DNA of 63,947 nt, filler included, from Reticulomyxa filosa (Eukaryota; Protista; Foraminifera), in assembly GCA_000512085.1 (NCBI GenBank). It is 19 parts of 19 records of this genome, joined end to end, with 100 filler letters (N's around TTAATTAATTAA, not from the genome) between each part and the next. Parts side by side here need not be neighbours in the genome. Positions count along the whole stretch, not along the records: positions 1 to 17,698 come from ASPP01024396.1; 18 more parts are not named here. One strand, 5' to 3'. A program made the position numbers and the translations under genes. Below are positions 1 to 63,947 of the stretch, one piece after another (the first letter of the stretch is position 1; every line of letters begins with the position of its first letter). The notes below the pieces were generated by a model. That model was not told where the DNA came from and made no database searches. It saw only the letters and a program-made list of their open reading frames with translations.

Positions 1-101
1 ACATACACATATACATATTTATACATATGTATATATTATACAGTGTCTCCTTTTTTTTTTTTTTTTCTTTCTGTGATCCCTTCCCCCTTTTTGTAAACTA
101 G

Positions 102-1725
102 TGTCAACGGTTGTATTATTAATCAAATTGTTGTGACACTGAAGGACCGAGAGCAAACCAAAACACTCTTTCAAACAGTAATTTGGGCCAATGTAAGTGA
201 CATTGAGTATACGTTTCATTCCCCGATTGAAGCCTTCCAAAAATGCATCGGTAGACACACATTGCCCAATTTATATACATACGTACCTATTATATATACA
301 TATATAGATGTGCGTATAAATAACTGATGTATGTTTCTTTTTCGCTGTTGTTTATCAATTATTTTATTTGTTGCAAATAGAGAAATTTGGCGATATAGTG
401 ACAAAGACCAGTGAGGACAAAAAGGAAAACGAGATTGCAGAAAGTGAGGGAGAAGAGTCTGTAGAAAACTATTCCGACGATGAACAAGAAGACTATGAAG
501 AAGATGAAGACGATTATGAGGACGAAGAAGAGGACGAAGAAGAGGAAGAAGAAGAAGAAGAAGGTGAACCAGAGATACATAACAAAATATTGTTTCTCCT
601 CCTTTTTTTTTTTAGCTCTCGTGTTTGTTGATCTAGGGGAAAAGGAAAAAGAAAACGCGTTGCCAATAAAAAGCATTAAGATTGAAATTCAACGTCCGAG
701 CTGGTGGATTGAAGAGCCAGGAGAGGAAATGAAAACAAAGTATATCAAAGCCAATATGGAAAAAGACAAGGATGTATTGCGCGCAGTGTCGGAGTTTAAA
801 CAAACGATTGGTGAAACTGGTAATTATGAAATCGTCGACGTTTTCTATATTCAAAATGAAGCCCTTTGGAAGAATCATGAGCTCTTATACAGTTATGTTC
901 CCCTTTTTTTTTTGTTTTTTTTTACTGCGCTGTGTTGGAAATAGAACATTCTCTTCTTTTTCCTTCAATTGATATATACATACCGTATATATATGTATAT
1001 GTTTTTGTGTCATTTCGTTAATCGAAATCACAGACAAATGGCTCGAGACGGAGAGGATTTGCCAAGCAACCACAAATTTTCAATTTTTATGGCATGGTAT
1101 GCTGCTTTGAATATTTGTTGGCAAGTCTCCCGATACACATTTGTTTGCTTGCACATGTTGTCAATAGGGGCATCGTCTGAAAAAATAGATGCAATTACCA
1201 AAAAGGTAAATACTCTGTGAATGCATTGCGCTTTTATTTTATTTGAAGTCACACTTAGTTACACTGTAAAAAAAAAAAGGGATTTGATACCAGTTTTGTT
1301 TCGGGCTCTCACGGATTTGGAACTTATTTTACAAAAAATTGCAAGAATGCGCTTTCCTCGTTTGCTGCGTTTGATAACAAAGATGGATATGCGGAATTGC
1401 TATATTGCCGTGTCATTTGTGGAGAGAGTTGCCTGGGTCAGAAGAATTACTTGAGACCTCTTTGCAAAGAACATGTTGTTAGTCAAAAACAAGAATATGA
1501 AACAATGGTCGATGACAAACGAAATCCCAACATTTTTGTCGTTTGCAACCTAAACCAAAGTATGCTTGTAACAACACATATACTTACATTTTATTTATTT
1601 GTGAGAAAACATAACTTTTTTTTCCCCTCTACTCCATACAAAATGTATTTACGATAGGTTATCCATTGATGAAATTTATAATTAAAAAAGTTGAGAAAGA
1701 TTACTTCTCATTTTTATTTGCTTAA
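102..1725 (+). CDS. PARP-family (likely mono-ADP-ribosyltransferase) protein, multi-exon, 5'-partial
   Basis: Manual GT-AG splicing gives IQNEALWKNH..FLWHG/ASSEKIDAITKK/GFDTSF..HGFGTYF..LLYCRVICG..MVDDKRNPNIFVV..NQ/SYPLMKFII, the PARP catalytic signature (HG, GxYF). Ile replaces the catalytic Glu. An acidic D/E tract lies at 480-560. Confidence 0.8.
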
Positions 1726-3200
1726 ATGAGGGACTATAGTTCTTTTAGGAGGGTGGCTATTGTTATGCTTTTCAACTTGCGAATTTTTTTTTTGACAAAA
1801 ACGTCATTCTGTTAAAGTAAATTCTTTGCAAAAACAAAAAATTCCGAATAATGAGAAAATTTTTTATCCTCTTTTCATTTTGATCCAATTTTTATTCGAA
1901 AACGTACTTTAAAGCCAAATCTCAACTAACTTATACTTGTTGCTTAGGGGCATAATTTTCTAAATCTTCATGTGTACGTGCTGATCATTATCATATCTTT
2001 TTTTTGTTTTTGGAAACGTTACTCAAATATGTATTTGTAATAACACATTAGCACAAGCTGGCAAAAAAAAACTAGAATCACAATATGTGGTTGCCAAGAA
2101 CTTCTCATTTAAATATTATGAAAACATTTTTAGCATTCTATTTATTTGAGTGCTGACATTTAATGTAATAATGTTTTGTTACAATTATTCATGACACAAA
2201 TTTTCAATTTCTATTGAAAATGTTTGCTATTTTCTTATAAAAAGGTTTCCAGAACACAATATCGATAATAAACTCATTTGCAAAAGCCAATGTAATTTCT
2301 TTGCAGCGTTATCTTGAGTGTGACTGCAGCAACATATAGTTACAAAACTTATGATTAATCAACGTAAACAAGTTGAATTTTCGACATAGATATAAATTAT
2401 GAAGTTGTTGTCATATTGTCACATATCAACAAATATAAATTTTTTTTCAACAAAATATTACTCAAAACCAAAGAAAAATTTAAAAATGTGTATACTTCGT
2501 TTACTGTATCACATTTGTAGGGATACCTACGTCAGAACGACCATAATGACTCCAATATTATTTTGTCTTTAATTTATTTTAAACGTTACTTTTCTGTTCC
2601 AACAGCATTCATTTTTCCACTTCATATTTCTTCAGCATGCATTATTTAAATTTTAAAATTAAGCCTTGATGTTGAAAATTTGAATGTATAATGCATGAAT
2701 AAGTTATTTTATATTTTATTTACTTCAATTACAAATCAATTGAAATAAATCAAAATGAATGCATTGACACTACTACATACACAAAATAATTTTTAAAAAT
2801 TTTTATGCTGTTTTGTTTTTTAAAAAGCTAATTTAAAATGTGTGAAAATTAATATTGAAAGTAACATTTGATTTCTGGTAATACGCTAAATCCATACGTA
2901 AAAATATAGCATATTCACGCTTTCGCAAAATCAAGTTCAATGATATGAAATATAGAGTAGTATATTTTTTGGAATTTGTAAAAAAGCAGTTACATGATAA
3001 ACCAGTTTTTCAAAAACACTGCTAAAAGGATAAGCTAGTAGCATACTAAATGTTATGTGCTTGTTGTGCAAGTTTTAAGACAAAATTGAAATCAAATAAG
3101 CCAGATAACTCAAAAAGAAGAAACAAACAAACTCCAAAGTAGAGAGATCAAAGTTGGGAAAAAAAGTCAACAACAATAACAAAAAATCTATCAGACAATG

Positions 3201-4730
3201 TTATAGATGCATAGGAAAAACCAAAGCACTTCCATCGTCACTTCCTGACACCAACCATTTATCATCAAGAGAGATATCCAAGCTTTGAACAGTTTCCAAA
3301 TGTCCTCGAAAACGACGCGCGGAGGTGCCTATGCGAGCATCCCAGATGGAAATGATACCACTCATATCGCCAGTGGCGATCAAGGGTTGAGTATTGAACC
3401 ACCTGGCCACAATGACTCCGTTGTCATGAGGGCATTGACTTCGGATCATGCCATTCTTCTCGACATCGTAAATATTGAGCAGTCCATCGAGAGACGCGCT
3501 CAACAAATAGCGCGAGCTGAGCGTGTTATCGGAGCCAAACGCCACACATTCCACAGCGTCTTTGTGTTCAAAAATGCATTTAATGATACTCCCGGACTTG
3601 TAATTGAGCAAAATGATTTTATGATCGTCCCCACCCGTGGCAATGATAGGATGGTTATATTGATCATCGCACGTGGTAACAACCGACTGATGAAAGAGTT
3701 TCGATTTTGCGGAGAAGTGATGAATGGCTTTTCCAGTATTGCAATCCCAGAAGAACAATGACCCATCTTCGGACCCAGTGTAGCAATTTTTCCCCGATTT
3801 GGTGAACGCTCCGCAAATGACAGGGGCCAAATGTCCCCCAAACACTTGCAAAATCTTTGACTTTTGTTGTTTTTTTGGCTGCGTGTGGATTTGCCAAAGC
3901 CACACCGTGTTATCTCGCGCCCCACACAGCAGTAAAAGCCCTTTGGGATGCCAGTCGATCCATTCCACTTCCGCCCCGGGTCCTTCCAGTCGCTCGTACA
4001 GTTCGTTCTTATGATAGATTGATATGCTATTGTCCATCGACGCAACCGCAAAGTATTCGTGATTGTGCGACTTGCTGTATTGCACCGCCACAATGGTGTC
4101 TTTGTGATTTGCAAATTTATGTGTGTACTCTTTCAAATGTCCATTTTCTTCATTTTCTTTCCCTGTTGTTATTGTTGTTGTTGCATTTGGATTGGTTGCG
4201 ACATCATCATCCCCTTTAGTATTATTCTCTTGCGAAATTGCGTCGGTTGCTTCGCTTTTCATTTCGATGGGCTCTTCTTCTTCTGCTTCCTCTTGGTCTT
4301 CGTCCTCCTCCTTCTTCACTGGAATGGCCACTTCCCAAAGGTAGGCGCAATCGTCACCCCCTCCTGATAACACTTGCAAGTGTGTCGTGCTTGAAAATGC
4401 AGGATTGAATGCCACGCTGTATACTGGCTCGTCGTCGTGTCCGAGAAATGCGTGGATCGAGTCGTTTGTTATGTCGATCGACTCCATTTGCTTCTGCTCT
4501 TTGTCACCTCCGTCTCTTATCTTTGCGTTCTTGCCCATGGTGCCGTCCATGTCCACGTCAATATATTGCTCTTCCATGTCCACATCGTCGTCCCCCGCTA
4601 TTTCCAAGTTTTCCATCATCTGGTCAAAGTTCTTCGCTTCTACTTCTTGTGCTGGAGGATCTTCACTTATTTCTTCGTCCATTTCGTCGTGAGATTTCGC
4701 AGTTGTTATCTTTTCTGGATCTTCAGACAT
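3201..4730 (-). CDS. AAMP: WD40 protein, AAMP/Sqt1 (uL16 chaperone) family, intronless
   Basis: Acidic N-terminus followed by WD repeats with LEGPGAEVEWIDWHPKG..VWLW and LVSGSDDGSALVF, typical of Sqt1/AAMP. ATG at 4730. Confidence 0.8.
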   Translation of the reverse strand: MSEDPEKITTAKSHDEMDEEISEDPPAQEVEAKNFDQMMENLEIAGDDDVDMEEQYIDVDMDGTMGKNAKIRDGGDKEQKQMESIDITNDSIHAFLGHDDEPVYSVAFNPAFSSTTHLQVLSGGGDDCAYLWEVAIPVKKEEDEDQEEAEEEEPIEMKSEATDAISQENNTKGDDDVATNPNATTTITTGKENEENGHLKEYTHKFANHKDTIVAVQYSKSHNHEYFAVASMDNSISIYHKNELYERLEGPGAEVEWIDWHPKGLLLLCGARDNTVWLWQIHTQPKKQQKSKILQVFGGHLAPVICGAFTKSGKNCYTGSEDGSLFFWDCNTGKAIHHFSAKSKLFHQSVVTTCDDQYNHPIIATGGDDHKIILLNYKSGSIIKCIFEHKDAVECVAFGSDNTLSSRYLLSASLDGLLNIYDVEKNGMIRSQCPHDNGVIVARWFNTQPLIATGDMSGIISIWDARIGTSARRFRGHLETVQSLDISLDDKWLVSGSDDGSALVFPMHL

Positions 4731-5137
4731 TGTTTTCTTATTAATGAAGACACATAAAAATGTATATTTCAAAAAATCGAGGGGACACTCCTCGTACTGA
4801 ACGCGCGAACTTAATGCAAATCACACTATTTTAAATCCTTTTCCTTGATATTCTGCAAAAAAAAGCTTTTTTAAAACAATTCTATCAGCAAAGTCCTACG
4901 TTACAACATGTTCGAAACGTAACTGAAAAAAACTTGAGTACATTTGTCTGAGAAAAAAACAACTGTGTGACTGAAAACTTGGTCAACCAGAGTTTCTGGT
5001 TAAAAACATTGTGCATGAAAAAATTATTCCTCATAGTCAAACTTCATACGTCTAAAAGCTGTTGAAATGTTTTAACAACAAACATATAATTCAACACAAA
5101 GATAAATAGGATTGTTGGGCCAAGTTTGCTCATTACA

Positions 5138-6428
5138 ATGGACAAATCACAGAACGACATAATAGACACACAATTTCAGAAGAAATGCTCAAAATGGAAA
5201 CTGAACAAAACAGATTACAATGACATCTTGCATGCAAAAATGTCCGAACCTGATGTAAATATTTTCTCTGGGCGTATTTTTTTTAGTTATTACAAACGAT
5301 ATAAAGTTGCAATTAAAGAGTTGCACTTTGATAGCGCACAACAAAATGAAATTGTTAATATAAAAAAAGAGGTAAATACTTATTTTAATCATAAAACTAT
5401 ATCAAGAAACTATTACTACAAAGAAATAGTTCTCCCAAATACTTTGTATTTGATAATTTTGATGTGTATTTTTTGTAATATCGATTTTGTATTTTTAGAT
5501 AATGGTTCATACACATTTGTTAGACGCTAAGTGTAAAGTAATTAATTTTTTTGGCTACTATCAGTCAGATGAAATATTCGCTTCTGTCTTTCAATTCGCA
5601 GAAAATCGTGACTTACTGGAAGTGCTCAACGGAAAACATAAAATGAAACAAAAGTGGGTCCGGCATTGTGTCAAAGAACTGAAAGAAATAGCTACTAGTT
5701 AAAGAACTTTTTAAGTTTTCAAATGAAGCAAAATCAACATCTTTGTTGAAAGTATTTCATTTTATGATAATTTTGATGTTGTGATTAATAAATAATAATA
5801 AAAATCCAATACAATTATTTTATTTGAAAGCATTATGCTACATGCACAAGTTGAACTGGTCCCACAAAGACTTAACATTAGAAAATATATTGGTTGATAA
5901 ACACATGCACTTTTATTTACACGACTTTGGATTGTCTGAAATACTGACACCTGAAAAAAGACGCTCCGAGATATGGGCAGGCAAACCCGAGCACATGTCT
6001 CCAGAAAATTACAATGTAAGTGCAGGTCGAAGTACTGACTTTGATCCATTTGCCAACGATGTGTGGGGGTTTGGAATTATCTTATTATGTGTATTTTCTA
6101 ATTCATCTTATCTTTGGAGCGTTGCAGACTTTAAAAATCAAAAGGTAAATTTTTTTAATCCCCAAAAAGTTTACACTTAAAAAGTAATATTTTGCTTAAA
6201 AATCTCTAGTATTCCGCGGTCGTTAAGTGTTTAGAATTGGCCTTGAGTGAAGCTCTACAACACCAAACACGTCAACATAAAAGTATTGAAAAAAAGATGA
6301 AACAATTACTAAGTTTGTTACTTAGAATATTTGTTGAAGAAGACGTACGTCCAAAAATAACCGCGATCCGGGACAACCCTTTTTTTAAAATCAACAAAAA
6401 ATACCTTGTGTGTTGTGCTATTTCCTAA
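5138..6428 (+). CDS. Ser/Thr protein kinase, 4 exons, C-terminal CaaX
   Basis: VAIKE, HKDLTLENILV, DFGLS, GKPEHMSPE and NDVWGFG motifs. Three GT-AG introns splice in frame. Ends ..KKYLVCCAIS*. Confidence 0.85.
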
Positions 6429-6688
6429 ATAGCCACGATTTTGCTGACAAATCAATAAGTCAAAAATTTGGAAGCGTTTTGCTTTTGCAAAATTTTAAAA
6501 TTTAACAAAATGTACTTTTACAGACGCAAGACAAACCCTACTTGAAAGTTATTCCAGGGAACTTAGGAACTACTAATCACTAACCGTTTCGCATACCTTC
6601 GAACTTTGTGTTCGTATTTTTCGTAACCTAATTTCTATTCTATTATATTTGCCGGAACATACAATTTTGATTTTTGTGCCATTAAATA

Positions 6689-6850
6689 TCACGATGCAAA
6701 ATTTCATCCCCGCCAGAGCACAAATATTCAGCTTGGATTGGAGGGAGTATTTTGAGTTGTCTGAGTCCTTTTCAAAAAATGTGGATACCGAAAAGTGCTT
6801 ATGATGAAATTGGACCTTCTATTGCTCATCGAAAATATAACTTTCAGTAA
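6689..6850 (+). pseudogene. Actin C-terminal relic
   Basis: Translates [18 protein letters not shown](REY)[32 protein letters not shown], matching actin [42 protein letters not shown]. An in-frame TAA lies just upstream and no intact 5' part is visible. Confidence 0.8.
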
Positions 6851-6945
6851 TAATTTTTTTTGTTTCCTCATTTTTTTAGAGGCAATTTTGTTGTAAAAAG
6901 CAACAATTTTTTTAAACACGATATTTCTAATAAAATTGATTAAGT

Positions 6946-9900
6946 TTACAAATGAGCTAGCGTACCTTTCAGACAGTGATGAAAATCTCTAAATATTCTG
7001 TTGTTGAATAAATATTGTTGACTAAATAATCCAGCAATTTTATCGGCATGCTTGACAACATGTGGTACTTTAATAGGACCAGGCCAATTTGGATAAAGAC
7101 AGCACAGCGCATAAGTCAAAGCCCCTAAATCATTAACTCCACTTGCGTCAGGATTTCCTAAGTCTAGTCCATCTTCGGCAACAATACAACGAATAGGTCT
7201 TGCGCATTTATCTTTGGGAGCGTTGGAAGTGACCAAGTAAAAATCCCACATGGATGGAGAGACAATTTCCCCAGGTTCATCAATCACCATTCTAGGGCGT
7301 GCGACACAATACGACCATCGTTCGCTTGTTCAAAAAATCGAGCGTTTACTTGTTTTTGAATAATGATAATTTCCAACTTTGGCAAGGGTCTATCGTGATA
7401 TTTTTTCTCAAATGCATACTCTGCAGCGCGTTGTTCTTCTTGTTTCACAAATGCCATTTGTGAAGTTGAAACACCATCTCTATACTCACGCATGCACAAA
7501 CATACATATGCATGTATACACATGTATATAATATATGTATATTTGTATATATGTACATATATATAACCGGTAATAAATAATTTGATCGGGCAAAGCGCCG
7601 TTAATAGATTTGAAATAATTTAAAGCACAAGTTACCATTGAACAAAATGTGTCCAAAGCAAGCACTTCTTTTCCGTGTTCTTGCACCGAAACTTGTGAAT
7701 AAACGCTGACAAAATCGCGATCATAGGTGGACACAAATCCAATGACACTCGCCCCAGCTCCAATGTCATGACACACATCGACGCCAATGATCATAGTTTT
7801 TTTGTCCAAGTTAATGATGCCATCAGGCAAATAAGAAAATAGCGAAGGTGGTGGTTGTTCCAAATTTGCTGGTAGTTGCGGTCTTTGCTGTGGAGCAGAC
7901 AATATTACTTTCCACGGCATCAATCCGATTTTGGTCAACAGTTGTCGAAAGGACCCTTCGGCGGTATGGCGAAATGAACGGTCTTCCATCAAATTGCCCA
8001 TTTGAATACACTGCGAGATCACACCCAGCTTGCAATTACACAAATGTTTAATACGTGCGTACATTTCATTGCTACGATGTGATCCGGATTGCAACAAGTA
8101 CGAATTAGCGCGAAGTGCAACTGGTAACACAACTACCACAGCTTTTTTTTTTTTTTTTGGTTAAGTTGTGGTCTTTTCACATTAAGAGTTCGTGATGTTG
8201 ATTACATCATAAAAAGGGAAAAACAGATTCCAAACCATTGATATCGCAAGCCTCTCTTTGCAACTCATTTTCCAAAGTTTTGAGTGTGTCATCGAAATTG
8301 TAATCCCGTTGTTGAAAAGGGATGGGAATATTGAGAGGATCCAATTCCAAAGCAGTTTCGATACAAGGTTTCAAATGTCCATGACTGCTATAAAACATGT
8401 GTTGGATTTTTAGTTGGAACTCGCGTACTAAATCGCTGACAGCGCGGGGTCTGTCGTCCCCCTCCTGATCGCAAAAGTACACTATCCCCCCATCGGACGA
8501 GATAAGGCTTTTGATCTCCAATCATACCATAGGGTTGCGATTGACTCAAGGCGTGACTCCAATCGTCTTCATTCACAATATCGATCTCCAGACGTGATGT
8601 ATTCCCTTGCAATTTACAAATGGCAACATTGGCAGAAGGCAGCTGCCGAGATTCGACCGTGACAGGCTCTGTAAAATATTCGATGCTCTTCCATTCATTA
8701 TTTCGTCTTTCTCTGTTTTGTTCGCTTCCATCCGCCAAACCGCGTATCAACTCGGTCATATTGTCAACGCGGTCTGACACGGGTATTGAAGCGTGTTTCG
8801 CGACCTCCTTACGCAAGCGTGAATTCTTTTGCTCCTTGCGCGGATATCCCGTTAACCGACACATTTCCGGAGGAAAGTGGAGTGACTTTTGCTCTCGTCG
8901 CAAGTACTTCTCTAACATGGGTAAATCTCTCCTATTAAGTGGCCAGTTATATATGTCAGAAAAGTAGTCCCGGTATGATATCTTTTCGCCCTGCTTGTCA
9001 AATGTGGAGTCAATCGTTTTGGACCAATCCACGCCATGGATGCACTCAATCCGTTGAGTATGCAGCAGTAGTACGTACCGATTTTCCAGTTCCTCGTTAC
9101 ACCGTTTTTCAAATGCTTCGTTATAACCGCCATACTCTTCGAGCCACTTTTTTTACGGTCATATGTTTATATAAATAAATAAATAAATAAATAAATTTAT
9201 TTATTTATTTATATAAACACAACACAAACTTGGTTCATCGACTCTGCCACGGTGCAGGTGGATAATAAGCGCACTCGGTCTCGAACAAACAGGAGTGGCC
9301 CCATTCCGGTGATTTCAAACGACGTGTCAAATCCTCGCAATAACATCAAATCGTCAGACATTCTTCTCCCGTGTTCTGGATTTGTGTCTACAAAGAAATT
9401 GCGACCACAACGGTCAGAACTTTTTTTTTTTTTTTTAATAGTTTATTTGCTCATTTGTTCATTTATTTCCCCCCTTTGCAAAGCCTTTTTTTTTTTTCTA
9501 AGCACAATTCAGAGCGAGCATATTCGATCTGTGTTTGATGTAAGCAATGTGCAGGATCTCTTGCTGCGAAGCATTATTTTCTTCCTCGTTGTCATTGTCT
9601 ACATTGGGGAAATTAACTCTGCCTTGGCATTTGATTCGGACGCTGCGTTCCTCACTATGATCAGACGTAGAATACTTAAACACTTCCTCTCCGTCCACAT
9701 TATTTGGAGAGTATAACACTGAATTGTCAAAATCGAAGTTTCCATATTTTTTTTGGATCTTTTTTCTCAAACTTTTTTTGTTTGTTTTATTTCGAACAGT
9801 CATTTATGACAAATATCTCTTTCATTTTTAATTACTTAACAATCCCTTAATTACATCTGCTCGTTGCTTGTGATTATCTAATGGAATTTCTTCATCTTCT

Positions 9901-10124
9901 GGGCGGTCACTATCTCCAAAGTGTACCATATAGCGGTAGACTGTGGCTGACGATCCCACTCTCACCCGAACCGCATTTACAATCAACCGGAACCTATGTT
10001 CTTTTTTTTATTTTGTCTAACATAAACTAGTCTTTGTTCACTATTTTTATTTTCTCAAACCATTAGGATGGATTTGTCTAAGGGGACGCGTAGGCATGAG
10101 CTCTTCTGTTGAGTTATTACTCAT
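6946..10124 (-). CDS. PIWI-clade Argonaute (N, L1, PAZ, MID, PIWI), 7 exons, with frame disruptions (possible pseudogene or sequencing errors)
   Basis: Introns 10001-10060, 9772-9840, 9420-9505, 9147-9229, 8142-8235, 7480-7567. Motifs FRLIVN..VYRYMVHF, GRNFF, VDWSKTIDSTF..SYRDYF, PPEMCRLTG, YARIK..SQCI, MIIGVDVCH, IIYYR/DGVS, NWPGPIKVP..HADKIA. Confidence 0.9.
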
Positions 10125-10570
10125 TTTCGTTTCTTTTTTTAATAAAAAATAATAAATAGGGAGTGAAGAACTACCAAAAAAAGAGTGGCACTGTCTCTTA
10201 GTGTGCTCGTTTGATTTCAATTTTTTAATTTTTTGTTTGTGTGTGCAAATAGTGAAAATTTGTGATAAATAGTTTAAAATCGATTGGAGCAAATGTATGA
10301 TATTCCATGCACAACAAAAATATTAAAAAAATACGTTCAGCACAAAATATTTATTAAAAAAACTCGTCAATTAAAGTAAATATGATGAAAGAATATGTAT
10401 GAACTGTAACAAATTTAGTGTATTTTATTTTGAATTTTGGAATTTTTGAGTAGTGTAGTAGCTGTGCTTTCTTGTCTTAAATTTTTCTGAATTTTTTTTG
10501 GTCCTTGATTTTTGTTTAATTGCGCACTATGATTATATTTTGTTATGTTGTGTTGTATTGTATCAAACAT

Positions 10571-11778
10571 TAACATTTCTTTAAAAAAAACTTTGCAATG
10601 GCGTCAATTTGCATTAGATTGATATTCCTCCTTTTATGGCTGTTTTTCTATTTTATTTTTATTTATATTTTTTTATATAAAGAAAAAAAGAAATAAAGAT
10701 AGTATTATAAAACTTCACGATGAAGAGTTTTAAATGTAGTCCATCCTTGTCCATATGAATTATGTCTGAGATCAATATCCAATCTCTTTGACGCAAGAAA
10801 TCGTAGCCATTGCTATTGTTATAAAATAAATAATATGATGTAACAAAAAGATATAATAATAAATATATACACTTAACAATAGTAGTGTGATTTAAACCAT
10901 TTGATGTAAAAGCAGATTGCCAAGTAGATATTCCTAAGTGCAAAAGCATAAGACGATAATAAGAAGTAAAAGAATCAGCAATAAAATTCCAATTATATGA
11001 TAAATCTTGAAACCAAATACTTGATTTAGATAAATCTATATTTTACAAAAAATAAATAAATAAATAAATATATACATATATATTTATTTATTAACCATTT
11101 TCAAACATTAAAACCACTTTTCCATTATTACACATTGAATCAATATCAAATCCAATTGGAAATTTACTTTTTTCTCTTATTATTGATTTTTCATTTTGAT
11201 AATTTAAAATAATTTCAACAGTTTCAATAGGTTTAACTTGGGACAATGATGATAAATGCATACAACCCAAAGGTAATATTTCACCTAATTTAAATATATA
11301 TATATAATATTTTATATTATACACTCCATTTTTTATGTAAATTCACAAACCATCATATTTCATTTGCCATTGAAGTAAAAATCCATTAGATATTCTTAAA
11401 AATGACTTATAATCTTCTGGTAATTTACATGGTTGATACTTCTTCATTTTTTTGTTAAATACAAAATATAATTAAATTAAAAAATTTACATTTATTTAAT
11501 CAGAAAATTATCAACTGTTTCCCATTGATATATTTGTTCTTCTGATATTCCTTCTCTTTCAAAAAATTTAACATCTGTTACCCCACGATGCTTTTCTTTT
11601 GTATAAAAAAAAATTTTATCATATATTTTATATTGTAATTAAAAATAAATATACCTAAAAAACTGATAATATCCATTGATATGTCATCAAAGATTTGTCG
11701 AACGTGCTTTTTATTTGTTTTTTTGTTTGCAAAATTCCAATTCGTACAAGTATTTGATAAATTATTTTCTTCATTCAT
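10571..11778 (-). CDS. TPGS2: Tubulin polyglutamylase complex subunit 2-like (SMI1/KNR4 fold), multi-exon, 3' end approximate
   Basis: Exons read LPEDYKSFLRISNGFLLQW, PLGCMHLSSLSQV and IWFQDLSYNWNFIADSFTSYYRLMLLHLGISTWQSAFT. Confidence 0.7.
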
Positions 11779-13049
11779 TTTTTTAAACTTCGAATATATT
11801 TATTTATATTAACAATTATTGCCACACTTTTTCAAAAAAATCATTATCTCATCATTTTCATAATTTTTACACCTAACTTAAAAAAAGAAATTGGGTTATT
11901 CAAAAAAAACATGCTATTTGCAAATGTTCATTTACAATTTACCTTCGTTGTAACTGTCTTGTGGAAAAAGATTCACAACATTTTAAAAGGGATATTTGTT
12001 ATTTAGTTTCTTATTTTTTGGAAATCAATGTACTTGGACATATTTCTTTGCAAAAATCACCAAATATGTTTAAAGCCTTGGATTTTTGCCCTTTTTTCGG
12101 AGTTGTATAATCGGAAGGGGAAGTGATTGAAAGTTTGCAAAACAAACGCTGTTGTTTATCAGAATTCATTTTAAAAAACTGATAGCAAATATAATAACAT
12201 ATCAGTATAATATAACTTACGAAACAATACAAAAATATTATTGATTATTTCATTAAGTGTAGTACTTTGTAATCAAGAAAATTTTCCAAAAATGGCCCAA
12301 AAAAAAGTCCATTAAATGTATTTTCTTTATCAATCACCTCGATGTGAAACAATCGGCAAATAACGTGTTCCTTTACAGAGATTTTTTTTGCTTGTATAGT
12401 GAACGAGTACCACCGTTTCATCATCGTTTCCAAGTATAGCTTTACTGTGATCAATAGCACATCTCATAATATCTATTTATCTTTGTCTGCTGAGCTTTCT
12501 AAATTATCATTGAATTGGAAGACCCTTTTTTATTATGTGTTGTTACTCTTTTACAAAATTATCGTACTCTTTGGTGGACAATTTTATCATTTTTGAGACA
12601 TATCTGATAAATTAAACTAGTCCAAATAGATCTTTTGGTCATTGACCGTGTGCTTGTATACTTTTAAATATACAATGTACTACGTGCTATATTTAAAAGT
12701 TTCAGTTCTGTTGCCTCTCATCAAATTGTTACAGGCCATTGAAATTGAGGGTATAATGTGTATAACATTAGTGAAATTGATTCAAATGATAAGTTTCTAT
12801 TGTTTGTTCAATAGAATTTATTTTGAATAATTGAAATGTCAGTAGATCGAATAATTTATTACATTGTCCTTGCGCTACTTATCTTGCCTAAAGTAGCGTC
12901 AGAGATATACTAACGTGTTAATTGCACAAAGAAGGAAAATGCTTTTAAGTATTATGTCTTTTTTGTTGTGAGCACTCCTTCTGTGAAATCCCTTTGGTTT
13001 TTCATTTGGAAAAAAAAAACCGTTTGAATAATTATTTGCTCAGTAAAAT

Positions 13050-16000
13050 ATGCCGAAACGAGCAGTAAAGCCAGGCCAAACCTCAGGGGACAAAGATACC
13101 CAGACAATATCGCTACGAGAAGGCTGGGACAAGGTTTACTCTGTTGGTGTGATGCCTTTCTTTGAAAGAGTAGAGAACTTTGAGGCAGAGAAATTGAATG
13201 TTACATCGGTTCCTGGGAGTCAATTCAGTTAATTTTTCTAAAATTTCCGAGACGTTATGTTTTTTTTTTGCAAGTTGTTTTTTTGTTTTTGTCCATTTGG
13301 CTGATATTTCCCCCGTCACGAAATCCGAAATCGATGTCTAGTTACAACATACGAGTTACGTACGTGTTTTCGCAACCTCTAATAGAAACAATAACAAAAA
13401 AAAGAGACTTGGAAAGGGGAGAAGGGGGCGAGCAGATGAGGACATGAGAGAGTATGTTGATATCGCAAACAAAAATACTAAGACAAGCGAAAAAAAAACA
13501 ACTTTGCAAAAAAAAAAATAGTACTATTTTCACAATGTGTATTCAACGCGAGCCCTACAATTACTCAAGTGCTTTGTACTCAAAGCATACTGAAGCCTTG
13601 ACAGACCATTTCAAGAAAAAGTTTGTGCCATGTTTGGGAACTGCAAAGGAAGGGGTTGGATATCAATTTTTGCAAGAATGGACCAAAAGATGGCGAATTG
13701 GCAAATGGTGTGTCGACGGGATGACGCGCATGTTCATGTATTTGGTACGTGTCTGTAAAAAAAAGGATGTGAGAAGTTTGTGGAGAGAAAGGGGAAAAGG
13801 GGGGAGTGAAGAGAGAGAAGGAATAACTATTTTTTTAAAAAAAAATGTTTAAGTAATTTCCTTCGTCCCCTCCAAAAAAACTTTTTGTAGCCTTTTTAAT
13901 CGAATGGTAAAAACAGTTGTTACTTTTGTATACACCAAAAAAAAAACAAATGGTTTAATTTAAACAGGACCGCTTTCACGTGCCCAACAGCGAGGATTTG
14001 TTGAACACGAGCGAACAGGGATATACATTGTTCCGTCAAAACGTGTTTGAACCCTTCAAGGAGGTAGCGCGAGAGGCCATATTGGACTGCATTCGACGAG
14101 AGCGCGACAATGAAAGTCAAAATCGAGATTTGCTCCGTGATAGCATAGCTGTGTTTGTGGAACTGGGACAAAAGTTAAAAAAAGTGGAGTTGCAAATTTA
14201 CAAAGAAGATTTTCATCAAGCTTTGGTCGCACAAACACGTGAGTACTACAAACAAAAATCACGTGGTTGGTTGGATCAATTGTCGTGCCCTGAATACTTG
14301 ATTCAAGCAGAGATCTGTGTGGCCTCGGAAGAGGATCGTTTGGCCTCTTATATTGATAAGTCTTCAAGTGAAGGGTTGATGTTGGCAACACGAGAAGAAC
14401 TGTTGAAAGTCCACCAAGACGAGTTACTGGATAAGGAAACAGGTATTAATCGCATGCTGGAAAGAACGCAAGGTGCAGACGCTGAAACAGCCAAAGAGGA
14501 TTTGTCCCGTTTGTATTCTCTTTACAGTGAAGTTGCCAATGGTTTGGTGAAAATTAGTGAGGCAATGAAGCGTCATATATGCGATCTTGGCAACAATTAC
14601 ATCCAAAAATCGAAAGAAAACCAAGGCGAAGAAAAAGGTCATACGTTGATTGTAAATTTGATTGATTTGCATGACCGATTCTTGAAAATTGTGAAAACCA
14701 ATTTCCATCAAGACAAAATTTTCCATGAAGCGTTGAAAGATGCATTCGAGGACTTTATCAACAAGGAGTATTACACCAGCAACTTGTTGGCACGCTATGC
14801 CAATGACATCTTGCAAAAGGGTACAAAAGTTCAAGTAGGAGATTTAGACAGTACCATGGATCACGTGGTCATGTTGTACGGATACATTCGTGACAAAGAT
14901 ATTTTTGAAAAAGATTATCAGCAATACTTGGCTGGTCGTTTGTTGCAGGATTTGTCTCAGTCCGAACAGGCTGAAAGATCAATGATCGGTTTCGTACTTT
15001 GATACTTTGTTTTTTTGTAAGTATACTTACATCGCGGAAAAGAGGAAGAGGGAAGAGAACGTACTTATTGTGTTAATGCGTAAATATACTGATGTTTTCA
15101 AATGTGGTTGATATTATCTACAGGAAAATTGAAGACGGAGAGTGGATACCACTGGACAAGCAAGTTGGAGGATATGTTCAAAGATATCCAACGCAGCAAA
15201 GAGTTGATGGTAGAATTCAACAAAACCCATGGTGTCGAATTTGAAGTAGAGTTGAACGTGTCCGTGTGTACAACTGGTGCTTGGCCATCATCGTCCATCC
15301 AACCTGTCAACAAACCTCCAGAGATTGGACCAATTGCTGATCGATTCCAGCAATTCTATTTGCAAAAGTACAGTGGACGTAAATTGAGTTTCCAATGGGA
15401 CAAAGGGAGAGCTGATGTGATGGTGCAATTTGATGCAAAAAATCGAAAAATCTTGGTCGTCAGCACCTACCAAATGTTGATATTGTTATTGTTCAACCAA
15501 AAACAAACTTGGAGCTTCCAGCAAATCTTGGACGCTACCGGAATTCCAAAGGAAGAGTGTGTGATGCACTTGTTGTCAATGGTCCATCCTAAAGTCAAGG
15601 TTATGCGAAAGAATCCAAACAACAAGGATTGTGAACCTGATCACAAGTTTCAGATCAACCCTGCTTATACCAACCCAAGAGCTAAAGTAAATATCCCAAT
15701 AATGATGAGCATTAAACCTCCAGATCCTAGCCAAAAGAACAAGGAAATGGAGGCTGTGTTGTTGTTGCGAAGACACCAAATGGATGCTGCAGTGGTTCGT
15801 ATCATGAAAGCAAGAAAAACGCTGAGACACCCAGATTTGGTTGCTGAAGTTGTCAAGCAGTTACAAAAAAGATTTGTGCCAAAACCTGTTGATATCAAAA
15901 AACGCATTGCCAACCTCATCGAATTGGAGTATTTGGAACGAGATGAATCGGACAGGTTTGAACATTGTTTATATTTTGTTTTAGTTTGCCTTTCTTTTAA

Positions 16001-16057
16001 CTCCTTTTTTTGTTTGAAATTTGCGTTTATAGGCAACTTTATCATTACAAGCAGTGA
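13050..16057 (+). CDS. Cullin (CUL1/CUL3-like), 6 exons including a 13-nt microexon
   Basis: Exons 13050-13227, 13342-13354, 13522-13744, 13968-14988, 15124-15955, 16033-16057. Motifs DKDIFEKDYQQYLAGRLL, KLEDMFKD and the neddylation domain DAAVVRIMKARK..LIELEYLERD. Confidence 0.95.
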
Positions 16058-17698
16058 AAAATTTGTTTTCTAAAACTCAAAATGCAAAGACTGAACAAGT
16101 TGATGTGGTTTCGTTTTGTTGACAACTTTGTGGGTTCCAAATAAATTGTGCACATTGCCCAATTTTTGGTGAGAGATTGCTTGGTGGGTTTTTGTTTTGT
16201 GGTCGGACAACTTTGCCACGATATTTCTCGTTATTGAAAACGGGAATGAGAAAGAAAATTTTTTGTAGGAAAACACACCCATGAAAAATCTTGGTCTTCA
16301 TTCTAACTTTTTTGTTGGTTTTAAAAACTAAGCACTGCAGGGTCATTTGAAAATTAGCTTCCTTCTTAACATAGGACTGAAAGGCTTTTGCTCGGTACAA
16401 ACTTGCGAGATTGCAATGCCTGTAACAAAATTTAAGTTACAAAAAATTTATTGTTTTCAAATCACTTTTCGTTGTACAATTTTGCAATATGATATTAATG
16501 GACTGCTAACTACAATACTAGCAATATCGCCAGCCATCTTCCAACCATCATTTGACTTTGTTTTCAGTCTACAAAGTTTCTACATGTCAAAGAACTACGG
16601 TACGCCAAAGAGGCTTTGAGTTATTGTCTTTGGATTCAAATGTCAGCATTTATGTTCGCTAAGGTAAAAAGGATTGCATCAATCAGACAAAGATGTGCAA
16701 TATAACATACGATGTGACACAGAGCCATAATTGACTCCATCATCTTAATATAATGACCCCATTTACTTTTATTCTTTAATTTACTATAATTTAAATGTGT
16801 GTGTTTCCATTCGGATTCTGTTCACACTTTCATTTTTTCAATTCATTGAGATATGTGTAAACTTTTTGAAAATCTTTGGGTAAAGCAGTCCTAAACCATT
16901 TAAGAATAGTATTTTTTTATTTTAATTCACATCCAATTTGTTTTAACATTGCTTTCATCTCATTTCTTGGCCAATTTGAAACGTAGCCAAGTCTTTTTCT
17001 TCACGAAAAGAACTCTTTTTAAATGCATTGCCACTAATTTTATATTTATAGAATGTCTCAATCATATTAAATAACATAGTCAATGTCACAAAATGATTGT
17101 GAGTATTGCCGAAGTTCCCCACATTCGTGCAATAGTAAGATTTGGAACTTGTCTCTTCCGGTCACTCTTCAAGTTTAAAATATACGAACAACAAAAACAA
17201 CAAAAGGTTTGGATTTGTTCTACTTATGTGGAGCAATTATCTCAATTTTGGGGACCCTTTTTGTGATGATTACGTATATCTTTAATCCAGTTTAGTTTTT
17301 CCTGCAACCTTTTTTTTTCTCTCTTGTTCCTCTTTTGTCGGACGAAGCCTTTGTGCGAGCGAATTAAAGCTAAACAAAGAAGTATTACATATAGCCTATA
17401 TTTAGTAAATGTGTGATTTGGCTTTGTTATGTTGTGTGTCCATATTTGTTAAAAATTGGGGGGGGGCACAAAGTTGTTAAGACAGCATCCATCTGTGCTG
17501 GTGTTTTGGCGTTCAGTATGTGAATTTATATTTGGATGGCATTTTGTATTTCGATACGTCCGTCAAAATCGCAATGCAGCGATACCAGGCCTTCCAGTTA
17601 AAAGATGTGAAAAAAAAAAAAGGGGGAAGTGAATGTTATAAGAAAATGGAATGAGTTAGAAAAAACTTTTTTTAGAGGGGCTGTAAAATGTTATGTTT

Positions 17699-17798
17699 NN
17701 NNNNNNNNNNNNNNNNNNNNNNNNNNNNNNNNNNNNNNNNNNTTAATTAATTAANNNNNNNNNNNNNNNNNNNNNNNNNNNNNNNNNNNNNNNNNNNN
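17699..17798. other. Artificial contig-joining spacer (N44-TTAATTAATTAA-N44), first of 18
   Basis: The same spacer, with stops in all six frames, recurs near 20186, 22433, 23702, 29065, 30235, 32343, 34713, 35908, 38055, 40092, 45364, 47701, 49208, 50652, 51817, 61661 and 62846. Confidence 0.98.
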
Positions 17799-19070
17799 AA
17801 TCTTATTTTCAAGGCTTTTTCGTAGAATGCAATTGCTATGTCATATTCATCTTTCTCATGATAAGCAAGTCCCAAGTTGTAATATGAATTAGCAACATCA
17901 ATATGATCCTCGCCTAATTTCTCTAATCTTATTTTTAGTTCTTTTTCCCAATATTCAATCGCTTTGTCCCATTCATTTTTCTCATAATAAATATCTCCAA
18001 AGTTGTTATATGAATTAGCAACGTCAATATGATCTTCACCTAATTTATCCAATCTTATTTTCAAGGCTTTTTCGTGGAATGCAATTGCTATGTCATATTC
18101 ATCTTTTTTACTATAACTCTTTCCCAAATTGTAGTATAAATCAGCAACATCAATATGATCTTCGCCTAATATATCTAATATTACACCAAGTACAATTCGA
18201 TAAAACTGAATTGCTTTGTCAAAATTTAATTCTTTACATGAAGAAATACCTAAATTCACAAGATGATTCGTGTCGATAGGCCAAAGAGCAGTGCAAAGTG
18301 ATGAATCAAAATTGTAATTGATAACAGATTGCTCAGTATGAATGAGATATCGTGTGATGTGACAATTCTCAATTCCATAAATAGTGCAATCAACAACATA
18401 AACGCATCCATCGATTGTGATGTTGTCAAATGTTATGCTTTTTGAATGAAAAGAACAAATCTTGTATGGTTCAATTACTATTTGTTTTTTCATGTATTGA
18501 TCCGAATTAAGCATCATAATAAAATAAGTATCTTCGTGAGACTGTTGGTTATTCGCCATTTGATCAAGATTAGAAGCGACAACAACGATTCCTTTTTCTT
18601 CATTTTCAATCATATCTTCAACTATTGTATGAGCTGCTTTAATTGCTTCATTCCATTCCTTTTGTTCCAATTCGATATCTGAATCTTTAAAATCGTCATC
18701 TTGTTTTTCATTATCTTGTTCTGAATACTTCACATCTTCATCGTTGTTTTCTGGTTTGTTTTTTTTTGCATTCTAATTAGTTTCCTTTTGACGTAATCAC
18801 TATTTTAACAAAAAGATTTGCAAAACTGTCATTGAAATCAATATAAAGCAAAACCGGAGTAGCATCAAAGGCAGTTTGGAGTGTTTCGTCGTTGTCAATC
18901 CATTGCCTATTTGCGTCAGCAATTTTAAAATCAAATTTCGTGTCTTCGGATTTGATTTTGTTTTCACTGATTATTTCTTTTACTTTCTCTTCCAAAATTT
19001 TCAATGATAACGAAGTGAATGTCACTTCATACGTTTTTTCTTCAATGTTAACTGACGCTTGAAACGCCAT
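17799..19070 (-). CDS. TPR-array protein (42-aa kinesin-light-chain-type repeats), 3'-truncated by contig end
   Basis: Three near-identical LGEDHIDVAxxYxNxGxxYxxKxExDxAIxxxEKxLKIR units with a 126-nt period. A probable first exon lies at ~18830-19070. Confidence 0.85.
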
Positions 19071-20285
19071 ATTTGTCAAATGTGTAGACTATTACAAAAA
19101 AAATTTTAAATTTTGTCACTCCAGTTTTTGCTTACCCCCTTTTTTTTTTTTTGTATAGTTTCCTTTTTTTTTTTAAGTTTGCTATTCATTTTTGTCGCTA
19201 AAAAATTGAATAAAGGAATGTAATTTTTAAAAACCCAGCGTTGTATGAAAAATATTTTTTTATATCCACTTTCCAAAATACTAAAAAATGATTGACAAGT
19301 TTTTTTATCATTTTCTTTATTCAAAGTTTTAAATGATGTGAAAAGGCGTTTTATGTTTTGCACTGTTAATCTCTTCTTTAATTTTAAATAACACAAAATC
19401 ATACATTTTAAACGAACGTTAAGTTCAACGTTCAAAAGGTTGCAGCAGCACCCCTTTTTTAAAGTAAAAAAAGAGAAACATGAGTAATCAAAGTACAGCA
19501 CAAAAACCTACTGGACAAAATCATTATTTCAAAAAAAATAAAAATAAAAAAAGAATAGATATAACAAACCATATTTTCTCCTTGCGGAGACGGGGCCTTA
19601 CCCCATTTCTTTTTTCTTTTGTTGAAGGATGCACAGCATCCGAGTAAAAAATTCATTTTTTTTTTGCAAAGTGGACTGCTGTTGCAAGCAAACCACTTTT
19701 TTTGTTTCAGTTGAAAGATTATTTTAAAAAACAAAAGAAAAAGACATACAAGTGAAAATGGGTGCAATCACCCTAATTACGAGTTGGCACGAGACAGAGA
19801 CGACAAAAAAAAAAAAGATCTTTTTTCTTCATTAAGACATAGATGCACAACCATAAATGTTTACAAAAAATGATTAAAATTTGCAATTTTTTGAAATATT
19901 TTGACAAAAAAATTTTAAAAAAATAATTGAGAAAATTTTTGTAGTATCGTGGAACAATTGGCAAGATTGTACATGTTCAAGTCCAGAAAGATATATTTTG
20001 GTAAAGCTAAATGGCGACTGTTGTAATTACGGTGCACAATGTGCAAGACGACGTAGGATAAATGCATATCTCATTCCGACAAGCATACGAATCATAAGCA
20101 CAGAAGTATACATAGAATGGACGCGGTTTCCATCTGTGGCCGTGTGTCGTCACTGTTCACACATGCGTGTGTATATATATGTATANNNNNNNNNNNNNNN
20201 NNNNNNNNNNNNNNNNNNNNNNNNNNNNNTTAATTAATTAANNNNNNNNNNNNNNNNNNNNNNNNNNNNNNNNNNNNNNNNNNNN

Positions 20286-20706
20286 GAACAAATGTATTGA
20301 CAATCATCAAATGTTGAATAATCAATACTTCTCACCCCAGTGAATATATTGATTAAGTTGGACGATGAACGAAATGTGTCAAACATGAAGATAATGTATA
20401 TCTATGTTAAAAAATATAATTATGCAAATAGTGTACAAAAAGCAGAATATTTTTTTGATGGTCGTTTTATTGTTTCAATTTTAACAAATAGAATAATTCA
20501 AATATGTGATCAAATGGACAAACACTAGTAATGTCGTGTTCAAGTAAATCTACAATTCAATTATGGGATACAAAATTAGGAATTGAAATACAATAATTAG
20601 AAGGGCATTCTAGTTTTATATCAAGATTAGATATTTCATCAGATGGGAATTTAATTGTATCTTGTTCTAATGATAAAACAATCAGACTATGGATGCCTTT
20701 GTGAAG
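20286..20706 (+). pseudogene. Degenerate WD40-repeat fragment
   Basis: TIQLWDTKLGIEIQQLEGHSSFISRLDISSDGNLIVSCSNDKTIRLW is preceded by a stop- and frameshift-broken repeat (DGRFIVS). Confidence 0.6.
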
Positions 20707-21179
20707 TCATTCAATAGAAAAAAGTTGACAATTGTAACTGTATCGTAACCATGAAATTTGCTAACTTTTTTTTGAGAAGTTTCAAAAAAATAACAAGATT
20801 TTGCAATAAAAATGAATAAACAAAATTTGTTGAAACGATAATAAATGTTGCTTAAAAATAAATCAAGCAAGAATTTTCATCATTTTTTATTATTGTAACC
20901 ATTTTAGAAAAACTGCAAATGTAAAGAGAAAAAACTCGCAACTCATTCTTTTCTTCTTTCCACAAAAAGAGTCATAACTTGGACATGGTAAACAGTTTCT
21001 CGTCTTTCCACTACATCCAATAACATCACTTTAATCAAGTTTTTGAACATTGTAAATATAAATGAGTGCTATTTTCTCGTTTTTTTTCGAAATGTCTTGC
21101 ATTTTGTACAATTGACATCCAGTAAATGTAAGTCATGCATGCGTTGATAAATTGACTTATTTCGTCGAACTCCATCTCG

Positions 21180-22432
21180 TTAATTAGCTTCAACAGATTC
21201 CCGCACATCTTCGCACTCCACGCCCAAAGAAAATACTTTTTACATATTCCAAATGCCTATTATGAAAAGAAAATCACATCAATTAAAAAATAAAACTAAT
21301 TATTGTCATTGTTTTTTTTTTGTTGTTTAAAAAACTGTAATTTGTAATGGCAAATTGTGATCCTGATCTGTCTGCAAAAACAACTTATGAATACAATAGT
21401 CTTCGAGTCATTTCAATCAAAATGACACTCACTCCATATCTTCAAATGTTTTCTGCTATATCAAATTTCTTTCTTTTTCCTTCTTTTTTTTTCATGCAAA
21501 TGGCATTGTCTTGTTGCTCGTCGTCGAGATTGAAATTCACTATATTTCTTTTATTGATCCGCTCGATGTCTTCTTCGATGCTAACTCGTCACTGTCGTTT
21601 CCATGATAGCTTTATGTTTGTAATGAAAAGGATATTGGAATAAAGACCAGAGTACATTATACATACTAAAGCTAACAATCCCAAATTTGAACGAAGCATA
21701 GATAACGTTTGCGCCCAATTTTTTCCAATTGAATCATTCGATGCAAAAGTGAATCATAAAATTTGCTGCTGTGACTTTGAAAAGCCATCGATAGAACTCC
21801 ACAAGCATTTGTCCTCAATGGATCATCACCCATTTCTGGAGATTTGATCGTGTTGCATATGCAATGACACCATAGGTCTCGATGAATACGAAAATACAAT
21901 TGCAATGCGTGATATTTATTTTGTCATTGTCTTGTCAATGGGAACGTGACTACTGAAAAAAAAGAGTCAAATGCTTTTCCAGCGCCCTTTCCTTGTTGCA
22001 ACAACTGCGATTCTTCCAAAATGGATTGGTGGTGATGACATGGAGCTAATATCGAGATTGGTCCAATTTCATCGGAATGAACAATACCAGAACACTTTAT
22101 ACATATATATATATATATATACTTTTTGGTCATCGCTTAAATAATCGTAGATCGAATGCATTTGCAAATACAACTGCAAAACTTTAATTCCTTCAATTCG
22201 AAGACTGATGTGATTTGGATTTGATGCCTGTCCAAATTCGAGGTTATTCGAAAATAACAATAATATGTGGCACACATCTTCCATATCGTCTATCAGCAGT
22301 AAATCTCTTTCTCTCTCTGCTCATTCAATGTCTTTTTCGTCTCTTACAACCTATTCAAATGTTTGTATTAATTGTCGGTCAAACGAAATGACATAACGTA
22401 ATACTTCTTACCATTTGTTAAAGTTCTCGGAA
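21180..22432 (-). CDS. Hypothetical multi-exon protein, 5'-partial
   Basis: GC-richer exon blocks are separated by AT/microsatellite introns. No family recognised. Confidence 0.45.
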
Positions 22433-22532
22433 NNNNNNNNNNNNNNNNNNNNNNNNNNNNNNNNNNNNNNNNNNNNTTAATTAATTAANNNNNNNNNNNN
22501 NNNNNNNNNNNNNNNNNNNNNNNNNNNNNNNN

Positions 22533-22569
<37 letters not shown>

Positions 22570-22697
22570 GGAATATAAAAGTTGAAATGGTGCATTTTGT
22601 TGTTCAAATTGTGTTGAAACACGACACATGAAGATAATCAGACATCATAATAAAACGGAAGATATATATGTATATGTGTATGTATATGCATGTACAG

Positions 22698-23628
22698 ATC
22701 GGCCAGTCGGCAGAGGAGTATCTACTCGGATTTATACTGGAACAGCAAGAAGATGCGAAAGAGACCCAAATAGGGAAGCGTTGTGAAGGGTGCGGACGGG
22801 AAATCGAAGCCAGCGGCATGGTTCATTTGGGCACCAACATGTTGACCATCCCCACGACTACCACCACGTCCAAAACATACCCTATGTTCAAAGTCAAGTC
22901 GATACCACAAGAGGAATTTGTATTTCACGATCAAGCTTGTGTCGTTAAGCAAAGATCTCACACACACACACACACATACATACAATACATACATTGTATT
23001 GTATATAATATTTAAAAGAACAATCATTCGAATTTGGCATTCCATAAAATATAACATATAAAAAAAAATGAAATATGAAATATAAAATGTGTTACAGACA
23101 CTACGAAAACTAAAAGAGGCAGTGCGCATGTTCGTGTTTAGTGCCGAAGTCCGAGATACCGATCCGAGTTACTCTCTTCCAACGAATACATCGCAACAGG
23201 TTTGGCATTTGCTGAAAGCCCGTGAGTCGCTGCTCTCTGTGAGTCAGTTGAAGCCATTGCCACTGCCCACTGTCCCTCGCGAAAAAGAGAGCAACTTGGT
23301 GATGGGTGTGGTCAACCGTGGGCTCTCATTGTTCGAACAGAAGAAAAGCGGAAGGATAGACCTCAAGCTCAATCGAGAGCGCAAAATCGCCGCTATGCAG
23401 TTGTATCATCGGGAACAGCGCTTTGCCTATGATAAGGTGCGTCAAGCCAATATCGCCATCAATTACCCGTCCGTGGAACAAGCTCACAATGAACAGAAAG
23501 GTACTGACGTCACCGAAAAAAAGGCGAAGGCGACGATATCAACAAAACCTCGAGTAATTTGTCTGCTTCAAAGTCTTCTATTCCTCGTCGAATTCAAAGA
23601 TATAAAACACCTGAATATATTATGTTGA
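22698..23628 (+). CDS. Hypothetical protein, internal exons
   Basis: Two coding-like blocks (IGQSAEEYLLGF.. and TLRKLKEAVRMF..) flank a (CA)n/AT intron. Confidence 0.5.
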
Positions 23629-26397
23629 GTATAAATTAAATTAAATTAAATTAATATTTATTTATTTTATTTATTTAATTTGTTTGTTTGTTTGTTTGTT
23701 TNNNNNNNNNNNNNNNNNNNNNNNNNNNNNNNNNNNNNNNNNNNNTTAATTAATTAANNNNNNNNNNNNNNNNNNNNNNNNNNNNNNNNNNNNNNNNNNN
23801 NTTTTCTTTTTCGATTTTCCCTTTTTTGGCCTATTTTTTAAAATTGTTGTGTAAAGAGCAAATTTGATTTGATTAATTTTTTTTACATTTTACATTATTA
23901 ATTAAATATATTGAGAATGCCTTAAACCGAGAATAGATTGCCATATTAATATTATGTAATTCTACCTCAATTTAGGAAACTTTTTGCAATAGTTATTGAA
24001 AGTGTACAATAAAATGTAATATAATGTGATAAATGCCTGCTTTGTTGTATAGATTTAATTATTTTTATTTATATTTAATGCTTCACTGTATTTTTTTATC
24101 CAAATTGCTATGTAAAGTTTAATTGTTTTATTTTTTTTTACGCATTTCCTGAATAATTAATAAATCAGCAACAAAAAGATTATTGATCCGAAAGTATCAA
24201 TAGGAAGTATTGTTGTGAGTGAATTATTGCATTTTCTTTAAAATTTTGATTTACTTAAAATATATTTTATTTTCCAATTTTAAAATTATTGCCATTATTT
24301 AATGTTAAAATAAACCAAACAACGGCAGTTAGAACCTTTTTAAATCTGCCGTAATTTCAAACAAATAGCAAACGATCCAGTTGAACTACACTATTCTAAA
24401 CACAAACATATGCGTCAGCAGTTACCGCATCTTTTCCTTGTCAGTCGATCTTTTAAAAAAACAAAGTTATACGAACGCAAATATGTGAACCAAAGTTTGT
24501 CTTGCTTTTATGAAGTGGTTTTTAAAAAAAACATTTTTTTTACAAATTGTACAACAATAATTAACAATAAAAAGGAAAATACACTTGGTTTTCTTTTTTA
24601 AAAAAAATTGGTATTTTTGGTTGTGTTCATTGCTGTTCAAATTGCTCTTTTTGACAGTGGGTAACACGTTTTTGATAACATCACTCGGGCCAGCATCCAC
24701 CAATGATTCCATCAGTTCGATTAATATGATCTAAACAGAGGTAATGTTGGTGGAGATATTATGTTTTGGCAACCGTTACGCAACAGACGCAATTGACGCT
24801 CTTCTTGTACACGTCGGTCGTAAGTGTCTGTTGTATTTCTTTTTTTTTGTTTTCTTTTTCGATGATGACATAAAACTTGTAAAAGTGGATCATTATGACT
24901 GTTTCATCTATTTTAAAATAAAATTAAAAAGACAATGGGCACAAGCAAAAAAACTGCATATCAAAATTATGAACATACATAATCAAAAAGGAAAGGCACT
25001 GAGTTAACAAAGTCACTTGAATCACTTGTTGAAGAAATATTTTGAGATAAATAAATTAAACAAGTATGCTCAAAGAAATTCAACACTATTCTCATTCGTT
25101 TTTATTATTTCAAGCAGAAAAATAAATGTTGCAACACCATTACTAAATGTTCGTGAATATTCCTTTGTCGCTTTTATATACAAAATAGTTGCTGTGAAAG
25201 TTGATAGAATGACTGATTAATTTAATCTTATCATTTTTTTATTTGTTTTCATAAGTGGTCAAATAAAAAGGAAAAAAGTTCCTTTTTGAAAACTGTCATC
25301 AATTTTTTGATAAATTGTGAGTTTTATGTATTGATTGTTTGTGCACATCTTAAATCCAAAACATCATTCCGATTGAGCGTAGAAATGCAAAATTTGCATA
25401 ATTGATATTTTTCATTTCATACAACTGAAAATAACCTTCTTTGATTAATAACAGATTAAAGACAACAATGGGAGTGAAACAATTTTTAACAATTAGGTGT
25501 ATCGAAGCATTTTTTGATTACTGATGAATAACACAATAATATTTTTTTTGTTATCAAACTTTGCAATTCATGAAGGACTGAATCTCTTCAATCAAAACTG
25601 TCAGATATTTTTCGGTCTTACATTAGATGAATGTTTGCCTCAAAATTCTTTTTGTTTTTCTTCATTAATGAATTCACTTCAACAAAAGAAACAAGGTTTT
25701 ACAATTTTGATTCAGTTGAAATTTAATACAAATGATTTAATCAACCTTTACAAGTTCCTTCTTTTTTAAAAAAAGGTTTTGCATGATGTGTGAAAATGAT
25801 TAATTTGGACAAGGTAGTGCTTGATATTGGACAGAAAGAAGTCCATTGCACAAAAGAAACGTCTTAACAAAAAAAGTTTATACAATCTCTACAGTCAAAA
25901 TGGCATCTACAAATAGAGTTTGATATTCTTGTCGAATTTTTTAAAAAATTTTATTGAGGAGAACCAAATTAATCCCAATTGGCTTATTCTTCATTCTTTT
26001 CTTTTTGATAAAATACAAAATTTGGCGCAAGATAGGTATTGTGCAAGGATAGGACAAAAAGAGAGGGTTTTGTTAAATACATAAAGAGATTTGGTGGATA
26101 AATGTAATGTATTGTTACTCGGACATGACTCAAATGCAAAATACATTACCACACAAAGGACAGAAGCCGACCATAATACAATCGTGATTGACCACATGTC
26201 AAGATTGGATTGAAAATGCTTTCTTTCATAATTTCGATAGTCTTCAGCTGTTGCGATTGATAATATAATTTTTTATAATTTATAAACATTAAATGTTTTC
26301 TTGACTTCTCAGTTCAAGTCAAATGCATAAGCAAAAAGTTGTCATTCAAAATAACAACACATGAATACTTACAAAAAAAAATTTACAAACAACCATT

Positions 26398-29064
26398 TCA
26401 AAAAGTACCACCATATTCTTCAACAAGAGACAGCTGCAATGGTGTTGAACCATTTGTATCTTTCCACGTACTCCCCTCCAATGACAAACCAGTACTTTGA
26501 ACGCCACCTTGCCAAATGCATTTCCACTCCTTTTCCAAATATGATACAGATTTTCTATCATCTGAAAAATGATTCAAATTTAAACTACTCGAGTTCTCGA
26601 CTTTGTCCGCATCACTCAAAACAGACGCAATTCTGTTTCCAGAAGATGAAAATTGAACAGATTCAACATCACCTGAATGACCTTCCAATGATTGAATTGA
26701 CTTTCCTAATGATGCGTTCCACAATCGAATGGTATTATCAAGCGAACCAGATATAAGTCTGTTTCCATCAGACGAAAATTGAACAAATAAAACACTATGA
26801 GAATGGCCTTCCAATGATTGGATTATTTTTCCTGATGATGCATCCCACAACCGGATGGTTTTATCTGCTGAGCCAGATACAATTTTGTTTCCATCAGGTG
26901 AAAATTGAACAGACCAAACACTCCCTAAATGACCTCTCAATGATTGAATTAGTTTTCCTGATGATAAATCCCACAATCGAATGGTTTTGTCATGCGAACC
27001 AGATACAATTCTATTTCCATCAGGCGACAAATGAACAGATAAAACACTATGTAAATGACCTTCTAATGTTTGGGTTATTTTTCCTGATGATATATCCCAC
27101 AATCGAATGGTTTTATCATCTGAACCAGATACAATTCTGTTTCCATCAAGTGAAAATTGAACAGACCAAACACTCCCTAAATGACCTTTCAATGATTGAA
27201 TTAATTTTCCTGATGGTGCATCCCACAATCGAATGATTTTATCACTTGAACCAGACACAATTCTGTTTCCATCAGATGAAAATTGAACAGAATAAACAGC
27301 ACCTGAAGGGCCTTTCAATAATTGAATCACTCTTCGTGATAAATCCAACGATCGAACGGTTCTATCATCTAAAACAGATGTTTTGTTTCCGTTAGGGCGA
27401 ACAGTATTTGGATAACAATCGAATAACTGCATTACTTTTCCTGATGATGCATCCCACAATTGAATGGTTCTATCATGTGAACCAGATATAATTCTGTTTC
27501 CATCAGGTGAAAATCTAACAGAGCGAATAGTATTTGAATGGCCTTCCAATGATTGAATTAGTTTTCCGGTTAATGCATCCCATAATCGAATGGTTCCATC
27601 CCATGAGCCAGATACAACTCTTTTTCCATCAGGTGAAAATTGCACAGAAGAAATACCATCTGAATGACCTTCCAATGATTGAATTAGTTTTTTTGATGAT
27701 GCATCCCACAATCGAATGGTATTTTCTGATGAACAAGATACAATTTTGTTTTCGTCCGGTGAAAATTGAACATACCCAACACCATTTGAATGACCTTCCA
27801 ATGATTGAATTAATTTTCCTGATGACGCATCCCACAATCGAACGGTTCTATCATCTGAACCAGATAAAATTCTGTTTCCATCAAATGAAAATTGCACAGA
27901 TGGAACGTCACCTGAATGACCTTCCAATGTTTGGATTAGCTTTCCTGATGATACATCCCACAATCGAATGGTTTTATCAAGTGAACCAGATACAATTTTG
28001 TTTCCATCAGATGAAAATTGCACAGATAAAACACCGCTTGAATGACCTTTCAATGATTGAATTAGTTTTCCGGATGATGCATCCCACAATCGAATGATTT
28101 TATCAAGTGAGCCAGATACAATGCTGTTCCCATCAGGTGAAAATTGAACAGAATAAACATAACCTGAACAACCTTCCAATGTCTGAATTAACTGTCCTGA
28201 TGATGCATCCCACAATCGAATGGTTTCATCTTCTGAGCCAGATACAATTCTGTTTCCATCGGGTGAAAATTTAACAGATAAAATAGCACGTGAATGACCT
28301 TCCAATGATTGAATTTGTTTTCCTGTTGATGCGTCCCATACTTGAATGGTTCCATCCCATGAACCAGATACAATTCTGTTTCCATCAAATGAAAATTGCA
28401 CAGAGGGAACACCACCTAAATGACCTTCTAATGTTTGCATTAGTTTTCCGGATGATGCATCCCACAATCGAATGGTTTTATCATCTGAACCAGATACAAT
28501 TCTGTTTCCATCAGGTGAAAAATGAACGGATCGAACATGGTTTAAATGACCCTTGAGAGAACCGTATTGACCAAAGTTAAGTTGATTGACTGATGCCTTT
28601 GTGAAGTCGGTATTTCTGAGACAAGCTTTATAAAAGCTGACGTAATCTAACATCGCTTCTTTAAAACTTGTTTCTTCAAGGAAAGCATAATCTAGAATCG
28701 CACGTGATATATTTATTTTATCCCAATTTTGGTGACTCATGCTAACTCTTGCTACGTTAAGTATTGTTGCTGCATTTGCTGCAGCAATAGATATGTTTGA
28801 ATTATTTTTTGAAGATTGAATGATTCGAAATAATCGTGATTTCAAATTGGCAAATATCAAATTATTGTCATAAATTCTATCTGCAATAAATTGAATAATC
28901 CCCATTTCTTCATTTAATAATTTACAATTAATAAGAAATTGTTGAGCATCTATTTTAAATTGTTGCTGAAATTGTTGATTATCAATAGTAACACTATTGG
29001 TTTTCCATGAAAGAATGTCAAATATGATTTTTTGTGCAGCATAATATTCTTGACATGATTTATG
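26398..29064 (-). CDS. NACHT(winged helix)-pentapeptide-WD40 (NWD/NLR-like) protein, 5'-truncated
   Basis: The frame stays open to the contig edge, beginning HKSCQEYYAA (NACHT winged-helix motif). It continues with AAANAATILN, pentapeptide repeats and about 15 highly similar 42-aa WD40 repeats. Confidence 0.85.
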   Translation of the reverse strand, partial: HKSCQEYYAAQKIIFDILSWKTNSVTIDNQQFQQQFKIDAQQFLINCKLLNEEMGIIQFIADRIYDNNLIFANLKSRLFRIIQSSKNNSNISIAAANAATILNVARVSMSHQNWDKINISRAILDYAFLEETSFKEAMLDYVSFYKACLRNTDFTKASVNQLNFGQYGSLKGHLNHVRSVHFSPDGNRIVSGSDDKTIRLWDASSGKLMQTLEGHLGGVPSVQFSFDGNRIVSGSWDGTIQVWDASTGKQIQSLEGHSRAILSVKFSPDGNRIVSGSEDETIRLWDASSGQLIQTLEGCSGYVYSVQFSPDGNSIVSGSLDKIIRLWDASSGKLIQSLKGHSSGVLSVQFSSDGNKIVSGSLDKTIRLWDVSSGKLIQTLEGHSGDVPSVQFSFDGNRILSGSDDRTVRLWDASSGKLIQSLEGHSNGVGYVQFSPDENKIVSCSSENTIRLWDASSKKLIQSLEGHSDGISSVQFSPDGKRVVSGSWDGTIRLWDALTGKLIQSLEGHSNTIRSVRFSPDGNRIISGSHDRTIQLWDASSGKVMQLFDCYPNTVRPNGNKTSVLDDRTVRSLDLSRRVIQLLKGPSGAVYSVQFSSDGNRIVSGSSDKIIRLWDAPSGKLIQSLKGHLGSVWSVQFSLDGNRIVSGSDDKTIRLWDISSGKITQTLEGHLHSVLSVHLSPDGNRIVSGSHDKTIRLWDLSSGKLIQSLRGHLGSVWSVQFSPDGNKIVSGSADKTIRLWDASSGKIIQSLEGHSHSVLFVQFSSDGNRLISGSLDNTIRLWNASLGKSIQSLEGHSGDVESVQFSSSGNRIASVLSDADKVENSSSLNLNHFSDDRKSVSYLEKEWKCIWQGGVQSTGLSLEGSTWKDTNGSTPLQLSLVEEYGGTF

Positions 29065-29164
29065 NNNNNNNNNNNNNNNNNNNNNNNNNNNNNNNNNNNN
29101 NNNNNNNNTTAATTAATTAANNNNNNNNNNNNNNNNNNNNNNNNNNNNNNNNNNNNNNNNNNNN

Positions 29165-29457
29165 TGCCGCAAACCGCTGCCCGCTTTGGCGCCAGCAACC
29201 CGGCAGACCCGCTGGAGAACCTGCGGGCAGGCGCGCGCTACCTGCGCTTCCTGCTCACCGAGTTCAAACATGACATGCCCCTGGTGATCGCCGCCTACAA
29301 CGCCGGCGAAGGCAGTGTCGAGCAAGTACCGCAACAGCATCCCGCCCATCCGGAGACCCGGAAGTACGTGGCCAAGGTGCTGGCTTCCTACGAGAAGCGC
29401 ACAGGTCAAAACCGTTGCTGGCGGCACCGGCCACCCCGAATGGCCGGGTACGCGTGA
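29165..29457 (+). CDS. Bacterial lytic transglycosylase (SLT domain), C-terminal part
   Basis: ENLRAGARYLRFLL..AAYNAGEG..PETRKYVAKVL, GC-rich, with small compensating indels. Confidence 0.85.
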
Positions 29458-29507
29458 CCCTGCTGCGGATACTCCGCTATAAGCCAGACGCCTGCGCCCC
29501 GCGCAGC

Positions 29508-29540
29508 AAAAAGGCCGGATCGTACGATCCGGCCTTTTTT
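29508..29540. terminator. Bidirectional intrinsic terminator
   Basis: The perfect palindrome AAAAAGGCCGGATCGTACGATCCGGCCTTTTT lies between convergent bacterial genes. Confidence 0.85.
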
Positions 29541-29553
29541 CATGCTGCTGCCC

Positions 29554-30234
29554 TTAGCGTGCCGCCAGGCTGGCTGCCAGCCGTTTCAGGCTAATGCCAG
29601 GCTTCGCCTTGCTCGACACCCTTGATCTGGCGGTCGATACGCGCGCACTCGGCCAACGCCTCGGTCAGACGACGGGCACCGATGCGCTGCACTGCCGGTG
29701 CGGCCAACCTTTGCTTGTCGCCCCACAGCCGCAGCTCGCCGGCCATGTCGCGTACCTGGCGGCCATCCTTCAGGCCACGCCCCAGCTTGATCAGCATGCG
29801 CACGTCTTCGGTAAAACGACCACAACACCAGCACAGGCGCCTCGCCTTCCGCTTCCAGCCCGTCCAGCATGCGCATGGCACGGGCGGTATCGCCGGCCAG
29901 CCAGCTTTCCGACAAATGGAATACGTCAAAGCGCGCCACGTTGGCCACCGCTTCGCGAATGACGTCCAGCCCCAGCTCGCCCTTGGGGTACAACAGCGCC
30001 AGCTTGTCGATTTCCTGGCGGGCGGCCAGCAGGTTGCCTTCCACGCGGTCGGCAAAGAACGACGCCGCCTCGCTGCCGATCTGCTGGCCCTGCGCCTTCA
30101 GACGGCGGCTGATCCACGCCGGCAGCTCGTTGCGGCCCACCGGGCGCGCCTCGACCAGCACGGCGTGCTTTTCCAGCGCGGCAAACCACTTGGCCTTCTG
30201 CTGGGTTTTATCCAGCTTGGGCAGTTGCAGCAGC
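29554..30234 (-). CDS. holA: Bacterial DNA polymerase III delta subunit, C-terminal part, two apparent 1-nt errors
   Basis: RVEGNLLAARQEIDKLALL..ARFDVF..GEAPVLVLW, then after a shift LWGDKQ..ARIDRQIKG..W and SLKRLAASLAAR*. Confidence 0.9.
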
Positions 30235-30334
30235 NNNNNNNNNNNNNNNNNNNNNNNNNNNNNNNNNNNNNNNNNNNNTTAATTAATTAANNNNNNNNNN
30301 NNNNNNNNNNNNNNNNNNNNNNNNNNNNNNNNNN

Positions 30335-31437
30335 AAAAAAAAAAAAAAAAAAAAAAAAAAGGGAATAAATACAAGGTCATCTGTAATGCCACACGATTCC
30401 AAAGAAATCTTGGCCAAGGAAGGATTGGGCTGTGTGCCGAAAAAATCGCCGAGCATTTGGCATTGTTGGACATTGAGCGCGTTGGTGTTGTAAACGAGCA
30501 TCCACAATTGCGGATGGACCGATAGACTTTGCAAGATCTCGTTCCACGCGACGTTGTCGATAGCCCGGTTTTTGCTCAAATGCAATATTTGCAAGCTGCG
30601 ATTACGTCGCAATCCATTGCACAAGATTTTGACCAAATCTTGCTCTTTGTCACTCCCAACATTGCTTTCTTTTTCTTTTTCTTTTTTGATGTTGTTACCG
30701 ATCTTTCTCAACTTCAAAATCATTTCTTTCTTTTTTTGGTTGGCCAAACTCGTTTGACTCAAATTCAACCACTTCAAATGTTGATACTTTTTGTCGTCCA
30801 ATAATTCGTCTGCTATCACGTGCACCAATTCTACATTCATCTCGACACCCGTCATATTTAGTGATCGAATTGGTTCATCTTTTTTTTTTTTTTAAACATT
30901 GTCACCCCCTTTTTTAAAAAAAAAAAATAAAAAATAAAAATATGTGTACGTATTCAATTTAAAACATGTGCTGTCTTTTGCTCGCTCTTGCATATAACGC
31001 GCCACCGCCAACAACTCCTTTCCCTTTATTGGAAACATTGCCAATGTCAACTTTCGTGCTGTCTTATTCTTTGACAACTGTTCAATTATTATTGACGCAG
31101 ATATATCTTCTTCGATTCCTTGCCTAAATCATTTTTTTTTTTTTTTTTTGCATGTTAATTGCGTTCAATCGATGACGAAGAACGTGCGAGGCACAAAAAA
31201 AAAAAAAACAAACATGAAGTTTTCTATGTTTGCACTAATGACAACTCCATCACTTGGATCGGACACTGTTCCAAATGGATCATCCATATTTTCCCAATGA
31301 AGTTGCAATTTGGAATAACAAAAATTATTACAAAGTCTTTTTTGTCGGTGAAACGTAGCTGCTAGTACTGTCCTTGAAACATTTTGGGTGAGCAAGTTCT
31401 TGTCGATTGCTAAAATATCTTTTGTTTTTTTATCCAT
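30335..31437 (-). CDS. Leucine-rich repeat (RNI-like) protein, multi-exon, 3'-truncated
   Basis: LKWLNLSQTSL, LQILHLSKN and LAKISLESCGITD repeats. Confidence 0.75.
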
Positions 31438-31651
31438 TTTGCCAGGTTCTGTTGCAATCTTTCCAAAGTTATGATTGTTTAAGCAATAGAAAACATAAAA
31501 ATCAAAGAACAAGTTTACACGCGTAAAAATGTCTTGACAAAAGCTGTGACACTCACAATAAACAGAGATAAAAATGCGATAATTCCGACTTACTACATTT
31601 TTTCAAACATAATTTTTGCAAAGGAGACGCAAAACCAGGAAGAAAAAAATT

Positions 31652-32296
31652 ATGAATACAGATGATAATGAAAAGAAGATAACACAGGATGAAATACTAT
31701 CAAATTCTTCTCCAGCTGACAAAGATGTTCCAATTCCAGAGGAAAAAGAGCTAATGAATCCTTGGAACAATCCATATGTGGGAGAAGACGAAGAGTGTTT
31801 GAAAAACCCGCACACAAACGAGAGAGAAACCAAAGAGCACAAGAACCAAAGATTGGAAGTTTTGTCATCAAAAAAAAAAAAAAAAAAAAGAGGAAGGGAG
31901 AGGAAGAGGAGGAGGAGATAGAAGGGAGGAAAAGAAAACAAAAACAAAACAACAACAGCAAGAATACAACAGTGCAAAAAAAAATGGGGGGAAAAAAAAA
32001 GGTCGAACACTTTATCAAAGTGACGAAATCAGTGGAATATTATGCATTTTGGGAATTTGAGCGATTTCAAAAGAAACATCAAGACTATTTGTTGCTTCCA
32101 ATAAAATATCGACAAATACTATCGAGCAAACCAAACTACTTTGCATGTGTGCGAAAAGCAATTTTGTGCAATCAGCATTTCTTAACGCAAGTGATCCAGC
32201 GATCGAATCACTATTTGTCGTTTGATAACCAAAGGATGCCCATGTTCTATCGTGTGTCCCGGGCGGAGCGATCTTCCGAAAGTAATATGGACAAAG
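31652..32296 (+). CDS. Hypothetical protein, first two exons
   Basis: MNTDDNEKK..QRLE | intron 31859-32001 | VEHFIKVTKS..SNMDK splices in frame. Head-to-head with the LRR gene. Confidence 0.55.
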
Positions 32297-32307
32297 TTTA
32301 AACAAAA

Positions 32308-32341
<34 letters not shown>

Positions 32342-32441
32342 NNNNNNNNNNNNNNNNNNNNNNNNNNNNNNNNNNNNNNNNNNNNTTAATTAATTAANNN
32401 NNNNNNNNNNNNNNNNNNNNNNNNNNNNNNNNNNNNNNNNN

Positions 32442-32481
<40 letters not shown>

Positions 32482-33196
32482 CAACCTTGGCGATGGAATG
32501 CTTCCTTGCTCTGGTAACAATGTCCACGTCTTGGACTTGATATCGAAACTCCACAAATCGTTCAAAAATTCTTGTTCGCCACCAAATCCACCAAACAACA
32601 CTAGGCTCTCTTCATTCACAAGCGTCAGGGAATGGCGATCACGCGCGCTTGGAATTTTTCCTTTCACCACGATTTGTGACCAGCAGCGGCTTTTTATGTC
32701 GTATTTATAAAAGTCATTCAAGCACTTCTCTTTGTAATTGCCACCAAACAAATACAAACAACCGTCGTGATAGACGAGGGTGCTTGATTTCCGCGGACTT
32801 GGCACATCTCCAGTTGTGTCAAGTAGCATCCATCCGCGCTGCTTGTCACTTGCTGTTTGTTTCATTTTGTTTTATTTTTGCTGTTTGCTATTTGATATTT
32901 GACATTTCATTATTTGATGCCAAAGCTTTTGACATATTGCATCCTTACTTTTTTTTTTTTTTTAAACTCTTCAAAACCATTAGGTGGTTGTTCGCGCCTC
33001 CCTTCGAACGTCCACCAAAAAGGTATATTTCATAATTGTCGGTATCACTGGCGACAGAGTGAGAATTTCGAACAGTTGGACGACCAAACTTGTCATAGAT
33101 TTGCTCTTCCCATGTCAGCTCAATCTCCTGACCCTCGGCTTGATCACCAGTTTTTCCATGGTTTGTCGATTGCTGCGCTTTTTCTTCTTTCGACAT
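32442..33196 (-). CDS. Kelch-repeat protein, 3'-truncated
   Basis: PSPRKSSTLV..LYLFGG..LNDFYKYD and PSARDRHSL..LVLFGG..LNDLWSFD repeats. Confidence 0.85.
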
Positions 33197-33244
33197 GATT
33201 AATTTAATTTGGAAAGCGAGCTTTTTTGATTATGTTCATTATTT

Positions 33245-33329
33245 TCCAATGAAAAGGCGCCTTTCGCCTAGTCCGCTGATTCACATCGTAGTGTTATAGT
33301 CGATACGTAAAGAGAAAAGAACTGATGGA
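33245..33329 (+). ncRNA. Candidate box C/D snoRNA
   Basis: TCCA-ATGAAAA(C-like)...CTGA(D', 33276)...CTGA(D, 33322)-TGGA. The terminal 4-bp stem abuts the boxes. The C box is non-consensus. Confidence 0.3.
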
Positions 33330-33934
33330 CTTGCATGCTCTTCGGGCGAAGTTTTAGAGCATGTGAATATGGATTTATTCAATCGATTAAACATGAGATG
33401 TTTTGTTTTTGATGCAAATAACTTACACTTAGTTGCAAAGTTTCAATAGAACCAAACACTCTCCACTAAAAGTACAACTTCTTTTCCATGTCCTTCGTTT
33501 TTTTATTTTGTTTTATGCTGATTTTCGTTCAATAGCAAATTTTTGGCTTACAGTTAACGGAAGTATATTTTTTCTTTTCCTTTAAAAATGAAAAAATTTT
33601 AAGGAAACGAACTTTGCAAACTTTCTTAATTCTCTTTAACCGAGTTAAATTTGTTTTATTGTTGATTTGGTCTTTTATGAAAATTGACCTTGTTGCAATT
33701 GGATGTATTTTGCAAGCATCTCCTATAGAACAATTGTAAGAGAAAAAAAGCTGAAATGGACATTATTTTGATTTTAATTGGTAAACGATTAGTGAATTCT
33801 TTGACAAACACCGTAATAATGGTGATAAGAACATAATACGATTGACAAAATTTTTTTTGAAAAATGACGATCGATTTTTTTTTAGAATTGTTAATGTTCA
33901 CAAATGGGAAGTTTCTCATATATATACTTCCACT

Positions 33935-34628
33935 TTATAATGATTTTTTGTCAACGGCATCGACCAAATCGATAGCAGCTTTGGTGATGACCGTGCCAGG
34001 ACCAAAGATAGCAGTGACTCCAGCATCATACAATGCTTGATAATCTTTGGGAGGAATTACACCTCCAGCCACAACCAAAATACTTTCACCACCCTTATTC
34101 TATATTTTCGTTATGTTATGTTATATTCAAAGTCAAAACCGTTTCAATAATTTTAAGTACACAAAAAAAAAAACAACAACAAACCAAACCTTTAAATTTT
34201 TGATCAGTTCGGGAAGTAACGTCAAATGTCCAGCTGTTAAAAAAAAATAAAAATTTTTTAAAAAAAAGTTTCACATTGACCCCCCTCCCCCCCTCTCCCC
34301 TTTTCAAGCATAAAAGTAAGATTAGACAATGGAGCAATGAATGACCTGCTTGAGAACTAACACCAACTATATGGACATCAGCATCAAGTGCTTGTTGTGC
34401 AACTTCCTCAGGCGTGGCAAACAAAGGTCCAACATCAACATCGAATCCCAAGTCTGCCAATCCACTGGCAATGACTTTGGCTCCTCGGTCATGGCCATCT
34501 TGACCCATTTTCGCAACGAGTATTCTTGGTCGACGTCCATGTTTTTTTTCAAACGATTGCACGCGTTTGGCCACATTGTCAAGCAAGTTTTTGTCCGTGT
34601 AGCTGCTTCGATAGGCACCAGAAACGAC
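33935..34628 (-). CDS. MMUT: Methylmalonyl-CoA mutase, C-terminal B12-binding domain, 3 exons, 5'-truncated
   Basis: [39 protein letters not shown]/..[18 protein letters not shown]. Confidence 0.95.
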
Positions 34629-34674
34629 CTTTTTTTAAGTGTTATGTAAAAAAATGCTAAAAAATGTAATATTT

Positions 34675-34712
<38 letters not shown>

Positions 34713-34812
34713 NNNNNNNNNNNNNNNNNNNNNNNNNNNNNNNNNNNNNNNNNNNNTTAATTAATTAANNNNNNNNNNNNNNNNNNNNNNNNNNNNNNNN
34801 NNNNNNNNNNNN

Positions 34813-35907
34813 AAAGAATTGAAATACACACCTTATAAAGGATTGACATTGCAAATTGGAAAAAAACATTTGAGTTGTGAAGAAGTGGAGTACAACATTG
34901 ACCGATTGGTATCAAACATACAAAGATCGGAGGTTGAGACGATTGTTTATCAGTTTGGAATTTGCAAAGAGATTTACTCACTTCGCATGGATTATTGGGA
35001 AAAAGGTGGACGTTTGGATACGTCACCGTTTGAATTAGCAGTGGACAACCCCACAATTATCGAGACTCGTAAAAAAAAAATAAAGCAGTTGCTCAGTATT
35101 TGGAAAAAAGAGTGTCGACGACTGAGGAAATCATATTTTGGATTAACCTATTTCACGATGAATGAAGCACAAAATTTAATTCAAAGTTTTGACAACATTT
35201 GCTCACTCAATCTCGATAATCAACAATTGAGCTTATTGGCCTCCAAGGTTATTTTACCATTTTTGCAAAGATTGAATTGGAGTCTGCAAGATGTATTGCC
35301 CACGGTGTGCACATGGAAAAGATATTTCAAAGAAAGGGCTACAAACAACGATAATATGAGTCGATTAGAGAAGCTTGGAGACATTGTAACAAAAGTTTGG
35401 GAATATTCTGAAAATAACAAAAATGCACCGAACAAGGATTTGGAGCTTCATAGTTTGAGAAGGGGTCGGCCCAATTTGTTTCAAAAGAAACACGACAAAG
35501 AGTTGAATCTTGTCGTAGACTTATTTAAATCTCTTTCAATGATTCCACGAGCAGAGCATGTATTGATTTGCAAAGAAACAACGACGGAAGAAGAGATAGA
35601 GTGCATGTTGCTCCGCGCCTTGCACTGCACACTATTAAGTGATAAAACTCCATTGTATTGTTTGGTTTGGCCCGAAAAATTGAGAATGGAAGTATTGAGT
35701 AAAGTTGTTCAACTATTTCAAGGTTTACTTTTGACATCCTTGCACTCTAGAGCCACTTCCTACTATGTGCTTGCAGTGATTTCTTCGGATGAATACAACG
35801 ATTTGACACGTAGTTTGAAAAGCTGTACATGGAATGTTGATAACTCCATCCACAATGTCCTTAACATAGGCCAGAGTTTGTATTGTAACTCGTTGAACAC
35901 ATTTTTG
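34813..35907 (+). CDS. RNF213/mysterin-like giant ATPase, internal fragment
   Basis: WKKECRRLRKSYFGLTYFT..GRPNL..PRAEHVLICKETTTEEEIECMLLRAL..LYCLVWPEKL resembles the RNF213 segment EVLLCTPATTFEEVALLLRRCL (recalled, not searched). Confidence 0.65.
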
Positions 35908-36007
35908 NNNNNNNNNNNNNNNNNNNNNNNNNNNNNNNNNNNNNNNNNNNNTTAATTAATTAANNNNNNNNNNNNNNNNNNNNNNNNNNNNNNNNNNNNN
36001 NNNNNNN

Positions 36008-36527
36008 AAAAAAAAAAAAACTTGTGCAAGATATACGTTGTTTTGACTATATGCGTAGGGACTAATGTGTTTTGCACAAACTGTTTTGTAACGATAATCA
36101 TATTCTTCTGGAACATGTATCGTGAATTCGTCACTGTCTTTGGCCTCTGAAACGGAAACAATTTTGTCAATGTCGATGCGTCTTTGACATTTATGGTATT
36201 CCTTTGGTTTCAAATTGTACACCGCTTTGTCTGTGATCAAAAGCACTCTTTCTTGCTCTTTGCTTCGTTTATTAATTTTTATCAAATTGTCGCTAAATAT
36301 TACTTTTTCAGGGAGCGGAAAATTGTTTCCTGTTCCAATTTTTGTTTGTGCGATATACAACTTTTTCGTTGCTTTACTTCTCCCCTTTTTTTATTCAAAT
36401 ATTCAAATGGGGTACTTTGCTTTTTTAAAAAAAGACATTTTTCCCGTCTTTTACCCATCTTTGACAGCATCTTTTGGCAATTCGAATTCTTTGCCAAGAG
36501 TAAATGGTCTTCAGAAGCGGTTGCCAT
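36008..36527 (-). CDS. Protein with N-terminal myosin-I tail TH1 (PH-like) domain, 3'-truncated
   Basis: EKVIFSDNLIKINKRSKEQERVLLITDKAVYNL..RRIDIDKIVSVS..EFTIHVPEEYDYRY. ATG at 36527. Confidence 0.75.
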
Positions 36528-37029
36528 TCTTTCCACTGATCCGAAAAGATTGCGATTACGATAAAAAAGCTCAAAATTTTTTACAAGCTTTTTTTACTAA
36601 ACAATTTTTTAAAACACTGGCTCAAGTGTTCATCAAATCGCTTAATCTTAGGAATAGACAAGAACGACGAAACCTTTTGATTATCTCTTTGATAAAAAAT
36701 TAATTAATTTTTCTTTGTATTCCTAAGCAAAATTGACAGAGCTTTATTTTTAATTAATGGTGAGGCAACTATTAAATTAAAATAAAGTGAATACAGAGCA
36801 ATTATATAAAATTGCTAACGTTAAAAAATACGTGAGTATTAGGGCAAACTCTTTAAAAGAAATCGAAAGAAGGAGTACATTTCGGAACAATGTCGAGGAT
36901 TTAACAAATGAACACGAAAAATTCACTCATTGTGAACAAAAGACATAAACAAAAAAAGTAATCTTTAAGGAAAATTTATTATCGTATTTCAAACGAGTAA
37001 ATAAATGAATCAGGGATCTTTTAAAGGTG

Positions 37030-38054
37030 CGGGTTTACTTGCAACAATGACAACACGCGTTGAGGCTTATTCATTCGAATTGCCATTTCCAATGGTGTTT
37101 CCGACAGCTATTGGTAACAGTGCAAATGATTAATAGACACAGTACATATAATACACAAGAGTTACCTGTAAGCTATTCTTTTGTTTTGCCAAACTATCCC
37201 ACGCATGAGACGGAATAAAACGTTTCAATCCTTTCAGAGCAGTAAATGTGTTGTCGAATTGGTTCAGTACACTCAAATGCAGCACGTTACAGCCGTAATT
37301 TATGCTTTTTTTCTGTCACAACAAAAGGGCGTGTCAGCTCAAGTTCCAAAAAAAAAACTTGAAATGGATCAAAAATAAACGTCAAAAAACATACATACAT
37401 TAGCAGTAATTAGCCAAAAGTTAGTATTTTCACTGTTTTTGCAGAGATCTGGGATTAACAAAGACATGACGTCTTCATCAATGTCAGAACCAAAGTAAAG
37501 TGACAGCATCAGCGGAGTGTATCCATTCTGTCCGTATGTTATTTCCAAGGCTGAAGCAAATGGTGAAAAGACAAAAGAAAAGAAGAGGCAAACTGCATGA
37601 ACAACGTAAAGCAGCTTTTGCCAAGACGCATAAGGCATAAATCGGTGGATAGCCCGCAAACGTGCCAATAAATTGGGTCTCGATTTTTCGCACAATAGAT
37701 GAATAATTGTGTCTTGATCCTTTGTTTATTTGTTTGTTAGTTAGTGTTAGTTGATCAGTTCTCTGAATCGGAGTTATTTTCATATCTCCTTTCTCTCTTC
37801 CTTTTTTTTTTTTTAAAAAAGAAAAACTCTTCAAAGTCGTAACTTCTTGAATGTAAATAAAGTGGTGTAAAAAAGGATATACTTGTATAAATATATAAAA
37901 ATGTATGAATTGGAAGGGTTGTGTTGTGTAACGGTTCTCCAATTTGTTTGAAATTCCCAAAACCTCGTGTTGTATTTGTAGTCGTCAGGGAGCAACGCAA
38001 GGACCATTTCTTCTGTCAATTTCCGTTGATTGAATGCGGCGGTCATCAACGGCG
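37030..38054 (-). CDS. Ankyrin-like repeat protein fragment, multi-exon, 3' end approximate
   Basis: A repeated unit PLMxxxx..L(T/D)E(E/D)xxxxLxPD...NTxFW, including GYTPLML. Confidence 0.5.
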
Positions 38055-38475
38055 NNNNNNNNNNNNNNNNNNNNNNNNNNNNNNNNNNNNNNNNNNNNTT
38101 AATTAATTAANNNNNNNNNNNNNNNNNNNNNNNNNNNNNNNNNNNNNNNNNNNNTTTTTTTTTTTTTTGACTCTCAAAAGTTTTCATTTTACATTTGTGA
38201 ACTAGACAAACAAGAATATAATAATCACTACTAAAGCTTTTGTTAGTAAAATGACTTTGCAGTGCATTGATTTTGTGCATGAAAGAGTATGGTACACGGA
38301 ACATCTCTTTTTTTTTCCTGATCTTTCATGTAAATGCACCATTATATGGTTTTCTTTTTATGAAACAACTCTTTTAAAAAAATATTGAAACCAAGAAGGA
38401 TTACAAAACTGGAAAAAACTTTCCCAAAATAATCGAATCATAAAAACTGCAACTTAACAAAATATTGTATCCGTG

Positions 38476-39541
38476 ATGACATCCTCAAATTCTGGATTTA
38501 TAGCCAATTATATATGCTGTTGTCTTTTGAAGAAATCAAAATCCCTTCCATTGCTTGAAGGAAACACAGGTAGAAGAAAACGTATATGAAGAGAAAAAGT
38601 GTCTTTTCGAACAAAGAAGAACAAAAGCAACATATATCAATAACACTTCAATACCTAAGAAAAGCGTTCATTAACAGTGACATTTGGTCCTAACCCCAAA
38701 GGATTAGGGATTAAGGTTAAGGAAACACTAGAGGGGCCAAAAATAATCAAAGTGTCAAGTGAAAAGTGGAACCGATTGCAAACAGTTATGTTCCGTTATT
38801 TTATTTTATTTTAATTTTTTTGGAGGGGGGGGAAAGATGGAGGGAGAACAAGAAAAAGAGAAAAAAAACAGGGCGATAAGTTGGTAGAAATAAATGGAGA
38901 GAACATAGTGGATCGAAAAGCAGAAGATGTTCAATTGGAACTGATGTGCATTGATACCTTTGAAGCTATCCTCACTGTTGAAAGGGGAGGTAAATTGCTC
39001 ACTAAATTCAAAATTTTTTCTCCTCTTTTGATTTTTTCTGTACGTGTTTCTTCTCATTGTCATTCTCCAAAGAATAAACAAACAATAAAAATATAAAAAA
39101 CAAGCTTCGTTTTTGTATGCAAAAAAAAAAAAAAAAAAAAATTTGGAGTCATCAAGGAGCTCTCAATGCAGAGTCTTTTTTTTTTTAGAGTCACTAGTTT
39201 TTGGTATGAGGAGCAAGCAAAATAAGGGGAAAAAAAAAAAGAGATGATGTCAATTGTATGATGTGATTGTGATGAGAATAGTGGAGTCAATAAAGATAGG
39301 CGTGCAAAAGACAGTCCGAAATGACTATGGATTTGACTTCAAATTTAGTAGTGAGGATATGGCATTTGTGGTAGACAAAATACACGTAAATCATTCGAAT
39401 GATATACAAGTTGGGGACAAGTTGTTGTATATTAATGAAATTGATGCATCCATGATGAAGATTGATGATTTGCAATCCATGCTGGACGTGCCAGGAAAAT
39501 CGGTCACTTTAGTAATTGAACGAAGCGTTCAAGTTTCATGA
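38476..39541 (+). CDS. Small tandem-PDZ protein, 4 exons, N-terminal CCC motif
   Basis: MTSSNSGFIANYICCCLL../..PNPKGLGIKVKE..RLQT/GDKLVEING..LTVERG/..DYGFDF..IQVGDKLLYINE..VTLVIER. Confidence 0.8.
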
Positions 39542-40191
39542 CAATACATAATTTTGCATCTCATTTTTTTTACTTCTCTCACTTTGGGCTTGCACAACAC
39601 ACTTTTTTTTTTTTTTTTTTTTTTGAGATAATATAATGTGTACTTTTTTACAAGAGTCATTCATTTGCTGACCACTTTTAATTTTTCGAAAATACTAGAT
39701 ATTTATATAATACAATCTTTCTTTAAAAAAAACTTGCTTCATTGCATCTCTGTGTCGAGATTTTTAGCCAAGAATATATATATCTAATTATCTTAATAAA
39801 TCAGGGATGTATTATGCATCCCAAGAAACAATATGAAATGAATTGGATTATCAATTTATAGAGCCTGAGGATCTTTGTCGTCAAGAAAAAAAGTAAAAAT
39901 CATAGTATTGACAAGACCATTTGAAAAATAATATAAGACCCACGCACAGACTAAATATTTTTTCTTTTTTCCTTCTTTTCCAAAAAAAAGCAGATAATCG
40001 AACCGAAAAAAAATGAATGACAGAACGGGGATAGTGAAGAGGCTCTTTTTTTTTTTTTTTTTTTGCCAACGCAAACAAAAAAAAAAAAACGNNNNNNNNN
40101 NNNNNNNNNNNNNNNNNNNNNNNNNNNNNNNNNNNTTAATTAATTAANNNNNNNNNNNNNNNNNNNNNNNNNNNNNNNNNNNNNNNNNNNN

Positions 40192-43100
40192 GGAATTGGA
40201 ATTGGAATTGGAATTGATATTGGAAGAGGAGGAGGAGGAGGAGGAGGAGGAGGAGTTGGAATGAGAATACAGAAAAAGCGAGGAAGACAAAGACAAGACG
40301 ACGAACGCAGCAGTAGTAGTGCAGGCACATATGACAGCAGCAGTAGTAGCAGCAGCACGAGCAGTGACGAAGGCAGTGAAGACGAAGAAGAAGAGGTGGT
40401 GATAGGCAGAGGAGTGAATGCAGATGACAACAATGGGCCCAGTGGCAATGGTATGCCCATGGGAGACCCATCCATGTCCGTGACCATGTCGATGGCGAGT
40501 GAAAAGAGTACGGGCAATGGCAACACGTTCATGATCACCCATAGCGACAGTGGAATCACCAATGCGAGTGCGCTCAACACACCCACTGGGATGAACACAA
40601 ACACTTCAGGAGGAGCAGGAGTAGGTGTTGCTACTATCATCTTTGGCAATAAATATGGGCAGGATACGACCTTCAAAAAGGGCAAAGGCAAAAAACACGT
40701 AGGCATGCAAGCGATGGCCAAAAGGAGAGCTCAAAAAGGGGCCAAAAAAAAAAAAAGTGCAAATAAGAAACAAAACAAAATGTATCGATTGTATAAAAAG
40801 CTCTGGCGAGAATGGCAAGCCAATGACGACGCATTGTTGGCACACACAACTATCGGGACCGGCTTTGAGATGGAAATGGATCACTTGTTGCAAGAGTTTA
40901 GTGACGAGAGTGAAAACGATGACGCCATTACCCCTGTCACGGCTGCTGGTGGTGGTAGTGGTAGTGGTGGTGGTGGTGGTGGTAGTGGTGCTTCTGACAA
41001 TCCGAAAATGCCCGAGGAAATGCGATGGCTGAAGGAAATGATGTCTTCACAAAACAAATGGACGCAAGAAGAAATCAACGAAAAGTTAGAGCGACTGCAA
41101 GACCAAAGGAAACTCAAAAAACTCTTGCAAAAAGACAAACTCAAAGATAATATGCAAAACTTGCGCGAACAACGGCAAAATGATCATCGTGCCGTTATCA
41201 TTCGAAGACAAAAACATGCGTTCAACTGCGAACTCGCCAAAATCAAAAGTTGCACACACTTTATGAAAGGCTATGTCAAAAATCGCCACGAACACAGTGG
41301 ACATGTCAACTCACTCAACGCACGCTCGCAGCAAAATGAAGATCTCAACAACGATACCGATGTCGAGGACGGCGGTGACAAAAAAAAGGATTTCGACTCT
41401 GGTGCTCAACTGTCTGCGTCTGCACCTGCATCCAATCGGGTTGGCGGAGGAGGAGGGGGCAACGAATTTGACATTCAAGAGTGGAACTTTGAAACCATGT
41501 TGCTCGAAATGTACGAATTGCAATTATTACGAAATAGACAACGCATCAAAGCCGAAAAGAACTTTCGCAACTATCGCAAAAAAACCAAATATCGCGATGA
41601 AAAGAGAACGCAACCCAGCTACTACGACTACATGATGAAGTCCTATGAATTGCAAACGTATACCATCGACAGCGAAGAAGATGAAATGATCGTTGGCAAT
41701 CGCAACATCAGTCAATCGTACAAACATATTTACCAAAAAAAATCCAATGTCGTGTTTTTGTGGGATTGGAATAACAGACATTGCGTCACGAGGTTCGAAC
41801 AAATCCGAAAGATGATTGTTTCCATGATGAGAGAATTGGGTGTCATTCGAATTGACGTTGCGTTATATACATATACATATAGAAATATAAATATATTTAT
41901 ATATTTATATTTATATATTTATATTTATATATATATTTATATATTTATATTTATATATTTATATTTATATATTTATATTTATATATTTATATTTATATAT
42001 GACTTATATTTCTATTTCTATTCAATTTATCACGACTAATATCATTTCTGAAATCTGAGCTGTGTTTTGTTTTGCTTTGTTGCTTGTTGTTTGTTGTTTG
42101 TTGTTGTTGCAGCTGACCGAACATTGGAAACACAGAAATAAGTCGACGCATGATATAATCAATAAGGCAATGAAAGGCCAAATAGAAAAGAAAGACGACC
42201 CAACCAATGCCCTGCCTGGTGGGAAAAGTGACCCGACGACAAAACGGTTATTGACACCTGTGATAACCAGCAGGGATGGACCGCCGTCGCTGACCGCTTC
42301 TCCTCACGTTGAACGAGTAAGTAGCATAGCCCCATTGGGAGATTCGAGATATCGCGACCCTCCTTCGACCGGAAAGAGTTTATCCACGCGTGCATCCTTG
42401 CCTCCATTAGCAGCTTCCGGCAGCAATATGAATCTAATGTCGTTTGGCGCGCCTGGCTTGGGAAGGCAATTCACACTCGATCGTAGTCGCGGTGTGGAGA
42501 AGGAAAGAGAGGCTCGTGCCGGAGTCGGGCAAATGCGTTTGTTTGGGGCCAGTGCTGCCATCACCCTCCCCACACAGGCTCGATCTTATGAGCCCGAAGA
42601 AGTGCAAGCGCAAACCCAACTCGAGCAAGCGGAAAAGGCATTTGTGGACGAAATGCAATGCGACGTGTACATGTCATTGAATCCCGATGTGCGAGGATTG
42701 GTTGTCATTGTGCCGCAGCATAAACATCACATTCGTCATGGAATATGGAGTCGATCGTTGGCCATGGAAGATCCTATGAGCGGGAGTATGCTACCACTTA
42801 TTCAAAGATGTGCCGCTTTAAATATTGGCGTGGTCATTTTGGACCCCAATTCTTGCTTTGGAATTCATCGGGGAACAATTGGAAATTCCAACCGCGGAAC
42901 AGTTCCGGGAACATAGTTCGGAGGAATATCTAAACTCAAGCCGATTCCCAGATTGCAATTCGTGGACCGGAGAGGTGACCATTCCTTATATTAACAAGGA
43001 AAATGTGTTCACGGAGGAACATATTCGATTTGTGTGGAACCATTATTTGCCGGAAAAAACTGACTTTTTCAGAGAGCTGGTCAAAGTCGCAAGTGACAAG

Positions 43101-44450
43101 CCCAACACTCCTGCGTCGAACAGTGAGCGTGGGACTCCTTCCCGAGAAGATGCCAATGGCGATGATAACGATGACTATGGTAGAAAAGACGCAAATGATT
43201 CGGGCGAAAATGGAAACGATCCAAATGCCAATGCCAGCAATGAAATGATGGCCAGGAAACGGCAACTTCCTGTCGTGTTTGTCGGACATTTGGGAGGGTG
43301 TAAAGACATTCTATCCTTGTTCCGCGATCGTTGGAACGATAACGAGTTTTGGGAGGACTTGGCCGGTGTTGTGTTGATGGACTACTTGCCTGTGGACAAA
43401 GACAAAGAACTGATGCCTCGAGTTGCCAACATGAATGAAATGTTATTGCCAGGATTCAGCCGTCCTGCATTGGAAAACTATTTGCTAAATGCGACCATGG
43501 ACAAGTGGTTCATTGAAACCAATTATGAAAACGAGGAAGTCAACGCAATGATACGCGTGCAAAACAGCACTAACAACAATGCATTGAATGGAGACAAAAA
43601 TTCGAAAAGCAAAGGAGGCAAACAACAACAACAACAACAACAATTGCCGCCTGCAGGCAGCGCGAACGGCAAAAGTGGAAGCAGCGGCGCTACGGAAGAG
43701 GTAAAGCGAAGCAAAGACAAGTGTCTTGTCTATTGCGTTTTAAATGACGCATGCGAACAACGGAAAACGCCTTATCAGTACCAGTCCGAAATTGTCGAAT
43801 ATATCAATCGAAGAATTGAAACGTGGCGCCAAAAGAGAGGCGCGGAGGACATTGCCAGTAAAAAACTTGACATTGACAAATACATTGGCATTGACATTGC
43901 CAATATTGGCTTTGTCAGCAAAAGCAGACAGTGGACCACACTGCCAACCGAAGAGGAAATGCAATCCATTGATCCAGAAAGATCACAAGAGTATAAGAAT
44001 GAGACCAAAGTCGAAAAACCACAACGACCTAAACCTGAACATGGATTCAGAAAGAAAAAGAAAAAGAAAGCTGCAAAAAAAAAAGCCGCAAGCTTATTCG
44101 ATGCGGCCATGGGAAAAGATAAAGATATCGGAGGAATCACTTTACCACCTTCGCCAAACCAACCGCCTCCACTAGATAGCTTGCTACACAAACGCATGAG
44201 TTTGAGAGGTACTACCCCTGGAATGCTTCCTCCTGGATTTCGAACTTCTCCTCGTCAGAGCCGCATCACTGGAGCACCGGGAGTCATGAGCACAAGACAA
44301 AGCCGTTTGCCTCCACCATCTGTACGACCTTCTCGCCCATTAGGACCTGCCTTGATTGCCAGTCCCGCTTTGTCTCCTAGACTCTTGCCATTCTCTTCAC
44401 AAAACAAACACACGCCCAATTCTTCTAAAGCTTTTTCACCAAGAACGTAA
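40192..44450 (+). CDS. Large low-complexity protein with Arb2/FAM172A-like alpha/beta-hydrolase domain, 5'-truncated, one frameshift
   Basis: VYMS..LVVIVP..RHGIWSRSL..SGSMLPLIQRCAALNIGVVILDPN..EEHIRFVWNHYL..VVFVGHLGG parallels FAM172A motifs. Intron ~41863-42112. Extra T at 42857-42859. Confidence 0.7.
41880..42020. repeat. (TATATT)n microsatellite in intron
   Basis: Direct reading. Confidence 0.9.
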
Positions 44451-46468
44451 AGATTTTTCGCAAAATATTACCAATGTCACAAAAAATTAATTCATAAATA
44501 AAAACTTGTTTGGCAATTGTCTCTGCCTATCGCTTGTTGTGTATACAGTGTTTTTTTGACTTTGTTTTGTTGATAATAAACTTTTGTTCTCCCAGTTATA
44601 GGTTTACAATCAAATTTGTGTTGTTTTGCTATGGAACAATTTTTATTGGAAAACGAGTTAGTGTTTGCGATTTTTCAAAACGAAAACTGTATTTTTGAAT
44701 ATGTTATGTTTGCTTGGAGGCATTGTTTTGCTGATAGAGTACACGTTATCTTCAAAGACGTTTTTGCAAATGTTTTAAAATTTTGCATTTGGATCTTTAA
44801 ATCTAGACTTATCATCACTTCTGCGCAGTAAAAAATTACAAATCTTGAAATATTTTTTGGCCTTTGATTTAAAGTATTACTTTTATATCTGGAAACAGAT
44901 GTACGTTTCATGCTTTCGCTGAAAAACCAAATCAGAACAGTATATACTATCGTTGTTGGAAATATCATAAAAACCATTGCTATTATACATAGTGTTGACT
45001 TCTTTTTTTTGCTTTTTTAGGGCAAATGTTGCCACTAGAAACATCAAGAAAAAATATTTTGTGGTATTCTGCCTCAATCAAAGTGATGTTGATCCGTTTC
45101 AAATATCTGTGTCCAATCGATGTAAACGGCCGTAGGAATCTTTTTTTTTCATCTTCGAATTAATGTGTAGTTTCATTTTTGTTTTTTTGACTAACACTTT
45201 CAAAATAATATATATGTTCTTGAATAAAACTAATTTTTTGGTTGTTTCAATATTCTATATTCTAATGATTTTATCACTTGACATAGTAAATTGTACAGTA
45301 GGTTGCAAAGAAAACTGATCGCCTAAGACATATCTTATGATGATAATCGATTTTATCAATGAANNNNNNNNNNNNNNNNNNNNNNNNNNNNNNNNNNNNN
45401 NNNNNNNTTAATTAATTAANNNNNNNNNNNNNNNNNNNNNNNNNNNNNNNNNNNNNNNNNNNNAAAAAAAAAAAAAAAAATGTCCCAACTGTAGACCATA
45501 ACCGCACCATTGCTTCCTTTTCAAAACCGGCTCTCACTTTCAGGCTTTCGAAAAATATTCTCCATTTCTGGCAGTGTTTGTGTACGGTTTTATTGTTGTG
45601 TATCTTATGCTCGGCCCTGTGAGTCAGTTCTTTCTTCTCACATAAATAGACCACATTAAACAGCTATTCCTAAAGTCTAAAACTTACATCCACAGCTTCT
45701 TTACTGCTCATGATAAACAAATATATCTGATTTGAATACTATTTTGGAGTCTTATTTACTGTTGTATTTTTTTTTTTGAATGAACCCACTTCCCCGATCC
45801 CCCTCCTCCCCCGAATGAGCCACGTGTTTAGTTGAACTTGTAGATTCGCACAACTACTTTAAAAAGTTAAGTGTGTTACCGCCAGTAGAAGCAAATAAAA
45901 ACGTGGGATGAAATACACTACAGTGTAAGAAACAAAATCCGTATCCGAAGTGGGTGTTTGTTTTGTTAAAAGAAAAAATTGTAAGTCATCGAAGGTGATG
46001 ATTTCTAACTCCAAAACGGTTCAACAAAAATAGGCCAAATCAAAAAAGTTATTAAGTATCTCAGCAAAAGCAACATCTCCTCCAAGGGGAGGGGGTGATG
46101 GAGAAAAAAAGTAAAGAAAGACAAAAAAAAACATTTGCAAAAAGGGGGAAGGAAAAAAAAATCATTGTTCACACACTTACAAAAATAACAAAAACAGATT
46201 GAGGTAAAAAGGAGAGAGGAAGAGTAAGGAGAAAAAAAAAAGAAAATTGTTCTCAAAGCGTAAACAACAATGAAAAAGATAATCAAATTTGAAAATGGAT
46301 ACAAAAAAAAAAATTAGATGGATTAGAAAGACAAAACAATGACCACTCTTCTCCGGTGCCAAAGAGGTCAAAGTTTGATACGAGGAAGCCACAGTAAATG
46401 ATAAGATCTGTCAATAATTGTGAAAATGATAATGTGTAATGGTAATTTGTAATGAAAATAAATTGGGT

Positions 46469-46582
46469 GAATCAATCAACCAACCAACCAACCAATCAAT
46501 CAATTAATCAATCAATCAATCAACCAATCAACCAATCAATCAATCGATCGATCAATCAATCAATCAATCAACCAGTCGATCA
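46469..46582. repeat. (AATC/AACC)n tetranucleotide repeat
   Basis: Direct reading. Confidence 0.9.
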
Positions 46583-46775
46583 ATTATTTGGATCGAAATC
46601 CAGTCCGAACAGCTTGGGACCCAAGAGAATTGTTATTCATTTCTAATTCGTGTTGTGGTAAGTCTTCTTCGTAGCCGTCTTCGTAATCGTCATCTTCTGA
46701 AAATATGTCAAAGCCAAAGCAATTGTTGAAACAAATGGACGAACAAAACAAATGAACAAATAAACAAATGAATTA

Positions 46776-47700
46776 CTAACCATCCAATCCTTTGACAGAC
46801 TCATGGTCGACTTCGTCTTCATTGTCGTTGGCACGACCATCTCCCAGTCGAAATCCGCAATCCATGGACTCGTATCCACTGTGCATTTCCGTTTCAGCAT
46901 CGTCGGCGAGAATGGAGGACGAGTTTGGGAAAGCTTTGAAATCGCCATGGGTGAGATGGTAGTGTGTATCTCCGACGGAATCGTCGGCCATTTTCAGATC
47001 TGTTTCTCTGTCTCGCTGCTCCCTGTCCCAGTCTGTCTTGTTGTCGCCTACTTTCAGATCGTCTTCGACCTCGGCAATGGCCGATCGTTTCTCACTGTCT
47101 TTGTGTTTGTCTTTGTCTTTGTCCTTGTTTTTCGACGGGTTCGTCAATCCATCGTTGTTCGCACAAAGCCACGGGTGTTGCAACACATCGCTAATGCTCG
47201 GCTTTTTCGAAACGACAGTGTCAGCATCCAATCGATTAAGTCGATCAACGTATTCGTCCCACGTCGAATAACTTGTAGTCGTGGTCCCTCCACTTGCAGT
47301 TGCGACCACAGAAGAAGAAGAAGAAGAAGAAGATGATGATGATGATGATGATGATGATGATAAGGACGAACGTTCGGTCAACAGCGCTCGAACACTAATG
47401 TGCCCATATTTTCTGTCGACTTCTTTGTTTGTGTCCACAGACATAACGTGAGAAGGAGTTGGTCTCGACTTGGACACCACTTGCAGCTGACTCATCGACA
47501 TCGACATCGACATGACATGACATTGACATTTGCGGCGTGGCCGAGTTTATCGGCGCGATTGGGTTCTGCGTTGGAGCAATCCCATTGCCATAAATCTTTA
47601 CAAAGTTTTTATCTTTCGCCTCTGGGAGATACCATGGGGGACGTCCGGCCAACACTGTTGAGTATTCACAATCCACACACGTATACACAGCATGTGCGCA
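46776..47700 (-). CDS. Protein kinase C-lobe fragment with Ser-rich insertion
   Basis: VLAGRPPWYLPEAKDKNFVKIY and KPSISDVLQHPWL lie in different frames joined near the (GAT-GTC)n repeat at ~47500. Further 3' exons are possible. Confidence 0.6.
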
Positions 47701-47800
47701 NNNNNNNNNNNNNNNNNNNNNNNNNNNNNNNNNNNNNNNNNNNNTTAATTAATTAANNNNNNNNNNNNNNNNNNNNNNNNNNNNNNNNNNNNNNNNNNNN

Positions 47801-49207
47801 GGTGGCTCTATATCAATGTTACGGGATTGAGTATTCGTCGACGAATGACGATAAAGTTGCGACAGTATTTTATTTGAAAGACTTTGAGATGCTATATTTG
47901 GAAATGGAACACAGAATGGCTCCAAAAGCTTGCACAAATCGTTATTAGCTTCTCTGGATATGACTACAAATAGATAAAAGCAATGCTTTAGTTTTTCCAA
48001 TTGAACGTCATTCAATAAAAGATCATGTACAGCTTGACAGACTTGATCCAATATTGACAATGTCAAATTTTCTGGATATGCCAAGCAATACAACGGTTTC
48101 ACAGAGTCACGATGCATATCTGTTTGCATTTGTTTGCTATTGGCGATGGCTCGAAAGATCAAACAAGTGACATCCTCTTCCGTTGTGTTTTCATTACAAA
48201 TCAAAATGTGTTCCGCTCGTGGAATACACTGCTGCGATTCAAATAAACCAAGCACGTTAAATAACAGTGAATTATTCGGATGAAGAATTAAACTCGGTTT
48301 GCCGGCATTTAATCCAGTTGGATATGTTTTGGTAATACGATTGTGTAAAGAGCAAGTCCATAGTGAATGAAGAGCCAGTCCAAATTTTGCAATAGCGTCT
48401 CCAGACTTTTTGAAACCCTCATCATTGTCAGTGTCATAGGTATGATCTGTCAACACGACCATATCAAGACCTCCCCAGTCTTGCAATATCTTATCGACAT
48501 CTTGATCAGTGATTTGACAATTGACTTTTTGAAGAAATGGTTTAATAGATTTCCGTGCTTGGACGGAACGATCAAGACAACTAGGTAAGAGCAAAGTTTC
48601 GATTTGCTGAATTAAAGAGTGGATTTCATTGAAACAAAAAAAATTGAGTGCCGGGAACATTTCTCTTAATCGAAGAGAGTATTGTTTCCATTTCATTAAG
48701 CGTTGGTTCCAAAGTTCTTTGCATTTTGTAAAGTCACTCGTCTGTGAATCTACAGATATCTCATTTTTATCATTGCTGTCATTGCTACGCCCTCCTTGTT
48801 TCCAAAACTCAACCCGAATTGTACTTATTTCTTTGCATTCTTCAAACTGCTTAATCACAAGTTCAATTTCTTTCAATTCTTTTTTGTCCACTCCAAGTAA
48901 TACACGACCAATATTTTCTCCAATTTCGTCATAATGCCAAATCGTATTAGCAATGATTTTTAAAGTCAACTCGTTATTTTTATCTCCTTGCAGAATATCT
49001 TCACACACTCCAAATTTCCATTGTCCATACACCATTGCCTCTTTCAATTGCTCCAAACTTTTTTCTGTTCGAACTTTGTCATCTTCATTGACCAATGAAG
49101 AGATTTGAACCAAGTTTACGTCACAACATTTTTTTAGCATATCCACAAATTCTTGGCTGTTGGAATATAATGATAATATAGCCCTGGACAAATTGGTCAT
49201 ATTTTCC
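47801..49207 (-). CDS. RNF213/mysterin-like giant ATPase, second paralog, internal fragment
   Basis: WKQYSLRLREMFPALNFF..GKPSL..PRAEHILICNENTTEEDVTCLIFRAI..LYCLAYPENL is colinear with 34813-35907. Confidence 0.65.
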
Positions 49208-49749
49208 NNNNNNNNNNNNNNNNNNNNNNNNNNNNNNNNNNNNNNNNNNNNTTAATTAATTAANNNNNNNNNNNNNNNNNNNNNNNNNNNNNNNNNNNNN
49301 NNNNNNNTTTAAGTGAATTTTGTGCAATCAAAGCGACAGTTTATAATTTTGTCATGTTGCAGCAAAGCTCGTTCATTTCATATCTTTTTAAATTTTCTCT
49401 TCGATCTCGTTAACATCTTGGACATATTCCATAAAGTTTGTGAGTCAATTGGACAAAAAAACATCTCGTCAAAAACGCTTAAAAAAAAGGAAACCAATAA
49501 AGGTACATCCAGCAAGATTATTTCAATGCCAAATACAAAGAAAGTGAAAATCATTTCAGATAAAAAATATTCGATTAAATAAATTAATAATGTAACAACT
49601 TGGTCATTATTTAATTTTAAAAAAAACTTTTTATTTTAAAAAACATGTTCAAAAAAATAAAAAATGACACAATTTATAAAAATAAACTGAAATTATAAAA
49701 ATTCATTGAATATACATTTTTCATTTTTTATTTAAAAAAAACTCAATTT

Positions 49750-50650
49750 AATATCATGACATTTTGGCTATGATTGGATTGCGAATCTAAAAAAACTCCA
49801 AGTGTACCGCCTGTGTGCCGGACTCCGCACTCTCACGAAGCTGCCTTGCATCGAGAATCACTACAATGTGATAATGTACAAATTTGATTTATTGGCAAGT
49901 GCGACGCACGTTCAAACTGTTTCATTTCTTTGCACTTACTGTCGCTTTCGTTATTGTCTTTGTCTTGTTCTTTGTTTGGATCTATGACTTTCTTCTCGAT
50001 GACAACTCCGTTAGAATATGCTTCTTTTGATATGCAATGCGTCGTCTTTGAAAGCATTTTGCTTAATGTATTTCGTGGCCACCATTAACATTTGCTCCTT
50101 TCTTTGACATCAAGTGTTTCTTTTGCGATTGAATAAGGCAGTGTGGATACAGTATGATAAGCATAGGACTGCAACTCTCCAGGAGCCAATGTGTCATGAT
50201 TCAACTTGACACGAAGATCTTCAATCACCCATTTTTTGTCGGACTTTCCATCTCTTCCTTTGTCATCATCGCCAACATCGGTATACGTTTGTGGTGCAAT
50301 CGAGTGATAATGTAGGTCTTTTTTTTGTTGGATGATTAAAATCTATTTTTTTTTTTTTCAGAGTACGTATTTGAGACAGGTGTGTTATCAGTTGGCCGAC
50401 AAATACTTATTAGAGGTCGGATTCAGCTTTTTCAAAAAGGCTTTCCGTGCGCATTGATTGATCGGAAATCATAGGGATCGCATTATCAACTTTGGTTATT
50501 TCATTGTTGTCTTTGTCTTTGTCACCTTTTGCCTCTTTCAATTGTCTTTTTGAATAAGATGCCGATATATTCATTTGCGCAAACAACTGCACTGTATACT
50601 TGCAGTAGACATTGTCGATGAGACCATCAAATTGAGCAATATCAAAAAAA
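49750..50650 (-). CDS. Hypothetical multi-exon protein, partial, boundaries approximate
   Basis: Coding-like blocks (FDGLIDNVYCKYTVQLFAQ.. and EDLRVKLNHDTLAPGELQSY..). Confidence 0.4.
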
Positions 50651-51916
50651 ANNNNNNNNNNNNNNNNNNNNNNNNNNNNNNNNNNNNNNNNNNNNTTAAT
50701 TAATTAANNNNNNNNNNNNNNNNNNNNNNNNNNNNNNNNNNNNNNNNNNNNCTTTTCAACTTTTTTTTTAAGATTACGAAGGTCAATAAAAAATTCTTTC
50801 ATTTAATAAGTATAAACTTTGTGAGAAACAAATTTTTTATTTTGCAGAGTATTAACATCCATTATTTATACATACACCAATGTGATTTTTTTCTATAGGA
50901 AAGCGTTCTTTTTTAGTCATTGCAAACAATTAACAAATCTCTAAACTATACAAAGAGAAACGAAGGACAGAAATAATTTCTAATTTTTTATTTTTTTGCT
51001 TCTTTACTAGCAAAGAAGGTTTTATTTCTCCTTAAAAAAAACTTTTCTTGGAGTTAACAAGAATTTTTTTTGTTTTTTCTATTGTTCATCCATCTAAACT
51101 TTTCATAATCACCAGCACATCAGGAACGTTTTTCCTTTAAAATGTAATTTGATTTATTTTATTTATAGATTTAATACATAGAAATTTTTTAAAATCTTTC
51201 CAAAGAACGCGTCCACTAACTATGTTTTTTTTCCTAAAAATTCTATATAACTGTTTTTGGATATAATATGTTATATATTAATTTCATTCAGATAAAATGA
51301 TAAATATGACATAATTTCATTTTTACAAACAAGTAGATTATCAAATCTCTTAAATGAATTTTTCAAAAATCAATTTGCATAATTTTAATAGATTTGAACA
51401 TTTTCAATTTGTCAAAAAAACTTATTTGATTCAAAAGAAGATTTCATTTTTTTATTTTCGTGTTCTGAATAAAACAAAGAAAAAAGATGACTAAAAAGGA
51501 TATTACTTTTTAAAAAAAATTGCAAACTTTTTTTTTAGTATTTACAAATTCTTAAATAATTTTGTTTGTTTAAATTTTATACGTGATTGCAACAACATCA
51601 TCTTGAAATTTCCATTGCTCATAAAACAATAATTTAAATGTCATTTGATATTGGTTTTTTTTATTCGCTGAGAACATTGTCTTTGTAGTAATACATGATA
51701 CAATTATTAAAACTTGAAGTATTTGTTATCATTGAATCAATGGGTTCAGTTCACAGATAATCACGATAATCCAATTACAAGATTTGTAGATATTTTTTTT
51801 AAAATAAAAAAAAAATNNNNNNNNNNNNNNNNNNNNNNNNNNNNNNNNNNNNNNNNNNNNTTAATTAATTAANNNNNNNNNNNNNNNNNNNNNNNNNNNN
51901 NNNNNNNNNNNNNNNN

Positions 51917-51959
<43 letters not shown>

Positions 51960-53757
51960 GTATGGACCACGAGTACAAGGATCAAACGCATCTATGTCTA
52001 TCTTTCCTGTATATACTCCATCAATACCTTTCTCTGAGCAACAGACTCCTTTGAATCAAACCCAAAGGCCTCGTTAAAAAAATTGAATGAAGGACTTTCA
52101 AACGATGCCCACAATATTCCTAGCTAAGCTTATATTTTTACTTATACAATAATTGAAACAAAGGAGCTGCTGCAATGAGACAAAAAAGGTCTTTTTACAC
52201 TACTGTTTTTCTTATATCTCCTCTTTTGCTCGCTTGAACCAGTTTGTGATTACCTATCTTTCTTTTTGGCGTGTTTTGTTTTGTATCATTTACATATATA
52301 TTAATCTAAAAAAAATTTTTTTAGATTTGTAATTGAATAACCTACATTGTATAATTCATTCGAGCAAAACCAAAACACTAGCCAATAAACAATTGTAATC
52401 ATTGTCTTGATCATCTTGGGGAATACTAATTTTTAACCAAATAAACATTTCGCAAATTATAATGACCATTGCTTGTTAATTGCAAATTGTCAAAAAGAAC
52501 GCGAGTTTAGACAATGATTATCAACATTTCCTCTTTACATATATATTGTTTTGTTTGTTGGTATTACGTGGTATATTTTAATCATATCAACCATATCTCG
52601 TAAAATACGTACAGGTTAGACATTTTACATCTTTTGTTTATAGAAACTATTCTAAATAAATTTATATTATATAATTTGTATTTAGAAGTATTCCAGAAAA
52701 ATGTCTTGAAAAAAAAGTGAATTGAATACTAAGTATTATAATATGCATATGTTTTTGATGGATTGTAACGTGATACATAAACTCCTGATGCTTAATATGC
52801 ATCATATCAAATATGTATTACAATTAGTGTTATGTCAATTTCAATGCCCACATAATCTTGAATGAATCAAGGTTATATCGATTTTTAATTAATTAATTTG
52901 AATTATCTAGGAACCAAATATCATCAAAAAATTTCCACCTTTGAATGAGATTATGACAAATAACTAAAAAAGTTGTTCTGGTACAACTTGTCAATCAAAG
53001 TAAAAGTTTGTAATCAAAGCAATAAAAAATCTCGAAAAAATGTTATAACTAGTTATGTCTTAAAAAAAATGTTTGTTTTATTGTGAATAGTTCTTAAAAA
53101 CATTTGCAGACGGCTGAAGCTTTGAGATTCACTGTGGCCAGTGTAAAAAAAAGAGCTTTTAAAAGGAACTTTCAAAACGTACATTTTTCTCTTCCAACTT
53201 TGGTTGTTTCGTCTAAATTATTTGTAATTATTTCATTTCAAGTTTTTCATTGATTATATTTTCTCTTCTAATAAACGTTTCATTATTTCAGTGGATACTT
53301 TTGCTGTTGTACCCAACTGTTTGACCATTTTTATCGCTGCCTTGCACTTACATAAGAAAAAAGATTAACTTTGGTTCATTATTCGAATATTGACCCGTAT
53401 TTTTATATTAATGATTTAACTTCAGAAAAGGCAAACAATAACGATGGAAAAAAAATATGGGTTTCAAATAAGATGAGTAACATTACCAAAGAAATTCAAA
53501 AATTTCTGAACAAATTTTTGAGAAAATCACTACTACATGTTGGGTTCTGTAGTTATCGCAATAATACATGTATTGCACACATTTGTTTGACAATAATGGC
53601 ATAATCTTTAAGGGGTTGCTATGGTCGAGTTTCTGACTTGTTATTAGTACGTTGTTTCAACAGTGACCTTGCTGTTTTGGGTTACTAAAAAAAAAGGGAA
53701 AACGTTGGTGTTCCTTGTTTTAGTCTTGGCAGGTCGTTGAATAAGAAGTGAAAGAAA

Positions 53758-55648
53758 ATGAGCAAATGCGTCCTTGTTAAAAGCGCAAAAAAAAAATTAA
53801 ACAAAGACTTAGTGCTTGATTTCTGTTCTACCTTTGGGTCAGTGGTCAGCTATAAAAAAGTATCTAAGTCTGTTGCGTTGGTCGAGTTTTCCAATGCAAA
53901 AAGTGCACGCCAGGCAGCGTGTAGTTAATACTTTTTTGTGTGTGTATTAAGATTGAATAATAACATTCCAAAAAAAAAAAAAAGAAAGCGGGGATAGCAT
54001 GGCTCCGGGAAACGGGCAGTGGTGCATGGGTCTAGTTTGGCGTTTGGAAGAAACTCTGTCGACTGTAATAGTGTACAATTTGTCCGTGGGGTATGTTTTA
54101 CTTTATGTAAGTACGTTTGTGTTTCTATCAATAATAACCACAAACTTTTGTACGTATAAATTTTGGAAGGACATCGAAGGATGATTTAATAAATACTTTT
54201 GGTCCATATGGTACCATCATTGACATTCAATTGTGGACAAGATCATCCGAATGCACTGCTACTGAATCTAAGGCAGACGAGGCAGTCGCTCAAATTGTGT
54301 TTGCGAAAATTTCTGAAGCAATTCTTGTTTGCAAAGAAATGAATAACTCCGTTGTTTCCTTTGCAATTAACGATTCTGGCGTAATCGTCAAATTGGCTAA
54401 TCCAGACGCTAAGGTGCTTATATGCATAGACATATATGTATACAAGCCAAACAGATCAACAAAAAATAAATAAATAAATAAGAGCGTATTGTAATGTATA
54501 CTGACCACTTTTTTTTTTTTAAAAATGCTGCGGTTAAAAGTTTTATACGTCCTCTTGCCTGTCAAGTTTTTTTTTTTTTTAAATAAAACAGAAAAAACAA
54601 AAATAAAAGCAAACAAATAAAAAAAAAAGAACGCGAAATGGAGGCGGGATCAGTTCTATTATGTTCTTCATCCCTTGTCGAATACACGTTCAAGCCGTAT
54701 CTTGATCCCATCGTTTTGTTCTATTTTATACTGTACATGCAACTTTTGTTCAAAACAGAATATGTCGAATTGTGAGGGGAGAGGTAAGAGAATGAGGGGA
54801 ACATAATAGACAAAATGGACAACCTGTGAATTGTTTAAATTTGTGTAATACATCTCAAAAAAAAAAAAAAAACAGCAAAAACAAAAAGAAATCAAAGGAA
54901 ATGACGAGTGTAAGGTCATCTTTGGACCGGACCCAAGAAATCCCGGAAAAAACTGGCCAAAATAATATCATTTCGCGTCCTCACTCTGTGACTTCCTGTA
55001 ATTCTTTCACTTCGACTTCAATGTTTTGTTGAATTCATCTTCTCTTCTTGCATATACAGACTGCATGTACATACAGCTGATTCATCAAACATAATGGGAA
55101 CAGAAGCCGAAAAATCCATTCTGAAAAAACTGATGCAATGGATGAAGGTAAAGATCTAACATCAGAAAATCTGTCAAACGTCATTGAAGAATCCAGGACA
55201 AGGATAATTAACTCGGTGCCAACGGGACTGAATCTGGCACTGACAGCAACGACAGCGACTATGACAATGGAGACACCAATAGTAACGCCATCTTTGGCAA
55301 TTTTGCTGACAGTCCCATATATAAGTGATTATTCAAGTGCGGAATGGAGCAGTACCTCTCTTTTAGAATTAGCAAGAATAATGGATCGAGCTGTTGGAAG
55401 ATATTTCAACATGATGCCATTTTCTTTTAATGGCATTGCTTCAACCCACACAAGTTGTTTGTTCATTTTCAATAGTTTTTATTATGTATGTGTGTCATTT
55501 ATGTACATAACACTACACGCAATTTTTTATGTTTCTTTTTTTTTTTTTTATTCTGATTCTCCACGTCATGTTTTTTTTTTTTTTGGATAGTCGAAAATCA
55601 GTAGTGGCAACTGCAGTAACGGATAGCGACTTCCGGCTGACGACGTAG
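53758..55648 (+). CDS. Two-RRM RNA-binding protein, paralog A, multi-exon
   Basis: CSTFGSVVS..ALVEFSNAKSARQA; VIVYNL..FGPYGTIIDIQL..AQIVFAKISEA; NAKWRRD. Confidence 0.7.
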
Positions 55649-56379
55649 AATTGTATAGTATTGAAATGTATTTTAATCATTCAAACATTTATTGTTATTT
55701 TTTTTCTGTTTCACTTTTTGTTTTCTTTTTATTGTCATTTGGGTAGATTTGTAACCGTATGTGGTTGCCATTGCAGATTAGATTCAAATGTTTTTTAGAC
55801 TATTGTATTCTCTCAAGTGTTATAAACAACTCTTGAGAAGGACATATGATGTGGACAAACACTCAAAAGAGGAGGACACAGAGCACATGATTACGCGTTT
55901 TTGTCGTTGCATCCAATTTTTTGATCATTTTCTTGCATCCACATAAGAAAGCAAGATTTAGAAATATTTGATTATTTAAATATTGGTCAGAGTTTGCATA
56001 TCTCTGATTATTTGGTTTCAAAAAAAAAAAAGGGGAAAGAATGATATGGAAGGAAAAAAAAGTAGTTGTGCATAAATCAGTGACATTATCTATAAAACCG
56101 AAAAAATTCAAAATTTAGGAATATTGCTGCTATATATAGTTATATTATACATGTCTCCGGAACGTTTGTTTACTATTATGTTGTGGGCTCACACTTGCTG
56201 CTTTTTCATTGCTCAAGTGTTCTAATTTGTTTGGAACATCCAGTTGTCCCCACGGTAACCTTGTCGTTTCAAGTAACAAAAACGACCAGTTAAAACGTGA
56301 ACCTGTCACAAAGAAGTTCGAAGTTTTTGAAGTTTTTTTGGTGGTTTTTATAGGCAATAATTAAAGCAGTGCACCAATA

Positions 56380-58432
56380 ATGAGCAAGCAAGTTTTGGTA
56401 TTCAACTTACCGGCCGCTTATACTGAAGTCCAAGTAGTGGAGCGAATGGGCACGTTTGGTTCGGTGACGAGTTGTAAGCTACTGCAGGACAGGACTGTAC
56501 TCGTCGAGTATTTTGATGCACAAGAGGCGCGCCGGGCAGCAATAGGTTTTTTGTATATATCTGGATTTTCGGCACATACTTAGCACAGAAAATACACACA
56601 CAGCGTCAGAGGTGCTAGAAAGTGGAAATAATGAATTGAAAGTAGGTCTTATTTGGTGTCCAAAGGAAATGTTGTCCACAGTCGTTGTTTCCAATTTGTC
56701 ACCTTCGTAAGTTTTTTTTTTTTGCTTTGTGAAGTACGTATTTTATAATTTTTAACGTAAAAAAAAAGTGCATGATATACCCCTAAAACAAGGACGCGTG
56801 TATACGATTTATTCAATGATTTTGGGCTCTACGGTGAAATTGTGGATATTACATTGGAAGAAAAAAAAAAATGGCATAGTCATCAACGCAGTAGCTTAAA
56901 AAAAAAAGATGAAACATTAGTTGCTTGGATTTCTTTTTCTCGAATAGCTAGAGCACTGCGTGCATGTAAGGAACTAAATAATAGCAAACTTGATTATGCC
57001 AATGATAGCTCTGGATTACGTGTTGAACTGAGCAACTTTGATTCACAAGTTTCTGTCCTTTCAACGAGCTTTTGTTGTTTTTTTTTTTTTAGTATACGCA
57101 TTGATGAAGACCATTACGTACTCCTTTTTTTTTAACTCTTGCCCCTTAACAAAAACTCTTGTATACGTCCTCTATATACAAAAAAAAAAAAACAGAATCC
57201 CAAATGGAAAAGAGACGTCTTTCGTTATGTGCGCCTTCCTTCTACTGTGTCTTGTAATCGTGATTCCATCAATTCCAAAATGTTTAGTTTTTTTTTGTGT
57301 AAGAAGGCACATACACATCAAAATGATGATACGAAGAAAGACGCACTTTGTTTTTGGTGTATGCTATGAAATAGGGGGGGGATACAAAGTAAATCATCAA
57401 ATAACAAGGTTATTAAACACACACGTGAATGTCCAAGTTGTGATAGAGCTGCTGATGATGTAATACCGTCGGTGCCAAGTCCTAACAGGCACCCGATGAC
57501 TGGCACATCAGCAGTTAATCCCAATTGCGAAAGGATAAAAAAAAACGAGAACAAATATGATGAAACCAAACACGATAAAGGAGTAATACCAGATAAATCG
57601 AGTCAATTTCCATCACTGCTATTAAACTATAACCAGGCACTCATGCAAGACGAAACAAGGGACGAATTTGACTCCACGGATCCAGGCACGCCATTGCACT
57701 CCAAGAACAAAATCATATGGACATCTTCAATGTTTTGCAAATCTATTTTTCTTCGCACATATTATAGCTTAATAGTAACATAAATACAGAGGCACAAACC
57801 GTACAACGAACTCAGCAGATTTAGATCCTGTTTCCTTGGACACGTCGGAAAGTTGCTCCTTACAATGGATTGGTAGCCCTTATTCTGACGGCACCACCTC
57901 ACAGCAGGATGAGTCGTCATTGGTCATACGAACGCCAACGTTGGCACAGCCATCGATACCAACATGTGGCATTTTGTCAGCGCGTAACGCTGCTCCTGAC
58001 TCTTTGAACATGGAATCGGGTAATTCCTCAGGTTCGAACCGGAATGGTTTGACTGAATCAGTTAAATCAAATATTACTTCGCATTGTATTTCATATATCT
58101 TTTTGTTTATATTTATTATTTGTTTGTTTTTGTAAAAAAAGGTCGAATCAGTCGATCAGGTGGTGCGAGCGCTAAAACAAGGAAAAAGAATGGTCAAAAA
58201 GTCAAGCCGATATTTTCCGCGTAGTCCCAAACAATGCATGATCGGAGACATCATTTATCATGAGCTGAAAGGAGAATATCCAAATGAAGTCGCCAGGCTC
58301 ACTGGTATGCTGTTGGCTTTGCCGATGAAAAAACTAGAGAAAATATATAAAGATAGACTTCTCTTGAGAAAAAGTGCACGGGAATTGATGGAAAAAATTC
58401 AAAAAGAAGCTCAAAAAAAGTTGTATATCTGA
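56380..58432 (+). CDS. Two-RRM protein with C-terminal MLLE/PABC domain, paralog B, multi-exon
   Basis: VLVFNLP..FGSVTSCKL..VLVEYFDAQEARRA; FGLYGEIVDITL..AWISF; NPKWKRD. C-terminus KQCMIGDIIY..VARLTGMLLA. Confidence 0.75.
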
Positions 58433-58925
58433 ATCTATTTTACCTTTTTTTCTTTTTTCTTTTTTCTTTTTTTCTATTGTTTGAGCCCATTTTTTCGTTT
58501 TTCTTTTCGTTTTTTACTGAAGTAAATTATTGCCTTTAACTTTTTTGTTGGATGTCTAATTCTTAAACTAACCACGAAACGGTATTCTGTAAAAGATATT
58601 TTCGCAAATTATTCAAAGCAAACTAAAATATTTTGATGTCTAATTTAATTAAAACGCTCAGAGAGCTAATTGAAAGGTCATGATCGTGGCTTTTTTTAAG
58701 ACAAAAAATCCATTTGCCAAAAAAAGAGTTGAGATTAAGGAAAAAATGAAAATAATTACTTAAACTAACTAAACAAAAAAAACAAACAAAAACAATGAAA
58801 TGTTTTTACATATTTAATATTCAATAATAAACACCATATTGTGTCTATTTTCCCTCCCTTTCTTACTTGTTTTTGTTATTTTGGTAATTGGAAGTACGTA
58901 ATTTATATCATAGCTTTTTTCACTT

Positions 58926-61608
58926 TCAGGACTGTGTCTGCGCATTTCTCTCGTTCATGATTGGACATTGTGCCATAATTTGCCAAAGACCTCGGCTTAC
59001 TTGCCTTTTTTTTTTGGTTTTAAAAGAAAAGAGGTTTATGTGATTGGTTATGTCTTTTTCTCCAACGGCAAAACAAACAAGCAAATAAATAAAAAAAATG
59101 ACGAAACTTAAGTCCAACTTCAGGAAAAGGTGAAACATCAATAAGATTGTGTGGAGATTTTTGATCTTTGTTTGATTTGATATGTTCAATGGCAACTTTA
59201 ACTAAGTCGGTGGCATTGTCAGATAAATTACGTGGCAAGATCCCACCAGATACAACTTTATGTGCCTTAGCAATAATTTTTTCAAAGCATAGCAAGTAAC
59301 CGGCTCCATACTCGAGCAAATACCGAGTGATTTTGAAAATAATAGCGTGGTAATGTTCCATGCCCGGAGACTCCAACAACCCTTCAAAAAAGTTGGCAAT
59401 AACCTTGGCATACGAATCAAAGAAATATTCGACGAGGATCGGCGCAATATCTTTCAGGAATGCCTCTTCATCTTTGATGATTGGTACTCCTTTGGAGGGG
59501 ATATGCTCTTGGAGTTTGTGTCCCAGCTTTTTGGAAAATGGAGCCAAGGCATCTTTCAACCGTCGGAATAATGTGGTCATAGATGTCAACTTTTGTGGGG
59601 AATGACGACTGTGATAGCAAAGATAAGGCAAGACCGCAATCAACGCCAACAAAGGTCTCAAATTGGTTCGGTCTATGATATTGTCCATTTTCACAATCAA
59701 CGCATCTTTGATGATCTTGAAGCATAAATCTTCATGTTGTGCTCTCAAAAATCCTTGCAGCAGATATTGCTGGACACCTTCAAAGCGAGGGCTCCATTCT
59801 TCGCAATAGCTCCAAAACTTTGGAGGTAGTCCATTTCTCTCCGCTTGCATCTCCATTTCCATTTCGATTTGCATATCCATTGGAATGGTTTCCATTTGGC
59901 TATCGTCATTGGGATACGAAAAATCAGAGTTCCATCAACATCCACTTCATCCATTGGCGTCGTATACGGCGACAAGCTTACATCGAGCTCACTGTCATCT
60001 TGCGACATGGACGTGTATCGTTGAAGTTTGAGAGTAGTGTTTTTCGCATTTTCACTGTCGTTTTGGACAACAGCAGGGCGCTGTTCGCTGATCGAAATGA
60101 AAATGATTTCCTCCTCGTCGTCCTCTTTCTCCTTAGTTTTATTCTTGCTCGTGTTTGGACTCGTCTTTTTCAGCAGTTCGGGCAGTTGAATCACGTTCGA
60201 GTTAGTGTTAGTGTTAATATTAGTATTAGTATTAGTATTAGTATTAATATTAATGTTGGCAGTCAACTTGGTGCTTGTGTCATCTCGAGTGCCACTCTGC
60301 GACGCATTATTCTTTGTCGATGGCACCTCTCGCAACTTTGCTGGAACGATCTCTTGAACATTTGTTTCGATAAAGTATTGCGGATTGTGAGACTGATCCA
60401 AGTTGATTCCCACCAACTCCAAGCCTTTTTGTGTGCACATTCAAATTGGCGAAACTCGAAACACAAATAAACAAGCCGAATAAAACAAATAATAAATAAA
60501 TAAATAAATAAATAGATAAAAATAATAAACCTTTTTCAAAGAGTAGACTTTCATGGTCGTTTCTAGCATTGGCTCGCATTAATGCAATGCCTGCCCAGAA
60601 CAAAGCAGGGTATTCATGCAATTTTTGTTGCAAACGCAACGTGGAGGCCATTTTCAACAGGGTTTCTAAAACGCGAAGACACTCGAAATGCTCTTTGGGA
60701 ATGGCCTGTTTGTTGTTTTGAAATTTGGTGGCATTGTCCCATTGGTCAATGGCTCCCACCAATGCCAAGAGCATGACTTTGACGGCGGCGTGGTTTAAAG
60801 GATTGAGCAGTTGACGATACACGTGGAACGCTCGTTGTGAAATGTCTTGGTTGGTGGACAGCACCGCCCATCGTAAAGCCTCGTATCCGATCCGATCTTT
60901 CGCTTTCAATTCCGGCATCAGCACTTGGCAATACTTGTCAACAAACACGGCCCCATCCATGGCCACTTTGCCGGCGCGATCGATTGTGAATGCCTGGAAT
61001 TGCTGCTGGCGTTGCTGTTGTTCCCAAACCAACTGCAGATCACGAGACTTTAATGCGGTTGCAACCGACACCTGCTCGTAATTGATCTGTTCGTTTTGCA
61101 ACGACGTCAGGTCCTTCGCCAAACATAGCGTGCTCATCATTCGAACAAGCAAGTGTCTCAGCTGTCGGGGATTGCTGCTAATCGATATAAAGATGGACGC
61201 GTATAACACCAAGACTGGAAAGAACGGGATAATCGGACGACTATCGACTCCGATTATATCAACCAACAGCGACGCAGCTAGATCCGCTCGTCTCTCCACT
61301 TGACCACGAGATATCGTCGGCTTGCCGCTTGCGTCCGCCTTCTTAATATCCGACGCTGCCGAGCTATCCTCACTCTTTTTCTCGTCCATGTGGCCTTGAA
61401 ATCCATAATCCAGTCGATACTTCTGGTCAGTCTTGTTGTAATTGCCTTGTGCTTTCTCTTCTTCCGCTATTCGGTCTTGGTAGCACGTCAAGATCTCGCC
61501 ACTGCGATGACGAATCTTTAAATTCGTTTTGCTGTACTCGTCCATTCCAATCGTTAACACCCGTAACAACATGCGGACAATATAATATGTGATTAATTTT
61601 CGAGACAA
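58926..61608 (-). CDS. FRY: Furry/MOR2/TAO3 family protein, C-terminal part
   Basis: EALRWA..SQRAFHVYRQLL, LFWAGIALM and FEGVQQYLLQG motifs. Introns near 60425-60530 and 59006-59107. One 1-nt frameshift near 59931. Confidence 0.7.
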
Positions 61609-61618
61609 TCCAACTGGC

Positions 61619-61660
<42 letters not shown>

Positions 61661-61760
61661 NNNNNNNNNNNNNNNNNNNNNNNNNNNNNNNNNNNNNNNN
61701 NNNNTTAATTAATTAANNNNNNNNNNNNNNNNNNNNNNNNNNNNNNNNNNNNNNNNNNNN

Positions 61761-62559
61761 TTTTCAATTTTAATTCAGCATGAATGTCACCTTTTTCTTG
61801 TGCACGTTTTGCTGCACTCTCTAAAGAGATTACCAAAGGACACTGATCCGTCAATTTCACATGTGATTTCAATGGACCGAATGCATTGGAAATAGCACAA
61901 CAATTAAGATTTGTGCTTTCGCGGATGAAATCTTTGAATTGCTGTAACGATTCTGCAAAGGTCTCTTGAGCACCATACAACGTCTTCAATTGAGAGGCAT
62001 ACGTTTCAAGCGAGGTTTGATTTTATTTATTTTTATATATACCCATATATGGTATACACAATTCGACATTGCGTACGTGTGTGCCAATGTTTAAAAAAAC
62101 ACAAATCACACAAAATATCAAACATCAAACTAATACAAATAAACAAATGAACTGAGGAGGAATGATCCCATAAAAATTCGTAATATGCAATAAGTTTCTT
62201 TTCCAATTGTTGTGGAAGCTGTTCACACATTGTCAATCCAATTCAACAAAATTGAAAGAAGAATTTTTTTTTTAAAATTACAAAAAGAAAAAAAATCCAA
62301 AAAAGAAAAGTATACGTAAGTTCAAAAGGGGGGGGGGGGGTAAGGGAAACGAGAAAGAGGAAAAAGAGACTTTAAAAAAAGTTATAGTTTATAATTGAAC
62401 GTTGATTACTTCGAACTTCTCTTCCTCTCCAAGCCCCTTCTTCAATAAACATGATGAAAAAATATAAAGTTGTTTTCGCTTTCTGCCGCGTTTTCTTTTT
62501 TTTCTGTTACATAAATTACGTCATTTATTCATGTGTATATATGCATTTATGTATGTACA

Positions 62560-62594
<35 letters not shown>

Positions 62595-62825
62595 ATTGTT
62601 ATGGCAAAACAAACCAGCAAGTAGTTTCAATTCAGTTTGAAGTTGTTGTGGCGTGGGTGTTCGAATGTTTGGATTGGAGATTGGATGGAGAGGACGCTTC
62701 CAATATTTTTTGAGTTTGTTCAATTGTTCTGTCAATTGCTCATTTTCCGATTTCGCCAATTCTTGAAAGAAAATATTATCACACTTTTCATTATCAACTT
62801 GCCATTGTGCGTTAGGTTAGTCTAT
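61761..62825 (-). CDS. Hypothetical multi-exon protein fragment
   Basis: Several short coding-like exons are separated by microsatellite introns. Confidence 0.4.
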
Positions 62826-63947
62826 TTGAAACATGCATTCCTTTTNNNNNNNNNNNNNNNNNNNNNNNNNNNNNNNNNNNNNNNNNNNNTTAATTAATTA
62901 ANNNNNNNNNNNNNNNNNNNNNNNNNNNNNNNNNNNNNNNNNNNNGAAAATTCTATAATTACATAATGAAAAAATGCATTTTGATCATAACAACAGAGTT
63001 CATGAACATATTTATCATATCAAATAATTATTCAAAAATTAAGCACAAAGATTAATATTAAATTTTGACATAAAACATTCAATTCTTTTATTTTTAAATA
63101 AATATGTTGATACGTATTAGAAATAAACACACTAAATTTAAAATTATTCATTAAATTATTAAAAAGTGTTTTTGATTGAAGAAACACTATCTCATTGAAT
63201 TAGTTTTATTGACTTTTTTCTTTTAAAATTACATCAAATTTTAATTCAGATTCATTGAATACAAAAAACATTTAAAAGATGTTATTAGAATGAATAATCA
63301 TTATCAATATTTCAAACAATATTGAAAAAGTTTATCTCATTCTGACCTGCCATTTGTTCTTTCATGTCAGTTATCTCCATCTTGATAAATGTGGCAAGTG
63401 ATCTGATTTTTATTTATTCAAATAAAAATAATGTATCCCTTTTTGCTTTTGTTTGATTTGAAGTTTTTTATTGTTATTGACAGTGCATTTTTTTGTTATA
63501 GTTTCACTGTTAGAACTACATTGCGAATTGTTTTTTATTAAAAAAACATTAAATGATACTTTGAAAAACTCAATCTACACTAGTAGGCCGAAGAGTTTTT
63601 TCAAGTGTACAGATACTGTCGAGTTGAAAAAAGTTATTCTGTCACGATTAATACAAATAAACATAACGCATATCCGCACGCAGAGAGCGCCCTGGAAAGT
63701 ATTTTAAAAAGAATTTGTTGATCATTGATGTTCATAAGCAATCATCCAAAACAAAAAAAACATAGCTATCTTTTGGGATAATACAGTGGTAAAATGCATC
63801 CAATAAAAAAAGAAATTTTTTTCTATTGTTGTTAACGCATCATTATTTGAATTGAAAAAACTAGCAATGATTTTTTATAAGAAAAAGCTTGGTTCCGATT
63901 TTTTGTATTTTGGGAAATTGAAAACTTGCTTTTTTTTATTGTGTTCA

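What the first reader, a model, noticed from the sequence alone, without database searches (positions are those of the whole stretch)
8142..10060. Introns with poly-A acceptor tracts instead of polypyrimidine tracts, and GTT donors
Seen: splicing conserved genes by frame and homology puts the acceptor after an A-run in five of six PIWI introns (e.g. aaaataaaaaaaag|, aaacaaaaaaag|, A16-g|, ccgtaaaaaaaag|). The same occurs in PARP (~1279), cullin intron 2 (13521), LRR (~30880), 31859-32001, MMUT (34629), PDZ (~38871), RRM (~54629, ~57196, ~58141) and Furry (~59006). Most of these end in AAG rather than YAG. Donors are mostly GTT (gtttga, gttaag, gtttgt, gtttgg, gttaat, gttacg, gtttcg), not GTRAGT. 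Known: U2AF2 needs a U-rich tract and U1 pairs with GURAGU. Inference: this lineage may use an altered 3' splice-site recognition system (changed or dispensable U2AF2, an A-binding factor, or structure-aided definition) and a variant U1/U6. Other introns here have ordinary U-rich ends, so two classes may coexist.
Basis: partly seen in the sequence, partly recalled or inferred. Interest (0 to 1): 0.75.

Follow-up and report, generated by a model that had tools for sequence, protein, structure and literature searches.

The report
Foraminiferan introns ending in A-runs
In the amoeba-like protist Reticulomyxa filosa most introns start GTT and lack the usual pyrimidine-rich end, and about a third of those mapped here end in a run of adenines, which likely means its splicing machinery has shifted to favour adenines there, an extreme form of a trend also seen in Dictyostelium and ciliates.

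Summary
Real, but narrower than claimed. The window is 19 concatenated contigs of Reticulomyxa filosa. No RNA-seq or genome was available, so 41 introns were mapped by homology (26) or reading frame (15). Donors are GTT in 29 of 41; GTRAG occurs in 1. There is no polypyrimidine tract. An A-run of 7 or more touches the acceptor in 14 of 41 (13 of 39 versus 9 of 132 intron decoy AGs and 35 of 965 intergenic AGs after AG-exclusion matching). AAG is not the majority (16 AAG, 25 YAG), but 11 of 16 AAG acceptors carry the run versus 3 of 25 YAG. Position -4 is A in 23 of 26 homology-pinned introns. Hairpin bridging, an introner origin and two compositional classes were not supported. A 2019 supplement table already gives 52% purine-rich acceptors genome-wide for this species (protist mean 14%; Dictyostelium 34%, Ichthyophthirius 54%). 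Best reading: U2-type introns with an inverted U-rich-to-A-rich polarity, likely read by a diverged U2AF. U2AF2, U1 and U6 could not be examined. New variant of a known kind.

The parts
6946..10124 (-). PIWI/Argonaute gene, 7 exons, PAZ and Piwi domains; apparent single-base frameshifts near 8490 and 7295 and a frame offset at intron 3
10001..10060 (-). PIWI intron 1, GTTTGA donor, A7-G acceptor
   Evidence: top of 24 candidate pairs against 2 homologues; gap near junction
9772..9840 (-). PIWI intron 2, GTTAAG donor, A7-G acceptor
   Evidence: top of 41 pairs, score 123.5 versus 108
9420..9510 (-). PIWI intron 3, A16-G acceptor at 9420; donor unresolved (about 9506-9519), excluded from counts
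9147..9229 (-). PIWI intron 4, GTTTGT donor, A7-G acceptor, internal inverted repeat (fold z -10.6)
8142..8235 (-). PIWI intron 5, GTTTGG donor, A16-G acceptor
   Evidence: same junction in P0001
7480..7567 (-). PIWI intron 6, GTTATA donor, TATAG acceptor, no A-run
1206..1279 (+). PARP-like gene intron, GTAAAT donor, A11-G acceptor (1 of 6 introns in this gene with an A-run)
   Evidence: junction judged on a recalled PARP motif
13228..13341 (+). cullin intron 1, GTTAAT donor, TCTAG acceptor
13342..13354 (+). 13-nt cullin microexon required for the conserved ITTYD stretch
13355..13521 (+). cullin intron 2, GTTACG donor, A-run then TAG acceptor
   Evidence: top of 19 pairs, 161 versus 145.6
13745..13967 (+). 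cullin intron 3, GTACGT donor, AACAG acceptor
14989..15123 (+). cullin intron 4, GTTTCG donor, TACAG acceptor
15956..16032 (+). cullin intron 5, GTTTGA donor, TATAG acceptor
   Evidence: 764-codon model without internal stop
30879..30965 (-). LRR-like gene intron, GTTTTA donor, A14-G acceptor
   Evidence: frame continuity only
31859..32001 (+). purine-rich intron, GTTTTG donor, A9-G acceptor
   Evidence: frame continuity only
34629..34637 (-). methylmalonyl-CoA mutase acceptor, A-run then G at 34629; donor lies beyond the contig end, not counted
34100..34345 (-). two further mutase introns (34345-34234, T-rich end; 34189-34100, A-rich end with TAG)
   Evidence: 19 residues between human positions 663 and 683 are matched exactly
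38785..38871 (+). PDZ gene intron, GTTATG donor, A8-CAG acceptor
53924..54629 (+). RRM paralogue A, three introns (53924-53984 A14-G; 54091-54169; 54414-54629 A10-G)
   Evidence: paralogue alignment, same three positions as paralogue B
56546..57195 (+). RRM paralogue B, three introns (56546-56603; 56707-56792; 57049-57195 A-run then CAG); unused A9-G at 56769 is followed by an in-frame stop
58061..58141 (+). intron before the MLLE exon, GTTAAA donor, A7-G acceptor
   Evidence: frame continuity only
59005..59107 (-). Furry-like gene last intron, GTTTCG donor, A10-G acceptor; a paralogue on another contig has a poly-Lys read-through at the same place
   Evidence: P0207
60425..60530 (-). Furry-like gene intron, GTTTAT donor, A5-G acceptor
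   Evidence: spliced junction in paralogue P0206

Best explanation
These are short GT-AG introns that run U-rich at the start and A-rich at the end with no pyrimidine tract, and they are likely cut by a U2-type spliceosome whose 3' splice-site reader (most likely a diverged U2AF) has lost its need for uridines and likely favours adenines. Shown: donor consensus G|GT(T>A)(A/T) with little information beyond +3; acceptor A-[A/C/T]-AG, never GAG; an A-run against the AG in about a third of introns, mainly those ending AAG. Inferred: the introns (median 90 nt) are recognised across the intron; the weak GUU donor is helped by the U-rich stretch behind it (TIA-1/Nam8-type binding, recalled) with or without a changed U1; the intrinsically weaker AAG end needs the A-run as an added positive cue, whereas YAG ends mostly get by with the -4 A; the branch site is degenerate.
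For: A>=7 run at 13 of 39 acceptors versus 9 of 132 and 35 of 965 matched background AGs; T>=7 run at 2 of 39 versus 35 of 965, so A but not T is enriched although either would be an AG-free spacer. Given the ending AAAG, 11 of 14 true acceptors have A>=7 versus 30 of 258 intergenic and 8 of 41 intron decoys. -4 A in 23 of 26 pinned introns and 13 of 14 of their YAG ends versus 234 of 634 intergenic YAG. Composition +3..+20 T 0.48/A 0.27, -20..-3 A 0.52/T 0.26 in 24 pinned introns; A6+ runs by quartile 2,2,2,14 and T6+ runs 8,5,5,1. Not a mirror of the donor end: A7 at 3' end 14 of 41, T7 at 5' end 3 of 41 (p 0.005). Paralogous introns with otherwise different sequence keep A-rich ends (RRM pair; Furry P0205, P0207). 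Genome-wide, 31,807 of 60,647 annotated acceptors are purine-rich, with A at -4 in 72.6% and at -3 in 61.65% of these (PMC6339879 Tables S1, S3), while A/T-rich Plasmodium reichenowi has 2.8-2.9%. The passage read in PMC6339879 raises co-evolved 3' SS factors (LS2, U1) as a possibility for fungi and protists.
Against: No splicing factor or snRNA sequence was seen, and no transcript of this species. By the published purine-rich measure, true acceptors (23 of 41) are no richer than decoy AGs (92 of 136 sense, 82 of 141 antisense), so part of the 52% follows from AG lying in purine blocks. The 20 bases before start codons are also A-rich (A 0.455, T 0.264, n 11, p 0.02). A>=8 runs outside curated introns also end in G in 40 of 104 cases. 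The -4 A excess among YAG ends is not significant against intron decoys when frame-only introns are included (p 0.24-1.0). The sample is 41 hand-curated introns from a window chosen because it showed the pattern.
Confidence: 0.45

Rival explanations
1. Passive signal: the spliceosome simply takes the first non-GAG AG after a degenerate branch site without any tract, and the U-to-A gradient is a property of all non-coding spacers (slippage, or poly(dT)-then-poly(dA) nucleosome-edge layout) in a homopolymer-rich genome.
For: A-rich bases also precede start codons and T-rich bases tend to follow stops (0.43 T versus 0.33 A, not significant); decoy AGs are as purine-rich as true ones; AAG share equals background; a passage in PMC12862383 says Paramecium introns at nucleosome edges splice better.
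Against: A-runs exceed background 4- to 9-fold after matching for AG-free upstream sequence and for the AAAG seed; no mirror T-runs at donors, 0 of 16 GTTT donors reach T7; only 1 of 11 start codons has an adjacent A7 run.
Confidence: 0.25
2. U2AF is unchanged or dispensable and a separate poly(A)-binding protein (PABPN1/Nab2-type, recalled) marks A-run acceptors as a distinct intron class.
For: Strong coupling of the run with AAG (11 of 16 versus 3 of 25); runs of 7-16 A.
Against: No two-component structure in 3' composition; -4 A is shared by run and no-run introns; same lengths (87 versus 98 nt, p 0.67); paralogous introns switch type.
Confidence: 0.12
3. The U-rich 5' end pairs with the A-rich 3' end, bridging the splice sites as in zebrafish (AC)m-(GT)n introns that do not need U2AF2.
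For: The polarity is complementary on average; mean fold z -0.76, p 0.04, with a few strong hairpins such as PIWI intron 4.
Against: No co-occurrence across introns (rho 0.03, p 0.9); own 5'-3' duplexes no better than swapped (p 0.20 and 0.16); several A-run introns have z above 0.
Confidence: 0.08
4. Artefact: homopolymer sequencing errors and my or the reader's choice of boundaries create apparent A-run acceptors.
For: The assembly shows apparent single-base frameshifts (PIWI near 8490 and 7295, Furry near 59935); PIWI intron 3 and the myosin intron need a one-base offset or a GAG and were dropped; no transcript evidence; the NCBI models mis-splice these genes (P0001, P0204, P0207).
Against: Such errors change run length, not presence; cullin, mutase, RRM and Furry junctions are fixed by homologues or paralogues; the independent annotation-wide table shows the same direction.
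Confidence: 0.07
5. The A-run introns are poly(A)-tailed mobile insertions (retro-type introners) whose tail abuts a target-site AG.
For: 3' A tails; two introns have 7-base flanking repeats.
Against: Mean flanking repeat 1.39 versus 1.34 permuted (p 0.29); all-versus-all blastn gives only short low-complexity matches (longest 52 bases at 75%), no family; positions shared between diverged paralogues.
Confidence: 0.03

Closest known systems
Purine-rich 3' splice sites of A/T-rich protists in Nguyen and Xie 2019 (PMC6339879; section 5, passages, rows of Tables S1-S4 seen)
   Same: R. filosa itself is tabulated: 52.4% of 60,647 annotated acceptors. Dictyostelium (34.2%) and Tetrahymena (32.9%) subsets also have A at -4 (88.7%, 82.6%) and -3 (51.6%, 50.3%); Ichthyophthirius 54.3%, Rozella 39.3%, Naegleria 30.2%.
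   Different: The paper is about G tracts; 'filosa' does not occur in its main text. It does not test A-runs against background, the AAG coupling, or donors. Other rhizarians are low (Plasmodiophora 10.6%, Bigelowiella 11.6%).
Entamoeba GUUUGU donors with co-evolved U1 (Roy and Bowser, bioRxiv 10.1101/2022.06.08.495308; abstract, introduction, passages seen)
   Same: U at donor +3, no GURAGU.
   Different: Entamoeba is intron-poor with 88-90% GUUUGU and a fixed branch site; here GTTTG is 6 of 41, GTTT 16, GTTA 12, no branch motif enrichment, and the genome has tens of thousands of introns.
Species without a polypyrimidine tract (most fungi; Trichomonas, Giardia, Yarrowia) in Irimia and Roy 2008 (PMC2483917; passages seen)
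   Same: No U tract before AG.
   Different: Those three anchor a strong branch site 2-4 nt from AG; none is detected here, and no A-run is described in the passages read.
Zebrafish (AC)m-(GT)n structured introns (Lin et al. 2016, PMC4691745; first part and passages seen)
   Same: Complementary composition at the two intron ends; would explain U2AF2 independence.
   Different: Its defining co-occurrence within introns is absent here.
Bonamia ostreae introns with GTTT starts and A-rich AAG ends
   Same: Same two signals in another rhizarian.
   Different: Very short introns of a reduced parasite; the notes disagree on whether the A-rich end exceeds base composition; not tested here. PMC11069148 (passages) calls them only canonical.

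Membership tests
U2-type spliceosomal introns | GT...AG termini restoring a conserved reading frame | tested here: met
   only GT/GC-AG pairs were enumerated; PIWI intron 3 has no in-frame GT donor
U2-type spliceosomal introns | exon G at donor -1 and avoidance of GAG acceptors | tested here: met
   -1 G in 13 of 24 pinned introns; GAG 0 of 41 versus 110 of 962 intergenic, after dropping the one myosin intron that ended GAG
U2-type spliceosomal introns | GTRAGT donor consensus | tested here: not met
   GTRAG 1 of 41, GTT 29 of 41
U2-type spliceosomal introns | polypyrimidine tract | tested here: not met
   pyrimidines 0.41 at -20..-3 versus 0.50 in intron bodies; minimal polyT motif 17 of 41 at the 3' end, 18 mid, 21 near the 5' end
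U2-type spliceosomal introns | branch-site motif (YTRAY) | tested here: inconclusive
   no enrichment over shuffles, p 0.15-0.93; weak branch sites are usual in intron-rich species (PMC2483917 passage)
U2-type spliceosomal introns | U1, U2, U6, U2AF1, U2AF2, SF1 present and canonical | not testable with these tools
   no genome; no Rfam hit in window; Fig. 2 of PMC10245619 lists R. filosa components but figures are not held; no R. filosa row in the PMC9887622 supplement held
U12-type introns | GTATCCT/ATATCCT donor and U11/U12 snRNAs | tested here: not met
   no such donor among 41; 0 minor snRNAs for R. filosa in PMC11347168 Table S7
Entamoeba-type GUUUGU system | near-uniform GUUUGU donor | tested here: not met
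   GTTTG 6 of 41
Entamoeba-type GUUUGU system | U1 with ACAAAC pairing site | not testable with these tools
   no U1 sequence available
Structured (bridged) introns | complementary ends co-occur within the same intron | tested here: not met
Introner elements | sequence families and target-site duplication | tested here: not met
   (41 introns only)
Purine-rich 3' splice sites (Nguyen and Xie definition) | 5 or more purines at -10..-3 | tested here: met
   23 of 41 (16 of 26 pinned) versus 0.36 of intron-body windows, p 0.006; but decoy AGs reach 92 of 136

The most novel reading that the evidence does not exclude
An intron-rich eukaryote has inverted the splicing code: a poly(A) tract has replaced the polypyrimidine tract as the positive 3' signal, read by a U2AF2 with switched specificity, alongside a U1 adapted to GUU donors, and the same rewiring may extend to other rhizarians such as Bonamia.
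Probability: 0.25. Interest if true: 0.78.

Novelty: new variant of a known kind. Interest (0 to 1): 0.42.

Why it matters
It gives a natural test of whether the polypyrimidine tract is a requirement of U2AF2 or a co-evolved preference: A-runs are one mutation from a premature AG, and PMC10946897 (abstract and section 3.6 read) finds pyrimidines over-represented near intron ends in all eight species it examined, so their enrichment here needs a positive cause. With about 60,000 annotated acceptors R. filosa would be the large-sample case. Practically, it helps explain why the public gene models of this reference foraminiferan read through or invent introns (P0001, P0204, P0207), and PMC11347168 Table S4 classes only 6,244 of 50,607 of its introns as major (12%, against 44-61% in Plasmodiophora, Tetrahymena, Dictyostelium and Bigelowiella), though bad annotation would also lower that figure.

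Tried and rejected
No RNA holder was listed for window 7000-11000, so no reads were laid. No whole genome held. A metagenome scan with the cullin alignment returned 4 intronless transcript contigs and no genomic foraminiferan locus, so other foraminiferan introns were not seen. The base after A-runs (G in 29 of 56 runs of 10 or more, versus G before in 8) looked decisive but C precedes 30 of 56, i.e. T-runs also end in G, so it was not used. Branch-motif enrichment, hairpin bridging, two-component mixture, donor +3 by acceptor -3 coupling (GTT in 12 of 16 AAG and 17 of 25 YAG introns), flanking repeats and intron families: all negative. 3'-end accessibility with A/T swapped: 0.52 versus 0.44 unpaired, p 0.20, inconclusive. 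Dropped before counting: PIWI intron 3, the myosin intron 36454-36380 (kept, n 42; dropped from then on, n 41), the mutase acceptor at 34629 and other introns cut by contig ends, and introns whose boundaries I could not fix (second PDZ intron, distal RRM A introns, contigs 20286-22433 and 49308-50652). The two Furry introns moved from frame-only to pinned (24 to 26). Ten literature searches found no held paper whose main text describes A-run acceptors or GTT donors in R. filosa; the 2014 genome paper (seen only as a reference), Schwartz et al. 2008 (not held) and Nguyen et al. 2018 (seen only as a citation) were not read and may show the logos. The Globobulimina supplement gave no intron sequence in the passages and one of 12 parts read. 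File 2 of the PMC6339879 supplement was not searched.
Full report
Source. The window is 19 contigs joined by N spacers. A PIWI exon matches an NCBI protein of Reticulomyxa filosa at 100% on a 17,698-base contig, the length of the first contig here, and a Furry-like exon matches RFI_16323 at 99% on a 9,744-base contig. One contig (29165-30234, 66% GC, transglycosylase SLT domain) looks bacterial and was left out of run counts. No genome and no RNA run were available, so all splice sites rest on protein homology or frame.

Mapping. For PIWI, all frame-compatible GT/GC-AG pairs were scored against homologues. Intron 3's A16-G acceptor ranks first but has no in-frame GT donor; the gene has two other apparent one-base frameshifts, so an assembly error is likely, and the intron was excluded. 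Cullin homologues from foraminiferan transcript sets (up to 77% identity) fix five introns and a 13-nt microexon, giving a 764-codon model: four of five donors are GTT, one acceptor has an A-run, none ends AAG. Mutase junctions fit human numbering exactly. Two RRM paralogues share three intron positions. Furry paralogues show the spliced junction of one intron (P0206) and a poly-Lys read-through of the other on a different contig (P0207). PARP junctions were judged partly on recalled motifs; the exon itself matches PARP structures only weakly (E 0.003). In all 41 introns were counted, 26 pinned and 15 by frame (52-256 nt, median 90).

Donors. +3 is T in 29 of 41 (18 of 26 pinned), A in 9; background 837 of 2046. 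GTRAG occurs once, GTTTG 6 times, GTTT 16, GTTA 12; information is 0.35 bit at +3, at most 0.21 beyond, and 0.58 at exon -1. This is a weak G|GT(T>A)(A/T) site, not the strict Entamoeba motif.

Acceptors. -3 is A 16, C 13, T 12, G 0; the AAG share equals background, so AAG is tolerated rather than preferred. -4 is A in 31 of 41 and 23 of 26 pinned. Pyrimidines are lower at -20..-3 (0.41) than in intron bodies (0.50). A rises from 0.29 at +3..+12 to 0.54 at -12..-3 while T falls from 0.45 to 0.27. An A>=7 run touches the acceptor in 14 of 41; with 12 AG-free bases required, 13 of 39 versus 9 of 132 intron decoys and 35 of 965 intergenic AGs, and T runs are not enriched. Conditioning on AAAG does not remove it (11 of 14 versus 30 of 258). 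Runs go with AAG (11 of 16) far more than YAG (3 of 25).

Results against. Without PIWI the A-over-T excess is borderline (p 0.05-0.07), and without the 13 reader-named introns it vanishes, though -4 A (18 of 28) and GTT (18 of 28) stay. Bases before start codons are similarly A-rich, without runs. Decoy AGs are as purine-rich as true acceptors by the published measure. A perfect A9-G at 56769 is not used. The window was flagged for this pattern, so a third may overstate the genome. Many contigs end in intronic A or T runs, which could bias the other way.

Genome-wide check from print. Nguyen and Xie 2019 (PMC6339879; section 5, passages and table rows read) count 31,807 of 60,647 annotated R. 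filosa acceptors as purine-rich (52.4%; protist mean 14%), with A at -3 in 61.65% and at -4 in 72.6% of them. That implies at least 19,609 AAG acceptors, 32% of all, close to my 39%. The independent-base expectation is 39% purine-rich. Ichthyophthirius (54.3%), Rozella (39.3%), Dictyostelium (34.2%), Tetrahymena (32.9%) and Entamoeba (about 30%) are also high; Plasmodium reichenowi (2.8-2.9%), Plasmodiophora (10.6%) and Bigelowiella (11.6%) are low. These figures rest on automatic gene models, which are visibly wrong for genes in this window.

Mechanism. Shown: the signals above. Rejected in this sample: bridging hairpins, introner origin, two compositional classes, a simple DNA-symmetric mirror, neutral growth from an AAAG seed. 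Inferred: a U2-type spliceosome working across short introns, with a 3' reader that no longer needs uridines and favours adenines, the run compensating for an AAG end (0.45). The passive or chromatin explanation stays open (0.25) because of the A-rich bases before start codons. Whether U1, U6 or U2AF2 have changed is untested.

Comparison and verdict. It works like the tract-less acceptors of fungi and A/T-rich protists and has an Entamoeba-like +3 U without Entamoeba's uniformity. It fails the GTRAGT and pyrimidine-tract features of textbook U2 introns but meets the terminal ones. Unchecked notes of this scan report GTTT donors and A-rich AAG ends in the rhizarian Bonamia; they led me to the Entamoeba preprint and are not evidence. 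The raw number for R. filosa is in a supplement; the A-run/AAG coupling, -4 A and GTT majority were not found described in ten searches of the held library, with the genome paper unread. Papers seen: PMC6339879 (section, passages, supplement rows), PMC11347168 (sections 7 and 16, passages, Table S4 part, S7 rows), bioRxiv 2022.06.08.495308 (first part, passages), PMC4691745 (first part, passages), PMC10946897 (abstract, section 3.6), PMC2483917, PMC10245619, PMC11069148, PMC13746701, PMC3079666, PMC5953543, PMC12862383, PMC13685798 (passages), PMC6783311 (passages, one supplement part), PMC9887622 (supplement search only, no hit). New variant of a known kind; interest 0.42.

Noticed in passing
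window 13342-13354 (+): 13-nt microexon in the cullin gene between two GTT introns; needed to match the conserved ITTYD stretch of homologues.
   Followed up: yes
window 29165-30234: 66% GC contig with a transglycosylase SLT domain and a second ORF resembling DNA polymerase III delta (recalled; no Pfam hit); likely a bacterial contaminant in the assembly.
   Followed up: partly
window 6946-10124 (-): PIWI has apparent one-base frameshifts near 8490 and 7295; protein P0054 (87% identical) reads through the second in frame. The NCBI model P0001 lacks the first four exons and bridges the shifts with invented introns.
   Followed up: partly
window 53758-58432 (+): Tandem RRM paralogues with three shared intron positions; the second ends in an MLLE domain, a PABP-like layout.
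   Followed up: partly
window 9147-9229 (-): PIWI intron 4 holds a near-perfect inverted repeat of a TAAA/TTTA microsatellite (fold z -10.6).
   Followed up: partly
window 31859-32001 (+): 143-nt intron made almost wholly of purines with scattered C, with A-runs at both ends.
   Followed up: no
window 59900-59960 (-): Apparent frameshift in the Furry-like gene; at least four Furry-like paralogues are annotated in this species.
   Followed up: partly
whole window: Long A-runs tend to read C-A(n)-G on one strand (C before 30 of 56, G after 29 of 56 runs of 10 or more), a strand-symmetric capping pattern of unknown cause.
   Followed up: no
window 26398-29064 (-), 17799-19070 (-): A 15-repeat WD40 protein and a TPR-repeat protein.
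   Followed up: no
proteins P0010, P0061: Two homologues from unnamed sources contain in-frame insertions that look like read-through introns; in P0010 the residues are compatible with an ACAG acceptor. DNA not seen.
   Followed up: no
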